Shown here: positions 1 to 64,000 of the stretch, piece after piece
Layout of the letters: each line of letters starts with the position of its first letter
How positions within the stretch are numbered: the stretch's first letter is position 1
NCBI GenBank assembly: GCA_964530335.1
Contig: CAZGYG010000003.1
Span: 23,792-87,791 of the forward strand
Origin: an uncultured Rhodospirillaceae bacterium
Lineage (GTDB): Bacteria > Pseudomonadota > Alphaproteobacteria > SP197
Reading direction: 5' to 3'
Length of the DNA: 64,000 bases
Made by a program: the position numbers and the translations under genes
The notes under the pieces: generated by a model
What the model was told of the DNA's origin: nothing
The model's database searches: none
Seen by the model: the letters and a program-made list of their open reading frames with translations, nothing else

Positions 1-1
1 C

Positions 2-190
2 GGCGACGCGCCCGGTGTCACGGCCGACCAGAACGACGTGTGGCAGCTCGGTGTCGACTACTCGATGGGCCCCGGCATCAGCGTCAGCGGTGCGTTGTCG
101 TACAACGACTTCAACAACAACACCGCCGGCGGTACGGGTCCGGACTACGGCGCCATGTCGGCCATGCTGGGCATGACGATCGACTACTAA
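2..190 (+). CDS. C-terminal fragment of an outer-membrane porin-like beta-barrel protein; the gene starts upstream of the window
   Basis: In-frame translation from nt 2 gives ...GVDYSMGPGISVSGALSYNDFNNNTAGGTGPDYGAMSAMLGMTIDY and a TAA stop. Alternating Gly/aromatic beta-strand pattern with a C-terminal aromatic residue, followed by a strong intrinsic terminator. Confidence 0.5.
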   Translation, partial: GDAPGVTADQNDVWQLGVDYSMGPGISVSGALSYNDFNNNTAGGTGPDYGAMSAMLGMTIDY

Positions 191-213
191 GCGATCCTCG
201 CAAGAGCATCGTG

Positions 214-244
214 GAAGGGCGGCTTCGGCCGCCCTTCTTCTTTG
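214..244 (+). terminator. Rho-independent terminator: GAAGGGCGGC-TTCG-GCCGCCCTTC followed by TTCTTTG
   Basis: Perfect 10-bp GC-rich stem, tetraloop and T-rich tail immediately after the porin-fragment stop. Confidence 0.8.
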
Positions 245-270
245 TGCCGCGGCGGCGGTAGGGGCGGGTT

Positions 271-299
271 GTAGGGGTGGGTCCGAGACCCACCCCTAC
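271..299. repeat. 13-bp perfect inverted repeat GTAGGGGTGGGTC-CGA-GACCCACCCCTAC, preceded by a partial direct copy GGTAGGGGCGGG
   Basis: Seen directly in the sequence; sits about 45-75 bp upstream of the first sulfotransferase start. Confidence 0.6.
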
Positions 300-344
300 C
301 AGCAGGCAATTCCATCGGATCGCAACGCGTTCTACCTTCGCGCC

Positions 345-1184
345 ATGGGCCGCATCGTCTGGATCGCGAGCTTCCCGAAGTCCGGGAACACCTGGGTCCG
401 CGTCTTCCTCAACAACCTGCTGGCGGGCGCCGAGGCGCCGGTCGCGCTCGACTCGATCGGCCGGTTCACGGCCTCGGAGGCGGCGGTCGAGCACTACCGT
501 AGCCTGGACCCGCGCCCGCCCGCGGCGTGGACGCCGGCCGACACGGCCAGGATGCGGCCTCGGGTCCACGCGCACATCGCCGGCCTCAAGGATGGGCTTT
601 CCCTGGTCAAGACCCATTGCCGGCTCGGCCACGACCATGGCCAGCCGACGGTCAACCTGGACGTGACCGCCGGCGCGGTCTACATCGTGCGCGACCCGCT
701 GGACGTGGCGGTCTCGTTCGCCGATCACATGGGCATGACGATCGACCAGGCGATCTCGATCATGGCGTTTCCCGGCGCCTTCACCGATCCGGGCGAAACC
801 ACCGTGTCGGAGCCGCGCGGCTCGTGGTCCGAGAACGTGGCGTCGTGGACAAGCCCCGAGCGCCCCAGCGTCCACGTCGTGCGCTTCGAGGATCTGCTGG
901 CGGATCCCAAGGCAAGGTTCGGCGCGATCGCGCGGCACCTGCGCATCGGCGCCGACGACGCGGCCGTGGACCGGGCGATCAATTTCTCCACCTTCGACGT
1001 CTTGAAGGAGCAGGAACGGAGCCACGGATTCCGCGAGCGCAGCCGTCGCGCGCGCCGGCCGTTTTTCCGCGAAGGCCGCGCCGGCGCGTGGCGCGAGGCG
1101 CTGAGCGAGGTCCAGGTCGGCGCCATCGTCGAGGCGCACCGCGTCGAGATGGGGCGCTTCGGCTACGTGCCGGCCGGGTTCTGA
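345..1184 (+). CDS. PAPS-dependent sulfotransferase (SULT-like, paralog 1)
   Basis: 5'-PSB motif SFPKSGNTW, catalytic-His motif VKTHC, 3'-PB motif RDPLDVAVS; 279 aa. Confidence 0.85.
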   Translation: MGRIVWIASFPKSGNTWVRVFLNNLLAGAEAPVALDSIGRFTASEAAVEHYRSLDPRPPAAWTPADTARMRPRVHAHIAGLKDGLSLVKTHCRLGHDHGQPTVNLDVTAGAVYIVRDPLDVAVSFADHMGMTIDQAISIMAFPGAFTDPGETTVSEPRGSWSENVASWTSPERPSVHVVRFEDLLADPKARFGAIARHLRIGADDAAVDRAINFSTFDVLKEQERSHGFRERSRRARRPFFREGRAGAWREALSEVQVGAIVEAHRVEMGRFGYVPAGF

Positions 1185-1195
1185 GCGCGCCAGAC

Positions 1196-2032
1196 ATGGG
1201 CAAGATCATCTGGCTGGCGAGCTTTCCGAAATCCGGCAACACGTGGCTGCGCGCGTTCCTGCACAACCTGCTGCTCAACCCGGACAAGCCGGTCTACATC
1301 AACGAGCTCGACACCTTCTCTACGAGCGAGTCGGCGCGTAAGCACTATGAACCGTTCCTCGAAGGGCCGTGGCAGGACTGGGCGGATCCGGAGGTCGCCG
1401 CGGCCAGGATCAAGGTGCACGCGGCGCTGACCGGACTTTCGCTCGACAACGTTTTCGTCAAGACGCATTGCGCCCTGGCGATCGACCACGGCCATCCTAC
1501 CGTGAACCTCGACGAGACCGCGGGCGCCATCTACATCGTGCGCAACCCGCTCGACGTGACCATATCGCTGACGCACCACACCGGCATGACCGTCGACCAG
1601 ACGATCCAGGCCATGGCCAACCCGGAAGGTCGCACCAGGACCGAGGAGAAGTACGTGACCGAGCCGCGCGGATCGTGGTCCAACCATGTCGCGAGCTGGA
1701 CGCACAGGCCCCATCCCGGGCTGCTCGTCGTGCGCTACGAGGACATGCTGGAAAAGCCGGATGAGGCCTTCGGCCGGGTCGCGCGCTTCCTCGGCCTCGA
1801 CCCGCCGACGGTGCGGTTCAAGAACGCCATCAACATGTCGAGCTTCAAGGTGCTGCGCACGCAAGAGGAACGCTGGGGCTTCGTCGAACGCAGCCCGAAT
1901 GCGGCGATGTTCTTCCGCGAAGGCCGCGCCGGACAATGGCAAGAGGCGCTGGCCCCGGAGCAGGTTGCCCGGGTGATCGCGGCGCACCGCCAGCAGATGG
2001 CGCGCTTCGGTTACCCGCCGCCAGGGTTCTGA
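1196..2032 (+). CDS. PAPS-dependent sulfotransferase (SULT-like, paralog 2)
   Basis: ATG at 1196 is in frame with track ORF 527..2032. MGKIIWLASFPKSGNTW, VKTHC, RNPLDVTIS. Like paralog 1 it ends ...RFGY.P.GF. Confidence 0.85.
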   Translation: MGKIIWLASFPKSGNTWLRAFLHNLLLNPDKPVYINELDTFSTSESARKHYEPFLEGPWQDWADPEVAAARIKVHAALTGLSLDNVFVKTHCALAIDHGHPTVNLDETAGAIYIVRNPLDVTISLTHHTGMTVDQTIQAMANPEGRTRTEEKYVTEPRGSWSNHVASWTHRPHPGLLVVRYEDMLEKPDEAFGRVARFLGLDPPTVRFKNAINMSSFKVLRTQEERWGFVERSPNAAMFFREGRAGQWQEALAPEQVARVIAAHRQQMARFGYPPPGF

Positions 2033-2043
2033 GCGGGCGAAGA

Positions 2044-2901
2044 ATGGGCAAGATCATCTGGCTCGCCAGCTACCCGAAGTCCGGCAACACGTGGCTGCGC
2101 GCGTTCCTGCACAACCTGCTGCGCAACCCCGACCAGCCGTTCGACATCAACAGGCTGACGGCGTTCAGCCTGGGCGATTCGCTGCCGCAGTTCTACAAAC
2201 AGCTCGACCCGCGCCCGCCGGGCGAGCTCGGTTTCGAGGACATCGCCCGGCTGCGCCCCAGCGTTCACCGGCTGATGACCGAGGCCAGCCCCGACAACGT
2301 GTTCGTCAAGACCCACAACGCGCTCGTCGAGGATTACGACGTGCCGCTGATCACGCTCGAGCTCACCGCCGGCGCGATCTACGTCGTGCGCGACCCGCTC
2401 GACGTCGCCATGTCCTACAGCCACCACCTGGGCGCGTCGATCGACGACACGATCCAGTTCATGGCCGCGTCGGCGGCGCGCACGCCGAGCGGCGACGCCT
2501 TCGTCACCGAGAAGATATGCTCGTGGTCGGTCCACGTCGAAAGCTGGACCGCGAACCCGAACCGGACGCTCCACGTCGTGCGCTACGAGGACATGCACAC
2601 CCAGCCGATCAAGACCTTCGCCGGCATCGCGCGCTTCCTCGGGCTCACCCCGCCGCGCGAGCGGCTCGAGAAGGCGATCCGCTCGTCCTCGTTCCGGGTG
2701 CTGCAAGAACAGGAGAAACGCCACGGCTTCATCGAGCGGAGCCCGGTGGCCGAACGGTTCTTCCGCTCCGGCCGGATGGGCGAAGGCCGCAAGCTGCTGA
2801 CCCCGGCGCAGATCGCGCGGATCGTCGCCGACCACGGCCCCCAGATGGCGCGCTTCGGCTACCTGACCGAGGTCGACGACCGCACGGGCGCCGCGCCATG
2901 A
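2044..2901 (+). CDS. PAPS-dependent sulfotransferase (SULT-like, paralog 3)
   Basis: MGKIIWLASYPKSGNTWLRAFLHNLLRNPDQPFDIN; VKTHN; RDPLDVAMS. First 36 aa nearly identical to paralog 4. Confidence 0.85.
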   Translation: MGKIIWLASYPKSGNTWLRAFLHNLLRNPDQPFDINRLTAFSLGDSLPQFYKQLDPRPPGELGFEDIARLRPSVHRLMTEASPDNVFVKTHNALVEDYDVPLITLELTAGAIYVVRDPLDVAMSYSHHLGASIDDTIQFMAASAARTPSGDAFVTEKICSWSVHVESWTANPNRTLHVVRYEDMHTQPIKTFAGIARFLGLTPPRERLEKAIRSSSFRVLQEQEKRHGFIERSPVAERFFRSGRMGEGRKLLTPAQIARIVADHGPQMARFGYLTEVDDRTGAAP

Positions 2902-3572
2902 TCGTCTGGATCCAGAAGCTGCTCGACGCCCAGGAGGTGCGCCGCATCACCGACGCGCTGGCCGGCGCGCGATATCGACCGGGCAAGACGACCGCGGGCA
3001 TCCTGGCGCGCGGCGCCAAGCGGAACGAGGAGATCGACCCGGAGTCGATCGACAAGGCCGCGCTCGACGCCGTCGTCATGACCGCGCTTCAGCGCAACCA
3101 GACCGTCGAAGCCGCGGCGCGCCCGGCGCGCATCATGCCGCCGATCTACAGCCGCTACGGCGTGGGCGACACCTACGGCAGCCACTTGGACAACGCCACC
3201 ATGGGCCACCTCGAAGCACGCATCCGCGTCGACATGTCGATGACGCTGTTCCTGTCCGACCCGGCGAGCTACGACGGCGGCGAGCTTTCGATCGACACGG
3301 AATACGGCGCCAAGTCGTTCAAGCTGCCGCCCGGCGACGCGGCGATCTACCCGACGCTCTACTACCACGAGGTCAAGCCGGTGACGCGCGGCGTCAGGCT
3401 TGCCTGCGTCACCTGGATGCAGAGCCTGGTGCGCGATCCGCAGCGGCGCCAGATTCTCTACGACATGTCGGTGCTGGCCGAGTGGCTCCACGCCCAACAG
3501 CCGGGCTCGCCCCAGTTCCGCCAATTCAACAAGATCCAGCATAACCTCTATCGCATGTGGGCCGAGGATTGA
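2898..3572 (+). CDS. PKHD-type Fe(II)/2-oxoglutarate-dependent hydroxylase (PiuC/YbiX-like)
   Basis: ATGA overlap with the upstream sulfotransferase stop. 2OG-Fe oxygenase features HLDNA...H and RxS; 224 aa. Confidence 0.85.
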   Translation: MIVWIQKLLDAQEVRRITDALAGARYRPGKTTAGILARGAKRNEEIDPESIDKAALDAVVMTALQRNQTVEAAARPARIMPPIYSRYGVGDTYGSHLDNATMGHLEARIRVDMSMTLFLSDPASYDGGELSIDTEYGAKSFKLPPGDAAIYPTLYYHEVKPVTRGVRLACVTWMQSLVRDPQRRQILYDMSVLAEWLHAQQPGSPQFRQFNKIQHNLYRMWAED

Positions 3573-3582
3573 GCCCGATGCC

Positions 3583-4428
3583 ATGGGCAAGCTGATCTGG
3601 CTGGCGAGCTACCCGAAGTCGGGCAACACGTGGCTGCGCGCGTTCCTGCACAACCTGCTGCGCAACCCGGACCAGCCGTTCGACATCAACAACCTGCGCG
3701 CCTTCTGCGTGGTCGATTCGGTCGCCGAGCTCTACGCCCAGGTCGACCCGCGGCCGGCGACGGCGCTCGGCCCCGAAGGCGTGGCCCGGCTGCGCCCCAG
3801 CGTGCATCGCTTCATCACCACCGCCTCGGCCGACAACGTGTTCGTCAAGACGCACAACGCGATGCTCGACGACTTCGGCGTGCCGACTGTCACCGCCGAG
3901 GTCACCCAGGGCATGATCTACGTCGTGCGCAACCCGCTGGACGTGGCCGTGTCGTTCGCCCACCACCTCGGCGCCTCGCTCGACGACACGATCGCGCTGA
4001 TGAACCGGCCGGGGGCGCGCACGCCGATCACCGCCGAATGGGTCGGCGAGCTGATGGGATCTTGGTCGGAGAACGTGGCGAGCTGGACGGCCGAGCCCGG
4101 CCCGGCCCTGCACGTCGTGCGCTACGAGGACATGCACGCCCGGCCGATCACGACGTTCGGCGATGTCGCGCGCTTCCTCGGCCTCGATCCGCCGCGCGAG
4201 CGGATCGAAAAGGCGATCCGGCTGTCGTCGTTCCGCGTGCTGCGGGAGCAGGAACAGCGCCACGGCTTCATCGAGAAGAGCGTGGCCGCCGACCGGTTTT
4301 TCCGCGAGGGCAAGACCGGCGCCTGGCGCCAGGCGTTGAGCGCGGCCCAGGTCGCGGCGCTCAGCGAGGCGAACCGGACCCAGATGGCGCGCTTCGGCTA
4401 TGTGACCGAGGAGCCCAAGGATGAGTGA
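3583..4428 (+). CDS. PAPS-dependent sulfotransferase (SULT-like, paralog 4)
   Basis: MGKLIWLASYPKSGNTW, VKTHN, RNPLDVAVS; in frame with track ORF 3400..4428. Confidence 0.85.
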   Translation: MGKLIWLASYPKSGNTWLRAFLHNLLRNPDQPFDINNLRAFCVVDSVAELYAQVDPRPATALGPEGVARLRPSVHRFITTASADNVFVKTHNAMLDDFGVPTVTAEVTQGMIYVVRNPLDVAVSFAHHLGASLDDTIALMNRPGARTPITAEWVGELMGSWSENVASWTAEPGPALHVVRYEDMHARPITTFGDVARFLGLDPPRERIEKAIRLSSFRVLREQEQRHGFIEKSVAADRFFREGKTGAWRQALSAAQVAALSEANRTQMARFGYVTEEPKDE

Positions 4429-5104
4429 TGACGTCGCCGACAACCTGGCCGCGGTGAAGGCGCGTATCGCCGCCGCGGCCCGGGCCGCCGGCCGCGACCC
4501 TGACAGTGTCACGCTGGTCGCCGTCGCCAAGACCCACGGCCCGGAACGAATCCAGCCGGCGCTCGTCGCCGGGCACCGGGTGTTCGGCGAGAACCGGGTG
4601 CAGGAGGCGCGCGCCAAATGGCCGGCCTTGCGCGAGCATTACCCGGACCTTGTGCTGCACCTGATCGGGCCACTGCAGACCAACAAGGCGCGCGACGCGC
4701 TGGCCCTGTTCGACGTGATCGAATCGGTGGATCGGCCGCGGCTCGCCGAGGCGCTCGCCCGCGAGATCGAGCGCGGCGGGCGGCGACCGCGCTGCTTCGT
4801 CCAGGTCAACACCGGCGAGGAAGCGCAGAAGGCCGGCGTCGTGCCCGCCGAAGCCGACACGTTCATCGCCGCCTGCCGCGATGACTATGGCCTCGACGTG
4901 GCCGGGCTGATGTGCATCCCGCCCGCCGACGAGCCGCCGGCGCCGCACTTCGCCCTGCTCGCCAAGATCGCGGAGCGCCATGGGCTTTCCGGTCTCAGCA
5001 TGGGCATGAGCGCCGATTTCGAGACCGCGATCCGCTTCGGCGCGAGCCACGTGCGCATCGGCTCCGCCATCTTCGGCGCCCGCCCAACGCTGACGCGAGT
5101 CTAG
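4421..5104 (+). CDS. yggS: YggS-family pyridoxal-phosphate homeostasis protein (alanine-racemase N-terminal fold)
   Basis: 227 aa; the start overlaps the sulfotransferase stop by 8 nt; VAVAKTHG...FGENRVQE motif. Confidence 0.85.
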   Translation: MSDDVADNLAAVKARIAAAARAAGRDPDSVTLVAVAKTHGPERIQPALVAGHRVFGENRVQEARAKWPALREHYPDLVLHLIGPLQTNKARDALALFDVIESVDRPRLAEALAREIERGGRRPRCFVQVNTGEEAQKAGVVPAEADTFIAACRDDYGLDVAGLMCIPPADEPPAPHFALLAKIAERHGLSGLSMGMSADFETAIRFGASHVRIGSAIFGARPTLTRV

Positions 5105-5189
5105 GGCGCGTTCTGATCCTATTGTATGAGCAGCGTTGGCGACGCCGTCCGATCGCACCCTGCTAGCGTTTCGTGTCGCTGGGGTGGCG

Positions 5190-5789
5190 TCAGAACGTTC
5201 GGTCGATGCGACGGCCGTTGGGCGTGGGCGTCGCTTCGTATTGGTCCATCGCCTGGGTCATGGCGTCGAGCGCGTCCTGGTAGCCGGTGATCGCGGGCAC
5301 CCCCGGCGGCACGGTCGGCTCGACCTCGATCGACGCGGGTTCGACCGGGTCCGGCTCGGGCGTCGCTTGCGGCGTCGCGCTGGCCAACTCGACGTCCGGC
5401 GCCGCGCTGGCCAAGGCAGTGGGTTCCGTTTCGTCGTCGCCGAACACGGCGGCGTAGATGTGGCCACCGATGTCCTCGCCAGTCGTGCTCTCGATGATCG
5501 ATTCGATGACGCCGCTGATCAACCCAATCGGTCCGCCGAACAGGGTATCGCCCAGGATGCGCGCGGGCGCCGCCATCTCGTCGCCGGTCAATTCGCGATA
5601 GATCGTGCCGATGATCGGCAGGTGCTGGAGTGGATTGATGATGTCGAGAAAATCGGCGAAGCCGAACGTGCCGGCCTGCGCGACGGCGCCGGAGGGAGCG
5701 GCCACGCCGAAGATGAGCCCCGCCTCGCGGGCCTCGCTCGATCCGGCACGGACGCCGGCGGGCAGTACTCCGACCGAACCCAGGGACAC
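5190..5789 (-). CDS. Hypothetical protein with an acidic Pro/Thr/Glu-rich C-terminal tail
   Basis: 199-aa ORF with a GTG start. N-terminal region FGFADFLDIINPLQHLPIIGTIYRELTGDE is not low-complexity; no recognisable family. Confidence 0.4.
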   Translation of the reverse strand: MSLGSVGVLPAGVRAGSSEAREAGLIFGVAAPSGAVAQAGTFGFADFLDIINPLQHLPIIGTIYRELTGDEMAAPARILGDTLFGGPIGLISGVIESIIESTTGEDIGGHIYAAVFGDDETEPTALASAAPDVELASATPQATPEPDPVEPASIEVEPTVPPGVPAITGYQDALDAMTQAMDQYEATPTPNGRRIDRTF

Positions 5790-5930
5790 GGCTTACCCCT
5801 TGCGTTTGCTTCTTGGTGAGCAATCGCCGTGCCGCGCCGAACTCTGGCTTAAGTAGTTGATTTCGTTGAGATTGCGACTCCCACGACCGGGCGCGCCCGC
5901 CCGCCAGGGCAAGTCTTGCCGGGCGTCGGG

Positions 5931-8312
5931 TCAAGCGCGCAGGGCGGCGCGCTCGCTGAGTGCCTTGTCGAAGGCGGCGAGCCGCGCGAACGCGCGGCCG
6001 TAGACGCCGTCGGGCGGAAATCGGCCTTCGGCGTCCGGCCGCCCGGCCTTAAGGCCGCTCAGGTGCTCGATCGCGTCGTCGACCGACTCGATGCTCCAGA
6101 TGTGGAAGCGCCCGTCGTTCACCGCGGCCATGATGTCCTCGCGCAGCGTCAGGTTGCGCTCGTTCGACACCGGAATGAGGCAGCCCTGGGTACCGGTCAG
6201 GCCGCGTTCGTTGCAGGCGCGGAAGAAACCCTCGATCTTCTGGTTGACGCCGCCGATGGCCTGGACCTGGCCGATCTGGTTGACCGAGCCGGTAATCGCG
6301 AGATCCTGGCGCAGCGGCACCTCGGCCAGCGACGAAATGATCGCGCACAGCTCGGCCATCGAGGCGCTGTCGCCTTCGACGCCGTCGTAGTTCTGCTCGA
6401 ACGTGATCGAGGAGGTGAACGACAGCGGGAAACCGCGCGCGAACGTACCGCGCAGGAAGCCTTCGAGCCCGTAGACGCCCTTCTGCTGGATCGGCCCGCT
6501 GAGTTCGGTGAAGCGCTCGATATTGATGACGCCGTGGATGCCGACGTGCGAGCGGGCGGTGATGCGCACCGGCAGGCCGAAGGCGTGGTCGCCGGTCTCG
6601 AGATAGACAAGCCCGTTGACCTGGCCGATCACGCGGCCGGCGGTGTCGATCAGCGTCTCGCCCTTGAGGATGCTTTCCTGGCTGCGGTCCTCGAGGCGCG
6701 CGTTGCGCCGCCGGCGCTCGTCGAGCGCGCGGCGCACGTCGGCCACGGTGATGGTGTCGCCGGCGGTCTCCTCGACGTAGCGGCTGGCCTCGATCAGCAC
6801 GTCCTCGATCAACTCGAAGCGCGCCGACAGCTTGTCACGCTCGCCGGCCCAGCGCGCGCTTTGGCCCAGCAGCCGGTCGATCGCGCCGGCGTCGCAGCGC
6901 CGGTTGCATTGCTCGCGCGCCGAACGCTGGATCAATCGCGTGTAGGTCGCCACGTCGCCATCGGTGGCTTCCATGTCGGCGTCGATGTCGGCCTTGACCT
7001 TGAAGAACGTGATGAAGCTCGGGTCGGCGGCGAACACCTGGTAGTACCACTGCGGCGCGCCGACGATGACGACCAGCAGCTTCAACGGGATCGGCTTGGG
7101 CGTCGGCGTGCCCGCCATCGGCGCCGTGCCGATGCGGTGCAGCTCCTCGATGCGGATCTCGCGGTCGCGCAGCGCGGCCTTGAGGTACGTCCAGCTCTGC
7201 GGTTCCATCGCCAGGGATTCGGCGCGCAGCACCAGGAACCCGCCGTTCGCCTTGTGCAGGGCGCCGGAGTGGATCTGGGTGAAGTCGGTCTCGAGCGTGC
7301 CGTTCGCGATCCGGTACGTCATGGCGCCGAACAGGTTCTCGTAGGTCGGGTTCGGCTCGAGCACGACGGGCGGGTTGCGGCTGTCGCCGTTGTCGACCAG
7401 CACGTTGACCGCGTAGCGCAGGACCGCGCTCTCGTCGGGCGCCTCGTCCTCGGCGCCGGCGCGCTGGAACAGGTGCAGGTGCTCGATCACGTCGACGCGC
7501 ATCTCGGTCAGCCAGCGGCTCAGGCCCTTGAACCCGGCGAACTCGCTCTGCGCCGCGTCGAGCAGCGGCCCGATTGCCTCGTCGGCGATGCGATGGTTGA
7601 TCCCCGTGATGGACTCGCCGATCCGCGTTTCCGCGTGGCGCGCCTCGGTCCTGAGATCGTCGAGCAGCGGGTCGAGCGTGGCGATCGCGGCCTCGAGTGC
7701 GTGGCGCCGGTCGTCCGGCAGCTCGGCCAGGGCCTCGGCCGGCACGGGCTGGCCGTCCTCGCCGATCACGACGACGTTCAGGCCATGCGGCGTGCGCAGC
7801 ACGTCGAGTCCGCCCTCGCGCGCCCGTGACCGCACGGTGGCGAACCGTTCGTCCAGGCTGGCGCGCGCGGATTCGTTCACGGCGCGCACCTCGTCGACAT
7901 AGGCCTGACTGTTGAGCGAACGGGCGAGCGTGGCGGCGAGCTGGGGCACCAGCTCCGCCATGCGGTCACGGAACTTGCGGCCGAGTCCGGCCGGCAGGCG
8001 GTAGGGCTTGGGCCGCGATGGCCGGGCGAAGTTGTTGAGGTAGACCCAGTCGTCGACCGGGGGCAGCTTGGCGGCGAACGCCCGCAGATAGCCGAGCGTC
8101 GCATTCATTCGCCCCGTCTGGTTCTCGCCCAGGACGAACACGTTGAAGCCTTCGTGGCGGATGCCGAGCGCGAAGCGCAGCGCCTCGCGCGCGCGCTGGT
8201 GCGAGCCCAGGTCGAACACCTGGACGTCGTCGACGGCCCGGCCGTCGACCGTGATTCGATCCGCGAACGACGGCAGGCCGACGGCGTTTGTCTCCAGCGG
8301 CTTGATGGCCAA
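5931..8312 (-). CDS. Lon-like ATP-dependent protease (COG1067: AAA+ module plus Lon S16 proteolytic domain)
   Basis: C-terminal ...GDSASMAELCAIISSLAEVPLRQDLAITGSVNQIGQVQAIGGVNQKIEGF is a Lon protease domain. I place the start at TTG 8312 (reads LAIKPLETNA...) with a GGGGAGGG Shine-Dalgarno about 7 nt upstream. Track ORF 5931..8462 adds an Arg/Gly-rich 50-aa N-terminus that is probably not translated. Confidence 0.75.
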   Translation of the reverse strand: MAIKPLETNAVGLPSFADRITVDGRAVDDVQVFDLGSHQRAREALRFALGIRHEGFNVFVLGENQTGRMNATLGYLRAFAAKLPPVDDWVYLNNFARPSRPKPYRLPAGLGRKFRDRMAELVPQLAATLARSLNSQAYVDEVRAVNESARASLDERFATVRSRAREGGLDVLRTPHGLNVVVIGEDGQPVPAEALAELPDDRRHALEAAIATLDPLLDDLRTEARHAETRIGESITGINHRIADEAIGPLLDAAQSEFAGFKGLSRWLTEMRVDVIEHLHLFQRAGAEDEAPDESAVLRYAVNVLVDNGDSRNPPVVLEPNPTYENLFGAMTYRIANGTLETDFTQIHSGALHKANGGFLVLRAESLAMEPQSWTYLKAALRDREIRIEELHRIGTAPMAGTPTPKPIPLKLLVVIVGAPQWYYQVFAADPSFITFFKVKADIDADMEATDGDVATYTRLIQRSAREQCNRRCDAGAIDRLLGQSARWAGERDKLSARFELIEDVLIEASRYVEETAGDTITVADVRRALDERRRRNARLEDRSQESILKGETLIDTAGRVIGQVNGLVYLETGDHAFGLPVRITARSHVGIHGVINIERFTELSGPIQQKGVYGLEGFLRGTFARGFPLSFTSSITFEQNYDGVEGDSASMAELCAIISSLAEVPLRQDLAITGSVNQIGQVQAIGGVNQKIEGFFRACNERGLTGTQGCLIPVSNERNLTLREDIMAAVNDGRFHIWSIESVDDAIEHLSGLKAGRPDAEGRFPPDGVYGRAFARLAAFDKALSERAALRA

Positions 8313-8509
8313 ATCCAACCCTCCCCGTGGCGCGCGACCGAAGTCGATCCGACCACCGCCGCCCCGTCGCGTCAACGTAGCGCCCGGCCAAACCCGGTCA
8401 ACAGCTTTCGGGGCTCGCGCTTCTTGGGGCCCGCTCTGGCCCCGGCGCGGCCGTTGCGGCACAATGACCCGGTCCGGGGCGCGGTCCGGGCGGCGGAGAA
8501 ACCGGCTTC

Positions 8510-9199
8510 ATGGCGACCACCAAGGACATCCTGCTCGTCGACGACGACCAGACGCTGCGCGCGGCGCTGGCCGAACAGCTCCGCCTGCACGAGGAGTTCG
8601 CCGTGACCGAGGCGGACGGGGCGGCGCGCGCGCTCGACCTGGCGCGGTCCCAGCGCTTCGACCTGGTGCTGCTCGACGTCGGTCTGCCCGACATGGACGG
8701 GCGCGAGCTGTGCAAGGCCCTGCGCCGCGCCGGCCAGAAGATGCCGGTGATCATGCTGACGGCCGCCGTGGGCGAGGCCGACACCATCCTGGGGCTCGAT
8801 TCCGGCGCCAACGACTACGTCGCCAAGCCGTTCAAGCTGGGCGTCCTGCTGGCGCGCATCCGGGCGCAGTTGCGCGCCCACGAACAGAGCGAGGACGCCA
8901 CGTTCGTCATCGGCCCCTACAACTTCCACCCGGCGCAGAAGCTGCTGGTCCACAAGGACACGCAGAAGAAGGTGCGGCTCACCGAGAAGGAAACGGGGAT
9001 CCTCAAGTTCCTGCTGCGCTCGGGCGGGCAGCCGGTGGGGCGCGACGTGCTGCTCGACCAGGTATGGGGCTACAACGCCGCGGTCACCACCCACACGCTC
9101 GAGACACACATTTACCGCTTGCGCCAGAAGATCGAGCCCGACCCGTCGAACGCCACGCTGCTGATCACCGAGCTGGGCGGCTACCGGCTCAACCCGTGA
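8510..9199 (+). CDS. OmpR-family two-component response regulator (receiver plus winged-helix DNA-binding domain), orphan
   Basis: ILLVDDD...LVLLDVGLPDMDG receiver domain; C-terminal OmpR-like RLTEKE...YRLRQK. No histidine kinase in the window. Confidence 0.9.
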   Translation: MATTKDILLVDDDQTLRAALAEQLRLHEEFAVTEADGAARALDLARSQRFDLVLLDVGLPDMDGRELCKALRRAGQKMPVIMLTAAVGEADTILGLDSGANDYVAKPFKLGVLLARIRAQLRAHEQSEDATFVIGPYNFHPAQKLLVHKDTQKKVRLTEKETGILKFLLRSGGQPVGRDVLLDQVWGYNAAVTTHTLETHIYRLRQKIEPDPSNATLLITELGGYRLNP

Positions 9200-10370
9200 C
9201 GGCTCCAAGCCGGACAAGGCGGCGGACGAGCAACCAGGCCCCGGCGCCCGCGCCGAGCGTGAGCGCGCCGTAAAGCGGCCACACCGCGTCCCAACCGCCG
9301 AACCGCTCGACCACCAGGGGCAGCAGCAGCGGCCCGGCCAGCACGCCGAAGTTGCGCCCGCGCATGAGCACGCCGAACGCCGCGGCTCCGGCGCCCTTGT
9401 GCCCCATGACGATCCCCGGCATGGCGAACAGGCAGACCGGCGTCATGCCGCAGCACACGCCGTAGAGCACAAGCCCCACGAGCCCGGCGGCGCCATCGAG
9501 CCAGGGCACGGCGAACCACACCGCCGCCTCGATCGCGATCGAACCGACGAACACGGGCGCCAGCGGCAGCCCGGCGCGCATCGCCCAGCCGGTCGCCAGG
9601 TTGAGCACCAGGACGGCGAACGGGACCAGGCTGGCGGCGCCGATCGCCTGGTCGGCGCCGAGCCCCAACCCGGTCACCAGATAAACGTTGAGCCAGCCCA
9701 CGAAGCTGATGTATTGCCCCGCCCACAGCAGGTAGACGAGCGAAGCGAGCACGAGCGCCCGCCGCTCGGCCGCGCTGGCCGCCGTGCCCGCCGCGCCGGC
9801 GCTCAAGGTGAACCCCCGGGGGCCGGCCGCCCGGGTCCAGGCCAGAACGGCGAGCGCGGCGCCGAGCGCGACCCACCACACCCATTGCCACGACCCCGCG
9901 GCGGCGAACGGGTAGGCGATGGCGTTGGCCAGGAGCTGGCCGATCGGCACCCACGCGGCGGAGATGCCGGCGACGAACACGGCCTGGCCCGGCGCCGCCG
10001 CCCGCATGGCGATGGCCGGGCCGGCGATGGCCAGCACCGTGAAGCCGAGCCCCTCGAAACCGCGCGCGGCCAGCATGACGAGGCCGCTTTCCGGCATGGC
10101 GAGGCCGAGCGCGCAGCCCACGGCGATCGCGGCGCACGCGGCCTCGACCAGGCGGAGCCCGAGGCGTTCGAGCGCGTGCCCGGCGCGCACCGACAAGGCC
10201 AAGCCGAGCAGGGCGTAGATCGCCATCAGGCCGCCGGCCAGCTTCGGGTCGTAACCGTAGCGCTCGAGCAGAATCGGCAGGACCGGCGGCAGCTTGTAAT
10301 GCTCGAACGTCGCGAGCACGGCGAGCGTCAGGCCGAAGGCAACGCCCGCCCAGCGCGTCCCGCCGGTCAT
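9189..10370 (-). CDS. MFS transporter
   Basis: About 12 predicted TM helices. Start taken at the internal ATG (MTGGTRWAGVAFGL...) because the 63 aa upstream are Arg-rich and non-membrane. Confidence 0.7.
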   Translation of the reverse strand: MTGGTRWAGVAFGLTLAVLATFEHYKLPPVLPILLERYGYDPKLAGGLMAIYALLGLALSVRAGHALERLGLRLVEAACAAIAVGCALGLAMPESGLVMLAARGFEGLGFTVLAIAGPAIAMRAAAPGQAVFVAGISAAWVPIGQLLANAIAYPFAAAGSWQWVWWVALGAALAVLAWTRAAGPRGFTLSAGAAGTAASAAERRALVLASLVYLLWAGQYISFVGWLNVYLVTGLGLGADQAIGAASLVPFAVLVLNLATGWAMRAGLPLAPVFVGSIAIEAAVWFAVPWLDGAAGLVGLVLYGVCCGMTPVCLFAMPGIVMGHKGAGAAAFGVLMRGRNFGVLAGPLLLPLVVERFGGWDAVWPLYGALTLGAGAGAWLLVRRLVRLGAVTG

Positions 10371-10470
10371 GGTCCGACCGTCACGGCGCCGGTCGTCATG
10401 GTGTTGGCCGGGCCTTCCGCCGGGCGGCAGGGTCGGGCAGACTGCGCCGGTGATTCGGCCGAGGGCTGGC

Positions 10471-11316
10471 GTGACGTCGAAGGTGACTTCCAGGCAAGGC
10501 GATTTCTTCGTTCGGTTCTGGGGCGTGCGCGGCAGCATCCCGTGCCCGGGGCCCGACACCGTGCGCTACGGCGGCAACACGAGCTGCCTCGAGGTGCGTT
10601 GCGGCGAGCACCTGCTGATCTTCGACGCCGGCACCGGGCTCCGGCTGCTCGATCGCGCCCTCGGCGACGGGGCGCTCGACGCCGACGTGCTGTTCACCCA
10701 CACCCATCTCGATCATGTCAACGGCTGGGCCTTCTTCACGCATCTGCGCGAGCCCGGAAACCGGTTCGCCGTGTGGGCGGGACACCTGAACGACACGCAC
10801 CGGATCGACGCCGTGCTCGCGCGCTTCCTCGAGGACCCGCTGGCGCCGGTGCACGCCGGCAACCTGGCCGCGGCCCTGACCTACCACGAGTTCCGCCAGG
10901 GCGACAGGCTGACCCCGCGCCCGGGCGTGACCATCCGCACGGCGCGGCTCAACCATCCCAACGACGCGACCGGCTACCGCGTCGAGTATGGCGGACACGC
11001 GATCTGCTACGTCACCGACACCGAGCACCGCGCGGATGTCCGCGATCCGGCGATCCTCGGCCTGATCGAAGGCGCGGACATCTTCATCTACGACGCGACC
11101 TACCGCGACGACGAGTACCCGAAGTACGCCGGTTGGGGCCACTCGACCTGGCAGGAGGGCATGCGGCTCGCCGACGCCGCCAGCGTCGGCACCTACGTCG
11201 CGTTCCACCACGATCCGGGCCACGGCGACGACGCCATGGACGCCATCGCCCACGAGCTCGCCCAGGCCCGCCCCGGCTCGGTTGTCGCGCGCGAGGGCAT
11301 GGTGCTCAGGCCCTAG
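10471..11316 (+). CDS. MBL-fold metallo-hydrolase
   Basis: THTHLDHVNG (HxHxDH) motif. GTG start with GAGGG Shine-Dalgarno 5 nt upstream. The track's upstream ATG at 10369 would overlap the divergent MFS start. Confidence 0.7.
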   Translation: MTSKVTSRQGDFFVRFWGVRGSIPCPGPDTVRYGGNTSCLEVRCGEHLLIFDAGTGLRLLDRALGDGALDADVLFTHTHLDHVNGWAFFTHLREPGNRFAVWAGHLNDTHRIDAVLARFLEDPLAPVHAGNLAAALTYHEFRQGDRLTPRPGVTIRTARLNHPNDATGYRVEYGGHAICYVTDTEHRADVRDPAILGLIEGADIFIYDATYRDDEYPKYAGWGHSTWQEGMRLADAASVGTYVAFHHDPGHGDDAMDAIAHELAQARPGSVVAREGMVLRP

Positions 11317-11321
11317 GCGTC

Positions 11322-12143
11322 ATGGGACGCGGCGCTCGATTCGCCTTCCTCACGGCGTTCGGGATCGCCCGGCTCGGCTTCTTCATTCCGTATCGCCACG
11401 CCGGCCGGGTGCCCGGGCCGGGAACACGCGCGCCCTACGGCCCGATCGAGCGCCTGTTCGCGGCCCACGAGGCCGTGTTCCAGGCCACACTCGATCGGGT
11501 CGAGGACCAGTGCCAGGCGCTCGAGTCGATCGGCGGCCGTCCGCCGGCGCCACGCTGGGACCAGGACTGGTTCCCCCGGCTCGACGCCGCGGTCGCGTAC
11601 ACGCTCGTGCGCGCGGCCCGGCCGCGCCTCATCGTCGAGGTCGGCTCGGGCCACTCGACCCGGTTCCTGGCCCGGGCGGTCGCGGACGAAGGCTCGGCCA
11701 CGCGCATCGTCGCCATCGACCCGCAACCGCGCGCGCGAATTCCCGCCGTCGAGCACCTCGCCCGCGACCTTGGCGCCGTCGGTCACGGGATATTCGGCGC
11801 GCTCGGCGCCGGCGACGTCCTGTTCATCGATTCGAGCCACATCCTGATGCCGGGCACCGACGTGGACGTGCTGCTCAACCGGGTGCTGCCGGTGTTGCCG
11901 GCGGGCGCGCTGGTGCACGTCCACGACGTGTTCCTGCCCGACGACTACCCACCGGCGTGGTCGTGGCGCGGCTACAACGAGCAGCTCGGCATCGCCGCGC
12001 TGCTGAACGGCGGTGGCTGGCAGCCTCTGTTCGCCAGCCGCTACGTCATCACCCGCCGCCCGGAATGGCTGAAGGGCGTGCTCGCCCGCCTGCCGCTGGT
12101 GCCTGGCGCGCTCGAGACCAGCCTGTGGCTCAGGAAGCGCTGA
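11322..12143 (+). CDS. Class I SAM-dependent methyltransferase (cephalosporin-hydroxylase-like O-methyltransferase fold)
   Basis: IVEVGSGHST glycine-rich SAM motif; 273 aa from the first sensible ATG inside the 2.7-kb spurious track ORF. Confidence 0.7.
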   Translation: MGRGARFAFLTAFGIARLGFFIPYRHAGRVPGPGTRAPYGPIERLFAAHEAVFQATLDRVEDQCQALESIGGRPPAPRWDQDWFPRLDAAVAYTLVRAARPRLIVEVGSGHSTRFLARAVADEGSATRIVAIDPQPRARIPAVEHLARDLGAVGHGIFGALGAGDVLFIDSSHILMPGTDVDVLLNRVLPVLPAGALVHVHDVFLPDDYPPAWSWRGYNEQLGIAALLNGGGWQPLFASRYVITRRPEWLKGVLARLPLVPGALETSLWLRKR

Positions 12144-12150
12144 CGCGCCG

Positions 12151-12852
12151 TCACGGCATGTCGAACACCAGGATCTCGGACTCGGCGCCGGTGCCGGCGA
12201 TGGTGAGCGCGCCTTCGGCCGTGATCGCCGCGCCGTCGCCCTGGCCGAGTTCCTGGCCATCGAGCGTGACCGCGCCCAGCGCGACCTGCACCCAGGCGCG
12301 GCGACCCTGCGCGAGCTCGTGGCGCACAGACTGGCCTTGCGCGAGCACGGCCGCCAGGATCGTGGCGTCCTGGTGCACGGCGACCGCGGCGCCCGAGCCG
12401 GCCGGCCCGGCGATCGGCGCGAGCCGCCCGGCGAGAGTCTCGCGCGCCACCGCCTGCTGCTCGTAGCCGGGCGCGAGCCCGGCGCGGTCGGGCACGATCC
12501 AGATCTGCAGCAGGTGGACCGGCTGGGTCCGGGAATCGTTCATCTCGCTGTGCTGGATGCCGGTGCCGGCGCTCATGCGCTGCACGTCGCCCGGCCGGAT
12601 GACCGAGCCGTTGCCCAGGCTGTCCTTGTGGCCGAGCGCGCCCTCGAGCACCCAGGTCACGATCTCCATGTCGCGGTGGCCGTGGGGCGGGAAGCCGGCG
12701 CCGGGCGCCACCCAATCCTCGTTGATGACGCGCAGCGCCCCGAACCCCATGTGGTCCGGGTCGAAATACTCGGCGAACGAGAACGTGTGCCGGCTGTCGA
12801 GCCAATCGAACTTCGACCGGCCACGCTCCACCGCCAGGCGAAGCGCGATCAC
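12151..12852 (-). CDS. Pirin-family cupin protein (YhhW-like)
   Basis: VIALRLAVERGRSKFDWLDSRHTFSFAEYFDPDHMGFGALRVINED...MSAGTGIQHSE matches the pirin N-terminal signature. GTG start forming a GTGA overlap with the upstream permease stop. Confidence 0.85.
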   Translation of the reverse strand: MIALRLAVERGRSKFDWLDSRHTFSFAEYFDPDHMGFGALRVINEDWVAPGAGFPPHGHRDMEIVTWVLEGALGHKDSLGNGSVIRPGDVQRMSAGTGIQHSEMNDSRTQPVHLLQIWIVPDRAGLAPGYEQQAVARETLAGRLAPIAGPAGSGAAVAVHQDATILAAVLAQGQSVRHELAQGRRAWVQVALGAVTLDGQELGQGDGAAITAEGALTIAGTGAESEILVFDMP

Positions 12853-14021
12853 CGGTAGGGGTCGGCCGCGTCGCGCAAGCCGTCGCCCAGGAAATTGAAC
12901 GCCAGCACGATGATGATGACCGGCACCACCGGCATCATCAGCCACGGGTAGAGCGCGACGACGTTGATGTTCTGCGCCTCGTTGAGCAGCACGCCCCAGC
13001 TCGTGATCGGCGGCCGGAGCCCCAGCCCGAGGAACGACAGCGCCGTCTCGCCCAGGATCATCGCCGGCACCGACAGGGTGGCCGAGGCGATCAGGTGGCT
13101 GGTGAAGCTCGGCACAAGGTGGCGGAAGATGATGCGCGGCGGGCGCGCGCCGAGCAGCATGGCGGCGGTGGCGAAGTCCTCCTCGCGCAGCGCCAGCAGC
13201 TTCGAGCGCACGGCCCGTCCGAGCCCGGTCCAATCGAGCAGGCCGAGGATGATGGTGATGCCAAAGTAGATGAAGATCGGGTTCCAGTTGACCGGCAACG
13301 CCGCCGACAGCGCCATCCACAACGGCAGCTCGGGGAAGCTGCGCAGGATCTCGATCAGGCGCTGCACCACGCTGTCGACCCAGCCGCCGTAGTAGCCGGC
13401 GAGCCCGCCGAACACCAGCCCGAGGACGAAGCTGATCGTGATGCCGACCAGCCCGATGGTCAGCGAGATGCGCGCGCCCACCACCATGCGCGACATCACG
13501 TCGCGCCCCAGCCGGTCGGTGCCGAACAGGAAGAACGTGCCGTCCTCGGCCGGGCAGACCAGGTGGAGCCGCATCGGCACCATGCCCCAGAACCGGTAGT
13601 CGTCGCCCAGGCACAGGTAGCGCAGGCGATCGACCTTGCCCAGGTTCGGCGTGTAGATGCGCTTGAGCGTGTCCATGTCGAGCCGGTAGTCGTAGCCGTA
13701 GACGAACGGTCCGACGAATTGGCCGTCGTGGAACAGATGCATGCCTTGGGGCGGGGCGTAGATGGAGTCCGTGTGCCGGGTGTGCAGGTTGTAGGGCGCG
13801 ATGAGCTCGGCGATCAGCATGGTCGTGTAGCAGAACGCGAGCACCAGCCCGGAGATCACGGCGAGCTTGTGGCGGCGGAACTTCCACCACATGAGCCGCC
13901 ACTGCGACGCTAGGTAATAGCTCTCCTGCTCGGCCGTCATCGCCTCGACGGCGTAAGCGTCGAACGGCGCGGCGGAAACGTAACGCTGAACGCGCCCCTC
14001 GGCGCCGGTCTGGTCGGTCAT
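12849..14021 (-). CDS. yejE: ABC transporter permease, YejE/OppC-like
   Basis: Binding-protein-dependent permease signature. Its ATG and the TGA of the upstream permease share 14021. Confidence 0.8.
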   Translation of the reverse strand: MTDQTGAEGRVQRYVSAAPFDAYAVEAMTAEQESYYLASQWRLMWWKFRRHKLAVISGLVLAFCYTTMLIAELIAPYNLHTRHTDSIYAPPQGMHLFHDGQFVGPFVYGYDYRLDMDTLKRIYTPNLGKVDRLRYLCLGDDYRFWGMVPMRLHLVCPAEDGTFFLFGTDRLGRDVMSRMVVGARISLTIGLVGITISFVLGLVFGGLAGYYGGWVDSVVQRLIEILRSFPELPLWMALSAALPVNWNPIFIYFGITIILGLLDWTGLGRAVRSKLLALREEDFATAAMLLGARPPRIIFRHLVPSFTSHLIASATLSVPAMILGETALSFLGLGLRPPITSWGVLLNEAQNINVVALYPWLMMPVVPVIIIVLAFNFLGDGLRDAADPYR

Positions 14022-15016
14022 CAGCGCGAGGCTCCGCCGCCGAGCCGGATGCGCGGGTCGAGAAACGCGAGCGCGATGTCGGACAGCAGCACGCCGATCA
14101 CGGTCAGGAACGCGAGGCACATCAGGAACGACCCGGCCAGGTACATGTCCTGGGTGCGCAGCGCGTTCAGCAGCATCGGCCCCGTGGTCGGCAGCGACAG
14201 CACGACCGAGACGATCGCCGCGCCCGAGATGACCTGGGGCAGCAGGTTGCCGATGTCGGCGATGAACGGGTTGAGCGCCATGCGCAGCGGGTACTTAAAG
14301 AGCGCGCGCAAGGGCGGCATCCCCTTGGCCCGCGCCGTGACCACATACTGGCGTTGCAGCTCGTCGAGCAGATTGGCGCGCAAGCGCCGGATCATGCCCG
14401 CGGTGCCCGAGGTGCCGATGACGATGACCGGTACCCACAGGTGCTCGAGGATCGAGACGAACTTGCCCCAGCTCCACGACGCTTCCAGGTACTCCGGGTC
14501 CATCAGCCCGCCGATCGAGGTGCCGAACCACACGTTCGCGACGTAGAGCAGGACCAGCGCGAACAGGAAATTGGGCGTGGCGAGCCCGAGGAATCCGACC
14601 AGGGTGAGCGCGTAGTCGCCGGGCGAATACTGGTGGGTGGCCGAATAGACGCCGATCGGGAACGACACCAGGTAGGTGAACAGGATGGTGGCGAACGAGA
14701 CGATTAAGGTGAGCACGAGCTGCCCGCCGATGACGTCCGCCGCCGGCACGCCGAACTCGAACGACTGGCCGAAGTCGCCCTGCAGGAGCCCGCCGAGCCA
14801 GACGACGTACTGGCGCCACATGGGCTGGTCGAGCCCGTACTCCTCGCGCAGGAACTCGATCTTCTCGTCGGCCGCCTCGCCCTGGGCCTCGAGCTCGGCC
14901 ATATAGGTCGTCAGGTAGTCGCCCGGCGGCAACTGGATGATGATGAAGGTGATCAGGCTGATGCCGATCAGCGTCGGCACCATGAGCAGGATGCGCTGGG
15001 CGAGGTAGGCCAGCAT
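14021..15016 (-). CDS. yejB: ABC transporter permease, YejB/OppB-like
   Basis: MLAYLAQRILLMVPTLIGISLITFIIIQLPPGDY N-terminus, typical of DppB/OppB-family permeases. Confidence 0.8.
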   Translation of the reverse strand: MLAYLAQRILLMVPTLIGISLITFIIIQLPPGDYLTTYMAELEAQGEAADEKIEFLREEYGLDQPMWRQYVVWLGGLLQGDFGQSFEFGVPAADVIGGQLVLTLIVSFATILFTYLVSFPIGVYSATHQYSPGDYALTLVGFLGLATPNFLFALVLLYVANVWFGTSIGGLMDPEYLEASWSWGKFVSILEHLWVPVIVIGTSGTAGMIRRLRANLLDELQRQYVVTARAKGMPPLRALFKYPLRMALNPFIADIGNLLPQVISGAAIVSVVLSLPTTGPMLLNALRTQDMYLAGSFLMCLAFLTVIGVLLSDIALAFLDPRIRLGGGASR

Positions 15017-15019
15017 CGC

Positions 15020-16942
15020 TCAGCCGCCCGCCTCGCCGCTCGGCGTGAACCAGAAGGTGTCGGGCCGGTAGACGCCGAATTGGGCGCCGGGCTCCCAGTT
15101 GAAGATCGCCTCCTCGGGCACGTTGTTGAGCCGGTCGCTGACCACCACCGGCTGCAGCGTGCCGGCGATCAGGCCGATGGTGAACACCTGTGCGGCGTGG
15201 ATCGCCAGCATGCGGCGCCAGATCGCTTCGCGCGCCTCGGTCGTGGCGGCGCGCCGCCAGGCCTCGTTCAGCGTCATCAGCTCCTCGGCCGCGGGCAGGT
15301 CCGGCGCCTCGCCCGACTGGCCCCCGGTCTCGAAGTACTGGCCCCACATCGGCCATTGCAACGCCTGCTGGGTGGTCGGCGCGAACTCGAACGGGCTCAT
15401 GTCGGCGGTCGGCACGCCGTTCTCGTAGCCCGACCACACCGCCACGAGGGTCTGCCCGGAGAACACCCGGTTGCGCAGGACCTCGCGCTGCATCGGCCGC
15501 GAGTAGAGCTTGATCCCGGCCGCCAGCCAGGTGTCGTGGACCAGCTCGAGCACGTCGGTCTGCTCGGTGTCCTCGCCGGCGGTCTCGACCACGATCTCGA
15601 GCGGCCGGCCGTCGGGCATCAGGCGCACGCCCCGGTCGTCGCGCTCGGTCAGGCCGATCGCGTCGAGCAGCCGGTTGGCCTTCTCGAGGTCGAACACGGC
15701 CCAGGCCTTGGCGTAGGTTTCGCGGTAGAGCGGGCTTTGCTTGAGCACGGTGTTGGTCACCTCCTGGGCAAGCCCGTAGTAGATGACCTGGTTGATCTCG
15801 TGCCGGTCGATGGCGAGCGAGAGCGCGCGGCGGAAGCGCACGTCGCGCAGCAGCGCGCGCCAGGTCGGATCGGCGACGTTGAGGTTGGGGAACAACGCGA
15901 GCTGGGCGCCGACCGCGGTGCGCCACAGCCGCACGCGGTAGCCGTTGCGCTCCTCGCCCTCCTTGAGGAACGTGTAGTTGTTGAAGTTGAGGCCGCGCGC
16001 CTGCAACGTGACCTCGCCGGCGCCGGTCTTGGCCGGGATCAGCTTGCTGTCGACGACATCGAGCACGACCCGGTCGATGTAGGGCAACTGGCGGCCATCG
16101 GCGTCGATCCGATGGTAGTAGGGGTTGCGCACCGCGACGAAGCGCGTCGCCGGCGTCGCGTTGGTGATCTGCCACGGCTGCAACGTCGGCAGGTCCGGGT
16201 TGTCGCAGCGGTACAGGCTGTCGAGGCTGTTGTAGAGCGACGCCCAGTTGCTCTTGCCTTCCGCCTGGGCCCGGGCGTCGAGCGCCGCCCGATCGGCGTA
16301 GCCGGCGTGGAACGCCTTCAGGTAGTGGGCCGGGGCGTAGATGTCGAGCGGCGTGGTCGCTGCGATCGCCGGCAGGAAGAACGGGTTGGGCTCGGTCCAG
16401 GCGTAGCGCACGGTGAGCTCGTCGGGGAACTCGACCGTCGGGGGCTCGCCCGCGACGATCAACACCCGGGGCGGCCCGCTCGAGCTGATCTCGGGGTCGT
16501 TCGCCACGTCCTGCCACCAGAAGCGGAAGTCCTCGGCCGTGAACGGCTGGCCGTCGGACCACTTGTGGCCCGGGCGCAGGTGCAGGGTGAAGACGCGGCC
16601 GCCCTCGACGTCGACGCGGGCCACGAGGTCCGGCACCAGGTTGAAATCCACGTCGTAGCCGACCAGCCGGGCGTAGCCGTAGACCGTGAGCAGCCGTACG
16701 TCCCGCTCGCGGTGGATCATGGTGTGCAGATCGCCGCCGTAGGCGCCCGGCGTCCGTCCCGGCCCGGGCATGACGACCAGCGGCTCGGCGGGCACGCGCT
16801 GCTCGACCGGCGGCAGGTCGCCGCGCAGCACCGCGTCGGCGAAATACGGCGGTTCGACCGGCGCCGGCGACTGAGCCGTCGCCGCCGTCGCCGCCAAGGC
16901 GAGTGCGAACGTGGCGGCGAGCGCGGAGATGACCGGGCGCAC
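15020..16942 (-). CDS. yejA: Periplasmic family-5 substrate-binding protein, extended YejA type (640 aa) with signal peptide
   Basis: N-terminal signal MRPVISALAATFALALAATAATAQS; size and architecture match YejA-type SBPs. Confidence 0.8.
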   Translation of the reverse strand: MRPVISALAATFALALAATAATAQSPAPVEPPYFADAVLRGDLPPVEQRVPAEPLVVMPGPGRTPGAYGGDLHTMIHRERDVRLLTVYGYARLVGYDVDFNLVPDLVARVDVEGGRVFTLHLRPGHKWSDGQPFTAEDFRFWWQDVANDPEISSSGPPRVLIVAGEPPTVEFPDELTVRYAWTEPNPFFLPAIAATTPLDIYAPAHYLKAFHAGYADRAALDARAQAEGKSNWASLYNSLDSLYRCDNPDLPTLQPWQITNATPATRFVAVRNPYYHRIDADGRQLPYIDRVVLDVVDSKLIPAKTGAGEVTLQARGLNFNNYTFLKEGEERNGYRVRLWRTAVGAQLALFPNLNVADPTWRALLRDVRFRRALSLAIDRHEINQVIYYGLAQEVTNTVLKQSPLYRETYAKAWAVFDLEKANRLLDAIGLTERDDRGVRLMPDGRPLEIVVETAGEDTEQTDVLELVHDTWLAAGIKLYSRPMQREVLRNRVFSGQTLVAVWSGYENGVPTADMSPFEFAPTTQQALQWPMWGQYFETGGQSGEAPDLPAAEELMTLNEAWRRAATTEAREAIWRRMLAIHAAQVFTIGLIAGTLQPVVVSDRLNNVPEEAIFNWEPGAQFGVYRPDTFWFTPSGEAGG

Positions 16943-16945
16943 GGC

Positions 16946-18819
<1,874 letters not shown>

Positions 18820-18823
<4 letters not shown>

Positions 18824-19329
18824 GCCGGCTCCCGGGCGCCCGCGACCTCGGCGGCGAGGTGGCCGAGCGCTCCCAGGTTGGCGCGGGTCGCCTCGCCGAG
18901 CCGGACGCCGTTGGCGCGCGCCGCCGCGAACGCGGCGCCGACGATGGCTTCGAACCCGGTGACCGCGGAATCGACGGTGACCGCCCGCCCTCGGCGCGCC
19001 CGCACGCGGAGCTGCATCCAGCCTTGGGAGCGGTCGCGGCGGGTCGGGAAGAACGACAGCTTCAAGCGGTCGAGCTCGCGCCAGTCCACGCGCGCGGGCC
19101 ACGGCCCGCGGACCACGAGCGTGTCCTCGTCGCAGCCGATCGCGGTGGCGTGGCGCGCCGCCGTGCGCGCGCCGAACAGGGCGAACAGCAGGGCGATCGC
19201 GCCCAGCGTCCACGCCACCGCCGGCGCCGCCGGCACCAGAACGAGCGGCCCGGCGCTGAGCGACAGCCCCGCCGCCGCGCGGACATAATCCCCGGCGAGC
19301 GCGGCGAAGGGATAGCGGTGCTGGGTCAC
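18820..19329 (-). CDS. Small predicted membrane protein (about 169 aa), translationally coupled on both sides
   Basis: Hydrophobic segment [37 protein letters not shown] overlap with the deacetylase stop and ATGA overlap with the yejF start. Confidence 0.45.
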
Positions 19330-20081
19330 CGCGCCAGCCCGAAGGCTTCGCTCGCCGCGATCCAGCGCGCGCGCGGATGGTCGCCGATCAGCGCGGCGAA
19401 GCGTTCGACGAAGCGCCACGACGCCTCGTCGTGGGCGGCGTGATGGGTCAGCAGGCCGACCGGCTCGGCGGCGTCCCGTTCGCCCGCCCGGCAGGCGCCC
19501 AGGTGGGTCACGGCGGCGGAAAGCACCGCCGCGTCACCGATGAAGCCGCGGCCCTGGTGCCAGGCGATGAGGTCGAGGTGGGCGTTGACCACGGCGAGCC
19601 CGTCGCGCACCGGCCGGGCGCGCGGCCCGAAACCCGACAGCCCCCGGTACCCGGCCTGGGCGAGCCGCCCGATCAGCGCCTCGGCGATGCGGTTCCACGG
19701 CGGCACCAGCACCGGGAGCGCGCGCAACCGCTCGGTCAACAGGGCAAGCCCGCGCTTCAGCGCGGCAAGCGCGCGCTCGGGCGCGAACTCGCCGCCGAGC
19801 TCGATCCGCTTGGCGCCTTCGGGCGCGTGGTTGGCGTGGTCCCAGCCGTGTTGCAGCACCTCGATGCCGGTCTCGGCGAGCAGCGCGGCACCGGCGTCGT
19901 CCAGGCGCGCCGGGACCGCGGCGACCGCCAGGGGAATGGCGAGCGCACGCCGCAGCGCGACCAGGCGTTCAAGCGCCGGCGTCGCCCCCCCGGCGTCGTC
20001 GTCGCGCCACCAGAAGCGCGACTCGAGCCCGGCGTCCGCGCGCCGGTCGAGCTCGTCACTGAGCGCGCGCCACGTCGGCAT
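19326..20081 (-). CDS. Polysaccharide deacetylase family protein (NodB/CE4-like)
   Basis: FWWRDDD motif, then [10 protein letters not shown]; start at [13 protein letters not shown]... Confidence 0.65.
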
Positions 20082-21213
20082 GGCCCGATCCCGCCCAGCG
20101 TTCGATGAGTACGGCGCTGCGCTCCGCGCCCGCCAGATCGACGGCACCCGCGGGCGGGCGGGGCAGGACGGCGACGCGCGCCACCAATTCCCCCAGCGCC
20201 ACCGGCGCGAGATCGGTTGCGGCGATGACATGGACGAGCCCCATTTCCGCCAAACGTCCGGCCCGCGCGGCCTGCTCGGTCTGCCCTGGGGCCGAAAAAG
20301 GCACGACAACCGCCCTCGCCCGCACCGCCAGCACATCGGTCATCGTATTATACCCGGCTTGCGAAACCGAGACAGCGCAATTCGCCAGGAGTTGGCGGAA
20401 ATCCGGCCGATTCGACTCGACCGTGACGTTCGCGCCCGCGCCCTGCGCGAGCCGGTCGCGATCCTGGACGAGCCCCGGCCCGACAAGAAGGCGCCAGCGC
20501 CGCGCCGGGTCGAGCGCCGCGGCACCGAGCGCCGCCGCCATCAGCGCCGCGCCGACCGCGCCACCGCCGGCGGAGACGACGATCTCGCCCCGGCCGGGGC
20601 CGTCAGGGGCAGCGGCTTCCGGCGAATGCGCCACGTAGCCGGTGTACAACGTGCGTTCGGCGAACGAGGCGGCCAAGGGAAAGCTCGCCTCCAAGTCGAT
20701 GACGCGCGGATCGCCGTGCACGAGCAGGGCGTCGAGCTCGGCCCGCGCCGCGGCGGCCATGGCGGCCTCGCGTTCCGGGTCGTTCCGCGTCACCAGGATG
20801 TCGCGCACCGACCCGACTACGACCGCCGGCGCGCCGCGCGCGGCCGCGATCACGGCCTGGAACTCCGCCGCCAGCTTGCGCCGGCCGAACGGGTAGTGCT
20901 CGACCACGACGATCCGTGGCCTCCTCGCGCGGAACGCGTCGAGCACGGCGGCGTGGCGTGCCGCCAGCAGGCTCGCGCCGACCGGATGCCCGTCGCCATC
21001 GACCAGGCGGCGAAAGCTCGCGTCCTCGGCCCGCACCGGCGGCAGTTGAACGACGTCGACGCCGTCAGACGCCATGCCGGATACCGGCAGGCCGCCGCTG
21101 ACCAGGGTGGTCGCGACGCCGCGCCGGGCCAGCGCCCGCGCGATCAGCAGGGCCCGCGCGAGATGGCCGGTCCCCAGGAGATGGCTGACCAGGATCAGGG
21201 CGCGCCGCGTCAC
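20056..21213 (-). CDS. Glycosyltransferase, COG4671/GT28-related (paralog of 24145..25371)
   Basis: N-terminal LILVSHLLGTGHLARALLIARAL motif, paralogous to the LIYSHDTFGLGHLRRCRTIAHAL gene upstream. GTG start in GTGA overlap with the histidine-phosphatase stop. Confidence 0.65.
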   Translation of the reverse strand: MTRRALILVSHLLGTGHLARALLIARALARRGVATTLVSGGLPVSGMASDGVDVVQLPPVRAEDASFRRLVDGDGHPVGASLLAARHAAVLDAFRARRPRIVVVEHYPFGRRKLAAEFQAVIAAARGAPAVVVGSVRDILVTRNDPEREAAMAAAARAELDALLVHGDPRVIDLEASFPLAASFAERTLYTGYVAHSPEAAAPDGPGRGEIVVSAGGGAVGAALMAAALGAAALDPARRWRLLVGPGLVQDRDRLAQGAGANVTVESNRPDFRQLLANCAVSVSQAGYNTMTDVLAVRARAVVVPFSAPGQTEQAARAGRLAEMGLVHVIAATDLAPVALGELVARVAVLPRPPAGAVDLAGAERSAVLIERWAGSGHADVARAQ

Positions 21214-21794
21214 GGCGCGGCGAGGGGTACGTTGAGCCGCACGACCTTGGGCTGGCCGTCGGGGGCGAGCTCGAACACCTGGGCGCGGCCGAAGTCGATC
21301 TTGACCGGTGGCGCGCCGAGGAAATCCCAGCCCGTGGCCAGCCCGACCACGGCGCGGATGACGCCCTTGTGACTGACCGCGGCGATCGCGCCGCCGTGGG
21401 CGATCTCGGCCAGCCAGGGGCGGATTCGCGCCTGCACCTGGCGCGGGCTTTCCCCGCCGGGCGGGCGGAAATCGAGCCCGCGCGCCTCGTTGGCGGCCAG
21501 GCCATCGGGGTCCTCGAGGCCGAGCTCCGCTAGGGTGCGCCCTTCCCACTGGCCCCAGTCCATCTCGATCAGGCGCGGCTCGATGCCGGCCGCGACGCCG
21601 AGGATGGCCGCCGTGTCGCGCGCGCGGCTGAGCGGACTGGTGTACCAGCGCGCGGCCCGGGCCTCCTCGGGCAGGCGCCAGGTCGCGACCTCGGCCCGGC
21701 CGGCTTCGCTCAGCGGCACGTCGAGCCGGCCCTTCAGCCGGCGCACGGCCGTGGCCTGGGTGCGGCCATGACGCAGCAGGACCAGATGGGTCAT
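21210..21794 (-). CDS. Histidine phosphatase (phosphoglycerate-mutase-like) family protein
   Basis: MTHLVLLRHGRT catalytic RHG motif; 194 aa; ATGA overlap with the upstream GT stop. Confidence 0.8.
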   Translation of the reverse strand: MTHLVLLRHGRTQATAVRRLKGRLDVPLSEAGRAEVATWRLPEEARAARWYTSPLSRARDTAAILGVAAGIEPRLIEMDWGQWEGRTLAELGLEDPDGLAANEARGLDFRPPGGESPRQVQARIRPWLAEIAHGGAIAAVSHKGVIRAVVGLATGWDFLGAPPVKIDFGRAQVFELAPDGQPKVVRLNVPLAAP

Positions 21795-22903
21795 CGCACC
21801 GCGATGGCGATGGCGCGCTCGAGTGCGCGGTGTGCCGCGTCGGGTCCGTGGCGGCGCGCGACCCAAGACTTGGCGCGGCGGCCCAAGGCGTGGCGCGTGT
21901 CCGCGTCGACCAGCAAACGGCGCACGGCGGCGGCGAACGCAACGTCGTCGCCGGGCGGCACCAGGATGCCGGATGAGCCGTCGCGCACGACCGTCCGCAC
22001 CCCTGGCTCGGCGCCCGCGATCACGGGCAGGCCGGCCGCCTGCGCTTCCAGGTACGCCATGCCGTAGGCTTCTCCCACGCCGGGCCAGACGAACACATCG
22101 GCCGAGGCGTAATACGCCGGCAGGGACGTTGGGCGCAACGCGCCGGCCCAGCGCACCCGCGCGCCGAGCGGGCCGAGCGCCCGCGAGCACGCCGCGGCCG
22201 CGGCGCCGTCGCCGACGACGATGAGCTGCCATGGGACATCGCGGACCAGGCCCAACGCCCGGCCGAGCCGTTGGTACGACCGGGTCTTGTCGCCCGGACG
22301 CATCATGGCGACGGTCAGCAGCCAGGGCACGCGCGCGTCCAGCCCGTGCCGCCAGGCGAGCCGCGCCCGCCGGCCTCCCGCCCTGGCGAACGGCCGGGGA
22401 TCGAGGAACGGCGGCAGCCGCACGATCCGCCGCGCCGGCACGATGCCACGGATTCCGGGCATGTCGTCGTCGCTCATCACCAGCACCGCGTCGGCGGCCC
22501 GGATCGCGGCCAGCGCGCCCTGGTAGCCGATCGCCCATGGTCCGGCCCGCCGTTTCGGCGCGTGCGAGGCCTCGGCGATCACGTAGGGGATGCCGAGCGC
22601 GCCGGCGACCCTAGGCCCGATCCAGTCGGGCGCCTTGTGATGGACGTGGTAGGTGAACCACAGGTCCGGGCGCCGGCTATGGCGCCACCTGGCGATCAGG
22701 CGATCGGCCACGCGCTCGGCCCGGACGCGGATCGCGGCCTGAACCTCGGCGTCGCCCGCGCCGTCGAAGGCACGCAGCCGCGTCGCCACCGCCACGTCGT
22801 GGCCGGCGGCGAGTGCCCCCAGCAGCGCCCGCGCCATGCGCCTGTCGCCCGAGGGCGTCGGATGATCGGGCGGCTTCATCGGCGCGTAGAAGGCGATGCG
22901 CAC
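21791..22903 (-). CDS. Glycosyltransferase family 1 (GT4-type)
   Basis: GT1 C-terminal EAYGMAYLEAQAAGLPVIA motif. Confidence 0.8.
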   Translation of the reverse strand: MRIAFYAPMKPPDHPTPSGDRRMARALLGALAAGHDVAVATRLRAFDGAGDAEVQAAIRVRAERVADRLIARWRHSRRPDLWFTYHVHHKAPDWIGPRVAGALGIPYVIAEASHAPKRRAGPWAIGYQGALAAIRAADAVLVMSDDDMPGIRGIVPARRIVRLPPFLDPRPFARAGGRRARLAWRHGLDARVPWLLTVAMMRPGDKTRSYQRLGRALGLVRDVPWQLIVVGDGAAAAACSRALGPLGARVRWAGALRPTSLPAYYASADVFVWPGVGEAYGMAYLEAQAAGLPVIAGAEPGVRTVVRDGSSGILVPPGDDVAFAAAVRRLLVDADTRHALGRRAKSWVARRHGPDAAHRALERAIAIAVR

Positions 22904-22907
22904 GGGA

Positions 22908-24134
22908 TCAGCCGGCGATGCCGAACTTCGCCGCCAGGAGGTCGATGCCCGCCGCCATGGCGAAGTCGCGCTCGACCCGTGCCCGGCCGGCCCGGCCCAG
23001 ACGCGCCCGCGCCCCTGGGTCCGCGATCAGGCGGGCGATCGCCTGGGCAATCGCCGCCGGGTCGCCGGGCGGCGCCAGCACGCCGTTGACGCCGTCCTCG
23101 ACCAGCTCGGGCACCGCCGCGATGCGGGTGGCGATGACGGGCAATTCCTGGCTCTGGGCCTCGACCAGCACGTTGGGCAGGCCGTCGCGGTCGCCGTCGG
23201 CGGCCACGACCGGGGTCAGGACGAACAGGTCGGCGGCGCGATAGGCGTCGAGCACGCGCTCCTGCGGCTGGGCGCCCTGCCACGCGATGCGCCCGTCGAG
23301 CCCGAGGCGATGGGCCTGGCGGGCGAGGCGCGGGCCGAGCTCGCCGCCGCCGATGTGAACGAGGCGCCAGGCCAGGTTGGACGGCACGCGCGCGAGCGCG
23401 GCGAGCAGGTCGTCGAGCCCCTTCTTCGGCACCGCGCGCGCGACGCACAGCAGCACCACCGGATCCCCTGCATCGCCGCCGTCGCGCATCGGGCGCGCGG
23501 CTTGGGGCGGCGTGAAGCGCGCGAGATCGAGCCCGTGATAGGCCAAGGCGACCCGGCCGGGCGGCGCCACCGGCTCGAGCGCGGCCAGCCCCGCGCGGCT
23601 GCACGTCACCGCGAACCGGCATTCGGCCAGCTTCTCGCGCTGCTCCCAAGCCGGCGTGGTCCAGATGTCCTTGGCGTGGGCCGACACCGACCATGGCAGC
23701 CCGGTCATCAGCGCGGCGTAGCGCACGACCGAGGCCGGAGTGTGCAGGAAGTGGGCGTGCAGCCAGGCGACCGCGCCGGCCTGTTCCACCGCCAGCACGC
23801 ACGCCTGGCCGAACCGGCGCACCCGGTTGGGGCTCGGGTCGCGCGCGAGGTCGCCGAGCCAGGCGCGCCAGGCACCCCTGTAGCCGGGCAGCCGGCGCGC
23901 CCGCCACCACGCGCGCGCGACCCGGAGCGGCGCGTGCCACAGGTACTCGGGCAGGTACGCGATGGGCGCCCGGATCGCCCGATGCACCGGATGGACGGCG
24001 CGGTCGGTGGGCCGGCGCAGCGAGACGATGCGAATGTCGAGGCCGCGGCGCTCCAGCGCCAGGATTTCCTGGGCGATGAAGGACTCCGACAGCCGGGGAT
24101 AGCCCTTGAGGACGAAGGCGACCGGACCGTTCAC
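22908..24134 (-). CDS. Glycosyltransferase family 1 (WcaL-like)
   Basis: GLPNVLVEAQSQELPVIATR GT1 motif; 408 aa. Confidence 0.8.
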   Translation of the reverse strand: MNGPVAFVLKGYPRLSESFIAQEILALERRGLDIRIVSLRRPTDRAVHPVHRAIRAPIAYLPEYLWHAPLRVARAWWRARRLPGYRGAWRAWLGDLARDPSPNRVRRFGQACVLAVEQAGAVAWLHAHFLHTPASVVRYAALMTGLPWSVSAHAKDIWTTPAWEQREKLAECRFAVTCSRAGLAALEPVAPPGRVALAYHGLDLARFTPPQAARPMRDGGDAGDPVVLLCVARAVPKKGLDDLLAALARVPSNLAWRLVHIGGGELGPRLARQAHRLGLDGRIAWQGAQPQERVLDAYRAADLFVLTPVVAADGDRDGLPNVLVEAQSQELPVIATRIAAVPELVEDGVNGVLAPPGDPAAIAQAIARLIADPGARARLGRAGRARVERDFAMAAGIDLLAAKFGIAG

Positions 24135-24144
24135 CGGGCGGCTG

Positions 24145-25371
24145 TCATCCCGATCGTGCCAGCGCGAGCCCGCGCGATCGGAGGGGATCGAGCCCGAGCT
24201 CGACCAGGCGATTGACGTTCTCGAGGCCGTCGAGCAGCCCGGGGATGACGACCGAGGACGGCAGCGCCTGCTGCGGCAACTGGCGCAGCGCGGTCACCAT
24301 GCGCTGGGGGTCGCGCTTGCCGTCGTCGTCGAGCATGGTCACCAGGCCCAGCTCGGCGGCCCGCCGGGTGCGGATGTACTGCTCCATGCGCGGCACCTTG
24401 CGCGGCACGATCAAGGCCCGCTTATCGAGCGACACGATCTCGCAGAACGTATTGTAGCCGCCCATGGCGACGACGCCGGCGGCATGCGACATCAGCGACT
24501 CCATGTAGGCGTCGAAGGTGATCGCCGTGACCGTGCGCAGTCGGGCGACGCGGCGCTGGAAATCGGCCACGGTCTCGGGCTGCATGAATGGGCCGAACAC
24601 GACCAGCGCCGGCCACGGCGGGCGCGCGGGCGATTCGTAGGCCCCGAGCACCCAGTCGACCAGCGCTTCGCCGTCGCCGCCGCCGCCCGGCGTGACCAGC
24701 AGGTACGGCCGGTCGATGTCGATCGGCGCGCGCACGCTGGGCATCGTGTCGGACACCGTGCGCCGCAGATAGCCGGTGAACACGGTCTTGCGGCGCACCG
24801 ACTTGGGCAGGTTGATGTCGGCGATCGGATCCCAGATCTGGGGCAGGCCGTAGACCCAGATCTCGTCGTAGAGGTCGCGCAGCGCCGGCCCGGCGCCCTT
24901 GCGCTTCCATTCGGGACCGAGGTGCGCCGACTCGTCGAGCACGTCGCGCAGGCCGAGCACGAGGCGCGTGCCGCGCGCCTTGAGCGATTCGAGCGTCTCC
25001 TTGACCTCGCCGCGCAGGCCCAGCGGCTCCTTGTCGACGATGAACAGGTCCGGGTCGAAGATCTCCGCCGTGTGGCGGATGATCGACGCCCGCATGGCCA
25101 GCGTCTCCTCGATGTCGATGTGCAGGTTGAGCGAGGTGTATTCGCCGTTGCGCAGCTTGATGACGCCCGGGACGCGGACGAAATCGACCCGGGCGCGGAA
25201 GTCGAAGCTGCCGATGATCGGCGATCCCGACAGGATCAGGACCGACACGTCGCGAAAGTGCTCGACCAGGGCGTGCGCAATGGTGCGGCAGCGCCTGAGG
25301 TGGCCGAGGCCGAAGGTGTCGTGACTGTAGATGAGGACGCGTGGTCCCATCCCAGCGGCTCGCACAACCAT
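24145..25371 (-). CDS. Glycosyltransferase, COG4671/GT28-related
   Basis: Start at ATG (MVVRAAGMGPRVLIYSHDTFGLGHL...) with a GGGGAGGGGAGG Shine-Dalgarno 7 nt upstream. The track begins 10 codons earlier at a GTG. Confidence 0.7.
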   Translation of the reverse strand: MVVRAAGMGPRVLIYSHDTFGLGHLRRCRTIAHALVEHFRDVSVLILSGSPIIGSFDFRARVDFVRVPGVIKLRNGEYTSLNLHIDIEETLAMRASIIRHTAEIFDPDLFIVDKEPLGLRGEVKETLESLKARGTRLVLGLRDVLDESAHLGPEWKRKGAGPALRDLYDEIWVYGLPQIWDPIADINLPKSVRRKTVFTGYLRRTVSDTMPSVRAPIDIDRPYLLVTPGGGGDGEALVDWVLGAYESPARPPWPALVVFGPFMQPETVADFQRRVARLRTVTAITFDAYMESLMSHAAGVVAMGGYNTFCEIVSLDKRALIVPRKVPRMEQYIRTRRAAELGLVTMLDDDGKRDPQRMVTALRQLPQQALPSSVVIPGLLDGLENVNRLVELGLDPLRSRGLALARSG

Positions 25372-25544
25372 CTTCGCGCCTCCCCTCCCCGAAAAAGGCA
25401 CGCCGGCGGGGGACTATGCCACAGGGCTGGGCGGCGGGGCGAGTCTACCCGGGCGGGTCCCCGACCGGCCCCCAAGGCCCACTGTACCCCAGCGAAGCCC
25501 TGGGTTAAGGTGCCGAACCTTGCCGCGATGGCCGGTCGGGAGCC

Positions 25545-28208
25545 ATGGAACCAAGTATCCTTCGGTATATTTTCCGATTTTCAAAACGACAGCAAATACA
25601 AATTGTTATCATAACGGCAATCTCCCTGCCGTTCTATTATGCGTCCCTCGATGTTCCCAAGCTCATCGTAAATAATGCGTTAGACGGTGGCCCACAGGAT
25701 TTCCCAAAACCCTTCTCGGTGCTTGGGTATAACCTGATTGGTCTCGAGCAGGTGCCGCTGCTTTATGCGTTCTGCGCCCTGTTCCTGGTTCTCGTTTTGA
25801 TCAACGGCGCCTTCAAGTACTACATCAACGTCCAGAAGGGCATCCTGGGCGAGCGGATGCTGCGCCGGCTGCGCTTCCAGCTGCTCGCGCGCGTGCTGCG
25901 CTTCCCGCTGCCGCACTTCCGCCGGGTCAGTTCGGGCGAGATCATCCCGATGATCACCTCCGAGGTCGAGCCGCTCGGTGGCTACATCGGCGATGCCATC
26001 GTCCAGCCGCTCTACCAGGGCGGGCTGCTGCTGACCGCGATCTTCTTCATCTTCGCCCAGGACCTCTACATGGGCATCGCGGCCATCGCGCTCTACCCCG
26101 TGCAGGGCTATCTCATCCCCAAGCTGCAGCGCCGCGTCAACCTGCTCGGCAAGGAACGGGTACGCGAGGTGCGCAAGCTCTCCGAGCGCATCGCCGAGGC
26201 GACGGCGGTCGCCCAAGAGGTCCATGGCCACGACGCGGCGCGCTACGAGCTCGCGGACTTCGCCGTGCGCTTCGGGCGCATCTACCACATCCGCAACCGC
26301 ATCTTCATCCTCAAGTTCCTCGCCAAGTTCCTCAACAACTTCATCTCCCAATTGACGCCGTTCCTGTTCTTCTCGATCGGCGGCTACTTCGTCATCCAGG
26401 GCGGGCTCTCGCTCGGCGCGCTGGTCGCCGTGCTCGCCGCCTACAAGGACCTGCCAGGCCCGTGGAAGGAGCTGCTGGACTACTACCAGATCAAGGAGGA
26501 CTCCCGGATCAAGTACGAGCAGGTGGTCAGCCAGTTCGATCCGCCGGGCATGCGCGACGAGGCGCTCGTCGGCGGCGACCGCGACGATCCGCCGCCGCTC
26601 GCCGGTGCCCTCGAGGTCGCCAACCTCGGCCTCGCCGATGACGGCGACCAGATCCTCGAGAACGTCAGCCTCAAGGCGCCGCTCGGCTCGCGGCTCGCCC
26701 TGGTCGGGGACTCGGCCAGCGGCAAGACCGAGCTCACGCTGCTGCTGGCCCGGCTGCTCGATCCGTCCAAGGGTCGCGTCGTCGTGGGCGGCGTCGACCT
26801 CAAGGACGCGCCCGAGGCCCTGACCGGGCGGCGCATCGCCTACGTCGGCCCGACCACCAGCCTGCTGTCGGCGCCCCTCTTCGACAACCTGACCTACGGG
26901 CTCAAGCACCGCCCGCTCAAGGAGGTCGAGTACCTGGCGCCGACCGCGGTCCAGCAGCGCCGCCGCGACATCGTCGAGGCGGAGAAATCGGGCAACGCGC
27001 CCGACGACATCAACGCCGATTGGATCGATTACGCGGCGGCGGGCGTGACGCCCGAACGGCTGGTCGGCAGCATTGTCGCTGCCCTCGACGTCGCCGACAT
27101 GACCGGCGACGTCTACCAGTACGGGCTGCGCGGTACGCTCGACCCGGTGCTGCGCCCGGACGCGGCCAGGCGGGTGCTCGACGCCCGCGCCGCTCTGCCC
27201 GACCTGCTGGCCGATGCCGGGGTCGCCGACCTGGTCGAACCGTTCCACCCCGAACGCTACAACTCGAACGCCACCCTCGCCGAGAACCTGCTGTTCGGCA
27301 CGCCGCGCGGCGATACGTTCGCCTTCGATCGGCTGGCCGGCAACGCTTACGTGCGCAAGGTGCTCGACGACACCGGCCTGACCGGCGATCTGCTCGTCAT
27401 GGGCTACGAGGTGGCGCAGACGATGATCGAGCTGTTCGCCGATCTGCCGCCCGAGCACGAGTACTTCGCCCAGTTCAGCTTCATCCGGCTCGAGGACCTG
27501 CCGGACTTCCAGGCGATCGTGCGCAAGGCCGAGCCCGAACACCTGGACCGGCTTGCCGAGGGCGATCGGCTCAAGCTGCTGTCGCTGCCGTTCCAGCTCG
27601 TGCCGGCGCGCCACCGGCTGGGCAATATCGATGACGCGATGCGCGAACGGCTGCTGGTCGCGCGCCGCGCCTTCGCCGCCGGGCTGTCGGCCGCCGATCG
27701 CGGCGCCGTCGCCCTGTTCGACCCCGGCGCTTACAACGCGCACGCCTCGCTGCAGGACAACATCCTGTTCGGCAAGCAGGTCTACGGCAAGGCGCACGCC
27801 GCCCAGAAGATCGGCGATCTGATCTCGGATCTGGTCGCGACGTTCGGCCTGCGCGAGATCATCATCGAGGCGGGGCTTGACTATCCGGCCGGCATCGGCG
27901 GCACGCGCCTGACCCAGAGCCAGCGCCAGAAGCTGGCCATCGCGCGCGCTGTGCTCAAGCGCCCGGACGTGCTCATCCTCGGCGAGGCGACGGCGACGCT
28001 CGACGGCCCGGCCCAGGCGAACATCATGGCCAACTTGTTCAAGGCCTTCGAAGGGCGCACCTTGATCTGGGCGCTGCACCGGGCCAGCCTGGCCAAGGCG
28101 TTCGACCAGATCGTCGTGCTCAAGGGCGGCCGGGTCGTCCAGCACGGCACGTACGTGGAGCTTGCCGCCGCGCCCGGCGTCCTCGCCGACCTGGTGGCGG
28201 CCGAATAG
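25545..28208 (+). CDS. Atypical ABC exporter (N-terminal 6-TM domain plus ATPase domain carrying a roughly 350-aa insertion and degenerate motifs)
   Basis: Walker A GDSASGKTEL; signature region LTQSQRQKLAIARAVL (degenerate LSGGQ); Walker B VLILGEATATLD (Asp replaced by Gly); H-loop ALHR. First about 150 nt are markedly AT-richer than the surroundings. Confidence 0.8.
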   Translation: MEPSILRYIFRFSKRQQIQIVIITAISLPFYYASLDVPKLIVNNALDGGPQDFPKPFSVLGYNLIGLEQVPLLYAFCALFLVLVLINGAFKYYINVQKGILGERMLRRLRFQLLARVLRFPLPHFRRVSSGEIIPMITSEVEPLGGYIGDAIVQPLYQGGLLLTAIFFIFAQDLYMGIAAIALYPVQGYLIPKLQRRVNLLGKERVREVRKLSERIAEATAVAQEVHGHDAARYELADFAVRFGRIYHIRNRIFILKFLAKFLNNFISQLTPFLFFSIGGYFVIQGGLSLGALVAVLAAYKDLPGPWKELLDYYQIKEDSRIKYEQVVSQFDPPGMRDEALVGGDRDDPPPLAGALEVANLGLADDGDQILENVSLKAPLGSRLALVGDSASGKTELTLLLARLLDPSKGRVVVGGVDLKDAPEALTGRRIAYVGPTTSLLSAPLFDNLTYGLKHRPLKEVEYLAPTAVQQRRRDIVEAEKSGNAPDDINADWIDYAAAGVTPERLVGSIVAALDVADMTGDVYQYGLRGTLDPVLRPDAARRVLDARAALPDLLADAGVADLVEPFHPERYNSNATLAENLLFGTPRGDTFAFDRLAGNAYVRKVLDDTGLTGDLLVMGYEVAQTMIELFADLPPEHEYFAQFSFIRLEDLPDFQAIVRKAEPEHLDRLAEGDRLKLLSLPFQLVPARHRLGNIDDAMRERLLVARRAFAAGLSAADRGAVALFDPGAYNAHASLQDNILFGKQVYGKAHAAQKIGDLISDLVATFGLREIIIEAGLDYPAGIGGTRLTQSQRQKLAIARAVLKRPDVLILGEATATLDGPAQANIMANLFKAFEGRTLIWALHRASLAKAFDQIVVLKGGRVVQHGTYVELAAAPGVLADLVAAE

Positions 28209-28237
28209 CCGCGACAGAACGTGAAGGAGACCTGACC

Positions 28238-28696
28238 ATGAGCTTGCACGAGGACGTCGACGCGCTGCGGGCGATCCCGCTGTTCGCCAAGGTCGAGTCG
28301 AGCAAGCTCAAGCTGCTCGCCTTCACGAGCGAACGGTTGTCGTTCAACGCGGACCAGGAGCTGTTCCACCAGGGCGATCCCGGCGACGCGCTCTACATCA
28401 TCCTGGACGGCGAGGCCGAGGTGCTGGTCGACACGCCGGGCGGGCCGATCCACGTGGCGACCGTGGGCCGGCACGGCTTCTTCGGCGACATCGCCATCCT
28501 GTGCGACGTGCCGCGCACCGCCACGGTCAAGGCGACCCAGCCCCTGACCACGCTCCGCATCAGCAAGGATCTGTTCTTCCAGCTTGTCACCCAGTTCCCG
28601 CAGATCTCGATCGAGATCATGCGCGAGCTCGCGCACAGGCTGGAACGGACTACCCGCGCCTACCGCGAAGCCGTCGCCAAGGCCCAGGCGCGTTAG
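28238..28696 (+). CDS. Cyclic-nucleotide-binding domain protein (stand-alone cNMP-binding/CAP effector domain)
   Basis: FGDIAILCDVPRTATVKA cNMP-binding beta-roll motif; 152 aa; 29 nt downstream of the ABC gene. Confidence 0.85.
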   Translation: MSLHEDVDALRAIPLFAKVESSKLKLLAFTSERLSFNADQELFHQGDPGDALYIILDGEAEVLVDTPGGPIHVATVGRHGFFGDIAILCDVPRTATVKATQPLTTLRISKDLFFQLVTQFPQISIEIMRELAHRLERTTRAYREAVAKAQAR

Positions 28697-29478
28697 CGCC
28701 CGGTGAACGTGGGCCGGCGCTTGGCGGCGAAGGCGCGGAGCCCTTCCTTCACGTCCTCGGAGGCGAAGCACGCGAGGGTTTCGCTCTTGAGCCATCCGGC
28801 ATCCAGCTCGCCCAGCTCGATCTCGCCGAGCGCCCGCTTCATCGCCCGCACCGCCCTGGGCGCCAACCCGGCGATGGTCTCGGCCAGAGTTTTTGTCGTC
28901 GCGGCCAGCGCCTCGGCGGGCACCACCCGGTCGAGGTAGCCGGCGCGCCACAGTTCGTCGGCCTCCAGCACCTCGTCGCCCAGCAGCAGACGGCGCGCCG
29001 CGTTGGCCGAAAGCCGGGTCGCGAAGCGGCGCAGGCCGCTCTCGTGCAGCACCACGCCGAGACGCGCCGGCGGCATGCCCAGCCGCATCCCCGCCACGCC
29101 GATCCGGAGGTCGCACGCGAGCGCCAGATCGCCGGCGGCGCCGAACACCAGGCCGTTGAGCGCGGCGACGGTCGGCACGGCGAAGGCCGCGACCCGGTCG
29201 ATCAGCGCCTCGACCGGGTTGTCGCGCCAGTCGGTCGCCAGGATGTCGCCGAGGTCGATGCCGGCGCAGAACGCCTTGGTTCCGGCACCGGTCAGCACCA
29301 GGACCCGCGCGTCGTGGGCGACGACCCGGTCGAGCGCGTCGTGGAACGCGGGCAGATCGCCGATGCCGAGCACGTTGTGCCGATCCGGCCGGTCGAGCGT
29401 GATCCGGGCGATCGGGCCTTCGAGCGCGAGCCGGATCGGGCCGGTCACGGCCGTCCTCGCTGCGCGACGCCCGGCCAT
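28693..29478 (-). CDS. Enoyl-CoA hydratase/isomerase (crotonase) family protein
   Basis: VLTGAGTKAFCAGIDL oxyanion-hole motif; 261 aa. Confidence 0.85.
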   Translation of the reverse strand: MAGRRAARTAVTGPIRLALEGPIARITLDRPDRHNVLGIGDLPAFHDALDRVVAHDARVLVLTGAGTKAFCAGIDLGDILATDWRDNPVEALIDRVAAFAVPTVAALNGLVFGAAGDLALACDLRIGVAGMRLGMPPARLGVVLHESGLRRFATRLSANAARRLLLGDEVLEADELWRAGYLDRVVPAEALAATTKTLAETIAGLAPRAVRAMKRALGEIELGELDAGWLKSETLACFASEDVKEGLRAFAAKRRPTFTGR

Positions 29479-30281
29479 CAGGTCGCCCCGCCGGCCCGGG
29501 CCGCCAGCACCCTCTCGGCCAGCGCCAGGTCCTCGGGCTTGTCGACGTCGATCGCGGCCTCGGCCGAGGCGATCGGAACCAGCGCGATGTCGAGCCCGAC
29601 CCGGCGCTCGAGCCGGCGCACCGCGCCCCGGCGCGTCAGCAGGCCAAGCGCGTAGGCGAGCCCGGTCAGCGGCCCGACCGTGGCCAGCAGCCGCATGGGA
29701 TGTTTGCGGTGGCGCTCGAGCCGTTGCCAGAACCGGGCGACGCGCCGCGAGCCGGGCGTCATCAGCGCGAACAGGTTGGTGCCCTTGATGTCGCCGTCGC
29801 GAAAGCGCAGGAACGTGCGCCGGGCGTCGGGGAAGGCCCGGCGCACGAGGTCGGCCTCGACGATGCCGACCGCGGCGTCCACGCCCTTCGGCACGGCGTT
29901 CCAGAACGCCGCGACCAGCGCCGGGGTCAGCAAGGCGTGGTCCGCCGTCGTCACCAGCAGCGGCGGGGACAACGCGTCGAACGCGGCCTCGACGCTGGCG
30001 GCGGCGCTGGCGCGGCTGGCCAGCGCCTCGAGCCGCCCGGCCTCGACCTCGCGCGCCAGCGCTGGGCATTGGGCGAGCACCGCGGCCCGGTCGATGCTGA
30101 CCACGATCCGCCCGACGCAGCCGCTCGCCCTGAGCGCCTCGACCACGCGCTGGAGCATGGGCACGCCGGCCACCGGCACCAGCGCCTTGTGGCCGACGCC
30201 CGCGGCCAGCGCGACCGGATCCTCGGGGCGGCCCGCGGCCAGCACCAGCGCGGTCGGCAGTTCGTCGGACGCCGTCGTCAT
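29478..30281 (-). CDS. MobA-like nucleotidyltransferase (NTP_transferase_3 fold)
   Basis: ALVLAAGRPEDP...ALVPVAGVPMLQRVVEAL; 267 aa; overlaps its neighbours by 1 and 4 nt. Confidence 0.7.
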   Translation of the reverse strand: MTTASDELPTALVLAAGRPEDPVALAAGVGHKALVPVAGVPMLQRVVEALRASGCVGRIVVSIDRAAVLAQCPALAREVEAGRLEALASRASAAASVEAAFDALSPPLLVTTADHALLTPALVAAFWNAVPKGVDAAVGIVEADLVRRAFPDARRTFLRFRDGDIKGTNLFALMTPGSRRVARFWQRLERHRKHPMRLLATVGPLTGLAYALGLLTRRGAVRRLERRVGLDIALVPIASAEAAIDVDKPEDLALAERVLAARAGGAT

Positions 30282-31408
30282 GCCAGCGCTTTCGCGTAGA
30301 TGCGGTACGTCCTGTAGACGCGACCGCCGACCGATTCGACCATGTGGCGCACCGGCATGTTGTCCTCGAGCAGCCACGAAAGTTCCGCGCGCGTGTAGCC
30401 CTTGGCGCTCGCCCGGCGCCGCACCGCGTCGATCGCCAGGAACGCGACCGCCGCGCCGGCCATGGACCCGGCCAGGTCGGGGCGCACGCCCATCAGCGGC
30501 ACGCGCAGGCTCGTGACCCCACGCACCTTGAGCCGCCACACGAGCTTGAGCCAACCGAACGGCAGCAAACGCCCGCCGAGGTCGGCGATCGCCGCGTTCA
30601 GATTGGGCAGGGCCACGGCGAAGCCGGCGAGCCGGCCATCGAGCTCGACCAGCGCGACCAGGGCCGGGTCGATCAAGGGCTTCATGGCCTTGGCCATGTG
30701 CGCCATCTCCTCGGCGGTCAGAGGCAGCGCGCCCCAGTTGCCGGCCCAGGCCTCGTTGTAGAGCGCGAGGGCGGCGCCCACGTCCCGGGCGTAAGTGCGA
30801 GGATCGAGCGCGCGCACGGTGATGCGGCCCGAGTCGCGCTCGACGATGCGCCGGACCGCCTCGGGCAGCGGCTGGGCCAGGTCGTAGACGTAGGCCAGCA
30901 GGTCCTTGGCCTTGGCGTAGCCGCACGCCTCCAGGTAGCGGCCGTAGCTCGGCGGCGCGTGGCCCATCATGACCATGGGCGGGGTGTCGAAGCCCTCGAC
31001 CAGAAGCCCGGATTCCTCGTTGATCGACAGGTTGAACGGGCCGAGCACGCGCTTCATGCCGCGCCCGGCGAGCCAGGCCTCGGCGGCGGCGGTCAGCGCG
31101 CGGAAGACGTCCTCGTCGGCGCCCTCGATCAATCCGAAGTGCCCGGTGGCGTCGCCGTATTTCTCGAGGTGGAGCCGGTCGATCTGGGCGCTGATGCGCC
31201 CGACCGCTCGCCCGCCCCGCCGGGCCAGCCACAACCGTGCCTCGGCGTGGCGGAAATAGGGGTTTTTCCCCGGGTCGAGCGCCTCGCGCCGCTCCACGAT
31301 CAGCGGCGGCACGAAGCAGGCGTCGCCGCCTTGAAGCCCGTGGGCCACGCGGATGAAGGCGGTCAGGTCGGCGCCGCCCGCGATCGGCGCGACGCTCAAC
31401 TCGGCCAA
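30278..31408 (-). CDS. GNAT-fold acyltransferase-like protein (COG3146-like); candidate bacterial ceramide synthase
   Basis: About 376 aa if started at TTG (LAELSVAPIAGG...). The track start at 31489 would overlap the upstream hydroxylase gene by 76 nt and encodes a Gly/Ala/Arg-rich N-terminus. Family assignment is from memory only. Confidence 0.45.
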   Translation of the reverse strand: MAELSVAPIAGGADLTAFIRVAHGLQGGDACFVPPLIVERREALDPGKNPYFRHAEARLWLARRGGRAVGRISAQIDRLHLEKYGDATGHFGLIEGADEDVFRALTAAAEAWLAGRGMKRVLGPFNLSINEESGLLVEGFDTPPMVMMGHAPPSYGRYLEACGYAKAKDLLAYVYDLAQPLPEAVRRIVERDSGRITVRALDPRTYARDVGAALALYNEAWAGNWGALPLTAEEMAHMAKAMKPLIDPALVALVELDGRLAGFAVALPNLNAAIADLGGRLLPFGWLKLVWRLKVRGVTSLRVPLMGVRPDLAGSMAGAAVAFLAIDAVRRRASAKGYTRAELSWLLEDNMPVRHMVESVGGRVYRTYRIYAKALA

Positions 31409-31413
31409 GGGCT

Positions 31414-32184
31414 TCAGGGCTCGACGACCGCGTCGCGGTAGCGCGGCGGGCGCGCCAGCGGCGCCCGCCCCGACAGCCGGGCGACCCACGGGTAACGTTC
31501 GGCCTCGGCCTCGTCATAGCCCAGGTTGAAGGTGGTCGGGCTGCGCTCGCGCAGGGTCGTCGCGGCGTAGTACGTGCCGAACAGGCGGTCGGGCATGAAG
31601 CCGGTGATGCCGAAGTTGCCCTGCTCGTTGTGGAAGTGGTGCGCCAGGTGAAGCTGCTTGACCCGGGCGAGCCACGGGTTGCGCGGCTTGACGTTGAGGT
31701 GCTGGACGCAGTGGCAGAACTCGTAGCCGATCGTCGTCGCCAAGCCGACGGCGAGCGCCATCGCGGCTCCGGCGGCGCCGTCGACCAGCGCGCCGATCGG
31801 CGCCGTCGCCACCAGGATCGTCGGCAGCGTCGTCGACAACGCGCCGAACAGCACCTCGAGCCGGTGCGGGTCCTGGTGGTGGTCGAAGTGGATGCGCTTC
31901 CACAACCGCGCGGTTAGCGCCGAACGATAGAGATAGCGCCCGTGCAGCACGAAGCGGTGCAGCGCGTACCAGACGAACGGGTAAATGAAAAACGCGAGAA
32001 CCCCGGCCAGGAAGGTCGCCGGGCCGTGGCCGGGCTCGAACCACGCGGCCCAGGCGCCGACGGCCGCCACGGTCAGCGCCGCGTACTCCAGCACCGCCGG
32101 GTACGTGGCGAAAACCCGTACCAGGTCGGCCACGGACATGCGGCCCAGGTCGTAGCCGTGGCCACGCCAGGATTTGGCGATCAT
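31414..32184 (-). CDS. Fatty-acid hydroxylase superfamily membrane protein (sterol-desaturase/sphingolipid-hydroxylase-like)
   Basis: His boxes HRFVLH, HFDHH, HLAHHFH; 256 aa from ATG MIAKSW... Confidence 0.8.
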   Translation of the reverse strand: MIAKSWRGHGYDLGRMSVADLVRVFATYPAVLEYAALTVAAVGAWAAWFEPGHGPATFLAGVLAFFIYPFVWYALHRFVLHGRYLYRSALTARLWKRIHFDHHQDPHRLEVLFGALSTTLPTILVATAPIGALVDGAAGAAMALAVGLATTIGYEFCHCVQHLNVKPRNPWLARVKQLHLAHHFHNEQGNFGITGFMPDRLFGTYYAATTLRERSPTTFNLGYDEAEAERYPWVARLSGRAPLARPPRYRDAVVEP

Positions 32185-32216
32185 GGGCGGGTCTCGGTCA
32201 TGACGATGCCCACAGA

Positions 32217-33416
32217 TTAAGGTGCCTGCCGGGGCGCCGACAAGGGATCGGGTGGGCTTGCCATGTGCAGTGCGGTACGCACGCCATGCCACAGGGCGGT
32301 AAGCACCTGCCACGCCGCGATCGCGTGGAACGCCGCCCCGCCCCACCCGAGAAGAAGCCCGATCGTCAGAATCACCAGATTGACGTTGCGCCGCGCGATG
32401 ACGGTGCGCACCCGGGCGTCGAGCGGCGTCAGGCTGTGCAGGCCGCGCTTGAAGCGGGCCTTGGCGACCATCAGCACCAGCCGATCGACGACGTAGGCCG
32501 CGCACAGCACGACGGCGGAGGCGACGATCGCGTCGTTCGCGCCCGCCCCTGAAAGCGCCCACGCCCACGCCGCGTACCACAACGGCGGGTGGACGATGTC
32601 GAGGCCGTGGTCGAGCACGTTGCCGAGCGGCGAATCCGTCAGCGTCAGCCGCGCGAGCTTGCCGTCGACCGAATCGAGCACGCTCATGGCGTAGGCCGCG
32701 GCCAGCCCCGGCAGCCAGTATCCGGCGGCGCACAGCGGCACCGTCGCGGCGGCCAGCACGATGCCGGCGACCGTCACCCAGTTGGGGTGCAGGCGCCGGG
32801 CGCTCGCCGCCAGCACCAGGCGCCAGACCAGCGGCGGGTAGACCCACTTGGTCAGGAAGTCGGTCGAGCCCTTGGTGTTCGCCAGGAACAGCGTGCGCTC
32901 GCAGCGCCGCCGCGCCGCCGCGTTGTCGAGCCGGTAGCCCCAAACCGGCACGTCGCGGCGCAGGTGGGCGACGAAGCTCGGCAGCGCGCTCGTGTCGAGC
33001 ACGCGCACGCGCCCGGCCGCCTCGAGCCGGCCGAGCGCGTCCGCGAGATCGTTGGCCTCGGCGATCAAGCCGCTGTCCTCGGGCTCGATCAGTCCCACCA
33101 AGGCGCCATCGGGGAAGCGGATGGCCCCGCCGGCGCCGAGCGCGGCCAGGGCCCGGTCATCGATGACGTCGCGCCCGTCCAGCGCCAGCACCGGTTCCCG
33201 GGCCGCGGCGAGATACCGTGCCAACCGTGGCCCCAACGGACCCGTCTCCGCGCCGTGGCGCACGGTCAGGCCCCGTGCCGCCGTCGCCGCGCCGCCGGAA
33301 ACGAACACCTCGGTCGGCCGTGGGGCGAGGCGCGCGAGCGCACGCAAGGCGCGCTCGACCAGGTCCAGGCCGAACAGCCGTTCCGCCGGCGAGGTGGCAT
33401 CGATCCACGCCTTCAT
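32217..33416 (-). CDS. CDP-alcohol phosphatidyltransferase family protein with N-terminal extra domain (paralog A)
   Basis: DSVDGKLARLT...LDHGLDIVHPPLWYAAWA, the CDP-OH-P-transferase D-G-x2-A-R...D motif; about 399 aa. Confidence 0.7.
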   Translation of the reverse strand: MKAWIDATSPAERLFGLDLVERALRALARLAPRPTEVFVSGGAATAARGLTVRHGAETGPLGPRLARYLAAAREPVLALDGRDVIDDRALAALGAGGAIRFPDGALVGLIEPEDSGLIAEANDLADALGRLEAAGRVRVLDTSALPSFVAHLRRDVPVWGYRLDNAAARRRCERTLFLANTKGSTDFLTKWVYPPLVWRLVLAASARRLHPNWVTVAGIVLAAATVPLCAAGYWLPGLAAAYAMSVLDSVDGKLARLTLTDSPLGNVLDHGLDIVHPPLWYAAWAWALSGAGANDAIVASAVVLCAAYVVDRLVLMVAKARFKRGLHSLTPLDARVRTVIARRNVNLVILTIGLLLGWGGAAFHAIAAWQVLTALWHGVRTALHMASPPDPLSAPRQAP

Positions 33417-33420
33417 GCCC

Positions 33421-34476
33421 TCAGCCTTCGGCGTGGACCAGGATCGCGCCGCCGACGCTGGCGAACACCAGGGCGGGCACCCAGGCCGCGAGCAGCGCGG
33501 GCAGCGCGCCGGCCTCGGCCAGGACCTGCACCAGGCCGTCGGCCACCAGATAACCGAACGCGATCGCGCCGCCGAACAGGAGGCCGCGCAGCGCGCCGGC
33601 GCGCCCGCGCACGCCGCGCGCGACCGGCGCCGCGATCAGGATCATCAGCGGCACCGCGAAGGGCGCGGCGAACTTCTCGTGCCATTGCACCCGGTAGAAC
33701 GTGCGCGTGCGCGGGCCGAGCCGGGTCGCGGCGATGAGCTCGGCGAGCTCGGCCAGGCCGTAGGCCTCGGCCGGTTGCGCCAGGCCGGCGAAGTCGTCGG
33801 GCACGGCGCTGGTTGGCCAGGCGAGGCGCGCCGCGCGCGTCACGTCGCCGTCGGCCGTGACCCGCACCGCGTCGTGCAGCACCCAGCCGGCGGCGTGCTC
33901 GGCCGCGCGGGCGTCGGTGCGCGCGATGACCGCGCCGCTGGCGTCGCGCTCGATCACCAGTGGGGCGTTGAGCCAGGCGCCGTCGGGCGCGACGCCCGCG
34001 AAACTCACGATACCGTCCTTGAGCCGCACCCAGACGCGGTCCTGGTCGTCGTCGGGCTCCGCCGTGCGCTCGAGCCAGACGCGCAGCGCCCGGTCGGCCG
34101 GCGGCGCTACCAGCTCGCCCAGGGCGAAATGACCGAGCGCGATGACCAGCGCCACCGGCATCAGCCCGGCGAGCAGGCGGTAGTACGAACGGCCCGCGGC
34201 CTTCGCCGCGACGACCTCGAAGCTGGACCCCAGCCGGGCGAGCGCCAGCAGCGCGCCGACCAGCGCCGCGATCGGCACGAGTTGGAGCACGATCAGCGGC
34301 AGGCGGAACCCGGCGTAGGTCGCGACCGCGCCGAGGCCGCCGTCGCCGCGCGCCGCCATGTCGGTCGCGTTCTCGAGCAGATCGAGCAGCTCGACGACGC
34401 CCGCGAAGCCGACCAGCGCGACGACGAACCGGCCGGCGAACAGGCGCGCCACGTAGCGGTCCAGCCGGCCGGTCAC
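33421..34476 (-). CDS. lptG: LPS export ABC permease LptG (YjgP/YjgQ family)
   Basis: GTG start (VTGRLDRYVARLF...) in GTGA overlap with the lptF stop; typical LptG N-terminus. Confidence 0.8.
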   Translation of the reverse strand: MTGRLDRYVARLFAGRFVVALVGFAGVVELLDLLENATDMAARGDGGLGAVATYAGFRLPLIVLQLVPIAALVGALLALARLGSSFEVVAAKAAGRSYYRLLAGLMPVALVIALGHFALGELVAPPADRALRVWLERTAEPDDDQDRVWVRLKDGIVSFAGVAPDGAWLNAPLVIERDASGAVIARTDARAAEHAAGWVLHDAVRVTADGDVTRAARLAWPTSAVPDDFAGLAQPAEAYGLAELAELIAATRLGPRTRTFYRVQWHEKFAAPFAVPLMILIAAPVARGVRGRAGALRGLLFGGAIAFGYLVADGLVQVLAEAGALPALLAAWVPALVFASVGGAILVHAEG

Positions 34477-35660
34477 GCGCCCTCCAGCCCCGGTCGGGCG
34501 CGGCCGAACCGCGCGGCGACGCGGCGCCCGGCGCCGTCGAGCCCGTCGAGCACGGCGTCCAGCGGGGTCGCGCCCGGCCGCCGCGCGACACGCGCGCTGA
34601 GCCACAGCCCGAAGGCGCCGAACGCGGCGAACGGCAGCCACAGGGCCGGTCCGGCGGCGACGTAGCCGAGGTCGGCCAGGCTTTCGCCGAACTGGAGCAC
34701 ATGGTGATAGATCAGCAGCACCAGGACGGCCGCCACCAGCCCGGCGCCCTGGCGCGCGCGCTTCGTCGCCAGGCCGAACGGCGCCGCGACGAACGGCAGC
34801 AGGATCAGCGAGACCGCGCGCACCAGGCGGGCATGGAGTTCGGCGCGCACGCGCTGGCCCTCGTCGCCGCCGTCGCCGCGCCGCGCCCACAGCTCGCCCA
34901 GCGTCAACTCACGCTCGCCCTCGCCGCGCAGCCGGAACGGGGCCAGCGCACCGGCGACGTCGAGCGCCACGTCGAGGCTGTCGAAGCGCAGCACCGCCGG
35001 GTCCTCGACCCCGGGGCCGGAACGGATCTCGACGCCGTCGCTCAGGTGCAGCACCAGGCCTTCGCCGTTCTCGGCGCGCGCCAGCCGGCCGGACCGCGCG
35101 CCGGTGGTCAGCCCGCCCGCTTCGTCGCGCCGGTCGATGACGATGCCGCCAAGCTCGTTCGCCGCGGCATCGACGCGCTCGGCCATCAGCGTCAACGTGC
35201 CGTCCGAGATGAACGCGCCCGGTTCGAGCGAGGCGTCCCACGCGGCGTTGGTCACCACGTAGACGACCGAGCGATAGGCGTAGCGGCTGTGCGGCTGCAA
35301 CCAGCCGAGCAGCGCCAGGCTGGCGACGGCGAGCACGGCGGCGAACGCGACCAGCGGCGCGATCAGCCGGGGGAACCCGACGCCCGCGGCGAACGCCGCG
35401 TCGAGCTCGCTCTGGGCCGCGAGCCGGCTGGTCATCGCGAAGACCGCCAGGAAGAACGCCGCCGGCAGCGCCATGCCCATGTAGTGCGGCACCAGATTGG
35501 CGATCATGCGCAGCACCAGCGTCAACGGCCCGCCCTTGTTGGCGAGCAAGTCCAAGAGCCTCAGCAGCCGTTCCAGGAGCAGCGCGGCGAGCACCACCCC
35601 AATGCCGAGCACCAGGGGCCTCAAGGTCTCGATCAGGACGTATCGGTCGAGCACGCGCAT
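34473..35660 (-). CDS. lptF: LPS export ABC permease LptF (YjgP/YjgQ family)
   Basis: MRVLDRYVLIETLRPLVLGIGVVLAALLL... canonical LptF N-terminus; 395 aa. Confidence 0.8.
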   Translation of the reverse strand: MRVLDRYVLIETLRPLVLGIGVVLAALLLERLLRLLDLLANKGGPLTLVLRMIANLVPHYMGMALPAAFFLAVFAMTSRLAAQSELDAAFAAGVGFPRLIAPLVAFAAVLAVASLALLGWLQPHSRYAYRSVVYVVTNAAWDASLEPGAFISDGTLTLMAERVDAAANELGGIVIDRRDEAGGLTTGARSGRLARAENGEGLVLHLSDGVEIRSGPGVEDPAVLRFDSLDVALDVAGALAPFRLRGEGERELTLGELWARRGDGGDEGQRVRAELHARLVRAVSLILLPFVAAPFGLATKRARQGAGLVAAVLVLLIYHHVLQFGESLADLGYVAAGPALWLPFAAFGAFGLWLSARVARRPGATPLDAVLDGLDGAGRRVAARFGRARPGLEGA

Positions 35661-35681
35661 CGCAAAGACGGGAATCGCGGC

Positions 35682-36125
35682 TCAGGTCCGGCCGGGCCAG
35701 ACCCGGCCGATCGCCTCGACCAGGGCGGGCACCAGGGTATCCGGCACGGTCATCGGCCTGGTCGGATCGGGCGGGCGTGGCCACGCCGCGTCCTCGAACG
35801 ACTGCCCGGCGAATTCGCGCGCCGCCGCGTAGCGCGGGAAGACGTGGAAGTGGACGTCCGGGTCCACCATCATCAGCATCAGGTAGTTGATCCGGTCGTA
35901 AGCGAACAGGCCGTGGAGCGCCGCCTCGGCATCGCGCACCATGCCGCGCAATTCGAGGAACGCCTCGGAGCCGAGCGCGCCGAAGGCGCGCGCGGGCTCG
36001 GTCGAGACCAGGACCAGCGAGCCGAGCGTGACCTGCTGCGGCCGCACCAACGCGACCCAGCGCCGGGTCTCGGCCACCCGGTTCGCCGGATCGCCGAACT
36101 TGGTCATGGTCGCATTGGCCGCCAT
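35682..36125 (-). CDS. HIT-family (histidine triad) protein
   Basis: DVHFHVFPRY histidine-triad-like motif; 147 aa; start uncertain (alternative Met at residue 7). Confidence 0.55.
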   Translation of the reverse strand: MAANATMTKFGDPANRVAETRRWVALVRPQQVTLGSLVLVSTEPARAFGALGSEAFLELRGMVRDAEAALHGLFAYDRINYLMLMMVDPDVHFHVFPRYAAAREFAGQSFEDAAWPRPPDPTRPMTVPDTLVPALVEAIGRVWPGRT

Positions 36126-36162
36126 TCTGGTTCCCCGCCGGTCGAGGCCACGATAGTGGCGG

Positions 36163-37074
36163 CTAGGCGCCGACGCCAGCCGCGCCGACGCGGAGCTCGT
36201 AGTCGGCGATCTCGGCCAGGCGCGGGGTTTCGCCGTCGACCAGGGCGCGGGTGGTCACCCGGATGCGCCAGCCGGCACGTTCCGGCTCGATCCGATAGAG
36301 GTTCCACGCCGCGGCTTCGGCGTGGCGCACCGGCCGCGCCGAGCCCGAGGGTACGCCGATCACCGGGGCATGGCCCGCCCCCGTCGGGAAGCGGCCGAAC
36401 CCGGAGGTGTGCGTGTGGCCGTGCAGGATCAGTTCGACCCCGGCGCGCGCCACCGCCTGGGCGAACGGCGCCATGTCGATCAGGCTCTTGCGCCGGGGTC
36501 CGGCCGGCAGTGGCGGGTGGTGGATCAGCATCACCCGGCAAAGCCCTTCGCGCCCCAGCTGGCCGAGCAGGCGCTCGGTCGCCGCAATCTGCTCGGGGCC
36601 GACGCGGCCGCCGGCGCTGCGCCACGGCATCGGCGCCGCCGTGCTGACGCCGATGAGCGCGACGCGCCCGCGCACCCGGAGCGTCGGGAAACGTGCGTCG
36701 CCGTCGTCGCCGGCCATGAACGCGCGCCAGTGCTCCAGAGTTTCGGCCGGATCGATGGCGACGTAGTGATCGTGGTTGCCTGGCACGACCGTGACCTCGG
36801 CCGGCGCCCCGAGGCTCTCGAGCCAGCGCGCGGCCAGACGGAATTCCTCCGGCAGCGAGATGTTGCACAGGTCGCCGGTGAGGGCGATGTGGTCCGGCGC
36901 CCGCGCCTTGAGGTCGGCGACCAGCGCGGCCAGCACCTCGGGCCGATGGATGTACCGCCGGCGGCGCAGCCAGTTGAGCGCGCCGAGCGCGCGCTTGGAA
37001 GCGAGCAGCCTGGGCGGCGGCCACGGCAGCGGCAGATGCGGGTCCGTCAGGTGGGCCAGCGCGAACGGGGTCAT
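36163..37074 (-). CDS. Metallophosphoesterase (calcineurin-like phosphoesterase)
   Basis: HLTDPH, TGDL, GNHD, HHPP, GHTH motif series. Confidence 0.8.
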   Translation of the reverse strand: MTPFALAHLTDPHLPLPWPPPRLLASKRALGALNWLRRRRYIHRPEVLAALVADLKARAPDHIALTGDLCNISLPEEFRLAARWLESLGAPAEVTVVPGNHDHYVAIDPAETLEHWRAFMAGDDGDARFPTLRVRGRVALIGVSTAAPMPWRSAGGRVGPEQIAATERLLGQLGREGLCRVMLIHHPPLPAGPRRKSLIDMAPFAQAVARAGVELILHGHTHTSGFGRFPTGAGHAPVIGVPSGSARPVRHAEAAAWNLYRIEPERAGWRIRVTTRALVDGETPRLAEIADYELRVGAAGVGA

Positions 37075-37168
37075 GGCGGCGGGAAGTCCGGGCTTCGCGG
37101 AAAACGCCCGCGGAGTGTATCAAAGGAGCGTCGCGGGCGTCGCGGCGAAGGGCGGCCGGCAAGGAGCG

Positions 37169-38326
37169 ATGGCGGAACTCGACACGGAACGCGCGATGCC
37201 GGTTACGGCGGCCGTGGTGGTCGGCGACCACGGCGTCGCGCCGTTCGGGGTGACGCCGGCCGAGCGCCTGGTCCGCGCGCTCCGGCGGGCGGGGGTCGCG
37301 GCGATCGCGCGCCATCCCGAATCTCCGCCGCCGGCGGACCGGATCGTCGTGGTGCGCGCCGATCATCTCTACGACGAGGCGATCGTGCGCGCGCTCGTGG
37401 CGCGCGACGGCGTGCTGCTGGTCGATGGCAAGGGGGCCGCGCTCGCCGCCACCGTGGCGGCGGCGGATGCCCCGGCGCTGGCCGCGGCGCTGGCCGCCGG
37501 CCAGAGGGTGCCGGACGGGCTTCGGCACCTGACCGCGACCGACGCGGGCGATCTGGCCCCGGCGTACCGCGATGCCCTGCGCAAGCGGGCCCAACCGCTG
37601 CTCGTCGCGCTCGACGGCACGACGCGGCGCGCGGCCGAGCGGCGGCTGTTCGACGACGCCTACAAGGGCGTCACCGACATCGTCACCAAGTACCTGTGGC
37701 CGTGGCCCGCGTTCCATGCGACGCGGCTCGCCGCCGCGCTCGGCGTCAGCGCCAACCAGGTGACCTGGGCGAGCCTTGCGTTCGTGCTCGCCGCGCTGGT
37801 GCTGTTCCGCGACGGGCTGTACCTGGCCGGGCTCGGCTGCGCCTGGGCCATGTGCCTCCTCGACACCGTCGACGGCAAGCTCGCGCGCGTCACCCTCGCC
37901 TCCAGCCGGTTCGGCAACGCGCTCGACCACGGCATCGATCTGGTGCATCCGCCGTTCTGGTACCTGGCGTGGGCCGCGGCGCTCGAGGACGCCGGCTTCG
38001 CGGTGCGCGAGCTCACCCTCGCCGTGGTCGCGGGCTATGTCGCCGGGCGCTTGCAGGAAGGCCTGTTCCTGTGGCGGTTCGGCATCGAGATGCACGTCTG
38101 GCGCCGGTTCGATTCGCGCTTCAGGCTTATCACCGCGCGGCGCAACCCGAACCTCGTGCTGCTGAGCATCGGCGCGCTCGCCGGTCGGCCCGAGCTCGGT
38201 TTCGCCGCCGTGGCCCTGTGGACAGTGGCCACGTTCGGCTTGCACTTGGTGCGCATCGGCCAGGCGCTGATCGCGGGCCGGCGGCCCGGGGGCGTGCGTT
38301 CGTGGCTCGCCGAACCGGGCACATGA
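37169..38326 (+). CDS. CDP-alcohol phosphatidyltransferase family protein with N-terminal extra domain (paralog B)
   Basis: LDTVDGKLARVT...LDHGIDLVHPPFWYLAWA; ATG preceded by AAGGAG; paralogous to 32217..33416. Confidence 0.7.
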   Translation: MAELDTERAMPVTAAVVVGDHGVAPFGVTPAERLVRALRRAGVAAIARHPESPPPADRIVVVRADHLYDEAIVRALVARDGVLLVDGKGAALAATVAAADAPALAAALAAGQRVPDGLRHLTATDAGDLAPAYRDALRKRAQPLLVALDGTTRRAAERRLFDDAYKGVTDIVTKYLWPWPAFHATRLAAALGVSANQVTWASLAFVLAALVLFRDGLYLAGLGCAWAMCLLDTVDGKLARVTLASSRFGNALDHGIDLVHPPFWYLAWAAALEDAGFAVRELTLAVVAGYVAGRLQEGLFLWRFGIEMHVWRRFDSRFRLITARRNPNLVLLSIGALAGRPELGFAAVALWTVATFGLHLVRIGQALIAGRRPGGVRSWLAEPGT

Positions 38327-39258
38327 CCCGCGTCGCCGTCGTCACCAATCCGCGCAGCCGCCGCAACCGGCGTCACGGTCCCGGCGTCGGGCGCCCGGCC
38401 ATCGAGCGCGCGGGCGCGCTCCAGGTAACGATGGGGCGGGATCATGACCTGGGCGCGGCGTTCGCCGAATTCGCCGCCGCCGGGGTCGGACTGGTCGTGA
38501 TCGACGGCGGCGACGGCACGGTCCGCGCGGCGCTCGCCGCGGCGTTTGCTCAGCCGGGCTTCGTTCCGCGCTTCGCCGCGCTTGGCTCGGGCACCACCAA
38601 CATGATCGCCGCCGACGTCGGGCCGCGTGGCGACCGCGCCGCCGCGTTCGACCGGCTGGTCGCGCTTGGCGGCAGTCTCGATCGCCATACCCTGTGGCGG
38701 AACCCGATTCGGCTCACGGGCGCCAGGGATGGCGTGCCGCACTACGGCTTCTTCTTCGGCGCCGGGGCGCTGGCCTGGGGCACGCGCCTGACCCGGCGCC
38801 GCATTCAACGCGGCCCGCTGGCCAGCGTGGCCGGCACCGCGATCGGCATCGCGGCGACCGCGGGGCTGCTCGCGCTCGGCCTCGGGCGCCCAGGCGTCGA
38901 ACTCGCCGTCGGCTACGACGACGGTCCCGTCGTCGCTGGCCGGCGCACCCTGTTGCTCGTGTCGACGCTCGAACGTCTCGTCGGCGGGATGCATCCGTTC
39001 TGGGGCGACGGCGACGGCGCGCTTAAGGTGCTCGACATCGCCGCGCCGTGCCGCCGGTTTGCCTGCGCCGCGCCGGCGCTGGTGCGCGGTCGGCCCAGCC
39101 CGTGGCTCGCCGCGGCGGGCTATCGCAGCCGTCGCGCCCACCGGCTCGAGCTCGAGCTCGCCGAGGACGCAGTGTTCGACGGCGAGTGGATCGTCCCCAA
39201 GCCCGGCGAGCGGCTGGTGCTCGACGCGGCCCCGGCGGTCGGGTTCGTGCGGCCATGA
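38323..39258 (+). CDS. Diacylglycerol-kinase catalytic-domain lipid kinase (YegS/ceramide-kinase-like)
   Basis: VTNPRSRRN...VIDGGDGTV DAGK_cat motifs; ATGA overlap with the upstream stop. Confidence 0.8.
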   Translation: MTRVAVVTNPRSRRNRRHGPGVGRPAIERAGALQVTMGRDHDLGAAFAEFAAAGVGLVVIDGGDGTVRAALAAAFAQPGFVPRFAALGSGTTNMIAADVGPRGDRAAAFDRLVALGGSLDRHTLWRNPIRLTGARDGVPHYGFFFGAGALAWGTRLTRRRIQRGPLASVAGTAIGIAATAGLLALGLGRPGVELAVGYDDGPVVAGRRTLLLVSTLERLVGGMHPFWGDGDGALKVLDIAAPCRRFACAAPALVRGRPSPWLAAAGYRSRRAHRLELELAEDAVFDGEWIVPKPGERLVLDAAPAVGFVRP

Positions 39259-40214
39259 CCGGCGACCCGCTCGACCGGCTGGTCGCGCTGGTCGCGCCGG
39301 AATCCCGGGCGACCGTGCCGGCGGAGCTCGGCGTCGTCGTCGCGGCGCTGCGTGCCCGCTTCGGTCCGGCCGTGGCGGCGGTGCTTTATTACGGTTCGTG
39401 CCTGCGGCTGGGCACGCTCGATGGCGTGATCGACGTCTACGTGCTGATCGATGACGTCGCGCCCGCGCCCCTGCGGCGGCGGGCGATGGGCGGTGCGATC
39501 CTGGCCTTGGCGTGCCGGCTCCTGCCGCCCAACGTCTACCACCTGTCGGTCGATGGGCCGCGCACGCTTGCCGTCAAGGCGGCGGTGATGTCGCTCGCGG
39601 GCTTCGCGCGGGGCCTCGAGGTAACGGCTTTCGTGCCGGCGCTCTGGGCGCGCTTCGCCCAGCCGGCCGTGGCGGTCTACGCCCGCGACGAGGCGATCGC
39701 GGCATCGCTCGATCGTTTGCGCGCCCGGGCCGTCGCCACCGCGGCGTGGCACGGCGCCCATCTGGCGCCTGCCCGCGCGGAGCCCTTGGAGCCGTGGCGC
39801 CGCGTGTTCCGCGCGACCTACGGCTGCGAGTTGCGCGCCGAGGCTGTCGACCGGGCCGACGCGGTGGTCGAGGCGGCGGCCCTGCGCTACGCCGAGCTGA
39901 CGCGCCCCGCGCTCGCCGCCGCCGGGATCGCCTGGACCGAGGGGACGGGTGCGCTCGAACTCGCGGTAGGCGCCGGTGCGCGTCGCCGCGCGCGGCTGGC
40001 CTGGGCGCTGCGCCGCCCCGCCGGCAAGCTGCTGAGTCTGCTCAGGTTGGCCAAGGCCGCATTCACGTTCGAGGGTGGCGCCGACTACCTGGCGTGGAAG
40101 ATCGAGCGTCATGCCGGCGTGCGGCCCGCGCTCTCGCCCTGGCAGCGGCGTCACCCGCTGCTTGCGCTGCCTTTGCTGGCCTGGCGGCTTTGGCGCCAGG
40201 GCGTTGTGCGCTAG
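39255..40214 (+). CDS. Hypothetical protein, possibly nucleotidyltransferase-fold (YYGS...IDVYVLIDD)
   Basis: ATGA overlap with the kinase stop; 319 aa; no firm family; 3' end is convergent on spt. Confidence 0.4.
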   Translation: MTGDPLDRLVALVAPESRATVPAELGVVVAALRARFGPAVAAVLYYGSCLRLGTLDGVIDVYVLIDDVAPAPLRRRAMGGAILALACRLLPPNVYHLSVDGPRTLAVKAAVMSLAGFARGLEVTAFVPALWARFAQPAVAVYARDEAIAASLDRLRARAVATAAWHGAHLAPARAEPLEPWRRVFRATYGCELRAEAVDRADAVVEAAALRYAELTRPALAAAGIAWTEGTGALELAVGAGARRRARLAWALRRPAGKLLSLLRLAKAAFTFEGGADYLAWKIERHAGVRPALSPWQRRHPLLALPLLAWRLWRQGVVR

Positions 40215-41428
40215 CCCGCGGCGACGGCGAGGCTCGGCTTGAGCACGCCGAGCGCGACGCCGGTGTCGTTGAACACGTCGACCATGCGCGCGATCTGCTT
40301 GCGCGTGTGGGCGGCCGAGATGCTGCAGCGCAGCAGGGGATTGCCCCCCGGGGTCGCCGGCGGCAAGGCCAGGTTCACGTACACGCCGTTCTCGAGCAGC
40401 ATGTTCCAGAACCTGATGGCGATCTCGACGTCGGGCAGCTTGACCGCGACCACCGGGCTGACCTGCGGGCCGAGCTCGTAGCCGAGCCCGCCGAGCCCGT
40501 CGTACAGCGCGCGGGCGTTGCCGGCGAGCCGGGTGCGCAGTTCGGGCCGGCGTTCGACGATCTCGAGCGCCTTGAGCACCGAGGCCATGATGCTCGGCGG
40601 CAGCGAGGCCGTGAACATGTACGGCCGGCACGCGACGCGCAGCACGTCGAAGTCCTCGTGATCCGAAACGCAGAAGCCGCCCACCGCGCCCAGGCTCTTG
40701 CTGAACGTGCCGACGACGTAATCGACGTCCGCCTCGCAGCCCGCCTCCTCGGCCAGGCCGCGGCCCAGGCGCCCGAGCACGCCCATCGAATGGGCCTCGT
40801 CGACCATCAGGTAGGCGCCGTGGCGGCGCTTGATCGCGACGAACTCGGCCAGCGGCGCGCGGTCGCCGACCATGCTGTAGATGCCCTCGACGATGATCAG
40901 GCGCGCCTGGCCGTCCGCGGGAAGCCGGCTCAGGCGCCGGTCCAGGTCGACCGGGTCGTTGTGGCGGAACCGCGTCACCTTGGCCCCGCCCAGCCGGCAG
41001 CCGTCGTAGATGCTGGCGTGGCAATCGGCGTCGATGACTAGGTGGTCGTTCGGCCCGGCGAGCGTCGAGATCATGCCCAGGTTGGCCTGATAGCCGGTCG
41101 AGAACACCATGCAATGCCGCCGTCCGTAGTAGCGCGCGAGTTCCAGTTCGAGCTGGCAATGGGCGGTGTACGAGCCGTTGGCGATGCGCGAACCGGTGGT
41201 GCCGGTGCCTTCATGGCTGAGCGACGCGATGGCGGCCTCGATGCACTCCGGATCGAAGGTCAGGCCCAGGTAGTTGTTGGTGCCGACCAGCAGGGTACGC
41301 CGACCCTCGATGATCGCCTCGGTCGGCGAGATCACCTTGTCGATCGATACCTTGAACGGGTTGCGGCCACGCTCGGCGAGCGCCCGGTAGGTCGCCGCCA
41401 GTGGCGCGAACTTCGCGTACAGGTCCAT
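40211..41428 (-). CDS. spt: Serine palmitoyltransferase (alpha-oxoamine synthase family, PLP-dependent)
   Basis: GTFSKSLG PLP-lysine motif; 405 aa. The context (dedicated ACP, SDR, acyl-ACP synthetase) argues for Spt rather than BioF/Kbl. Confidence 0.75.
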   Translation of the reverse strand: MDLYAKFAPLAATYRALAERGRNPFKVSIDKVISPTEAIIEGRRTLLVGTNNYLGLTFDPECIEAAIASLSHEGTGTTGSRIANGSYTAHCQLELELARYYGRRHCMVFSTGYQANLGMISTLAGPNDHLVIDADCHASIYDGCRLGGAKVTRFRHNDPVDLDRRLSRLPADGQARLIIVEGIYSMVGDRAPLAEFVAIKRRHGAYLMVDEAHSMGVLGRLGRGLAEEAGCEADVDYVVGTFSKSLGAVGGFCVSDHEDFDVLRVACRPYMFTASLPPSIMASVLKALEIVERRPELRTRLAGNARALYDGLGGLGYELGPQVSPVVAVKLPDVEIAIRFWNMLLENGVYVNLALPPATPGGNPLLRCSISAAHTRKQIARMVDVFNDTGVALGVLKPSLAVAAG

Positions 41429-41431
41429 GGC

Positions 41432-41686
41432 TCAGGCGGCTCCCTTCTTGATCTTCGCGATGGCCAGCGCGAGGTCGCGCACGGTCTCGATCTCTGGCAA
41501 GTGGTTGAGCGAAATCGACACGTCGAACTGGTCCTCGAGCGTCATCAGCAGGTCCATTTCGGCCAGCGAATCCAGGTTGAGGTCGCGCTTCAGCAGCGTG
41601 CCCTCGTTGACCGCGAACCGACCCTTGGTCGCCGCGGCCAGGATGTCGCTGATCGTCCCGACGATCTCGCCGTAATTCTCGGTCAT
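41432..41686 (-). CDS. Acyl carrier protein (sphingolipid-pathway-dedicated type)
   Basis: 84 aa; LDSLAEMDLLM phosphopantetheine-attachment Ser motif; 3 nt upstream of spt. Confidence 0.8.
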   Translation of the reverse strand: MTENYGEIVGTISDILAAATKGRFAVNEGTLLKRDLNLDSLAEMDLLMTLEDQFDVSISLNHLPEIETVRDLALAIAKIKKGAA

Positions 41687-41964
41687 CGAGCCGCGAGAAT
41701 CCCTCGTCGCCAGGGCTATTGAAGCGTCCTGCAAACTGCACCCGCCCGTTACGAAATCACCATCGCAATCAAGCAGATGATCGGCCTTGCGACAAGCCGA
41801 CACGAAGGCGGCCGCAAGGCGGGCTCCGGCCGGCGCGAAGGCGGTGATTAGCCCGAAAAACGTCGAAATGTCAATACTTTGACGCCACCGGGCCGGGCCA
41901 GGTGCCGGATGAGCCACGATCAATTTGTGTTAACGCATGTTTCAGCCGGCCGGGCCGGGCCCCC

Positions 41965-42885
41965 TCAGGCGCCGATCCAGCCCCGTTCACGGTACCAGGC
42001 GACGGTCTCGGCGAGGCCTTGCTCGAGCCCGATGCTCGGCCGCCAGCCGTCGGGCCAGGGCGCCTGGCGCCGCCAGTCCGGGTGGACGAGCTCGCGTGCC
42101 TTGCCGGGGGAGAAGAACGCCGCCCGGCCGGAGGCCCGGGCGAGCGCCCCGGCCGCGTGACCGGCCACCAGGAACGCGGGCGCCGGCAGCGCCATGGTGC
42201 GCGCCGAACGCCCCAGGGCGGCGCCGGCCAGGGCCACGACCTCGGCCCAGAGGTAGCCGCCTTCGCGGCCGTCGTCGAGCTCGCGGACCCCGGTTTCGCG
42301 CGTGGCCAGCGCCGCCGCGATCGCGCGGGCGACGTCGGCGACGTGGACGAAGCTGACCCGGGCCTCGCGCCGCACCGGCACGATGCCGAGCCCGACGGCC
42401 CTGAACAGGACGAGCATGGCGGTGTCCCATGGGCCGTAGACGGCGGTCGGGCGCAGCACCAGCCAGTCGCCGCCCGCGGCCGCGACGGCCTGTTCGCCGG
42501 CCAACTTGCTCGCGGCGTAGTCGGAAAGCCCGGGCTCGCGCGCGGCGATCGAGGACACCAGCACGGCGCGGGGCACGTTCGCCGCGCGCGCCGCCACGGC
42601 CACGCCCCGCGCGCCCGCCTCGTTGGCGGCCCGGAAGCCCTGGCGGTCGCGGGCCCGCACCAGGCCGGCCAGGTGGACCACGGCGTCGGCACCCGCCACC
42701 AGATCGGCCAGCGCCGCGGCATCACCCAGATCGCCGGGCACCGCCTGATACCGCCGCCCGGCCCACAGCGGATGGGTTGGCGATCGTCGGGCGAGCAGGC
42801 GCACGGTCCACCCGGAGTCCATCAACAGGCGCGCGACGTGGCCGCCGATGAATCCGGTGCCCCCGGTCAGGGCCACCGTCGCCAT
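41965..42885 (-). CDS. NAD-dependent epimerase/dehydratase family SDR (ceramide-reductase CerR-like)
   Basis: MATVALTGGTGFIGGHV Rossmann motif; YxxxK (YAASK); 306 aa. Confidence 0.8.
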   Translation of the reverse strand: MATVALTGGTGFIGGHVARLLMDSGWTVRLLARRSPTHPLWAGRRYQAVPGDLGDAAALADLVAGADAVVHLAGLVRARDRQGFRAANEAGARGVAVAARAANVPRAVLVSSIAAREPGLSDYAASKLAGEQAVAAAGGDWLVLRPTAVYGPWDTAMLVLFRAVGLGIVPVRREARVSFVHVADVARAIAAALATRETGVRELDDGREGGYLWAEVVALAGAALGRSARTMALPAPAFLVAGHAAGALARASGRAAFFSPGKARELVHPDWRRQAPWPDGWRPSIGLEQGLAETVAWYRERGWIGA

Positions 42886-42886
42886 G

Positions 42887-44623
42887 TCAGGATGCGAGCG
42901 AGCTCGCGGGGTCGAAGTCGCCGGCCAGATACCGCGCCTTGGCCCTGCTGCGGCTGAGCTTGCCCGACGAGGTCTGGGGCAGGCTTTTCGGCGGCACCAG
43001 AACGACGGTGCAGTCGATGCCGACGATCTCGTTGACCGCGCCCGCCACGTCGCGCGCGAGCTCGGCGCGCAACTGCGGATCGGCGCCGCGGCACTGCACC
43101 AGCACGACGACGCGCTCGCCGTCCTCGCCCTCGACCGAGAAAGCGGCCGCGTCGCCGCTGCGCACGGCGGGCACGTGCTCCGCCGCCCATTCCAGGTCCT
43201 GCGGCCAAAGGTTGCGGCCGTTGACCAGGATCAGGTCCTTGACCCGCCCGGTGACCACGATCTGGCCGTCGAGCCAATAGCCGAGATCGCCGGTGTCGAG
43301 CCAGCCGTCCGGGCCGAGCACCCTTCGGGTGTCCTCCGGCGCGTTGAAGTAGCACGACATCACGCTGGCGCCCCGGGTGTAGATGCGGCCTACCCGGCGC
43401 TCGCCCTGCGCACGGCCGTCGTCGTCGCGGACCTCGATGGCGTGGCCGGGCATCGGCACGCCGCACAGCACGAACTCGCGCGCCCGGCCGGAGGCCGCAT
43501 CGGCGGTCGGGCGCGCCAGCGCCTCGTTCGCCATGGCGTCGAGGTCGACCCGGTCCGTGCGCATGCCTTGGCCGAGCGGGTTGAAGCTGACGGCGAGCCC
43601 GGTTTCGGCCATGCCGTAGCTCGGCACGAAGGCGCCGGGCTGGAAGCCGCGCGGGCCGAATGCCTCGATGAAGCGGCTGAGCACCCTGGGCCGGATCATG
43701 TCGCCGCCGATGCCGGCCCCGCGCCACGTACGCAGGTCGAGGCCCTCGGTCGAGGCGGTTTCGGCGCGCCGGGCGCACAGCTCGTAGCCGAAGGTCGGGC
43801 TGAACGACAACGTGCTGCCGTTGCGCGTCAGGAGCGACAGCCACAGCAGCGGGCGGCGCGCGAAGTCGCGGGTGGCGAGGTAATCGACCGACATCTGGCA
43901 GCCGACCGGCGTCAGCAGGAAGCCGACCAGCCCCATGTCGTGGTAGAGCGGCAGCCATGAGGTGCAGCGATCGCCCGGCACGATCACCAGCCCGTGGTCG
44001 GCGATCGCCCGGATGTTGTGCAGCACCGCGCGGTGGGTCATAGCGACCCCGAGCGGGAACCGGGTCGAGCCCGACGAGTATTGCAGGTAGCACAGCCCGT
44101 TGGGGTCGGGCGCCGGCAGATCCGCCTCGGCATCGGGCAGGGCATCGAGCGCCTTGGCATCGCCGACGAAGCTCATGGCCCGCCCGGCGCACGCCTCCTC
44201 CAGGTACGGCAGCAGCTCCGTCGGGGCGAACGCCGCGGCAGCGTCGCAGCCCGCGATCTGGCGCCGGACCTGGTCGATGTAGGCGTCGCGCCCGCCGAAC
44301 GACTGCGGCAGGGGCAGGGGCGTCGGCACCAGGCCCGCGTACTGGGCGCCGAAGAAGACGCGCATGAAATCGCCGTTCGAATCGGCCAGGATCGCGATCC
44401 GCGCGCCGGGCGGCACACCGGCGCGCACGAACCGGCGCGCGTTGGCAAGCGCCTGCTCGCGCAGTTCGCGGTACGCGAGCCGCTCGACCAGATCGCCGCG
44501 CGCCGAGTAGAAATTGAGCCCGGTCTCGCCCTGTGCGGCGTAATCGAGCGCCTCGGGAATCGTGGCGAACGCGCAGCGACGATAGGGCAGCCGCGGATTC
44601 GAAGTGGGCGTAGCTTCGGGCAT
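42887..44623 (-). CDS. Fatty acyl-AMP ligase / acyl-ACP synthetase (adenylate-forming enzyme)
   Basis: YSSGSTRFPLGV AMP-binding core; FAAL-type architecture. Start taken at the ATG of MPEATPTSNP... so that it does not overlap the divergent gene. Confidence 0.75.
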   Translation of the reverse strand: MPEATPTSNPRLPYRRCAFATIPEALDYAAQGETGLNFYSARGDLVERLAYRELREQALANARRFVRAGVPPGARIAILADSNGDFMRVFFGAQYAGLVPTPLPLPQSFGGRDAYIDQVRRQIAGCDAAAAFAPTELLPYLEEACAGRAMSFVGDAKALDALPDAEADLPAPDPNGLCYLQYSSGSTRFPLGVAMTHRAVLHNIRAIADHGLVIVPGDRCTSWLPLYHDMGLVGFLLTPVGCQMSVDYLATRDFARRPLLWLSLLTRNGSTLSFSPTFGYELCARRAETASTEGLDLRTWRGAGIGGDMIRPRVLSRFIEAFGPRGFQPGAFVPSYGMAETGLAVSFNPLGQGMRTDRVDLDAMANEALARPTADAASGRAREFVLCGVPMPGHAIEVRDDDGRAQGERRVGRIYTRGASVMSCYFNAPEDTRRVLGPDGWLDTGDLGYWLDGQIVVTGRVKDLILVNGRNLWPQDLEWAAEHVPAVRSGDAAAFSVEGEDGERVVVLVQCRGADPQLRAELARDVAGAVNEIVGIDCTVVLVPPKSLPQTSSGKLSRSRAKARYLAGDFDPASSLAS

Positions 44624-44655
44624 GGTCTCGCCGGCGGAACGCATCCGGCACCGGT

Positions 44656-45741
44656 ATGGAAGGACAAAGGCTGTCGGTAGCAAAAAACCCGCAGGGCGGC
44701 AAGGACGAGGGTGGCAGGGACAGCGCCCAATCGGAGGCGGACGTATGGGCGCTCGTCGGCGGCAAGCCGGGGGACGATGCCCAGGTGCTCGCGCTCGCGG
44801 CCGCGCTCGGCCGGGCGTTCGCGGTCAAGCGGCTGGGCTTTCGCGGTCTCTACCGGGTGCCGAATCTGCTGGCTTTCGCGCCCTTCGGCCTCGATCGCGC
44901 ACGCTCGGATGCGCTGGCGCCGCCGTGGCCCCGGCTGGTCATCGCCGTTGGCCGCCGCGCCGTGCCGGTCGCGCGCTGGATCCGCCGGCAGTCGGGCGGG
45001 CGCACGCGCCTGGTCCACCTGGGCCGGCCGCGCGCCCCCTACCGCTGGTTCGACCTGATCGTGACGACGCCGCAGTACGGCGTGCCCGCGCGCGCCAACG
45101 TGCTGACCATTCCCTTGCCGCTCGGCGCCGGCGCGAGCGGCAAACCGTCGTTCGACGACCTGCCCCGGCCGCGCATCGGCGTGCTGATCGGTGGCGCGAG
45201 CGGCGCCTGGCGGCTGGCCGAGCCCGCGCGCCTGGGCGAAGGGCTCGGCCGGCTCGCCCGTCGGCACTCGGGCTCGCTCCTGGTCACCACCAGCCGGCGT
45301 ACCGGCCATGAGGCCGAGGCGCTGATCGCCGCGCTCGACGCGCCGGCGCGCGTCCATCGCTTCGGCCAGGGCGCCAACCCCTACGGCGCGATCCTGGCGG
45401 CGGCGGACGCCTTCGTGGTCACCGCCGACAGCGCCTCGATGATGGCCGACGCCGCCGCGACCGGGCACGCGCTGCTGCTGGCGCCGGCGGCGTATCGCCC
45501 GACGCTCGGCCAGCGGCTTACGGCGGCGGCGGCAAGCGTGCCCGGGTATGATTGGGCCGTGGACCTCGGTCTGATCACGCGGCCGCGCGCGCTCGGCGCC
45601 ATCGCCGAAATCCTGGTGGCGGCCGGTCACGCCCGCTGGTTCAGCGCGTCCGACGACCTCGCCCCGCCGGCGGTGGCCTACGACGAACCGTCGGTCAAGG
45701 ACCGGGCGGTCGCCCGGGTCGAAGCCTTGCTGACGCCATGA
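44656..45741 (+). CDS. ELM1/DUF1022-family protein (predicted glycosyltransferase-like/nucleotide-sugar-binding)
   Basis: VWALVGGKPGDDAQVLALAAALG N-terminal motif typical of ELM1-family proteins; family assigned from memory. Confidence 0.55.
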   Translation: MEGQRLSVAKNPQGGKDEGGRDSAQSEADVWALVGGKPGDDAQVLALAAALGRAFAVKRLGFRGLYRVPNLLAFAPFGLDRARSDALAPPWPRLVIAVGRRAVPVARWIRRQSGGRTRLVHLGRPRAPYRWFDLIVTTPQYGVPARANVLTIPLPLGAGASGKPSFDDLPRPRIGVLIGGASGAWRLAEPARLGEGLGRLARRHSGSLLVTTSRRTGHEAEALIAALDAPARVHRFGQGANPYGAILAAADAFVVTADSASMMADAAATGHALLLAPAAYRPTLGQRLTAAAASVPGYDWAVDLGLITRPRALGAIAEILVAAGHARWFSASDDLAPPAVAYDEPSVKDRAVARVEALLTP

Positions 45742-46457
45742 CCTGGCAGGGCGAGAACGTCCTGGTCGTCGTGCCGGCGCGCGGCGGCAGCAAGGGGATT
45801 CCGGGCAAGAACCTGGCGAAGCTCGGCGGGCTCAGCCTGGTCGGGCACGCGGCGCGCTCAGCGCTCGCGCTCGCCTGGGCCGACCGCGTCGTGCTCAGCA
45901 CCGACGATCCGGCGATCGCCGCGGAAGGGCGGGCGCACGGGCTGGACGTGCCGTTCCCGCGCCCCGCCGAACTCGCCACCGACACGGCGGCGGCGATCGA
46001 CGTCTGGCGCCACGCCTGGCTCGCCGCCGAGGCGCACTACGCCATGGGCTTCGCTTACGCCGTCTACTTGCAGCCGACGACGCCGCTGCGCGGACCCGAC
46101 GAGGTGACGGCGACGCTCCGGGCCATGGTCGATGGCGGCCACAAGGCGGCGGCGACGGTCAGCCGCGTGCCCGGCCACTTCGCGCCGCACAAGGTCATGA
46201 CCATGGACAGGTCCGGACGGCTCGGCTTCTTCTTGCCCGAAGGGGCCACGATTGTCGCGCGCCAGCAGGCGCCGGCGACCTGGTACCGCAACGGGCTCGC
46301 GTACGCCGCCCGGCGCGCGACGATCGTGGATGAACGCACGATCGTCGAGAACGATTGCGTCGGCGTCGTCATCGAACGCGCGCTCGCCAACATCGACGAA
46401 CCGGCCGACCTGATCCTCGCCGAGGCGCTGTGGCGCGCCGGGCACGACCGCCGGTGA
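45738..46457 (+). CDS. CMP-sugar cytidylyltransferase (acylneuraminate/Kdo cytidylyltransferase family)
   Basis: VVPARGGSKGIPGKN signature; ATGA overlap with the upstream gene. Confidence 0.8.
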   Translation: MTWQGENVLVVVPARGGSKGIPGKNLAKLGGLSLVGHAARSALALAWADRVVLSTDDPAIAAEGRAHGLDVPFPRPAELATDTAAAIDVWRHAWLAAEAHYAMGFAYAVYLQPTTPLRGPDEVTATLRAMVDGGHKAAATVSRVPGHFAPHKVMTMDRSGRLGFFLPEGATIVARQQAPATWYRNGLAYAARRATIVDERTIVENDCVGVVIERALANIDEPADLILAEALWRAGHDRR

Positions 46458-46527
46458 CGGAGCTGTCGCGGCGCATGCGGGGTCGTGCGCGGCCTGCTAG
46501 AACGGGCACACCCCGTCCACGCCCGCG

Positions 46528-47472
46528 ATGACCATTCCCGCGATCCCGTCGTCCGACCTGGCAACCTTGGCGCTGTCGCCCGCCGAGGCGCTGGAGGCGA
46601 TTCGGCCGTTCGTCATTGAGCGTTACGTGCCCGGGGATGCGCGCTTCGCCGCCCGCCGCGCGCGGCTGCTGCGCAAGTGGCGGCTGAGGCTCGCCAAGCG
46701 TCGGTTGCTCGGCTGGCTGCCCAAGGGCAAGCGCACCCAGGGCTATGTCGAGCAGAGCTACAACCGGACCTTCGCCGCCCGGCCGTGGCCCGAAACCTTG
46801 CCCCCGGTCGCGCCGGAAACGAAGCCGACGGCGGCCGAGTTCCAGGGCGAAGGGCTGCTGGTCCGGCGCTACGGCGTCGGTCGCGTCCACCTGCTGCTGA
46901 TGGCGCGCCTAATCCGGGCGCTCGGCGCCCGCACGGTGCTCGAGGTCGGCGCGGGCACGGGCATCAATCTGTTCGTGCTGGCCGCCCTGGTGCCCGAGGC
47001 GTCGTTCACCGGCATCGAGCTGACCGAGACCGGCGTGGCCCAGGCCCGGACGGTGGTCAAGGCCGACCGTTTCCCCGAACGTCTCGCCCAATACTGCCCT
47101 GCGCCGGTCGCCGACGCCGAGGCGTATCGCCGCGTCGAAATGCGGCGCGGCAACGCGCTCGACCTGCCGTTCGACAAGGCGTCGTTCGACCTGGTGTTCA
47201 CCCGCCAGGCGCTCGAGCAGATGGAGGTGATCCGGGCCCCAGCGCTCAAGGAGATCGCGCGCGTCGCCGCTCGCCATACGCTGCTGGTCGAGCCGTTCGC
47301 CGACGCCAACCGCGACCCCTTGCGCCGCTGCTACGTCGCGGCCAAGGACTACTTCTCGCTTCCCGTCGACGGGCTCCCGGACTTCGGCATCGCGCCGATC
47401 CACCGCGATCGCGCGTTTCCGCAGAACGTCTGCCTGGGCATCGAGCTCGTCGTCGGGCGGACGGGGGTCTGA
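46528..47472 (+). CDS. Class I SAM-dependent methyltransferase
   Basis: VLEVGAGTGIN SAM-binding motif. Confidence 0.75.
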   Translation: MTIPAIPSSDLATLALSPAEALEAIRPFVIERYVPGDARFAARRARLLRKWRLRLAKRRLLGWLPKGKRTQGYVEQSYNRTFAARPWPETLPPVAPETKPTAAEFQGEGLLVRRYGVGRVHLLLMARLIRALGARTVLEVGAGTGINLFVLAALVPEASFTGIELTETGVAQARTVVKADRFPERLAQYCPAPVADAEAYRRVEMRRGNALDLPFDKASFDLVFTRQALEQMEVIRAPALKEIARVAARHTLLVEPFADANRDPLRRCYVAAKDYFSLPVDGLPDFGIAPIHRDRAFPQNVCLGIELVVGRTGV

Positions 47473-47485
47473 CGTCTCCCGCGCC

Positions 47486-48853
47486 ATGGCGCCGCCCCTG
47501 CTGATCCCGGCCGAGACCCAGAACCGCGAGTTCGACGCCAAGCTGCTGCTCGCTTGCGTCGCGGCCGAGCGCGGCTTCCCGGCGATCGTCGGCTCGCGCA
47601 TCCACATGCACCGGTCGATCCTGGCGCTGCCGCGCGGCATCTATCTGGCCAAGGATGTGCGCCGGCCGAGCCTGCGCATGTTCCGCATCCTGCGCCGCCT
47701 GGGCCACGCCATCGTGGCGTGCGACGAAGAGGGGCTGATCTTCATTTCGCCGGCCCTGTTCCACCGCCGCCGGGTCCACGCCGAGGCGCTCGGGGCGATC
47801 GAGCTCTATCTGGCGTGGGGCGCGATGGGCGCCGAGCTGGTGCGGACCGCTCCCGGTTACGCGGGCGTGCCGATTCTCGAGACCGGCAACCCGCGCACCG
47901 ATCTGTTGCGCCCGGAGCTGCGCGCCTTCTTCGCCGCCGAGGTCGCGGCGCTCGAGGCCCGCTACGGCGAGTTCATCCTGGTCGATTCGAACTTCGGGCG
48001 GATCAACCACTTCAATCCGGCCCTCAGCCTCACGCCGAGCGCGCCGGGCGCCCTGGCGCTGCGCAACCTCGAACCCGACGACCCGCCGATCGAGGCGTGG
48101 CGGTTCCGCGAGACGGTGATGACGGCCATGACGGCCATGATCCCGGTGCTCGCCCGCGCCTTCGCCGGGCTGCGCATCGTCGTGCGCCCCCACCCGTCGG
48201 AGAACCACGAGCGTTGGCGGCAGGCCGCCGCGGGCCTCGCCAACGTCGAGGTCATCCACGAGGGCACCGTCGCGCCGTGGCTGATGGCGGCGTCGTGCGC
48301 GGTCCACAACGGCTGCACCACCGCGATCGAAGGCCGGCTGGTCGGAACGCCGGTGGTCGCCTACCGGCCCGTCACCTCGCCCGATTACGAGGTCGAGCTG
48401 CCGAACCAGGTCGGCGCCACCGCGGTCGATCCGGACGGCTTGGTCGCGACGGTCCGCGCGCTCATCGGCGGCGGGCGTCCGCTGCCCTTGAAGGCGGCCG
48501 AGCGCGCGACGCTGACCCCTTACATCGCCGCGCTCGACGGGCCATTGGCCGCCGAGCGCATGGTCGACGCCCTGGTTGAGTTCGCGCGCCGCCGGCCGTT
48601 GCCGCCGCCGCCGCTCGGCGACCTGCTCGTCGGCGGCCTCGACGCGACCGTGCGCGCGCTCGGCAAGCGGTTGAACGCGCGGCTGCCCGGCCACAAGGAC
48701 AGCGCCGCGTTCACCCGCCAGCGCTTTCCCGGCGTCGACCTGGCCGGCGTGGCGGCGCGCATCACGAGCTTCCGCGCCCTGCTCGGCCGCTTCGAGGGGA
48801 TCGCCGCCACGGAGATCACGACCAACGTGTTCCGCCTCGAGCGGCGCGCTTGA
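47486..48853 (+). CDS. Surface-carbohydrate/capsule biosynthesis protein (TIGR04396-like, glycosyltransferase-related)
   Basis: 455 aa; co-located with the CMP-sugar synthetase; weak family recognition only. Confidence 0.45.
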   Translation: MAPPLLIPAETQNREFDAKLLLACVAAERGFPAIVGSRIHMHRSILALPRGIYLAKDVRRPSLRMFRILRRLGHAIVACDEEGLIFISPALFHRRRVHAEALGAIELYLAWGAMGAELVRTAPGYAGVPILETGNPRTDLLRPELRAFFAAEVAALEARYGEFILVDSNFGRINHFNPALSLTPSAPGALALRNLEPDDPPIEAWRFRETVMTAMTAMIPVLARAFAGLRIVVRPHPSENHERWRQAAAGLANVEVIHEGTVAPWLMAASCAVHNGCTTAIEGRLVGTPVVAYRPVTSPDYEVELPNQVGATAVDPDGLVATVRALIGGGRPLPLKAAERATLTPYIAALDGPLAAERMVDALVEFARRRPLPPPPLGDLLVGGLDATVRALGKRLNARLPGHKDSAAFTRQRFPGVDLAGVAARITSFRALLGRFEGIAATEITTNVFRLERRA

Positions 48854-48862
48854 GACCTGGGT

Positions 48863-50578
48863 TCAGCCGGTGCCGGTTTCGCCCAATCGTTCGGCGCGCA
48901 ACAGGGTGACGCGGCCGTCGGCCAGGCGATAGACCCGGTCGGCGGGGGCGGTCCAGGCCGGCTGGTGGGTGATGACCAGCACGGTCAGCCGTCCCGCCAG
49001 CTCGCGGATGTTGGCGACGATCGCGTCCTCGGTCGCCGGGTCGAGCGCGCTGGTCACCTCGTCGAGGATCAGCAGCCTGGGGCGGCGCACCAGCGCGCGG
49101 GCCAGCGCGATGCGCTGGCGCTGACCGCCCGAAAGCCGGGCCCCGCGCTCGCCGACGATCGTCGCCGTTCCTTCGGCGAGCTCGGCCACGAAGTCCGTGG
49201 CGCCGGCGGCGGCGAGCGCGGCGTCGACCTCCGCGTCGAGGGTCTCCTCGCCCAGGGTGACGTTGGCGGCGACGGTATCGTGGAACAGGAACAGCTCCTG
49301 GGGCACGTAGCCGGTCATCGCCCGCCACGCCGCGAGGTCGATGGCCTCGAGCGGCTGGCCGTCGACGGTCACGCGCCCGGTCGCGGGCCGGTACAAGCCC
49401 AGCAGCAGGTCGGCGATCGTGGTCTTGCCGGCGCCCGAGGGCCCCATGATGACGGTGAGCGAGCCCGCCGGGACCTCGAGCGAGACGTCGTCGAGCACCG
49501 GCCTGCCGCCGTAGTCGAAGCTGACGCGGTCGAGCGCCACGCCCGCGACGAGCGTCGGGGGCTTGCCCTTCGGCATTTCCTCGCGTTCCGCTTCCGCCTC
49601 GGCGATCGCATGCTTAAGCGCCCAAAACGCGGCCTCGCCGATCATCGCGGTCTGCACCTGCACCTGGATCTTGCCGATGGTGGCCACCGACCTGGCCATC
49701 AGGATCGCCATGACCACGAGCTGGGCGATCGGCACCGACCAGTACGTGAAGGCCGCGTAGAAGCCCGCGCACAGGAACAACGCGCCGAGCAGCTCCTGCA
49801 GGCTCTTGAGCGCCTGGCGGCTCACGACCTGGCGGCGCAGCGCCCGCTCGAGCCCGGCGGTGCTGACCTCGAGCACGCGGGCGAACCGGCCTTGGCGGCC
49901 CATGGCCTTCAAGAGCTTGATGCCGCCCAGCGCGGCGGTGAGCTGGGTCACCAGGGCGTGGGTGCGCTGGCTCTGCCGGCGCCCGGCGCGCTTGGCCATG
50001 CCGACCAGGGGCGACAGCGCGAGCGTGATCGCCGCGCCCGCGACGAGCGCGGCGACGGCGACCTGCCAGGACACCCAGAACGCGACCGTGACGTAGACGA
50101 TGACCTGCAATCCGGTGGTGATCGCCAGCGCCGCGGCCAGGTAGGCATCGGCCGCGCGGCTTCCCTCCAGGCTGACCAGGTTGGCGAAGCGCCCGACCGG
50201 CTGGCGCGTGAAGTACGCCCAGCGCACCTCGAGCAGGCGGGCGATCAGGTCGCGGCGCAACCCGGTGGCGACCATGGCGACCGTGAAGCCGACGTAGTTC
50301 ATGGCCAGCAGCGTAAGCAACGCCTTGACCACCAGCCCGGCCACGACGACGCCGAGCAGGATGCCGAGCTCGGGCGCGAGCCCGACGCTGGCGAGGGCGC
50401 CGGCGATGGCCCGCTCGACCGGGGAATCGCCGGCCTCGCCGGTGGCGATGGCGACGACCGGCACCAGGCTGGCCAGCCCGATGCCCTCCGCCAGCCCGGC
50501 CGCGAGAAGGCAGGCGAGCACCGCGAACCGGCGCGGCCCGGCGCCGGCGGCGAAGAACATGCGCAGGACTGCGGTCAT
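48863..50578 (-). CDS. ABC exporter, fused permease/ATPase (MsbA/type-I-exporter-like), canonical motifs
   Basis: [36 protein letters not shown]; 571 aa. Confidence 0.85.
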   Translation of the reverse strand: MTAVLRMFFAAGAGPRRFAVLACLLAAGLAEGIGLASLVPVVAIATGEAGDSPVERAIAGALASVGLAPELGILLGVVVAGLVVKALLTLLAMNYVGFTVAMVATGLRRDLIARLLEVRWAYFTRQPVGRFANLVSLEGSRAADAYLAAALAITTGLQVIVYVTVAFWVSWQVAVAALVAGAAITLALSPLVGMAKRAGRRQSQRTHALVTQLTAALGGIKLLKAMGRQGRFARVLEVSTAGLERALRRQVVSRQALKSLQELLGALFLCAGFYAAFTYWSVPIAQLVVMAILMARSVATIGKIQVQVQTAMIGEAAFWALKHAIAEAEAEREEMPKGKPPTLVAGVALDRVSFDYGGRPVLDDVSLEVPAGSLTVIMGPSGAGKTTIADLLLGLYRPATGRVTVDGQPLEAIDLAAWRAMTGYVPQELFLFHDTVAANVTLGEETLDAEVDAALAAAGATDFVAELAEGTATIVGERGARLSGGQRQRIALARALVRRPRLLILDEVTSALDPATEDAIVANIRELAGRLTVLVITHQPAWTAPADRVYRLADGRVTLLRAERLGETGTG

Positions 50579-50825
50579 GGCCGGGCCATCCTAAGGGCCG
50601 AGCGCCCGGCGGGCCAGCGCGTGGCGCGGTCGAAACCTTGGTCCGTGCCGGCATCGCGCGAAAAGCACGCACGGGGCGGCCAAGGATTGGCGTCGCTGAC
50701 CAGGTGTTCGACGTGCTAAACCGGCCGTACGAGCCGGCCGCCCGGGAATAACGGCCACCGAGCGGCGCTCTCTCGACACGGGAACGCCGCCCCATCGCGG
50801 GGCGGCCCACAAGGAGGACTCGACC

Positions 50826-51071
50826 ATGTTCTTGCGCTTGTTCTCGGCGTTGCTCGTCGTTCTCGCGCTCGCCTCGCCCGCGGTGGCGAGCCAATGTCCC
50901 TCGCTCGTGCAGAAGATCGACGACGCGGTGGCGGCGGGCACCAGCCTGTCGGCGGAGGATCTGGCCAAGGTCCAGGCCCTGCGCGACGAAGGCGAGGCGT
51001 TGCACGGCGCCGGCAGCCACGCCGATTCGGTCGCCAAGCTTCAGGAAGCCCTGGGGCTGCTTGGGATGTAG
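50826..51071 (+). CDS. Small secreted protein (81 aa) with signal peptide
   Basis: AAGGAGGA Shine-Dalgarno 7 nt upstream of the ATG; MFLRLFSALLVVLALASPAVAS signal peptide. Confidence 0.5.
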   Translation: MFLRLFSALLVVLALASPAVASQCPSLVQKIDDAVAAGTSLSAEDLAKVQALRDEGEALHGAGSHADSVAKLQEALGLLGM

Positions 51072-51084
51072 CTGACGGGCGGCT

Positions 51085-54000
51085 CTACTCGGCCGCCTTG
51101 GGCAGGGCGACGGGTTCGCGGCGCGCGCGGCGGCGATCCCCGCGGCGCCGCAACCACGTCGCGAGATCGGCGCGCAGGACCAGCGCCGCCGGCGTGACCA
51201 CGAGGGTGAGCACGGTGGCGAACGTGAGCCCGATGCCGATGGCGCTGGCAAGCTGGGTCCACCACTGGGTCGCCGGTGCGCCGACGCTCACGTCGCGGCC
51301 GATGAAGTCGACGTTCACCCGGAACATCATGGGCAGCAGGCTGATGACGTTCGACCCGGCGGTCAGCATCACCGGGCGCAGGCGCTGCGCCCCGGTCTTA
51401 AGGATGGCCTCGCGCACCGTGGGCTCGGTCATCTTGAGCCGGTCGAAGGTGTCGATCAGCACGATGTTGTTGTTGACCACGATGCCGGCCAGCGCGATCA
51501 CCCCGATGCCGGTCATGACGATGCCGAACGGCTGGCCGGTGATGATCAACCCGACGAACACCCCGATCGTCGACATCACGACCGCCGAAAGGATCAGGAA
51601 CGTCGAGTAGAAGCTGTTGAACTGCGCCACCATGATGATGGTGATCAGGAACAGCGCGGCGGCGAACGCCTTGCCGAGGAAGGCCTCGGCGGCGAGCTGC
51701 TCCTCGTTCTCGCCCTTGAAGGCGACGGAAACGGCGGGGTCGAGCTCGGCCTCGTCGAGCCAGGCCTGGATCTCGCGCACCTTGTCGTCGACCAGGATGC
51801 CCGGCGCCACGTCGGCGCGCACGTGCAGCACGCGGCGGCCGTCGACCCGGTCGATCTGGCTAACGCGCGGCGCCGCGCGGCGCTCGACGAAGCCCTCGAG
51901 CGGCACGGCGATGCCCGCCGCGTTGACCATGCGCACCCGGTCGAGCCGGCTGATCGAGCGGTCCGCCTGGGGATAGCGGGCGCGGATGTCGATCTCGTCG
52001 TCGGCGTCGTCGGGCCGGTAGGTGCCGAACAGGATGCCGTTGGTGACGAGCTGGATGGCCTGGCCGACGTTGGCCACGTCGGCGCCGAACTTGGCGGCCT
52101 GGGCGCGATCGACCGCGAGCTCCCAGGTGATGCCGGGCGTCGCCCGGCTGTCCTCGATGTCGACCAGCCCGGGTATCGCCTCCATGGCGGCGCGCACGCG
52201 CGCCACCGCCGGTTCGAGCCGCGCCGGATCGCGCGCGGCGAGCTCCAGGTCGATCGGCTTGCCCACCGGCGGGCCGGCCTCCTGCTGGCGCGGCTCGACG
52301 ACGATGCCGGCCAGATCGCGGGTGCGTTCGCGCACCTCGGCCAGCACCTGGCTCGCGGGGCGGCGCTGGTCCCAGGGGCGGAACTCGAGCTGGATCAGCC
52401 CGATGATGTCCTCGGCGAGGTCCGAACCCTGGCCCTGCTGGCCGCTGCGCGCGTAGACCGAGGCAAGCTCGGGCATGTCGAGAATGCGCGCCTCGACCTC
52501 GCGCACCAGGGCGTCCTGCTCGTGCACGGAAAGATTGCCGCGGGCGTGGATCTGCAGCACCGCCAGGTCGGGCTCGACCTCGGGGAAGAACTCGACCCCA
52601 TTGCCGTGCAGCGCGTAGTAGCCCTGGATGCCGACCAGGGCGACGACGGCACCGAACACGACCAGGGCCGGGCGGCGCAACGCACGGTCGAGCACGCGCA
52701 CGTAAAACCCGGTCGCGCCACCGAGCGCGCGCAGGTCCATCTTCTCGTCGGCGGCGAGCGCCTGCAGGGTCAGCCCGCCGTGGACCGCCGGCCGGCCGAA
52801 GATCGAGCCGAGCGTCGGCGTGAACAGGAGCGCGATCAGGACCGAGGCGGCGAGGGTCGCGATGAGCGTCAGCGGCATGTAGTACATGTACTCGCCGACC
52901 ACGCCGGGCCAGAACATGAGCGGCACGAACGCGGCGAGCGTCGTCGCGGTGCCGGCGACGATCGGCCCGGACATGCGCTTGGCCGCCAGCCCGTAGGCCG
53001 CGCGCCGGCCCACGCCTTCGGCCATCTTCCGCTCGGCGTACTCGGTGACGATGATCGCGCCGTCGACCAGCATGCCGAGCGCCAGGATCAGGCTGAACAG
53101 GACGACGACGTTGATGGTCAGCCCCATGGCGGCCAGCACCAGGATGCCGGCCAGGAACGACGACGGCACCGCGAAGCCGACCAGCGCCGCCGAACGCCAG
53201 CCCAGCGCCGCGACGACGACCACCCCCAGCAGCACGATGCCGCTGATCAGGTTGTTCTGCAGGTCGAGCAGCATGTCGCGGATGTTCACCGATTCGTCCT
53301 GCAGGTAGTTGACCGCGACGCCCGGCGGCCAGGTCGCGCGCTCGGCCTCGACCACGGCGCGCACCCGCTCGATCGTCTCGATGATGTTCTCGCCGCTGCG
53401 CTTGACGACCTCGATCGCCAGCGCCGGGCGGCCGTCGACCCGGGCGAAGCCGGTCGGATCCTTGAAGGTGCGGCGCACGGTCGCGATGTCGCCGACCGTG
53501 ACCACCGCGTCGCCGCGCACGACCACGGGCATGGTCAGGATGTCCCGGACCGTCTCGAACAGGCCGGGAATCTTGATCGCGAAGCGGCCGGCGCCGGTAT
53601 CGAGCGCGCCGGCGGCGACCAGCCGGTTCGAGCGCGCCACGGCGTTGACGATGTCGTTGCCCGAAATCCGGTAGCTCTCGACGCGCAGCGGGTCGATCTC
53701 GACCTCGACCAGCTCCTCGCGCTCGCCCGCGATCTCGGCCTTGAGCACACTCGGGATGCCTTCGATGGCGTCCTCGAGGTCGTGCGCGAGGCGCAGCAGC
53801 GTGCGCTCGGGCACGTCGCCCGCGAGCGTCACCACCAGGACGGGGAACAGGCTCAGGTTGATCTCGTTGACCGTCGGCTCGTCGGCGTCCTCGGGCAGCT
53901 CGGCCTTGGCGATATCGACCTTCTCGCGCACGTCGGCGAGCGCCTGGTCGACGTCCTGGCCGGCCCAGAATTCGAGGATCACGTTGGCGCCGCCCTCGAA

Positions 54001-54255
54001 CGCGGTCGAGCGCATCTCCTTGATGCCCTCGATCGACGCCAGCTCCTGCTCCATGGGCTTGACCAGCAGGCGCTCGGCGTCGCCGGGCGAGATGCCTTCG
54101 TGGGCCAGCGACACGTAGATGGTCGGGATGACGATGTCCGGATCCGATTCCTTCGGGATGCGGTCGTAGGCGTAGGCCCCCGCCGCCAGGATCAGCAGAA
54201 AGGCGAACACGACCAGCCGGCGCCGGTCGAGCGCGGCGTCGATCAGCCAGCTCAT
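51085..54255 (-). CDS. RND efflux transporter permease (AcrB/HAE1 family)
   Basis: 1056 aa, 12-TM RND architecture; ATGA overlap with the adaptor stop. Confidence 0.9.
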   Translation of the reverse strand: MSWLIDAALDRRRLVVFAFLLILAAGAYAYDRIPKESDPDIVIPTIYVSLAHEGISPGDAERLLVKPMEQELASIEGIKEMRSTAFEGGANVILEFWAGQDVDQALADVREKVDIAKAELPEDADEPTVNEINLSLFPVLVVTLAGDVPERTLLRLAHDLEDAIEGIPSVLKAEIAGEREELVEVEIDPLRVESYRISGNDIVNAVARSNRLVAAGALDTGAGRFAIKIPGLFETVRDILTMPVVVRGDAVVTVGDIATVRRTFKDPTGFARVDGRPALAIEVVKRSGENIIETIERVRAVVEAERATWPPGVAVNYLQDESVNIRDMLLDLQNNLISGIVLLGVVVVAALGWRSAALVGFAVPSSFLAGILVLAAMGLTINVVVLFSLILALGMLVDGAIIVTEYAERKMAEGVGRRAAYGLAAKRMSGPIVAGTATTLAAFVPLMFWPGVVGEYMYYMPLTLIATLAASVLIALLFTPTLGSIFGRPAVHGGLTLQALAADEKMDLRALGGATGFYVRVLDRALRRPALVVFGAVVALVGIQGYYALHGNGVEFFPEVEPDLAVLQIHARGNLSVHEQDALVREVEARILDMPELASVYARSGQQGQGSDLAEDIIGLIQLEFRPWDQRRPASQVLAEVRERTRDLAGIVVEPRQQEAGPPVGKPIDLELAARDPARLEPAVARVRAAMEAIPGLVDIEDSRATPGITWELAVDRAQAAKFGADVANVGQAIQLVTNGILFGTYRPDDADDEIDIRARYPQADRSISRLDRVRMVNAAGIAVPLEGFVERRAAPRVSQIDRVDGRRVLHVRADVAPGILVDDKVREIQAWLDEAELDPAVSVAFKGENEEQLAAEAFLGKAFAAALFLITIIMVAQFNSFYSTFLILSAVVMSTIGVFVGLIITGQPFGIVMTGIGVIALAGIVVNNNIVLIDTFDRLKMTEPTVREAILKTGAQRLRPVMLTAGSNVISLLPMMFRVNVDFIGRDVSVGAPATQWWTQLASAIGIGLTFATVLTLVVTPAALVLRADLATWLRRRGDRRRARREPVALPKAAE

Positions 54256-55307
54256 GGCGCCGCGACGGCCGTGACGCGCTGGCCCGCGCTCACGTACTCC
54301 TGTCCGACCACGATCACCGTGGCGCTGGGCGCGAGCCCGGTGATCCAGACGCCCTCGGGCCCGTCGCCGACCAACGCGACCGGGTGAAAGGCGACCAGGC
54401 CGTCCGCTTCGACGGTCTTGACGCCGACCGTGCCGTCGTCGGCCAGCGTGAGCACGGCGGGCGAGAGGAGGTGCGCGGGCACGGCGTCGGTGGCCAGCTC
54501 GAGCTCGGCGGTGACGCCGGCGGCGATCGCGCCCCTTGGGTTGGCGACCTCGAGCTCGACGCGGAAGGTGTGGGTCGCCGGGTCCGCGACGCGGCCGATG
54601 TAGCGAATCCGGCCCTCGACGGTCTGCCCGGTGATCAGGCGCGCGACCGCGCTCTCGCCGACGACGAACCGGCCGGCGTCGCGTTCGGTGATCTCGGCCG
54701 CGACCAGGATCGGGTCGAGATCGACGACGTAGGCGACGGCGTCGCCGACGCGAACGAAATCGCCGACCTCGACGTCGCGGCGCTCGACGACGCCGTCGAA
54801 CGGCGCCCGCAAGCTGGTCCGCGCCAGGTCGAGCTCGATGGCGGCGAGCTCGGCCTCGGCCTCCTTGGCGTCCGCCGCCATCTCCGCCGTGCGCACCTCG
54901 GTCTGGTAGCCCTGGCTCATCAGGGTCAGCGCGGCGTCGAGCTCGATGGTCCGCTGCTCCAGCCGCGCCCGGGCCTCGGCCAGGCGTGCCGGGCGGTCGT
55001 CCTCGGCCAGGCGCGCGATCGGCTCGCCGGCGGCGATGCCCGCGCCCTCCGCCGCCAGGATCTCGGCGACGTGGCCCTCGGTCTCGGCGCGCACCACGAC
55101 GGCGCGCGACGGCTCGGTGCGACCCAGCACCGCGATCGCTTCGGCGCGCGGCAAGGCTTGCGACACCCGGACGCGGACTTCCGGCAGTGGGGCTTCGGCG
55201 GGCGCAGCGACGCTCGCGGTCCGCGACGACGAGGTGAACTCACCCGAGGCGACCCACAGCGCGGCCGCCACGGCCAGGAAGAACGCGAGCACGATGGACT
55301 TGTTCAT
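54252..55307 (-). CDS. RND efflux periplasmic adaptor (membrane fusion protein)
   Basis: Start at ATG MNKSIVLAFFLAVAAALWVASG (signal anchor); coiled-coil plus beta-barrel adaptor pattern. Confidence 0.85.
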   Translation of the reverse strand: MNKSIVLAFFLAVAAALWVASGEFTSSSRTASVAAPAEAPLPEVRVRVSQALPRAEAIAVLGRTEPSRAVVVRAETEGHVAEILAAEGAGIAAGEPIARLAEDDRPARLAEARARLEQRTIELDAALTLMSQGYQTEVRTAEMAADAKEAEAELAAIELDLARTSLRAPFDGVVERRDVEVGDFVRVGDAVAYVVDLDPILVAAEITERDAGRFVVGESAVARLITGQTVEGRIRYIGRVADPATHTFRVELEVANPRGAIAAGVTAELELATDAVPAHLLSPAVLTLADDGTVGVKTVEADGLVAFHPVALVGDGPEGVWITGLAPSATVIVVGQEYVSAGQRVTAVAAP

Positions 55308-55447
55308 GGGCCCCGTCGCTGGGTCGCGGGCTAGGCCGGCCGGCCCCCGCCTATCTCCCGGCGTGGCTGACCGGCCGAGGAAACGCCGAGGAAACATAGT
55401 GTCGCGGCCGGGGTCGCGCCACCCCGGCCGCTACGCCCGCGCCGGGG

Positions 55448-55621
55448 TCAGAGCGGGCGCGAGCGGAGGTCGAACAGGATGCCCCTGGCGGCCAGTCCGA
55501 TCTGCTCGCGACCAAGCCCGATGTCGGCGAGCAGCCGATCGGACAGGCCTTCGAGTTCCGCGCGCGCCCGACGCGAGCGGTGCCAGTCGCGAACCCGGCG
55601 TAGCATGGCAAGTGCCAGCAT
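55448..55621 (-). CDS. DUF1127-domain small protein (57 aa)
   Basis: MLALAMLRRVRDWHRSRRARAELEGLSDRLLADIGLGREQI matches the Trp/Arg-rich DUF1127 signature; GGGAG Shine-Dalgarno 8 nt upstream of the ATG. Confidence 0.55.
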   Translation of the reverse strand: MLALAMLRRVRDWHRSRRARAELEGLSDRLLADIGLGREQIGLAARGILFDLRSRPL

Positions 55622-55675
55622 GATGATATCTCCCACGTTTTGGCGGGGATCCGAACCCTGCGTCCGATCCCGTTG

Positions 55676-55700
55676 TGTGGGATAATGTGGTTAATTGTGG
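55676..55700. promoter_or_regulatory. Three direct repeats (A/T)(A/T)TGTGG at exactly 10-bp spacing (TTGTGTGG GATAATGTGG TTAATTGTGG) upstream of the DUF1127 gene
   Basis: Seen in sequence; helical-phase periodicity; AT-richer context; 55-80 bp upstream of the small-protein start. Confidence 0.5.
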
Positions 55701-55740
55701 TTTTTGCAGTAGCGATATTGCAGCGCAACAGATATGCGTT

Positions 55741-56643
55741 TTACGCATACTTCGCTTCGTCGAAATCGTGCCCGGTGAGCCGTGCGAAGGCCTCGAGGTA
55801 GCGGCTTCGAGTGCCCACGACCACGGACTCGGGCAGCGCCGGGCCAGGGGCCGCCTTGTTCCAGCCGCGCGGCCCTTCGAGCCAGTCGCGCAGGAACTGC
55901 TTGTCGAACGACGGCGGGGTGTCGCCCGGCGTGACCGCGTCGGCCGGCCAGAAGCGCGAGCTGTCGGGCGTCAGCGCCTCGTCGACCAAGGTGATGGCGC
56001 CGTCGATCAGGCCGAACTCGAACTTGGTGTCGGCGATCGCGATGCCGCGCTCCTCCGCGTATCGCGCGGCCCGGCCGTAAAGCGCGAGCGTGAGCTCGGC
56101 GAGTTGGGACGCGGTGGCCCGGCCGAGCGCCTCGACCATGGTCGCGAACGGCACGTTCTGGTCGTGACCGGATGTTGCCTTGGTGGCCGGCGTGAACACC
56201 GGGTTCGGCAGCCGGTCGGCGTGCCGCAACCCGCCCGGCAGGGGCACGCCGCAGATCGCGCCGCTTGCTTGGTAGTCCTTCCAACCGCTGCCGGCGAGCC
56301 AGCCGCGCGCGACGCACTCGAAGGGGAACACCCGGGCCTTGCGCACCACCAGGGCGCGGCCGGCCAGCAGCGCGCGTTCGTCCGCGTCGAGGTCCATGCC
56401 GGCAAGGTCCTCGCCGACGACGTGGTTCGGCGCCACGTCCGCCAGCAGGCGGAACCAGAACAGGCTGAGTTGGGTGAGTATTCGCCCCTTGTCGGGGATC
56501 GGCGTCGGCATGACCACGTCGAATGCGCTGATGCGGTCGGTCGCCACGATCAGCAGCCGGTCGCCCAGATCGTACAGATCTCGTACCTTGCCGCGCCCGA
56601 TCAGCGGCACGCGGCGCAACGCCGTCTCGAACACCGCGCTCAC
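55741..56643 (-). CDS. purC: Phosphoribosylaminoimidazole-succinocarboxamide synthase (SAICAR synthetase)
   Basis: LIGRGKVRDLYDLGDRLLIVATDRISAFD signature; GTG start with GGAGAGGA Shine-Dalgarno. Confidence 0.9.
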   Translation of the reverse strand: MSAVFETALRRVPLIGRGKVRDLYDLGDRLLIVATDRISAFDVVMPTPIPDKGRILTQLSLFWFRLLADVAPNHVVGEDLAGMDLDADERALLAGRALVVRKARVFPFECVARGWLAGSGWKDYQASGAICGVPLPGGLRHADRLPNPVFTPATKATSGHDQNVPFATMVEALGRATASQLAELTLALYGRAARYAEERGIAIADTKFEFGLIDGAITLVDEALTPDSSRFWPADAVTPGDTPPSFDKQFLRDWLEGPRGWNKAAPGPALPESVVVGTRSRYLEAFARLTGHDFDEAKYA

Positions 56644-56943
56644 GATCCGTCCTCTCCAGGCACGACGAAGTGTCGATCCAAACAGGCGCCGCGCGCACAA
56701 GGGCGCGGATGCGTCCGCCCTGTCAAGCTCGATGGGCGCGCACCGCCGCGGCCAGTTCTTGTGAAATCAGGCCCCAAGAAATCTGGCGATTTGTGCGGCG
56801 CACACAATCAGAATTTAGATATGCGCGTCATGCATAGAATGAACTCGCGCCTTGCGGTCCTGGCGCCTCGGCCACGCCTGACCAGTACTTGCCAGAGCCC
56901 CTGGCGCGGGCCACCTTGGGCGTGATCCACCAGGGAATCGGTC

Positions 56944-57672
56944 ATGCGCATTCTCGTGATTCAGAACAACGCCAAGAGCGAGCTCGGCGCGATCGGCGAG
57001 GTGACCCTGCGGCGGCGGGTCGAGACCGTGCTCAACGACGCCGATCGCGGCGATCCGACGCCCGGCGATGATCGCGGCTTCGACGGGCTCCTGGTGCTCG
57101 GGGGCGCGATGAACGCCGACGAGCACGAGGCATTCCCGCACTTGCCCGAGACCGTCCGCCTGATCCACCAGTTCCACGGGGCCGCCAAGCCGATCATCGG
57201 CATCTGCCTCGGCGGCCAGCTGCTCGCGCGGGCGTTCGGCAAGCCGGTGCACCGGCATGGCGGTCACGAGCGGGGCTTCAGGCAACTGCGCAAGACCGCG
57301 GCGGCCGCGACCGATCCCCTGCTCCGCGACATGCCCGACGAGCTCCAGCTTTTCCAGTTCCACGAGGACACCTTCGAAGTGCCCGACCGTGCCGCCCACC
57401 TCCTGACCGGCGAGTTGCCCAACCAGGGCTTTCGGGTCGGCGACTCGACCTGGGGGTTCCAGTGCCACTTCGAGATCACCGAGGCGCTTTGGCGCTCGTG
57501 GCACGACGTGAGCCGCGACTACATCGCGCGCGTCGACCCCGACTTCACCCGGCGCATGGCGGCGGACATGCCGCGCTACATGGCCGGCAGCCGTGAGTTT
57601 TGCCACCGGGTGACCGAACGGTGGCTCGACCTGGTGGCGGAACGGCGCGTCCCGTTGGCCGCCGGCGCGTAG
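56944..57672 (+). CDS. Class I glutamine amidotransferase-like protein
   Basis: GICLGGQLL catalytic-Cys motif. Confidence 0.8.
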   Translation: MRILVIQNNAKSELGAIGEVTLRRRVETVLNDADRGDPTPGDDRGFDGLLVLGGAMNADEHEAFPHLPETVRLIHQFHGAAKPIIGICLGGQLLARAFGKPVHRHGGHERGFRQLRKTAAAATDPLLRDMPDELQLFQFHEDTFEVPDRAAHLLTGELPNQGFRVGDSTWGFQCHFEITEALWRSWHDVSRDYIARVDPDFTRRMAADMPRYMAGSREFCHRVTERWLDLVAERRVPLAAGA

Positions 57673-57687
57673 CTTGCCGGGCCGGAT

Positions 57688-58341
57688 TCACGCGGCGCCG
57701 GCGTAACCGGCGTAGTGCGTAATGTAATAGGCCGCGTCGTTGGCGATGGCGCGCACCGAGGCGCGGTCCGCCATGGCGGCCATCCAGGCCCGCAGGCGCC
57801 GGCACTCGGCGGGCACCTCGATGCCACGGTAATGCCGCCACGCCGGCAGCCGCTCGAAGAATGGATAGTAGGCGAAGTCGACGAGCGTCGGCGTGGCGCC
57901 GAGCCAGTAAGGCCCGTCGCCGTTGCGCGCCATGCCGTCGCGCTCGATGGTCAAGAGTCGACGCTCGATGCCCCCGCGCAGCTCCGCCGCCTTGGCCGCG
58001 TCCTGCTCCTTGAGCAGGGCGTAATGCTCGTCGAGCGTCTGGTTGTCGAGGTAGTCGATCCAGACGCGCACGAGCGCGCGCAGGCCGGGCTGCGTCGGCA
58101 TCAAGGCCGGCGCGGGGAACGTCTCGTCCAGGTACTCGTTGATGATCGCGCTCTCGTAGACGACGGTCGTGCCGTGCACCAGGGCCGGCACCCGGCCGTA
58201 GGGCGAGACCGCCAGGAAGCGCGCCGGCTTGTTCTTGAAGTCGATCTCGGTCAGCCGGGCCTCGACGCCCTTCTCCAGCAGCACCAGCCGGGTGCGATGA
58301 GCGAACGGGCAGATGCGCGCGGTGAACAACTCGATGGACAT
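57688..58341 (-). CDS. Glutathione S-transferase
   Basis: MSIELFTARICPFAHRTRLVL GST N-terminal thioredoxin-like motif; GGAGG Shine-Dalgarno. Confidence 0.85.
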   Translation of the reverse strand: MSIELFTARICPFAHRTRLVLLEKGVEARLTEIDFKNKPARFLAVSPYGRVPALVHGTTVVYESAIINEYLDETFPAPALMPTQPGLRALVRVWIDYLDNQTLDEHYALLKEQDAAKAAELRGGIERRLLTIERDGMARNGDGPYWLGATPTLVDFAYYPFFERLPAWRHYRGIEVPAECRRLRAWMAAMADRASVRAIANDAAYYITHYAGYAGAA

Positions 58342-58480
58342 GGGGGCCTCCGGTCCGTCGGTTCGACGCGAACGCGAGCCTAACATCTCACCGCCGCCGC
58401 CACTATCCCGACTTTGCAACCGTGCCGCCAAGCCGCACGTCGCACGACCGTGGTCGTGTTATTCTCGCGCTCCGCTGTAG

Positions 58481-59575
58481 GTGGAACGAATCGTGGTCGA
58501 CTTCGCGCAACGCCCACGCCGCAGGCTCGAGACGGGCGATGCGCTCGAGCGCGGCGACCGGGTGCCGAACTTCTGGCTGCCCGACCAAACGGGCGAAGGC
58601 ATCATGTTCTACGAGGCAGTGCAGGGTCGGCCGATCCTCGTGGTCCTGCATCGCGCCACTCGCGAGCCCGCGCACGTCGCCGCGCTCAAGGGGCTGATCG
58701 AGTTCGCCCGCCGCCACGAAGTCCATCCGTTCGCCATCGGTCGGGATTCGGTCGCCGCGCACGCGGCGCTCGGGCTCGACGCTCCGCTCCTCGCCGATGT
58801 CGAAGGCCGCATTACCGCCCAGCTCACGCGCCGACTCGGCCAGGGTACGACCGAGACGGCGCCCGTGGTGCTGGTGTGCGACCCCAACCAGCGCTTGCTC
58901 GACACCTTGGTGGTCACGGACCTGGCGGCCGCGACCGAGCGCATAGCGGCGCTCATGGCGCCGTTCGCGCCGCGCGGCGGGGCCGCGAAGCTGCTGCGGG
59001 TGGCGCCGGTGCTCGTCGTTCCCGATGTGCTCGACGAAGCGTGGCGGCACCGCTTGATCGAGCTTTGGCACGCCGACCATGACGAGGGCAAGGTCGCCAC
59101 CCAGGTGGGCGACACGATGGAGGCGCGGCTCAACTACGGCACCAAGCGCCGGCTCGACCACACGATCACCGAGCCCGAGCTCAATCGCACCCTGGCCCGC
59201 GCGATCGCGCGGCGGATCGCCCCCGAGATGGTCAAGGCATTCCACTTCCAGGGCTTCTGGTTCGAACCCTTCATCGTCATGGGCTACGACGCGGGGCGCG
59301 CCGATTTCTTCCGCCCCCACCGGGACAATCTGATCCCGGCGCTCGCCAACCGACGCTTCGCCCTGACGCTCAACCTTAACACCGACGACTACGAAGGCGG
59401 CGACCTTCGCTTCCCCGAGTACGGCGACGAGGTCTACGGCGCGCCCGCCGGCGGGGCGGTGGTGTTCTCGTGTTCGCTCCTGCACGAGGCGCTGCCGGTC
59501 ACGCGCGGGCGCCGCTTCGCGCTTCTGAGCTTCATGCGCTCCGACGCGCCGGCATCGCGACCGGCGGCGTCCTAG
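58481..59575 (+). CDS. Fusion protein: Cys-less redoxin/AhpC-TSA-like N-terminal domain plus 2OG-Fe(II) oxygenase C-terminal domain
   Basis: N-terminal PNFWLPDQTGEGIMFYEAVQGRPILVVLHR (peroxiredoxin-like fold, no Cys). C-terminal HRD...LLHEALPVTRGRRFALLSF (His-x-Asp...His plus RxS). Confidence 0.65.
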   Translation: MERIVVDFAQRPRRRLETGDALERGDRVPNFWLPDQTGEGIMFYEAVQGRPILVVLHRATREPAHVAALKGLIEFARRHEVHPFAIGRDSVAAHAALGLDAPLLADVEGRITAQLTRRLGQGTTETAPVVLVCDPNQRLLDTLVVTDLAAATERIAALMAPFAPRGGAAKLLRVAPVLVVPDVLDEAWRHRLIELWHADHDEGKVATQVGDTMEARLNYGTKRRLDHTITEPELNRTLARAIARRIAPEMVKAFHFQGFWFEPFIVMGYDAGRADFFRPHRDNLIPALANRRFALTLNLNTDDYEGGDLRFPEYGDEVYGAPAGGAVVFSCSLLHEALPVTRGRRFALLSFMRSDAPASRPAAS

Positions 59576-60324
59576 GACGCCACGGTCGGCGCTGCGATGA
59601 ACGGCAGGCGCTCGACGCGCGCCAAGTCCCCAGGGGTGTCGATCTCGCCCCAGCCGAGCCCTTCGATCGAGCACACGGTGACGACGCCCTGACGCGCCAG
59701 CCGCGCGACGACCGACAGGTACCACGCCCTGAGCCCGGTCGGCGACATCATGTTGCGCGTCACCGCGTCGGCGAAGTGGCGCGGACCGTCGCCGCGAAAC
59801 GCCAGCATGCCGATCGATTCGCCGTCGACGACCTCGGGTTCGAGCGACTTGCCGATGTCGCGCAGCAGATTGCCCTCGGTCGACACCTTCATGTCGTCGG
59901 CGTCGTAGTGGGACTTGCGATCTATGGTCACGGTGACCTGCGCCGTTGGCGAGGCGAGCAGGCGGACAAGCACGTCGGGCTCGAACAGCGTGTCGCCGTT
60001 AAGCAGCACGAACGGCCGGTCCATCTCGCCGCGGGCGAGGAAGCAGCTCCCCAGGTTGTCCGACACCGGATAGAACGGATTGGGCAGCGTGCGCAGCGTC
60101 AACCCCGGACGGCGCATCGCCGGCAACGCTTCCTCGACCTTGTCGGCCGCGAAACCGACGACGATGACGATGTCGTCGATGCCGCACGCGGCGAGCGTCG
60201 CGACCTGGCGTTGCAGCATGCTGACACCGCCCACCGGGAGCATGCATTTCGGCCGGTCCGCGGTCAGCGGCAACAGCCGCTTGCCCTGTCCGGCGGCGAG
60301 CACGATCGCCTTGTTGATCGACAA
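59572..60324 (-). CDS. Sugar-phosphate nucleotidyltransferase (NTP_transferase family)
   Basis: AIVLAAGQGKRL glycine-rich signature; 250 aa. Confidence 0.8.
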   Translation of the reverse strand: MSINKAIVLAAGQGKRLLPLTADRPKCMLPVGGVSMLQRQVATLAACGIDDIVIVVGFAADKVEEALPAMRRPGLTLRTLPNPFYPVSDNLGSCFLARGEMDRPFVLLNGDTLFEPDVLVRLLASPTAQVTVTIDRKSHYDADDMKVSTEGNLLRDIGKSLEPEVVDGESIGMLAFRGDGPRHFADAVTRNMMSPTGLRAWYLSVVARLARQGVVTVCSIEGLGWGEIDTPGDLARVERLPFIAAPTVAS

Positions 60325-60506
60325 GCTGGTCCTTTCGCTTCAGGCGAGGCATCGCCAGGGATGGGCTCGCGACTACCCAATACAACAACTTATGACACGA
60401 ATTCAAATGTTTGGCCGCCACCGGCCCGGTCCGGTCCCCCCCGTCGCCGGGCGCGCGGACCGGCCCCGGTCGAAGCCCGATCGGTGCGTATCATGGTGCC
60501 GTGGCT

Positions 60507-60540
60507 TGACATCATTTCGATACTTGTCTAAGTATCGCCC
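60507..60540 (+). promoter_or_regulatory. Sigma70-like promoter (TTGACA-17bp-TAAGTA) with a 6-bp inverted repeat ATACTT-GTCT-AAGTAT overlapping the -10 element; immediately precedes the ArsR GTG start
   Basis: Seen in sequence. The -10 ends about 6 nt before the start codon, which implies a leaderless or near-leaderless mRNA. Confidence 0.5.
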
Positions 60541-60927
60541 GTGGAAAAGTCCCGCATCATCGACGCGCTCAACGCTCTCGCGCAGGAAACGCGGCTCGAT
60601 CTGTTGCGGCTGCTCGTCGCCGCCGGGCCCAACGGGCTGACGCCTTCGTTGATGTCGCGCCAGCTCAAGATCGCGCCGCCGACCCTGTCGTTCCATCTCG
60701 GTCGACTCGCGCACGCCGGGCTGGTGCGCTCGCGTCGTCGTGGCCGCTCGATCGGTTACTCGGCGGACAGCGAACTGGTGACCGGGTTGCTGGCGGCGCT
60801 CGAGGCCCACTTACGACCGCAGCCGGCCGAGACCCCGGCGGAACCGCTCAAGGCGAAGGACGCCAAGGACGTCAAGGACGTCAAAGATAAGGACACCGCG
60901 CCCGCCGGCACCAAGGCGGCCTCGTAG
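60541..60927 (+). CDS. ArsR/SmtB-family transcriptional regulator with a Lys/Asp-rich C-terminal tail
   Basis: RLDLLRLLVAAGPNGLTPSLMSRQLKIAPPTLSFHLGRLAHAGLV wHTH; tail KAKDAKDVKDVKDKD. Confidence 0.8.
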   Translation: MEKSRIIDALNALAQETRLDLLRLLVAAGPNGLTPSLMSRQLKIAPPTLSFHLGRLAHAGLVRSRRRGRSIGYSADSELVTGLLAALEAHLRPQPAETPAEPLKAKDAKDVKDVKDKDTAPAGTKAAS

Positions 60928-60975
60928 CGTCGTAGTCGTCGCCCAGTCGTTGGCGTGTCGTTGCGCTGTCGTCGT

Positions 60976-61878
60976 TCAGGAGCGGCGGACGCGAACCGTG
61001 AGCTCGCCCATTCGCGCGGCGATGGCCTCGGCCGTCGGCAGGCTGGGCTGGGCACCGACCACCAGGCACGCGAGCGCGCCGGCGACCGCGCCGCGCCGCA
61101 GCGCCTCGGGCCACGGCTCATCGGCGTCGAGCGCGGCGGCAAGCGCGCCGACGAAGGCATCGCCCGCGCCCGTGGTATCGACCGGCGTGATCGCGAGCGC
61201 CGGCACGGTGGCGACGCGGTCGCGCTCGAACGCGCGCACGCCCTTGGCGCCCCGCGTGACCACGACCAGCCGGTCCCACGCCCGCGCCATCGCGGCGCCC
61301 GTCGAGCCGGCAAGTCCCGCCGCCTTTGCCACGGCGCGCGCCTCGCCTTCGTTGACCACGAGCACGTCGAACGCCGTCGCATCGACCGGCCCGGCGGGCG
61401 CCGCGTTGAGCACGACCCGCGCGCCCCGCGCCCGCGCGCGTCGGCCCAGCGCGATCGTTTCCGCCGCGGGAACCTCGTGCTGCATCACGACCGTCGTGCC
61501 CTTGCCCAGCCAGGCGTCGGGCACCTGGTTCGCCCGCGCCTCCAGGTTGGCGCCGCTCGCCACCACGATCTGGTTCTCGCCGGCGGCATCGACCATGACC
61601 ACGGCGAGCCCGGTCGGCGCCGCGACCCCCGTGACGGCGCTCGAGTCGACGCCGTCCGCGGCGAGCGCCTCGAGCAGCACGTCACCCGCCTCGTCGCGCC
61701 CGACGCACCCGGCCATGCGCACGGCCGCGCCCGCGCGCGCCGCGGCGACCGCCTGGTTGGCGCCCTTGCCGCCGCAGGCCCGGGTGTGGGTCGGCGTCAG
61801 CACGGTCTGGCCCGGCGCCGGCAGCGCCGGCACCCGGAGCACCAGGTCCATGTTGAGGGAGCCGAAGACGACGATCAT
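60976..61878 (-). CDS. rbsK: Ribokinase (PfkB family)
   Basis: GGKGANQA and DTTGAGDAF motifs; start at ATG MIVVFGSLNMD. Confidence 0.8.
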   Translation of the reverse strand: MIVVFGSLNMDLVLRVPALPAPGQTVLTPTHTRACGGKGANQAVAAARAGAAVRMAGCVGRDEAGDVLLEALAADGVDSSAVTGVAAPTGLAVVMVDAAGENQIVVASGANLEARANQVPDAWLGKGTTVVMQHEVPAAETIALGRRARARGARVVLNAAPAGPVDATAFDVLVVNEGEARAVAKAAGLAGSTGAAMARAWDRLVVVTRGAKGVRAFERDRVATVPALAITPVDTTGAGDAFVGALAAALDADEPWPEALRRGAVAGALACLVVGAQPSLPTAEAIAARMGELTVRVRRS

Positions 61879-61892
61879 CGGCCGGCGCAAGG

Positions 61893-63212
61893 CTAGCAGT
61901 CGAGGGTGCGGTTCCGCTCCCAGTCGGTCAGGTGGCCGCAGAACTCGTTCCACTCGCGCGCCTTGAGCTTGATGTAGCCGTCGATCACCGGGTCGGAGAA
62001 GGCGGCGCGCAGCATCGCGCTCTTGTCGGTGAAGCGCAGTGCGTCGAGCAGGTTGAGCGGCAGGCGGCGCACCTTGAGGCGCTTATGCTCAGAGCTGCGC
62101 CGTTGCTCGTACATGTTGATGTCGAGCCGCTGGCCCGGATCGGCCTTGGTCGCCATGCCGTCGAGCCCGGCCGCGAGCAGCGCCGCCGGCATCAGGTAGG
62201 GGTTGGCGGCGCCGTCCATCAGGCGGAACTCGAAGCGTCCGGCGTCGGGAATGCGCACCATGTGGGTGCGGTTGTTGCCGCCGTAGGAGATCGTGTTCGG
62301 CGACCAGGTGGCGCCGGACAGCGTGGCCGGCGCGTTGATGCGCTTGTAGCTGTTGACCGTCGGGTTGAAGAACGAGCACAGCGCCTCGGCGTGGCCGAGC
62401 ACGCCGCCGAGGAAGTTGTAGCCGAGCTTGGAGAGCCCGAGCTCGCCCTTGGGATCGTGGAACAGGTTCCGCGCGCCGTCGCGGCCCCACACCGAGGCAT
62501 GGATGTGGCAGCCGTTGCCGGTCAGGTTGCGGAACGGCTTGGGCATGAAGGTCGCGCGAACCCCGTGCTTCTCGGCGATCGACCTGACCATGAACTTGAA
62601 GAACGCGTGGCGGTCCGCCGTGATCAGGACGTCGGCGTAGTCCCAGTTCATCTCGAACTGGCCGTTGGCGTCCTCGTGGTCGTTCTGATAGGGCGCCCAG
62701 CCGAGTTCCTGCATGGCGTCGCAGATCTCGGTGATGACCGCGTAGCGACGCATCAGCGCCTGCTGGTCGTAGCAGGGCTTGTCCTGGGTATCGCGGCCGT
62801 CGGCGATGGCGGTGCCGTCGGCGTTGATCAGGAAGTATTCGCACTCGACCCCGGTCTTCAGCCGGTAGCCCTTCTTGTCGGCCCGCTCGACCTGGCGCTT
62901 GAGCACGATGCGCGGGCTCGCCTCGACCGGCTTGCCGGACATCCACAGGTCGGCCGCGAGCCAGCCGACCTCGCGGTTCCACGGCAGGACCATCAGGCTA
63001 TCGGGATCGGGGCGCGCGAACATGTCCGGGTGCGCCGGGGTCATGTCCAGGTAGGTGGCGAAGCCGGCGAAGCCCGCGCCGTCCCGCTGCATCTGGCCGA
63101 TCGCCGACGCAGGGACCAGCTTCGAGCGCGCCACCCCGAACAGATCGGCGTAGCTGATCAGGAAATAGCGGATGTTCTTCTGCTTGGCGATCTTGGCGAG
63201 ATCGACGGCCAT
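61893..63212 (-). CDS. Glutamine synthetase family protein (GlnT/type III-like or gamma-glutamyl-polyamine synthetase-like)
   Basis: GS catalytic-domain motifs (ECEFF-like CEYFL, NGCHIHAS). Start at ATG MAVDLAKIAKQ. Confidence 0.8.
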   Translation of the reverse strand: MAVDLAKIAKQKNIRYFLISYADLFGVARSKLVPASAIGQMQRDGAGFAGFATYLDMTPAHPDMFARPDPDSLMVLPWNREVGWLAADLWMSGKPVEASPRIVLKRQVERADKKGYRLKTGVECEYFLINADGTAIADGRDTQDKPCYDQQALMRRYAVITEICDAMQELGWAPYQNDHEDANGQFEMNWDYADVLITADRHAFFKFMVRSIAEKHGVRATFMPKPFRNLTGNGCHIHASVWGRDGARNLFHDPKGELGLSKLGYNFLGGVLGHAEALCSFFNPTVNSYKRINAPATLSGATWSPNTISYGGNNRTHMVRIPDAGRFEFRLMDGAANPYLMPAALLAAGLDGMATKADPGQRLDINMYEQRRSSEHKRLKVRRLPLNLLDALRFTDKSAMLRAAFSDPVIDGYIKLKAREWNEFCGHLTDWERNRTLDC

Positions 63213-63367
63213 GAGCTTCCCCCCCCGTGTTTGCCCAGCCCGCGTTGGCGGCTTCTTGTAGGCCAGGCGAGGGTGGGAATCCAGCGGGCACGATCTGGCC
63301 GCTACCGCCCGCCCGGTCCATAGTCCAGGGGAACGGGCAGGCATGCGCCGTCGAGGAGGACCGAGCC

Positions 63368-63796
63368 ATGGAACGAACCGCCGTCTGCTCGTGCGGGCAA
63401 CTCGCGGTCACGGTCGCGGGCGATCCCGCGTACCACGGGGTCTGCAGTTGCTTCGCGTGCCAGAAGGAATCGGGCAGCGCGTTCACGTACTCGGGCTACT
63501 GGCCGAAGACCGCGCTCAGCGGGATCGTCGGCCAGAGCCGCGCCTGGCGCCGAATGTCCGACAAGGGCCGCTGGCTGGACAAGCACTTCTGTCCGACCTG
63601 CGGCTGCGCGGTGTTCTTGTATGCCGAGTTCGCGCCGGACATGATCGCCGTATCCATAGGCTTCTTCGGCGACCCCGGGTTTCCGCCGCCCGAGTACGCG
63701 GTGTGGAACGAGTGCAGGCACCCCTGGGTGACGCTGCCCGCGTCATGCCGGATGTTCGACCGGCAATCCGAACGCGCCGACGAGTCGGCGACGTGA
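63368..63796 (+). CDS. GFA-family protein (CENP-V/glutathione-dependent formaldehyde-activating-enzyme-like, Cys-rich Zn site)
   Basis: CSCGQ...CSCFACQK...CPTCGC cysteine pattern; GAGGAGGA Shine-Dalgarno. Confidence 0.8.
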   Translation: MERTAVCSCGQLAVTVAGDPAYHGVCSCFACQKESGSAFTYSGYWPKTALSGIVGQSRAWRRMSDKGRWLDKHFCPTCGCAVFLYAEFAPDMIAVSIGFFGDPGFPPPEYAVWNECRHPWVTLPASCRMFDRQSERADESAT

Positions 63797-63892
63797 ACGC
63801 CGGCCGAAGCGGCAGGCCGGCGGGACGGCCAGGGCCGGACAGGGGTCGTTTTCCATGCTCGATCATTACCTTCATGAGGTAATCTGCTCCCA

Positions 63893-64000
63893 TGTTGCGC
63901 CGGCTCAGCTTTACCAACTTCAAGTCCTGGCCAAAGGCCGATCTCACGTTCGCGCCGATCACCGGGCTGTTTGGCACGAACTCCTCTGGCAAGACCAGCC
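63893..64000 (+). CDS. N-terminus of an AAA/ABC-type ATPase (OLD/SMC-like P-loop protein); truncated by the window end
   Basis: MLRRLSFTNFKSWPKADLTFAPITGLFGTNSSGKTS, the classic N-terminal strand-Walker A arrangement of OLD/RecF-like ATPases. Preceded by an AT-richer stretch. Confidence 0.5.

Follow-up and report, generated by a model that had tools for sequence, protein, structure and literature searches.

Which lipid is served by a pair of LptF- and LptG-type permeases whose genes lie among genes for sphingolipid synthesis? The question is raised by a stretch of 64,000 nucleotides (from here: the window) from an uncultured high-G+C alphaproteobacterium, in which such a pair is embedded in a run of nine genes. 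A sequence-only reading of this DNA had proposed that the Lpt pair is co-transcribed with sphingolipid and head-group enzymes and adapted to carry a sphingolipid, a proposal that synteny, phylogeny and the literature support. It had presented the matter as an open question, but a Caulobacter-type locus with a second LptF/LptG pair has already been described (PMC11324152; bioRxiv 10.64898/2026.04.12.717747). The operon is a known locus type and the idea of a sphingolipid-dedicated Lpt pair is not new.

The operon and the surrounding island

The nine consecutive genes occupy positions 28693–37074 on the minus strand. GC3 frame analysis, start-codon inspection and a codon-position gene caller all agreed on this layout and bore out the gaps of at most 37 nt or overlaps described before. 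From the first gene to the last, the spacings are 37, 21, −4, 4, 32, 5, −4 and then −1 or 29 nt, and metagenome contigs of identical sequence (L001, L002), whose genes were called independently, give the same gene lengths. The gene spacing suggests that the nine genes are co-transcribed. Neither a sigma-70-like promoter nor an intrinsic terminator was found on the coding strand inside the operon, in a scan that is weak evidence at 72% G+C. Pfam and NCBIfam directly confirmed the earlier family calls for seven of the nine genes, while the HIT-like and GNAT-like genes had no match in a Pfam profile search and were assigned through other evidence given below. In the order of transcription, the genes are:

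36163–37074, minus: calcineurin-like metallophosphoesterase, CC_1158 orthologue (PF00149, E = 3e-11)
35682–36125, minus: putative HIT-superfamily protein, CC_1157 orthologue (family profile matches 2oik)
34473–35660, minus: LptF2, LptF-type permease of the sphingolipid-locus paralog clade (PF03739, 227 bits, full length)
33421–34476, minus: LptG2, LptG-type permease of the sphingolipid-locus paralog clade (PF03739, 212 bits)
32217–33416, minus: second CDP-alcohol phosphotransferase, paralog of the CpgA/CC_1159-like gene (PF01066, 32 bits, cut-off 22)
31414–32184, minus: membrane di-iron fatty-acid hydroxylase (PF04116, E = 1e-20, 75 bits, cut-off 31)
30278–31408, minus: predicted bacterial ceramide synthase bCerS, orthologue of CC_1154/CCNA_01212 (376 aa; family label and position)
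29478–30281, minus: MobA/CofC-like nucleotidyltransferase, CC_1153 orthologue (PF12804, NTP_transf_3, E = 1e-12)
28693–29448, alternative ATG start 29478, minus: enoyl-CoA hydratase/isomerase family protein (ECH, crotonase; PF00378, E = 4e-32)

The operon forms one arm of a 17-kb, spt-centred sphingolipid island, a larger context that had been overlooked before. Genes resembling cpgA, cpgB and cpgC diverge from it and are followed by spt-acpR-cerR-aasR (37.1–44.6 kb), placing genes for Spt, AcpR, CerR, AasR, CpgABC-like proteins and bCerS within 10 kb of the Lpt pair. The divergent intergenic region measures 94 nt with the cpgA ATG at 37169 and 121 nt with a start at 37196. The features beyond the operon are:

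37075–37168, no strand: divergent intergenic region shared with the cpgA-like operon (start-codon inspection; frame switch at about 37100)
37169–38326, plus: CpgA/CC_1159-like CDP-alcohol phosphotransferase, first gene of the divergent operon (PF01066; 45–49% identity to Caulobacter locus genes)
38323–39258, plus: CpgB/CC_1160-like ceramide kinase (PF00781, DAGK_cat; 35–37% identity to same-position Caulobacter locus genes)
39255–40214, plus: CpgC/CC_1161-like protein (38% identity to same-position Caulobacter locus genes; no match in a Pfam search)
40211–41428, minus: serine palmitoyltransferase, Spt (663 bits on the equivalog NF047599, above its cut-off of 500; 62% identity to Caulobacter Spt)
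41432–41686, minus: specialised acyl carrier protein, AcpR-like (PF00550; 42–45% identity to Caulobacter locus genes)
41965–42885, minus: CerR-like NAD-dependent reductase (PF01370; 43% identity to Caulobacter locus genes)
42887–44623, minus: AasR-like acyl-ACP synthetase (PF00501; 48–59% identity to bCerS neighbours in many loci)
59572–60324, minus: CC_1152-like nucleotidyltransferase (PF12804, PF00483 and PF01128; about 23 kb away from the cluster)

The closest described counterpart is the Caulobacter crescentus locus CC_1152–CC_1168 (CCNA_01210–01226), which includes LptF2 (CCNA_01214) and LptG2 (CCNA_01213). Both share the order and orientation phosphoesterase-HIT-LptF2-LptG2-bCerS-CofC/MobA-like nucleotidyltransferase (CC_1158 to CC_1153), as well as the divergent cpgA-cpgB-cpgC followed by spt-acpR-cerR-aasR, and the identities of window genes to loci of the genus Caulobacter range from 34% to 62%. 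They differ in that a CpgA paralog and a fatty-acid hydroxylase, neither of which occurs in the Caulobacter locus, are inserted between lptG2 and bCerS in the window, where a crotonase gene follows the nucleotidyltransferase. The CC_1152 orthologue is detached by 23 kb; with the genes that take the CC_1152 position in two other loci (L080 and L052) it shares 49–52% identity, and its three domains are those reported for CC_1152. Nothing in the window was recognised as a homologue of LptC2, CC_1166 (Wzx-like flippase) or CC_1167, and no lptB, lptC2, lptA or lptDE was seen among its scanned genes.

A survey of 80 bCerS loci from other species placed these arrangements in a wider frame. This Lpt pair lies near bCerS in 49 loci, with LptF2-LptG2 separated from bCerS by zero to two genes in 37 and the order metallophosphoesterase-HIT-LptF2-LptG2 in 32. 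The eight-gene version with both extra genes also occurs in one Sulfitobacter and one Rhodospirillaceae genome (SYSU D60014).

Affiliation of the permease pair

Both permeases belong to the Pfam family of the canonical LptB2FG(C) extractor (E. coli LptF/LptG; PDB 6mit, 6mhu, 5x5y) across their whole length, periplasmic domain region included, covering PF03739 profile positions 1–353 (LptF2) and 1–351 (LptG2) well above the gathering cut-off of 27.9. As in canonical lptF-lptG, the genes are adjacent and overlapping, the GTG start of lptG2 overlapping the lptF2 stop by 4 nt. The Glu of the LptB-coupling helix is likewise conserved in both window proteins, whereas it is Ala in the LptG2 of the Caulobacter group. 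Matches to solved LptF proteins reached only E = 1e-13 to 1e-9. The genomic context differs, sphingolipid synthesis genes surrounding the window pair and pepA-holC the canonical lptFG, and so does the presumed substrate, which would be a phosphosphingolipid rather than lipid A.

On the NCBIfam equivalogs for canonical LptF (TIGR04407, cut-off 230 bits) and LptG (TIGR04408, cut-off 240 bits), the window proteins scored 208.0 and 211.6 bits, respectively, both below threshold. LptF2/G2 of Caulobacter endophyticus were also sub-threshold (177/233), while the controls all exceeded the cut-offs (E. coli 385/456, Desulfosarcinaceae 325/279, Acidocella LptG 294). LptF2 is 35–46% identical to other F2 proteins and 19–23% to canonical LptF; for the pair as a whole, identities are 28–46% to locus-linked alpha-, beta- and gammaproteobacterial pairs against 15–23% to canonical LptF/G. 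In the phylogenetic tree, with a small canonical outgroup of three LptF (one partial) and three LptG, window LptF2 fell into an F2 clade apart from canonical LptF in 500/500 bootstraps. Window LptG2 joined a G2 clade (471/500) separate from canonical LptG, also from that of the alphaproteobacterium Acidocella, and the partial canonical LptF of Acidocella, when added, stayed outside F2 in 491/500. The window pair thus belongs to the LptF2/LptG2 clades of spt/bCerS loci.

Predicted enzymes for ceramide and head group

The gene at 30278–31408 is a predicted ceramide synthase. It is 52–54% identical, over 99% of its length, to the CC_1154-position gene in Caulobacter, Brevundimonas and Phenylobacterium loci, and its place beside lptG2 and the CC_1153-like nucleotidyltransferase is that of CC_1154 as well, so that sequence and position alike make it a CC_1154 orthologue. 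More than 7500 homologues carry the label 'dATP pyrophosphohydrolase' or GNAT family N-acetyltransferase, the former shared by CC_1154, and a GNAT fold is hinted at by faint PF00583 matches on some of them. The fatty-acid hydroxylase, whose gene immediately precedes bCerS in 28 of the 80 loci, shows four His boxes in its translation (HRFVLH, HFDHH, HCVQH, HLAHHFH). Its only solved homologue is the yeast ceramide VLCFA 2-hydroxylase Scs7p (E = 1e-9). With Scs7p and mammalian FA2H it has the His-box di-iron membrane domain in common, though it is without their N-terminal cytochrome b5 domain, and it adjoins the ceramide synthase gene; it is probably an Scs7-like ceramide acyl 2-hydroxylase. In Caulobacter, acyl hydroxylation is attributed to CC_0202, a DesA-family protein unrelated to the window hydroxylase.

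Three head-group genes have Caulobacter orthologues. The metallophosphoesterase, whose gene was found in 47 of the 80 loci, is 44–46% identical to the CC_1158-position gene of two Caulobacter loci (L075, L080), and CC_1158 contributes to the conversion of CPG to CPG2 in Caulobacter (PMC11324152). The MobA-like nucleotidyltransferase (55/80 loci) is 38–44% identical to the genes after bCerS in Caulobacter and Brevundimonas loci; its orthologue CC_1153 is needed for CPG2 formation in Caulobacter (PMC11324152). The HIT-like protein, 52–55% identical to Caulobacter locus genes, was assigned through a family profile that matches solved HIT proteins (2oik, E = 3e-10). Where the canonical triad reads H-x-H-x-H-x-x, the motif here is D-V-H-F-H-V-[IFL]-P; in all 19 family members Asp takes the place of the first His, while the second, the presumed nucleophile, and the last are invariant.

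The second CDP-alcohol phosphotransferase (32217–33416), found in the same slot in 10 of the 80 loci and additionally in L089 and L090, combines an N-terminal nucleotidyltransferase-fold domain with a six-helix CDP-alcohol transferase domain. Its membrane half is 43% identical to the cpgA-like product (37169–38326). The motif D248xxDGxxAR(x8)G(x3)D(x3)D is complete, its residues D248, D251, G252, A255, R256, G265, D269 and D273 being invariant across 42 sequences. An AlphaFold2 model (pLDDT 91.8) best matched A. fulgidus IPCT-DIPPS (4mnd) over its full length; the N-domain matched cytidylyltransferases, and AF2299 and PIPS were further fold matches. Two-domain architecture and full signature motif are shared with IPCT-DIPPS and AF2299 (4o6m), at full-length TM scores of 0.61–0.65 but only 15–17% identity, and on the NCBIfam IPCT/DIPPS equivalog, whose cut-off is 580 bits, the window protein scored 25.8. 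The genomic context here predicts a ceramide-linked acceptor or donor in place of inositol phosphate. The Gly-rich NTP-binding loop of the N-domain is degenerate, reading ATSPAER (WIDATSPAERLFG), and not conserved across the family, which makes cytidylyltransferase activity doubtful.

The crotonase has the position and strand claimed for it, and its spacing suggests that it is probably co-transcribed with the operon, but the lipid-tailoring role given to it earlier is probably not its own. In L006, the nearest relative, the crotonase and nucleotidyltransferase genes lie on either side of an exonuclease III-like gene, and the crotonase is missing from the other 79 loci; it is therefore probably a flanking gene outside the pathway.

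Probable sphingolipid export and its alternatives

Gene content and order, clade membership, conserved motifs and folds as observed here make it probable (roughly 0.8) that the region is one arm of an island for sphingolipid biosynthesis and export of the Caulobacter type, with LptF2G2 exporting an anionic sphingolipid. In such an island bCerS would supply the ceramide synthase step and the Scs7-like hydroxylase would probably 2-hydroxylate the amide-linked acyl chain. An anionic phospho head group would be elaborated by the CC_1153-like nucleotidyltransferase, the CC_1158-like phosphoesterase, the CC_1157-like HIT protein and the extra CpgA-paralogous CDP-alcohol phosphotransferase. By analogy with Caulobacter, LptF2 and LptG2, as putative diverged paralogs of the LPS-extractor permeases, would be the membrane components of an ABC extractor, with the cell's LptB as a borrowed ATPase, that extracts the finished anionic sphingolipid from the inner membrane and feeds it towards the outer membrane. 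Substrate, sharing of LptB and toxicity are here carried over from the literature. The LptF2/LptG2 pairing was named in 2024, when sphingolipid export was proposed and the locus described gene by gene (PMC11324152). LptF2 of Caulobacter co-purifies with LptG2, both co-purify with LptB, and their genes could be deleted in spt or cpgB mutants only, i.e. without anionic sphingolipid; this preprint evidence consists of genetics and pull-downs and is indirect for sphingolipid transport itself (bioRxiv 10.64898/2026.04.12.717747). Transporter and synthesis genes on one transcript would match export capacity to synthesis, which would matter because an anionic sphingolipid that stays behind in the inner membrane is presumably toxic.

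The pair could instead be the organism's only LptFG, serving only sphingolipid in a cell that lacks LPS, or LPS and sphingolipid together. Sphingomonas wittichii provides the precedent: its LptFG (Swit_3905/3906) lies beside spt, among spt, cpgB/C-like and bCerS genes as in the window, and this pair is stated to be the sole one of an LPS-less organism (bioRxiv 10.64898/2026.04.12.717747). The window, too, contains no canonical lptFG or lpx gene, but 64 kb are far too small a stretch for absence to count. A sole pair appears unlikely, as lineages in which LPS is expected, among them Caulobacter, Brevundimonas, Variovorax and Sulfitobacter, carry the same operon and Caulobacter has a canonical lptFG alongside its sphingolipid-locus pair (bioRxiv 10.64898/2026.04.12.717747). 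The sequence-only reading had regarded a canonical pair elsewhere, with divergent paralogs here, as speaking against its proposal; this is the published situation in Caulobacter, where coexistence supports a dedicated sphingolipid role and does not refute it.

That an ordinary housekeeping LPS extractor came to lie beside lipid genes by chance is very improbable. The full-length PF03739 matches and the conserved coupling-helix Glu would suit it, and a canonical-type pair does adjoin bCerS in one deltaproteobacterial locus (L057), but both equivalog scores are sub-threshold, identities are 19–23% to canonical LptF/G against 28–46% to locus-linked pairs, Lpt pair and bCerS recur side by side in the survey, and the strongly bootstrapped clade separation largely refutes it. 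Divergence from the canonical models might also be read as the decay of functionless pseudo-paralogs, which is hardly credible given intact frames with a strong codon-position G+C signal, full-length profile coverage and a pair kept in preserved gene order across dozens of genera; the Caulobacter orthologues are, moreover, conditionally essential (bioRxiv 10.64898/2026.04.12.717747).

Gene content of the operon and its divergent arm

Raw ORF lists were crowded with spurious frames in this high-G+C window (~72%), and genes were called from codon-position G+C profiles, start codons and a codon-position gene caller. The three approaches agreed on nine consecutive minus-strand genes at 28693-37074, separated, from first to last, by 37, 21, -4, 4, 32, 5, -4 and then -1 or 29 nt. 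On identical metagenome contigs, which were called independently, the products are 147, 395, 351, 399, 256, 376, 267 and 251 aa long, as in the window. The tightly packed nine-gene operon proposed in the sequence-only reading is thus confirmed. A scan for promoters and terminators, which has little power here, detected no such site interrupting it. The principal features are:

28693-37074, minus strand: metallophosphoesterase (MPE), HIT-like protein, LptF2, LptG2, CDP-alcohol transferase, FA_hydroxylase, bacterial ceramide synthase (bCerS), nucleotidyltransferase (NTase) and crotonase
37169-40214, plus strand: cpgA-, cpgB- and cpgC-like genes
40211-44623, minus strand: spt-acpR-cerR-aasR
59572-60324: CC_1152-like NTase, with the same three Pfam domains as CC_1152 and 49-52% identity to the gene at the CC_1152 position in Caulobacter sp. 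and Brevundimonas

Pfam and NCBIfam searches confirmed Metallophos, LptF_LptG (twice), CDP-OH_P_transf, FA_hydroxylase, NTP_transf_3 and ECH_1 in the operon; no Pfam model was matched by the genes that had been called HIT and GNAT. Both calls could nevertheless be upheld. The 376-aa "GNAT" protein, used as bait, retrieved >7500 homologues, which are commonly mislabelled "dATP pyrophosphohydrolase" or named GNAT N-acetyltransferase, and the CauloKO table labels CC_1154 of Caulobacter crescentus in the same way. The profile of the HIT-like family (mean column identity 62%) matches the solved HIT protein 2oik at 3e-10. Its motif D-V-H-F-H-V-[IFL]-P lacks the first His of the triad, with the remaining two fully conserved.

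Adjoining the operon, in divergent orientation, are a second CDP-alcohol transferase, a DAGK_cat kinase and an unknown protein, followed on the minus strand by a class-I/II aminotransferase, an acyl carrier protein, an NAD-dependent epimerase-family reductase and an AMP-binding enzyme. The aminotransferase reached 663 bits on the NCBI serine palmitoyltransferase equivalog (cut-off 500). This arm is context that the sequence-only reading left unused; the 94-121 nt between the operon and the cpgABC-like operon are an obvious place for their common regulation.

The window gene set is that of the Caulobacter sphingolipid locus, for which Olea-Ozuna et al. (2024) gave a gene-by-gene account of CC_1152-CC_1168 (PMC11324152). 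It comprises the phosphoesterase CC_1158, the HIT protein CC_1157, the "second versions" LptF2 and LptG2 (CC_1156/CC_1155), the bCerS CC_1154, the CofC/MobA-like NTase CC_1153, the NTase CC_1152, the CDP-alcohol transferase CC_1159, the ceramide kinase CC_1160, CC_1161 and spt/acpR/cerR/aasR (PMC11324152). CC_1152 is needed for the anionic sphingolipid CPG2 in Caulobacter. The CC_1152-like NTase of the window lies ~23 kb away from the cluster and is abutted by a 2OG-Fe(II) oxygenase gene (58493-59575) on the opposite strand. A PseF-like cytidylyltransferase at 45738-46457 was rejected as the CC_1152 orthologue, since the gene at the Caulobacter position is similar to the 59572-60324 product and not to this one.

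Conservation of the locus and paralog status of the permeases

Relatives were scanned with one genome per species, 80 bCerS loci with 10-kb flanks were kept, and all window cluster proteins were compared with them by tblastn. The order CerR-ACP-Spt / CpgC-CpgB-CpgA / MPE-HIT-LptF-LptG-bCerS-NTase was found in Caulobacter endophyticus, Caulobacter sp., Brevundimonas and Phenylobacterium, and the same CerR-to-NTase order occurs among the 80 loci in many other alpha-, beta- and gammaproteobacteria. An Lpt pair lies inside the 10-kb flank of bCerS in 49 loci; in 37, LptF and LptG are followed on the same strand, after zero to two genes, by bCerS. The block MPE-HIT-LptF2-LptG2, present in 32 loci, is a widely conserved unit across these species-level loci. 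The HIT protein CC_1157 was judged "probably unrelated" in the Caulobacter study (PMC11324152). That HIT genes occur in 37 loci, in 32 as part of the same four-gene block, argues that the HIT protein belongs to the sphingolipid pathway. The closest relative of the window locus, ~70% identical throughout, is L006, from a lake-water alphaproteobacterial MAG; none of the 80 scanned loci came from a close named genus. A nucleotide probe from the Enterobacteriaceae-MAG locus L031 did not match an E. coli UTI89-type sphingolipid locus in megablast or blastn searches, and no literature on UTI89 and Spt was found.

The Lpt pair could be the canonical LPS-export permeases or the sphingolipid-locus paralogs, and scores, phylogeny and identity all place it with the latter. 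The window LptF and LptG scored 208 and 212 bits on the equivalog models TIGR04407 and TIGR04408, below the cut-offs of 230 and 240, and LptF2 and LptG2 of Caulobacter endophyticus were likewise sub-cut-off (177 and 233 bits). Canonical controls reached 385 and 456 bits (E. coli MG1655 LptF and LptG), 294 bits (LptG at the Acidocella locus) and 325 and 279 bits (Desulfosarcinaceae pair). In a neighbor-joining tree from a joint alignment of 52 sequences, both window proteins were nested in clades consisting exclusively of sphingolipid-locus proteins. Out of 500 bootstraps (neighbor-joining, Poisson distance), support was 500 for the LptF2, 471 for the LptG2, 491 for the canonical LptF and 499 for the canonical LptG clade. 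When a partial canonical LptF of the alphaproteobacterium Acidocella was added, the LptF2 clade remained intact in 491/500 replicates and the fragment joined the canonical proteins in 497/500. The window proteins share 35-46% (LptF) and 28-41% (LptG) identity with other proteins encoded in such loci, those of beta- and gammaproteobacteria among them, against 15-23% with canonical proteins. Solved LptF structures were matched by the window protein at E = 1e-13 or weaker.

The coupling-helix Glu presumed to engage LptB (E. coli LptF E84, LptG E88) is kept in both window proteins. Six Caulobacter-type LptG2 proteins (loci L075, L080, L052, L077, L065 and L026) have Ala at the E88 position, whereas the window LptG2, like most other LptG2 proteins, retains Glu.

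Canonical pairs were also observed near bCerS. In a deltaproteobacterial Desulfosarcinaceae MAG the canonical-scoring pair (L057:1232-3178) directly adjoins bCerS, and in an Acidocella MAG a canonical pair (L051:15696-17373) lies 8 kb from it; no LptF2/LptG2 pair is present in the flank of the latter bCerS locus.

Relation to the Caulobacter system and a possible variant lipid

Until recently it was not clear how bacterial sphingolipids reach the outer membrane. The emerging answer, a second LptFG pair with a shared LptB, is based on one model organism. In Caulobacter, LptF2 co-purifies with LptG2, and both with the one LptB of the cell. Neither lptF2 nor lptG2 can be deleted there unless spt or cpgB is mutated; lptF2G2 genes occur in many alpha- and gammaproteobacterial sphingolipid loci, and Sphingomonas wittichii has no other LptFG (Uchendu, Isom and Klein, bioRxiv 10.64898/2026.04.12.717747). 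The operon itself was read correctly, and the suggestion that the Lpt pair of the window is co-regulated with, or adapted to, a glycolipid or sphingolipid is supported, for a sphingolipid, by the published Caulobacter model, the paralog clade and the synteny. It is a rediscovery, because both reports (PMC11324152; bioRxiv 10.64898/2026.04.12.717747) already describe LptF2/LptG2 in the sphingolipid locus.

Gene set, gene order, motifs, folds and the paralog status of the permeases are demonstrated for the window; the biochemical scheme is drawn by analogy with Caulobacter. Ceramide would be made by Spt, AcpR, AasR, bCerS and CerR and phosphorylated by the CpgB-like kinase. Extension to an anionic phosphoglycerate-type head group would involve CpgC, CpgA, two NTases and the phosphoesterase, here probably joined by the HIT protein and an extra CpgA paralog. 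LptF2G2, with LptB as the shared ATPase, would then lift the lipid out of the inner membrane and hand it on towards the outer membrane. A transcript shared by lptF2G2, bCerS and the head-group genes may couple export to synthesis, which would be sensible because Caulobacter cells that make the anionic lipid depend on the transporter.

Two extra genes, both located between lptG2 and bCerS, set the operon apart. The CDP-alcohol transferase gene (32217-33416) has no counterpart in the Caulobacter locus. The membrane half of its product is 43% identical to the window CpgA-like protein, with an intact and invariant CDP-alcohol signature. Its AlphaFold2 model (pLDDT 91.8) matches the bifunctional IPCT-DIPPS enzyme of Archaeoglobus over the full length, and its first 165 residues resemble cytidylyltransferases. 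Because the glycine-rich NTP loop has degenerated, this N-terminal domain may be regulatory. A CpgA paralog occupies the same slot in 10/80 loci (Burkholderiales, an Enterobacteriaceae MAG, an Azospirillaceae MAG and L006). The second extra, FA_hydroxylase, has four His boxes and lies directly upstream of bCerS in 28/80 loci. Its sole solved homologue is yeast Scs7p, a ceramide very-long-chain fatty-acid 2-hydroxylase (1e-9); nothing specific was found in the literature on a bacterial ceramide hydroxylase of this family. Sulfitobacter sp. GCA_039976155.1 and Rhodospirillaceae bacterium SYSU D60014 (GCA_003576685.1) have the complete operon with both extras, eight genes in all, and a CC_1152-like gene after it.

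The crotonase occurs near bCerS in only one of the 80 loci, L006, where an exonuclease III-like gene (L006:10291-11091), without a homologue in the window, intervenes between NTase and crotonase. The crotonase gene belongs to the nine-gene packing, but it probably only flanks the pathway genes, perhaps sharing their transcript in the window.

The known system gains one more member here, in a variant form that recurs, and the idea is already published. Tentatively, at roughly three chances in ten, the variant operon may yield an anionic phosphosphingolipid unlike CPG2, its head group carrying one more phospho-alcohol or another one and its acyl chain hydroxylated at position 2; LptF2G2 would have to accept this lipid. 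The uncultured lineage might furthermore lack canonical lptFG altogether and have a sphingolipid-only outer leaflet outside the Sphingomonadales. The contribution of the window is small: the same transporter and synthesis module in an uncultured alphaproteobacterium, the wide conservation of the MPE-HIT-LptF2-LptG2 block, and the recurrent variant with CpgA paralog and probable ceramide hydroxylase. These findings can guide the selection of organisms and genes for lipidomics and leave the overall picture unchanged.

Neighbouring genes

Directly past the spt-aasR arm, 44656-50578 encodes an Elm1/GtrOC1-like putative glycosyltransferase, the PseF-like CMP-sugar cytidylyltransferase (99 bits, sub-cut-off), a methyltransferase, a TIGR04396 "surface carbohydrate biosynthesis protein" (322 bits) and an MsbA/HepA-like ABC exporter. 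These genes may form a glycosylation and flipping module for the sphingolipid. Elm1-like genes adjoin FAH-bCerS in 14/80 related loci.

To the left of the operon, five minus-strand genes at 20056-25350 (GT28-like, histidine phosphatase, two GT1, GT28-like) could encode glycosphingolipid or polysaccharide glycosyltransferases. At the left end of this run, two minus-strand ORFs (18820-20081; 169 and 251 aa) had no Pfam match even at E = 1. The region 25545-28696, convergent with the operon end, encodes an ABC exporter of 887 aa, in which a long insertion interrupts the nucleotide-binding domain (matches at residues ~67-462 and 735-884), and after it a small cNMP-binding protein; this pair was rejected as part of the module, as it is missing from all 80 related loci. 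The AcrB-type RND pump and HlyD-family membrane-fusion protein at 51085-55307 represent ordinary efflux machinery, unrelated to the operon.

Follow-up and report, generated by a model that had tools for sequence, protein, structure and literature searches.

The question raised by this locus was whether it encodes a ceramide pathway with an anionic head group. The window, a stretch of 64,000 nucleotides from an uncultured Rhodospirillaceae bacterium, was analysed at its full length. Since its GC content was about 73%, reading frames were selected by third-position GC and not by ORF length. A reading-frame and motif check reproduced the seven genes of the initial annotation with their positions, motifs, sizes and overlaps. 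That annotation covered no more than the central part of a locus that spans about 15 kb. The genes for bCerS, LptF2/G2, a HIT-like protein, a metallophosphoesterase (Metallophos) and a CC_1153-like protein, together with two extra genes, were located beyond it.

Reciprocal BLAST was performed against the Caulobacter locus. The reference was a Caulobacter contig (L023) whose gene boundaries agreed with the primers published for CB15 (1-5 mismatches) and whose gene order was the published order from CC_1168 to CC_1152. The region 29478-44644 was collinear with CC_1153-CC_1165 over about 15 kb. Fourteen consecutive genes gave reciprocal matches in the same order and orientation, with E-values from 1e-11 (84-aa ACP) to 0, and this excluded chance. 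Protein identities over the cluster were 32% to 61%. The reciprocal comparison proposed earlier gave a partner for each of the seven initial genes (33-61% over the full length), with order and orientation maintained. Catalytic motifs were found in SPT, ACP, CerR, CpgB, CpgA and the second CDP-alcohol phosphotransferase. Judged from the sequence, the probability was about 0.85 that 29478-44644, together with an unlinked gene at 59572-60324, is the sphingolipid locus of Alphaproteobacteria that was originally described in Caulobacter crescentus (CC_1152-CC_1165). It would be a known kind of system, the gene-for-gene counterpart of the Caulobacter locus for ceramide synthesis, for addition of a phosphoglycerate head group with negative charge, and for lipid export. 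The functions of the whole Caulobacter cluster have been published (PMC11324152).

The ceramide core consisted of the following features.

42887-44644, minus strand: AasR-type acyl-ACP synthetase / fatty acyl-AMP ligase (FAAL), 585 aa, alternative ATG start at 44623
41965-42885, minus strand: CerR-type NAD(P)-dependent reductase (SDR), 306 aa, Epimerase PF01370
41687-41964, minus strand: non-coding cerR-acpR spacer, 278 bp
41432-41686, minus strand: AcpR-type dedicated acyl carrier protein, 84 aa, PP-binding domain
40211-41428, minus strand: serine palmitoyltransferase (AOS/SPT), 405 aa, GTFSKS at 240-245
30278-31408, minus strand: bCerS-like ceramide synthase, 376 aa

The FAAL scored 836 bits with NCBIfam NF006624 (cutoff 600) and was 52% identical to Caulobacter AasR over 568 aa. 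The initial annotation had ended this gene at 44623, the alternative ATG. The SDR carried GGTGFIG and YAASK and was 46% identical to Caulobacter CerR over its full length. In the case of the ACP, a DSL motif was present at residues 39-41 (serine at residue 40), the score was under every housekeeping ACP cutoff in NCBIfam, and the identity to AcpR was 41%. The AOS was 61% identical to Spt. These results were consistent with the earlier proposal of a Spt/ACP/CerR/ACP-synthetase set as in Caulobacter. The operon order on the minus strand was FAAL-SDR-spacer-ACP-AOS. It had been proposed that the AOS with GTFSKS lies directly upstream of the 84-aa ACP. The adjacency was correct, but the direction was not: both genes are transcribed from the minus strand, where the ACP comes first and the AOS follows after a 3-nt gap. 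The AT-richer spacer was also recovered, with a GC of about 0.64 and a coding signal in no frame, and an Rfam search of it matched no family. It contained a 16-nt near-palindromic block, AACATGCGTTAACACA, at 41926-41941, which was identical in a second locus (L028). The bCerS-like protein gave no match in Pfam and was reciprocally matched to Caulobacter CC_1154/bCerS with 48.5% identity over 377 aa (E 3e-122).

The head-group genes were read from the opposite strand, with one unlinked gene.

37169-38326, plus strand: CpgA orthologue (g1), CDP-alcohol phosphotransferase with an N-terminal cytoplasmic domain, 385 aa
38323-39258, plus strand: CpgB orthologue (g2), DAGK-family lipid (ceramide) kinase, 311 aa, Pfam DAGK_cat 35 bits
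39255-40214, plus strand: CpgC orthologue (g3), nucleotidyltransferase with a predicted Tam41 fold, 319 aa
59572-60324, minus strand: CpgD homologue, CTP:phosphoglycerate cytidylyltransferase type, 250 aa, NTP_transferase and NTP_transf_3

The initial annotation described three overlapping genes that converge on the ceramide genes and resemble cpgABC, and both statements held. The g1/g2 and g2/g3 overlaps were ATGA each, and g3 and the AOS were convergent and shared a palindromic stop pair, CTAG, at 40211-40214. The three proteins were full-length reciprocal best matches of CpgA, CpgB and CpgC (50%, 33% and 36%) in the same order. The g1 protein matched CpgA with 49.7% identity over 360 aa (E 2e-107) and Pfam CDP-OH_P_transf (PF01066) with 36.8 bits. 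A small tree placed it within the CpgA clade, and its signature, located at residue 232, was complete. A later start at 37196 is possible. The g2 protein matched CpgB over its full length (32.6%, E 2e-32, 112 bits); it carried GGDG at residues 62-65 and was without CxxxCxxC. The g3 protein gave no match in Pfam or NCBIfam and was 36% identical to CpgC over 310 aa (E 4e-47), and more than 2,600 homologues were found. For CpgB and CpgC, the identity to Caulobacter was modest. The AF2 model of g3 had a pLDDT of 93.6. When it was compared with the PDB by Foldseek, the five best matches were all Tam41 (including 6ig2, 6ig4 and 7ecd; E 3e-8 to 6e-6). The CpgD homologue was 15 kb from the cluster and matched Caulobacter CC_1152 with 52% identity over 235 aa (E 1e-71, tblastn). 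The function of CpgD has been published (PMC12275187).

The remaining genes included two that are extra to the Caulobacter set.

29478-30281, minus strand: CC_1153-like nucleotidyltransferase, 267 aa, NTP_transf_3 PF12804
31414-32184, minus strand: fatty-acid hydroxylase family protein, 256 aa, Pfam FA_hydroxylase 75 bits
32217-33416, minus strand: second CDP-alcohol phosphotransferase, 399 aa, PF01066
33421-34476, minus strand: LptG2-like permease, 351 aa, PF03739
34473-35660, minus strand: LptF2-like permease, 395 aa, PF03739
35682-36125, minus strand: CC_1157-like small protein with a HIT-like HFHV motif, 147 aa
36163-37074, minus strand: CC_1158-like metallophosphoesterase, 303 aa, Pfam Metallophos

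The CC_1153-like protein was reciprocally matched to CC_1153 (38% over 251 aa). The LptG2-like protein scored 211.6 bits with TIGR04408, under the cutoff of 240, and was 32% identical to CC_1155. The LptF2-like protein scored 208 bits with TIGR04407, under the cutoff of 230. It was 42% identical to CC_1156 (232 bits), compared to at most 54 bits for solved canonical LptF. The function of LptF2/G2 has been published (10.64898/2026.04.12.717747). The CC_1157-like protein was 46% identical to CC_1157 over 140 aa, with DVHFHV in both, and the CC_1158-like protein was 43% identical to CC_1158 over its full length, with DPH, GD and GNH motifs. The hydroxylase carried the His boxes HRFVLH, HFDHH and HLAHH, its sole PDB sequence matches were to the yeast ceramide fatty-acid hydroxylase Scs7 (E 1e-9), and its gene occupied the same position in loci L027-L031. 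The second transferase had a complete D-x2-DG-x2-AR-x8-G-x3-D-x3-D motif at residue 248. It was 43% identical to g1 in the membrane domain only. Its AF2 model (pLDDT 91) gave full-length Foldseek matches to IPCT-DIPPS (4mnd) and AF2299 (4o6n), and its homologues were at the equivalent position in L029, L030 and L031.

A pathway was proposed, all steps of which rest on orthology. AasR would charge the dedicated carrier AcpR with a fatty acid, and Spt would condense acyl-AcpR with serine to 3-oxosphinganine. This would be N-acylated by bCerS, and CerR would then reduce the 3-oxo group to give dihydroceramide. The Scs7-like hydroxylase probably hydroxylates the ceramide. CpgB would convert ceramide to ceramide-1-phosphate, and CpgC would most likely activate it with CTP toward ceramide phosphoglycerate. 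CpgD would produce CDP-glycerate, which CpgA would use to add one further phosphoglycerate. The CC_1153-like nucleotidyltransferase, the metallophosphoesterase and the HIT-like protein may have helper roles, and LptF2/LptG2 would take the anionic lipid out of the inner membrane for outer-membrane delivery. The second transferase would carry out an extra phosphotransfer step, not present in Caulobacter, and is a candidate for a step that the literature calls unknown.

Two other readings would remove the locus from sphingolipid metabolism in whole or in part. The AOS is a member of the alpha-oxoamine synthase superfamily with sub-threshold matches to the bioF, KBL and CqsA models, so it was considered whether it is an enzyme of one of these types, with a non-sphingoid amino lipid or cofactor as the product. 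However, only the SPT equivalog was above cutoff (NF047599, 663 bits vs 500), whereas bioF (323 vs 426) and KBL (308 vs 460) were under theirs. The nearest solved relatives were the SPTs of S. wittichii (2x8u, 480 bits) and S. paucimobilis (2jg2, 440 bits), compared to 222 bits for KBL and about 180 or less for BioF. The identity to Caulobacter Spt and the bCerS, CerR, AcpR and AasR orthologues alongside also stood against it. This reading was effectively refuted, and the similarity to BioF/Kbl that would have spoken against the earlier proposal was not the closest one. It was also considered improbable that glycerophospholipids are the substrates of the triplet, which would then encode a PgsA-like synthase, a YegS/DgkB-like DAG kinase and a CDP-DAG synthase and lie beside the ceramide operon by accident. 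The Pfam matches were only the generic CDP-OH_P_transf and DAGK_cat, the nearest fold of CpgC was CDP-DAG synthase, and Caulobacter CpgB, whose function has been published, phosphorylates DAG in vitro (10.1101/2023.05.01.538943). However, cpgABC was fixed beside spt in convergent orientation in seven loci, which represented at least three orders of Alphaproteobacteria. The g2 protein scored just 13.8 bits against YegS, and g1 was far under the PIP-synthase cutoffs (39.8 vs 170). Caulobacter genetics link all three cpgABC genes to ceramide head groups (PMC9393093).

In the sphingolipid reading, the extra transferase and hydroxylase mean that the final lipid may not be the CPG2 of Caulobacter. 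A different phosphosphingolipid on the same ceramide core was regarded as a tentative, less likely outcome; examples are a hydroxylated ceramide with a longer poly-phosphoglycerate chain, or another alcohol (glycerol, inositol). The second transferase formed a separate clade, sister to CpgA, with 28-37% identity to CpgA-clade members and its catalytic signature intact, and it was conserved over its entire length in many contigs. The named NCBIfam models closest to it were PIP and archaetidylinositol-phosphate synthases, all far under cutoffs. The Scs7-like hydroxylase in the cluster, and the Elm1-type glycosyltransferase and CMP-sugar-synthetase-like genes next to aasR in both the window and L028, pointed the same way. 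However, inositol or glycerol-phosphate supply genes were not seen in the cluster. The full set of genes that Caulobacter genetics shows to be needed for CPG/CPG2 (CpgA, CpgB, CpgC, CpgD and CC_1153) was represented by orthologues, so lipids of the CPG type are still what would be expected by default.

The solved relatives showed both likeness and difference. The Sphingomonas SPTs aligned with the window SPT over the full length, and the GTFSKS PLP-lysine motif and the DADxHAS, DEAH and LLRCS segments were conserved. Unlike the Sphingomonas SPT entry, the window enzyme was paired with a dedicated ACP and an acyl-ACP synthetase, as in Caulobacter. The g3 model aligned with the mitochondrial/bacterial CDP-diacylglycerol synthase Tam41 over 280-300 columns (probability 1.0, TM 0.5-0.58) with an identity of only 12-15%. 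Pfam Tam41_Mmp37 was not detected in g3 and was marginal in two of 48 homologues. The substrate of g3 is presumed to be ceramide-1-phosphate, compared to phosphatidic acid for Tam41. The second transferase model (TM 0.6-0.77) combined a nucleotidyltransferase-like N-domain with a downstream transferase domain of six helices that carried the complete signature motif, and 4mnd and 4o6n likewise have an N-terminal cytoplasmic domain. In contrast to these, its N-domain was without the GxGxR nucleotide-binding signature and is therefore probably non-catalytic.

The same cluster was found in Aerophototrophica, a Sulfitobacter MAG, Rhodospirillaceae SYSU D60014 and two further MAG/metagenome contigs, and the variant with both extra genes recurred in Rhodospirillales and Rhodobacterales genomes. 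Gene content and order were identical to the window in Rhodospirillaceae bacterium SYSU D60014 (GCA_003576685.1), Sulfitobacter sp. MAG (GCA_039976155.1) and the JGI metagenome contig L029. In these three, the second transferase and the hydroxylase were between LptG2 and bCerS, as in the window, whereas CpgD was adjacent; identities were 31-75%. No experimental studies on these three loci were found in the literature searched. In the case of Caulobacter CC_1152-CC_1168 (CCNA_01210-01226), the common order was CC_1153-like, bCerS, LptG2, LptF2, HIT-like and Metallophos. In both, cpgABC diverged from this block and converged on spt-acpR-cerR-aasR. The CpgD homologue was common to both, adjacent in Caulobacter and distant in the window. 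The window was without LptC2, the CC_1166 flippase, CC_1167 (a search with the Caulobacter locus gave no counterpart of these three within the window) and the DUF2141 gene. The cerR-acpR spacer was 92 bp in Caulobacter, and cpgC and spt, which overlapped by 4 bp in the window, were 62 bp apart.

The GC content of the window was about 73%, and spurious frames crowded plain ORF lists. Reading frames were picked by third-position GC, and the start codons were then fixed. The following features were called in the ceramide and head-group region.

37169-38326, plus strand: g1, 385 aa, CpgA counterpart
38323-39258, plus strand: g2, 311 aa, CpgB counterpart
39255-40214, plus strand: g3, 319 aa, CpgC counterpart
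40211-41428, minus strand: alpha-oxoamine synthase, 405 aa, PLP-binding lysine motif GTFSKS at residues 240-245, Spt counterpart
41432-41686, minus strand: carrier protein (ACP), 84 aa, AcpR counterpart
41687-41964, minus strand: cerR-acpR spacer, 278 bp, non-coding and AT-richer
41965-42885, minus strand: SDR, CerR counterpart
42887-44644, minus strand: adenylating enzyme (FAAL), AasR counterpart; an alternative ATG at 44623 was the end coordinate of the initial annotation

An ATGA overlap was present at both the g1/g2 and g2/g3 junctions, and the stop pair CTAG at 40211-40214 was common to the convergent g3 and synthase genes. The domains named for the seven genes in the initial annotation were all matched by Pfam and NCBIfam. 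Its sole error was to place the synthase directly upstream of the ACP; the coding strand showed the reverse, with the carrier protein before the synthase.

The starting point for a Caulobacter reference was a set of cloning primers published for CB15 (PMC11324152, S4 Table). An exact 19-mer from primer oLOP455 was scanned against genome contigs and led to a 'Caulobacter vibrioides' MAG contig (L007), which contained only the aasR-cerR-acpR-spt half and the last part of cpgC. Another 19 matches, in unrelated genomes, were attributed to chance and disregarded. Using the L007 Spt as a query gave a 21-kb Caulobacter locus (L023) with 18 called genes in the order published for CC_1168 to CC_1152. 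Compared with the CB15 primers, its gene ends differed at 1-5 positions, so L023 was not CB15 and came from a close Caulobacter species. Because of the gene order and the primer matches, it was valid as a proxy. Reciprocal BLAST against L023 was run as the initial annotation had proposed, and all seven genes paired at full length, with order and orientation unchanged. The identities were 61% for Spt, 52% over 568 aa for AasR, 46% over 304 aa for CerR, 41% for AcpR, 50% for CpgA, 33% for CpgB and 36% over 310 aa for CpgC. The resemblance of the triplet to CpgA/B/C was thus borne out. In the same BLAST, seven more window genes to the left of this region paired with L023.

29478-30281: CC_1153 counterpart, 38%
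30278-31408: bCerS counterpart, 48.5% over 377 aa
32217-33416: partial match to CpgA (second CDP-alcohol phosphotransferase)
33421-34476: LptG2 counterpart, 32%
34473-35660: LptF2 counterpart, 42%
35682-36125: HIT-like CC_1157 counterpart, 46%, DVHFHV in both proteins
36163-37074: metallophosphoesterase CC_1158 counterpart, 43%

The ceramide core was examined with family models and solved structures. The synthase scored 663 bits on the NCBIfam serine palmitoyltransferase model NF047599 (cutoff 500). It was under the cutoffs for bioF (323 vs 426) and KBL (308 vs 460), and also under those for ALAS and CqsA. The comparison with solved structures gave the following scores.

Bit scores of the window synthase against solved structures
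S. wittichii SPT (2x8u): 480 bits
S. paucimobilis SPT (2jg2): 440 bits
Sphingobacterium SPT: 288 bits
KBL: 222 bits
BioF: about 180 bits or less

These results indicated that the synthase is a predicted bacterial serine palmitoyltransferase on the SPT branch of the alpha-oxoamine synthases. Together with the reciprocal CpgA/B/C matches, the SPT scores therefore spoke against both a BioF/KBL-type synthase and a triplet unrelated to CpgA/B/C. The AcpR counterpart, separated from spt by a 3-nt gap, had a PP-binding domain with the phosphopantetheine serine in DSL at residues 39-41. It fell below every NCBIfam housekeeping ACP cutoff (for example, TIGR00517 34.8 vs 70.45). The adenylating enzyme, located in the same operon as spt, scored 836 bits on the fatty acyl-AMP ligase model NF006624 (cutoff 600). 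The CerR counterpart showed GGTGFIG and YAASK motifs, and both the bCerS and CerR orthologues were full length.

In the cerR-acpR spacer, a 16-nt near-palindromic block, AACATGCGTTAACACA (41926-41941, minus strand), was identical in the locus of the closest relative (L028), where the remaining spacer had diverged. GTTACA-like elements were observed in the cerR-acpR spacer of other loci. The block may be a putative regulator site or an internal acpR-spt promoter. Scanning the whole window against Rfam gave no match, and sigma-70 and terminator searches of 36-46 kb did no better on the window than on shuffled sequence.

The head-group genes were then compared with the Caulobacter Cpg proteins. 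The g1 product had a complete CDP-alcohol phosphotransferase signature, DTVDGKLARVTLASSRFGNALDHGID, at residue 232. It clustered with Caulobacter CpgA (49.7% identity at full length) and not with the paralogue clade in a small NJ tree. The g2 product had a DAGK_cat domain with GGDG at residues 62-65 and without the eukaryotic CxxxCxxC, and scored 112 bits with CpgB vs 13.8 bits with YegS. These features fit the description set for CpgB (10.1101/2023.05.01.538943). The g3 gene lies directly 3' of g2, and its product matched CpgC (CCNA_01219) with E 4e-47; the closest named homologues came from Rhodospirillales-like taxa. A Tam41-like nucleotidyltransferase domain (IPR015222) was reported for Caulobacter CC_1161. 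A Pfam search of g3 gave no match, and 2 of 48 homologues matched the Tam41-like domain, at E 0.03. A search of PDB sequences with the CpgC-family profile also gave no match, and relatives were obtained from fold comparison alone. The five best Foldseek PDB matches of the predicted g3 model (pLDDT 93.6) were all Tam41 CDP-DAG synthases (E 3e-8 to 6e-6). The Tam41-like domain of g3 was thus recognized in the predicted fold, not at the sequence level. This modeled fold lends support to a published proposal, in which CpgC uses a nucleotide to activate ceramide-1-phosphate. A CpgD homologue was found at 59572-60324 (minus strand), 15 kb from the cluster (52% over 235 aa, tblastn). It had no close relative among solved chains; the best-scoring chain, at 59 bits, was a generic nucleotidyl transferase. 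Its neighbours (56944-63212) were a GATase, a GST, an AhpC/2OG-oxygenase fusion, an ArsR-type regulator, a PfkB kinase and a glutamine synthetase. The cpgD gene adjoins the cluster in Caulobacter, Sulfitobacter and SYSU D60014 and is unlinked in the window.

Export genes were also present. The LptF2 and LptG2 counterparts both contained PF03739 and were below the TIGR04407 and TIGR04408 cutoffs. The LptF2 counterpart scored 232 bits with Caulobacter LptF2 vs 54 bits or less with solved canonical LptF. On these scores, the pair at 33421-35660 is a putative sphingolipid exporter of the LptF2/LptG2 type, diverged from canonical LptF/G. At an E-value cutoff of 0.01, tblastn of the whole window gave no match to LptC2 (CC_1168), CC_1167 or the CC_1166 flippase. 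This was in line with published species outside Caulobacter. These genes are also reported missing from Nitrosomonas, Azotobacter and Pseudomonas luteola (PMC11324152), and LptC2 is reported as confined to Caulobacter (10.64898/2026.04.12.717747).

Several other gene blocks were observed in the window. A plus-strand block at 44785-48853, diverging from aasR, encoded a Mito_fiss_Elm1-type putative glycosyltransferase, a CTP_transf_3 cytidylyltransferase (PseF-like, 99 bits, under the cutoff), a methyltransferase and a TIGR04396 surface-carbohydrate protein. BLAST found no similarity to CC_1166 or CC_1167 in this block, which ruled it out as their counterpart. In the closest relative too, aasR is adjoined by the genes for Elm1 (53%) and the cytidylyltransferase (81%), and these two genes may serve sphingolipid or LPS decoration. 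At 48863-55307 (minus strand), an MsbA-like ABC exporter (48863-50578) was found with an RND pump (51085-54255) and its membrane-fusion protein (54252-55307). The MsbA-like exporter could substitute for the missing CC_1166 flippase; nothing ties it to the cluster. At 345-4428 (plus strand), four tandem Sulfotransfer_1 (PF00685) paralogues (345-1184, 1196-2032, 2044-2901 and 3583-4428) were split by a 2OG-Fe(II) oxygenase (2898-3572); the sulfotransferase domains are of the eukaryote type, and the array is unusual. A Lon-like protease of 793 aa (5931-8312, minus strand) with LonB-type AAA, LonC helical and Lon_C domains adjoined an OmpR-type response regulator (8510-9199). The region 19326-28696 contained a histidine phosphatase and glycosyltransferases, GT28-like (20056-21213, 24145-25350) and GT1 (21791-22903, 22908-24134). 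Next in line were an ABC exporter (25752-28208) and a small protein of the cNMP-binding type (28238-28696).

Two genes distinguished the window from the Caulobacter locus, a fatty-acid hydroxylase family gene and the second CDP-alcohol phosphotransferase gene. The hydroxylase (31414-32184) lies between bCerS and LptG2 and has the usual histidine boxes. Its sole PDB sequence matches were to yeast Scs7, a ceramide fatty-acid 2-hydroxylase (E 1e-9). The second transferase was 43% identical to g1 over the membrane domain only. A recent duplication of cpgA as its source was ruled out, because it fell in a clade apart from CpgA in the small tree and was widely conserved, with many full-length homologues at 45-67% identity. 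Its catalytic signature was intact. The AlphaFold model (pLDDT 91) matched IPCT-DIPPS and AF2299 at full length; in it, a nucleotidyltransferase-like cytoplasmic domain without GxGxR precedes a six-helix transferase. Inspection of gene neighbourhoods showed both extra genes, with gene order kept, in Rhodospirillaceae SYSU D60014, a Sulfitobacter MAG and a metagenome contig. The hydroxylase without the second transferase was found in Aerophototrophica crusticola and in the closest relative, Alphaproteobacteria MAG GCA_040905845 (Spt 81% identical). Since the extra genes recur in other genomes, the window is a member of a recurrent locus variant, and a literature search found no published description of it. 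An Exo_endo_phos gene (sphingomyelinase/phosphatase superfamily) was seen at 480-1277 of L028 and at 1-239 of a JGI metagenome contig with the variant cluster (L029). In these close relatives it has the enoyl-CoA hydratase gene on one side and the CC_1153-like gene on the other; the window does not have it.

The pathway of the window can be outlined from Caulobacter. Acyl-AcpR supply with Spt, and bCerS with CerR, were shown there biochemically, as were CpgB as ceramide kinase (10.1101/2023.05.01.538943) and CpgD as CTP:phosphoglycerate cytidylyltransferase (PMC12275187). By orthology, these roles would carry over to the window. Genetics alone showed that CpgC is required from ceramide-1-phosphate to ceramide phosphoglycerate (CPG), and that CpgA, CpgD and CC_1153 are required from CPG to ceramide diphosphoglycerate (CPG2). 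It likewise showed that CC_1158 is contributory and that export requires LptF2/G2. According to Olea-Ozuna et al. 2024, a 'so-far unknown' enzyme is required after CpgC activation to join glycerate or 2-phosphoglycerate. We infer the second transferase as a candidate for this enzyme. The route would parallel the CDP-DAG pathway on the sphingolipid side, from ceramide-1-phosphate through CDP-ceramide to ceramide phosphoglycerate. Caulobacter makes CPG without a second-transferase gene in its locus. A search of the literature library for CDP-ceramide found no mention. It is rather unlikely that the second transferase joins glycerate or 2-phosphoglycerate to CDP-ceramide from CpgC, or builds a head group undescribed in bacteria.

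Anionic sphingolipids allow Caulobacter to survive without lipid A and are the target of polymyxin and colistin there. The spread and forms of this system are relevant to outer-membrane biology and to the antibiotic susceptibility of environmental Gram-negatives. The variant and the CpgC Tam41 fold provide a concrete testable candidate for the step from ceramide-1-phosphate to CPG, and the gene content of the variant and the fold result are what the window adds. It presents a complete system, including the predicted LptF2/G2 exporter (2026 preprint), outside Caulobacterales and Sphingomonadales. Judged from its genes, the locus is a predicted Caulobacter-type sphingolipid/CPG system in an uncultured high-GC alphaproteobacterium. 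Because such systems were already published as conserved in alpha-, beta- and gammaproteobacteria, it is a further example of a known system, not a new one.

Follow-up and report, generated by a model that had tools for sequence, protein, structure and literature searches.

Three TGTGG direct repeats, phased at 10 bp, precede a small gene in the stretch of DNA analysed here (64 kb, referred to as the window), and an earlier note had taken them for a classic PhoB/OmpR-type activator arrangement. The questions raised by this locus are whether the gene is genuine, from which promoter it would be transcribed, and what the repeats represent.

The first question can be answered plainly: a genuine DUF1127 small-protein gene is located after purC. 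The 57-aa ORF runs from ATG to TGA on the minus strand (55621..55448), and its product matches Pfam PF06568 (DUF1127, YjiS-like) with an E-value of 4e-11 and 42.9 bits (curated gathering cut-off, 23.3 bits), the match spanning profile positions 2–36 of 37. An alternative in-frame GTG start at 55636 would give 62 aa. The gene and its ribosome-binding site are as follows.

55448..55621, minus strand: DUF1127 small-protein ORF (MLALAMLRRVRDWHRSRRARAELEGLSDRLLADIGLGREQIGLAARGILFDLRSRPL), identified by the Pfam match, the identical public product and the orthologues
55629..55634, minus strand: Shine-Dalgarno sequence GGGAGA, read directly, 7 nt 5' of the ATG

The earlier note had named both the DUF1127 ORF and its good Shine-Dalgarno sequence, and both identifications are confirmed, the former also by the 57-aa orthologues and the invariant family core described below. 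Its supposition that the ORF had escaped gene callers is wrong for public data, where the identical 57-aa product has already been called on seven Logan/JGI contigs, each with a PF06568 match. Of its description of the product as Trp/Arg-rich, the arginine part holds (12 of 57 residues) and the tryptophan part does not, the only Trp being the invariant W13.

A word-index homologue search with the DUF1127 protein returned one near-identical relative only, and a purC scan of genome contigs was swamped by the 50–61% identical purC genes of unrelated phyla. The orthologues were found via purC homologues and the contigs carrying them. Specifically, the gene order purC–DUF1127–MFP–RND is kept in nine orthologous loci of an uncultured alphaproteobacterial lineage (purC identity 71–77%), and the placement of the small gene, after purC and ahead of the RND efflux operon, is fixed. 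The ORF is 57 aa long in all eight orthologues with a complete reading; the ninth (L146) is truncated by the contig end and was left out of this count. Eighteen columns are invariant across the orthologues, including W13, R17, E22-L23, L26, D28-R29, L31, D33-I34-G35-L36, R38 and Q40-I41, and the Shine-Dalgarno sequence is GGAG or GGAGA at an unchanged distance from the start.

The product resembles CcaF1 of R. sphaeroides, YjiS of Salmonella and E. coli, and SDP1-3 of A. tumefaciens in being short and Arg-rich with a W...R...L.D..L.DIG..R core, and the gene, like the characterised DUF1127 genes, is small and stands alone with a promoter and a terminator of its own. No second DUF1127 gene is present in the window. 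Rfam scans, permissive over 54000–58000 and at the gathering threshold over the entire window, yielded no credible family and no riboswitch, AbcR or CcsR-type sRNA. Unlike in CcaF1–CcsR, the gene is not followed by an sRNA cluster with an Rfam match and, unlike in S. meliloti duf1127-1, a uORF attenuator is not evident in the leader of ~55 nt. A DUF1127 protein was reported to interact with the sensor kinase PhoR (PMC12501420), and RNA binding by a DUF1127 protein is described in PMC8034643. The product studied here would be expected to resemble the characterised family in binding to PhoR or to RNA.

To describe the region upstream of the gene, the following features are needed.

55725..55748, minus strand: palindrome ATGC-N7-GCAT (55748-55734, a T-N11-A motif) and box GCAT-ATC-TG-TTG-C (55737-55725), matching a published box and conserved
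56821..56835, minus strand: second copy of the palindrome and box (ATGCATGACGCGCAT-ATC-TA-AAT-T), in the GATase–purC intergenic region
55711..55715, minus strand: TCGCT, at about -40..-36 just 5' of the -35, invariant in nine of nine orthologues
55704..55709, minus strand: predicted weak -35 CTGCAA, agreeing with TTGACA at three of six positions, with a 16-nt spacer; (C/G)TGCAA in the orthologues
55676..55700, minus strand: three phased CCACA pentamers (boxes 1 to 3; 55700-96, 55690-86 and 55680-76), unique in the window and partly conserved
55682..55687, minus strand: predicted -10 hexamer CATTAT, in the conserved column block CCAcATa.t
55674..55676, minus strand: predicted transcription start site (TSS), 6–8 nt 3' of the conserved -10

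Generic scans of 55200–56000 for sigma-70 promoters and for terminators gave no match at threshold, and both elements were recognised by comparative alignment alone. Transcription most likely begins near 55675 at a weak sigma-70-type promoter (CTGCAA, 16 nt, CATTAT). The -10 reads CATAAT in the strain variants L081 and L085 and also in L088 and L095; among near-identical strains there are four intergenic substitutions, one of which brings the -10 closer to TATAAT. We infer the TSS and the sigma factor, as well as the identities of both regulators considered below, from the sequence. The conserved blocks do not fit, by eye, the sequences of EcfG (GGAAC-N16-CGTT), sigma-54 (TGGCAC-N5-TTGC) or RpoH (CTTGAA-N16-CCTATAT) promoters. 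Nor is there conservation of a CtrA site (TTAA-N7-TTAA) or of GANTC methylation sites.

Two hairpins complete the predicted transcript.

55646..55671, minus strand: 5'-UTR stem-loop (GGGATCGGA / TCGGATCCC), seen as an inverted repeat and in the MFE fold, 3–5 nt after the predicted TSS
55390..55431, minus strand: intrinsic-terminator-like hairpin with an 11-bp GC stem (55431-55404) and a weak U-rich tail, 17 nt past the stop codon

The terminator hairpin folds with -33.7 kcal/mol, and every orthologue has a strong hairpin of differing sequence followed by CC(U/C)UAUCUUU; the terminator is conserved as a structure. A hairpin of different sequence also occupies the equivalent leader position in most orthologues, most clearly in L088 and L095; the 5'-UTR hairpin of the window by itself is not significant (z=-0.98) and is a weakly supported feature. 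The locus would be a self-contained transcription unit consisting of a promoter, a leader of ~55 nt, the 57-codon ORF and an intrinsic terminator.

The repeats themselves are non-random and partly conserved in relatives. On the plus strand, TGTGG occurs at 55676-80, 55686-90 and 55696-700, i.e. 55–79 nt 5' of the DUF1127 ATG and with a spacing of exactly 10 bp, as had been claimed; the additional (A/T)(A/T) prefix applies to two units and fails in the third. A search of the window found the triple here only, even with one mismatch allowed, and it appeared in none of 100 dinucleotide shuffles. The CCACA-N5-CCACA pair likewise has no second occurrence in the window. The AT-rich island is real: the GC content is 33% in the 30-nt repeat block and 41% in the 73-nt promoter block relative to 71% in the window, and the repeat region is the second most AT-rich 60-mer in the window. 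In the orthologues, box 1 is present in nine of nine and box 2 in eight of nine, with a variable spacer between them, and the strain-level substitutions miss the pentamers. Boxes 1 and 2 are under sequence constraint. Box 3 is retained in the window lineage with L085, in L146 and in L096, with differing spacers, and is absent from L088, L095, L094, L145 and L097; five of the eight lineages outside the window clade have just two boxes.

Relative to the predicted TSS, boxes 1, 2 and 3 are at -25..-21, -15..-11 and -5..-1, which places the repeats inside the predicted core promoter (about -25 to -1). The conserved -10 is within the repeats, and the orthologue alignment contains no conserved -10-like element downstream of the block; this prediction rules out an upstream or -35 position for the repeats as an activator site. 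Box 2 would partly coincide with the upstream edge of the -10, and the three repeats would lie on one helix face across the core promoter. Any protein reading them would block RNA polymerase and act as a repressor or modulator layered over activation from elsewhere by a LysR-type protein, as discussed below; a repressor-type operator at the repeats is possible. The remaining concern of the earlier note, that the repeats might be an unconserved remnant of the purC terminator, is ruled out by their partial conservation in relatives, which is as primary sequence, and no hairpin forms over them.

The upstream site that is conserved is of another kind: apart from its last base, it matches the box of the LysR-type regulator VtlR/LsrB, which is known to activate DUF1127 small-protein genes directly and also has AbcR-type sRNAs as targets. 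The published VtlR box is GCAT-N3-TG-N3-T, and VtlR directly activates the small-protein gene atu1667 of A. tumefaciens (PMC7486931). In Brucella, VtlR positively regulates three DUF1127 proteins through the motif CAATGCAGCCATGCA (PMC12595884), which is the reverse complement of the VtlR/LsrB-type box. The box begins with the 3' arm of the palindrome, and the purC stop codon TAA is within the palindrome spacer. The GCAT-N3-TG core (GCAT-ATC-TG at 55737-55729 in the window) is found in nine of nine orthologues with TG or AG as the dinucleotide. The last base is C (55725) in the window, L088, L095, L094, L097, L145 and L146, and the published T in L096, L098a/b, L106, L115 and L107.

In an anchored alignment of 17 promoters, comprising the orthologues, the paralogous promoter ahead of purC, the two L098 DUF1127 genes and unrelated metagenomic DUF1127 genes, the consensus was (C/T)ATGC-N7-GCAT-N3-(T/A)G, with a -10-like hexamer 48–50 nt later in each. 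Given a TSS at ~55675, the box is predicted at about -62..-50 and the palindrome plus box at about -73..-50. The S. meliloti promoter PabcR1 has its box at -61..-49, upstream of CTTGAC-N17-CTATAT (PMC8844928), and the 48–50 nt from GCAT to the predicted -10 equal the spacing in PabcR1. ATGC-N7-GCAT occurs at two sites in the 64 kb, both flanking purC. In relatives, the second site is followed, at an equivalent distance from the box, by TTGCAA-N17-TATCTT and then a conserved 45-aa ORF, or by a second DUF1127 gene in L098; a search for the 45-aa ORF in the window did not find it, and the window lineage is without it. In the 200-nt upstream regions of 33 unique DUF1127 genes, GCAT-N3-(T/A)G was 4.7-fold enriched (13 observed, 2.8 expected, P=7e-6), a P value that is optimistic since many of these promoters are interrelated. 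A DUF1127 gene on a Phyllobacterium plasmid, taken as a Rhizobiales comparator, has no GCAT box in its upstream gap of ~110 nt and was uninformative. A tblastn search with E. coli OxyR found no LysR-type gene in the 64-kb window.

The best explanation, to which we give slightly more than an even chance, is that the gene has a weak sigma-70-type promoter near 55675 that depends on a LysR activator of the VtlR/LsrB kind, and that the repeats are not an upstream activator site. The activator would bind ATGC-N7-GCAT and the adjoining N3-TG, over the purC stop codon. The arrangement resembles the Rhizobiales VtlR/LsrB targets (atu1667 and B. abortus bab1_0914, bab2_0512 and bab2_0574) in having a DUF1127 gene as the target, and shares with these and with PabcR1 the GCAT-N3-TG within a T-N11-A palindrome, the predicted sigma-70-type promoter with a weak -35 and the small, presumably monocistronic unit. 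It differs from these systems in the C for the final T of the 13-nt box, in the fixed position of the gene between purC and the RND efflux operon, and in the host, which has 71% GC and belongs to an uncultured alphaproteobacterial lineage that is not known as Rhizobiales, the order in which VtlR/LsrB has been described. The phased CCACA boxes and the invariant TCGCT also set it apart from the other VtlR-box DUF1127 promoters compared; TCGCT is missing from these and from the paralogous promoters. The LysR model by itself accounts for neither feature, and TCGCT is possibly a promoter-proximal LysR sub-site. The locus would then belong to a known regulon as a largely ordinary member, with one extra, the phased repeats.

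For this extra, several readings were weighed. The repeats may lack a regulator of their own, box 1 being a promoter-proximal LysR sub-site, box 2 an extended -10 (CCACATAAT) and box 3 a product of chance or of a 10-bp slippage duplication; this is possible, though we would not expect it. Because the -10 of other VtlR-box DUF1127 promoters is CCATAT or CATATT, the 'CCA..AT' part of the conserved block is partly promoter sequence. The three 10-nt units share 60–80% identity, as a local duplication would give, and the absence of box 3 from five lineages fits as well. Read as GTGG-GATAAT-GTGG-TTAATT-GTGG at 55677-55700 on the plus strand, the block is a GTGG-N6-GTGG-N6-GTGG triple, of which at least one is expected by chance per genome (~2.7 per 5 Mb at the base composition of the window); only one was present in 769 kb of fetched DNA. 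Against this reading, box 3 persists in the window, L146 and L096, three lineages that are divergent and in which its spacers differ. LysR footprints seldom extend as far as -1. Furthermore, the paralogous promoters with an equal upstream box have no CCAC at box 1, so box 1 is no general requirement of the LysR activator.

Alternatively, the three phased boxes may be the operator of MraZ or of another oligomeric protein that reads one box per helical turn, with repression by covering -25..-1, a reading that we regard as unlikely. The geometry fits: the plus-strand site GTGGGATAATGTGGTTAATTGTGG at 55677-55700 has three GTGG boxes with six-nucleotide gaps, the 10-bp period of MraZ operators, and extends over the promoter and TSS region as they do. 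The Pmra operator of E. coli K-12 (AGTGGGAAATTGTGGGGCAAAGTGGGAAT, taken from the genome) shares this geometry and the AT-rich spacers. In the mraZ promoters of Rhizobium and Shinella, four boxes with a 10-bp period are placed as here, antisense and overlapping the -35 and -10, and in L146 all three boxes persist despite different spacers, i.e. short cores are conserved and flanks are variable. However, the boxes of these two promoters, the only alphaproteobacterial mraZ promoters compared, are (T/G)CCCA(T/A) with the core TGGG/CCCA and not GTGG/CCAC, and among the three window boxes a single one (GTGGG) contains TGGG. Universal conservation is limited here to two of the three boxes, the frequency of two-box lineages and the chance supply of triples given above count against an operator, and known MraZ operators are at the dcw promoter, whereas this site is at a DUF1127 promoter. 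Neither the window nor any orthologous locus fetched contains mraZ. MraZ-type repression can coexist with LysR activation. That the GTGG boxes function as an MraZ-type operator away from the dcw cluster, and that the DUF1127 gene is under dual control, switched on by a VtlR/LsrB-type LysR protein and off by MraZ, is a doubtful proposal.

It is very unlikely that the pentamers form the core of DnaA boxes (TTATCCACA) and that DnaA thereby represses the gene or times its expression. Window box 2, TTAACCACA, agrees with the DnaA consensus at eight of nine positions, and box 1 of L094, L145, L097 and L096, A(A/T)ATCCACA, at seven or eight of nine. With one or two mismatches and a conserved TTAT flank as the standard, window boxes 1 and 3 fall short at six of nine each; the four bases needed in a DnaA box 5' of CCACA vary at box 2 and in no case begin with TT at box 1. 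We know of no DnaA array with 9-mers at 10-bp spacing.

The original proposal took the repeats for an activator site of a PhoB/OmpR-type response regulator, possibly the one encoded at 8510–9199, with the gene turned on under phosphate or carbon limitation. OmpR-family activator sites are located at or upstream of the -35, and Pho boxes are sense-strand pairs of CTGTCAT-like 7-nt repeats whose period is 11 bp. Roughly helical-phase direct repeats near a promoter are shared with such sites, but the repeats here lie inside the predicted core promoter, with the conserved -10 among them, and are TGTGG pentamers, three in number, antisense and with a 10-bp period. CenR, an alphaproteobacterial OmpR-type regulator, recognises TGA-N8-TGA and has its activating sites upstream of the -35, and the conserved upstream site here is the VtlR/LsrB-type LysR box. 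Tandem direct repeats are bound by OmpR-family regulators, ArcA being cited for three (PMC9275681). DUF1127 proteins are functionally tied to the PhoR–PhoB system, but the published link is post-translational, not transcriptional (PMC12501420). The window does encode an OmpR-type regulator at 8510–9199, with Response_reg and Trans_reg_C domains; nothing links this gene to the repeats, from which it is 46 kb away, and it is absent from the orthologous loci as fetched, each limited to a few kb surrounding the DUF1127 gene. An OmpR-family protein acting on the repeats as a repressor is possible; as an activator site they are most improbable.

The outcome is a testable map of the promoter of a small gene in a family with emerging functions (modulation of PhoR, binding of RNA). 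In the core promoter of this gene, the conserved phased boxes provide a compact test case for targets of MraZ-type or other helical-phase binders outside canonical operons. Should the doubtful dual-control reading be true, it would be the first case in Alphaproteobacteria of a conserved MraZ target outside dcw that comparative genomics has defined, and a redox- or metabolism-sensing LysR activator would be set against the cell-division regulator MraZ at a gene that lies ahead of an RND efflux operon and belongs to a family able to modulate PhoR or RNA turnover. If the model of a LysR-dependent promoter is correct, the VtlR/LsrB–DUF1127 link reaches beyond cultured Rhizobiales to an uncultured high-GC lineage and several marine metagenomic clades, and would support an ancient, sequence-predictable regulon marked by ATGC-N7-GCAT-N3-TG ~49 nt before the -10.

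The locus around the three repeats is encoded mainly on the minus strand of the window, and its features are as follows.

Class-I glutamine amidotransferase gene, 56944–57672, upstream of purC and divergent from it
purC, 55741–56643 (stop codon 55743–55741), minus strand, long type of ~300 aa
Gap between purC and the small ORF, 119 nt, minus strand
DUF1127 ORF, 55621–55448, minus strand, 57 codons, Pfam DUF1127 match
Gap between the small ORF and the RND efflux pair, 140 nt, minus strand
Membrane-fusion protein of the RND efflux pair, running to 54252, minus strand (fusion protein and pump region, 51085–55307)
RND pump, 51085–54255, minus strand

The small ORF matches Pfam DUF1127 with an E value of 4e-11, far over the curated cut-off, and its ATG lies 7 nt downstream of the Shine-Dalgarno sequence GGGAGA. 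This match and the conservation in relatives bear out the DUF1127 identity proposed in the earlier note. The description of the protein as Trp/Arg-rich holds for Arg (12 of 57 residues) and fails for Trp (a single residue). The gene was also said to be unannotated by gene callers, but the exact 57-aa product is present in public gene calls with a DUF1127 Pfam match.

The host is an uncultured alphaproteobacterium, and several metagenome assemblies from Logan and JGI contain near-identical strains (contigs L081–L087). Further lineages were reached via purC homologues: eight with purC identities of 71–77% (L088–L093, L094, L095, L096, L097, L145 and L146; L094 is an NCBI MAG labelled ‘Alphaproteobacteria bacterium’) and one at 64% (L098). 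The order purC, 57-aa DUF1127 gene, fusion protein and RND pump is kept in the 71–77% lineages where the contig permits. This synteny, the 49–58% identity of the orthologous DUF1127 proteins to the window protein and their invariant DUF1127 core indicate that the gene is real and conserved. As for purC itself, the closest homologues outside its own lineage are just ~60–64% identical and belong to unrelated phyla, including Planctomycetota and Acidobacteriota, a sequence pattern that suggests an unusual evolutionary history or sparse lineage sampling.

When the purC–DUF1127 spacers are aligned, their primary sequence is conserved over one block, beyond which the similarity ends abruptly. The elements of the block, 5' to 3' on the gene strand, are listed below.

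Element 1, (C/T)ATGC-N7-GCAT-(A/G)NC-(T/A)G
Element 2, ~14 nt, variable
Element 3, TCGCT, invariant
Element 4, (C/G)TGCAA
Element 5, A(A/T)-CCAC(A)
Element 6, five or six bases, variable
Element 7, CCACAT(A/T)AT

The predicted −10 hexamer is CATTAT (55687–55682, minus strand), and transcription would start at ~55675, 6–8 nt past it. The predicted −35 element, CTGCAA, is weak, as expected if the promoter depends on an activator. The block has a GC content of 41% in a window of 71%, in agreement with the AT-rich surroundings noted earlier for the repeats. Across the window, AT content peaks in a 60-mer with 30% GC (25541–25640) that is not intergenic; a long ORF (25545–28208, MEPSILRYIFRFSKRQQIQIVIITAI...) has its 5' end there. 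Downstream of the block the sequences diverge; a hairpin is still possible at the same place in most lineages, most clearly in L088 and L095, and each orthologous leader has a GGAG-type ribosome-binding site. In every lineage, the DUF1127 stop codon is followed by a strong GC-rich hairpin of differing sequence and then CC(U/C)UAUCUUU, a predicted intrinsic terminator that is conserved in structure. The gene would be a small independent transcription unit consisting of the promoter, a leader of ~55 nt, the ORF and the terminator.

The ATGC-N7-GCAT palindrome at the upstream end of the block is a T-N11-A motif, the generic signature of LysR-type regulators, and its 3' arm opens with GCAT-N3-TG. 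For the alphaproteobacterial LysR-type regulator VtlR (LsrB in rhizobia), the published box is GCAT-N3-TG-N3-T, confirmed for Brucella abortus and proposed for Agrobacterium tumefaciens. In A. tumefaciens, VtlR directly activates atu1667, whose Brucella orthologues are the small proteins BAB1_0914 and BAB2_0512 (PMC7486931). VtlR ‘predominantly’ regulates three DUF1127 proteins and AbcR2 in Brucella melitensis, and the motif quoted for it, CAATGCAGCCATGCA, reads GCAT-GGC-TG-CAT-T on the opposite strand (PMC12595884). The Sinorhizobium meliloti promoter PabcR1 carries the box at −61 to −49, upstream of the sigma-70 signature CTTGAC-N17-CTATAT, and deletion of the box lowered promoter activity more than 22-fold (PMC8844928). 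The GCAT of the window starts 50 nt upstream of CATTAT, which places the box at a closely similar −62 to −50 relative to the predicted start. The GCAT to −10 spacing is 48–50 nt in all DUF1127 orthologues, in the paralogous promoter that precedes purC in relatives (TTGCAA-N17-TATCTT), at both DUF1127 genes flanking purC in L098 and at unrelated marine-metagenome DUF1127 genes. Within 200 nt upstream of 33 unique metagenomic DUF1127 genes, GCAT-N3-(T/A)G is enriched 4.7-fold (13 found, 2.8 expected; P = 7e-6, an optimistic value because some of the loci are related to one another). The final T of the 13-nt VtlR box is C in the window, and the 64-kb window contains no LysR gene. All regulatory assignments here are inferred from conserved sequence and from consensus motifs in the literature; in the best-supported one, the DUF1127 gene would be driven by a VtlR/LsrB-type LysR-dependent promoter.

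ATGC-N7-GCAT occurs at just two sites in the 64-kb window, both intergenic and flanking purC. The second box, ATGC-N7-GCAT-ATC-TA (56821–56835, minus strand), is located between the amidotransferase gene and purC. The equivalent site in relatives (L088 ~3500–3830, L094, L096, L097 and L098 2328–2794) lies ahead of a good promoter, TTGCAA-N17-TATCTT, then a long leader and a 45-aa ORF that is conserved and lacks a Pfam match (MSMAIGLLGFFGAATAGR...). A second DUF1127 gene occupies this ORF slot in L098, and the window lineage has kept the box and lost the ORF. Two other metagenomic clades (L111, L116, L117, L122 and L131; L124, L126 and L137) have CAATGCTGCAATGCA upstream of DUF1127, identical to the Brucella motif at 13 of 15 positions and opposite in orientation to the window-locus box.

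The three TGTGG pentamers are present with exactly 10-bp spacing, as first described (55676–55680, 55686–55690 and 55696–55700); no other such triple exists in the window, and none arose in 100 dinucleotide shuffles. On the sense strand they form CCACA boxes 1, 2 and 3 at about −25 to −21, −15 to −11 and −5 to −1 from the predicted start, which would place them inside the core promoter. Box 1 (CCAC) is invariant in 9/9 orthologues and box 2 is kept in 8/9, with most positions of the spacer between them variable. The window lineage, L096 and L146 have box 3 (in L146 the spacers differ: TCCACA-CGAT-ACCACA-TAGT-CCCACA); L088/L095 and L094/L145/L097 lack it. Among near-identical strains, all four intergenic substitutions fall outside the pentamers, one of them changing CATTAT to CATAAT. 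These patterns argue that at least two of the boxes are constrained, and the −10 itself accounts for part of the box 2 conservation. Box 1 is not simply a requirement of LysR activation, because CCAC is missing at that position from promoters that share the upstream LysR box and precede a different gene. Separately, L094 (~4925–4955), L097 and L145 have an inverted repeat, GTGGAT-N14-ATCCAC, around the −35 region (ACGTGGATTTCGCT(A/G)GTGCAA(T/A)ATCCAC), which adds CCAC copies in the opposite orientation; L094 carries a full ATCCACGTGGAT palindrome.

The phased, partly conserved short boxes are the feature left over; a helical-phase binder, MraZ for example, may use them as an operator. The plus strand reads GTGG-GATAAT-GTGG-TTAATT-GTGG. 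In Bacillus subtilis the MraZ repeat, GTGG[A/T]G, has a 4-nt spacer and occurs only once in the genome; the Escherichia coli K-12 operator in the genome sequence is AGTGGGAAATTGTGGGGCAAAGTGGGAAT, downstream of the −10 and ahead of the mraZ start codon. For an alphaproteobacterial box, we inspected the mraZ promoters of Rhizobium laguerreae (L141 803–836) and a Shinella MAG (L142 788–821). In each, ~170–215 nt ahead of the annotated mraZ start codon, four (T/G)CCCA(T/A) boxes recur exactly every 10 bp on the antisense strand and overlap both the TTGACG −35 and the −10. They are presumably the alphaproteobacterial MraZ operator, and their placement and orientation are strikingly like those of the three window boxes of the same period. 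Their core is, however, TGGG and not GTGG; since TGGG is found in just one of the three window boxes (GTGGG), the likeness is one of geometry, and at this base composition 5 Mb would be expected to contain ~2.7 GTGG-N6 triples by chance. We regard an MraZ operator as unlikely. DnaA boxes are a weaker alternative, as one pentamer scores 8/9 and two 6/9 and the flanks are not conserved.

The PhoB/OmpR-type activator site proposed in the earlier note is unsupported, as the pentamers would lie in the core promoter with box 2 abutting the −10. The upstream-activator reading is not rescued, because the orthologue alignments contain no conserved −10-like element downstream of the repeats. Pho boxes have an 11-bp period; the window repeats do not fit them in period (10 bp), core, orientation (antisense) or number of units (odd). 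The alphaproteobacterial OmpR-type regulator CenR activates from sites upstream of the −35 and represses from sites overlapping the promoter (PMC9275681), and the known link between DUF1127 and Pho is a protein–protein interaction with PhoR, not transcriptional control by PhoB (PMC12501420). The OmpR-type response regulator gene of the window (8510–9199, plus strand) adjoins a divergent gene for a Lon-like protease with a LonB-type AAA domain (5931–8462, minus strand).

In orthologous loci on long enough contigs, the DUF1127 gene is always followed by the membrane-fusion protein and the RND pump. DUF1127 genes of S. meliloti were reported as the most strongly induced after tetracycline exposure (PMC12218461). 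Kept despite the gene's own conserved terminator, the linkage of DUF1127 to the RND genes may reflect read-through or shared regulation.
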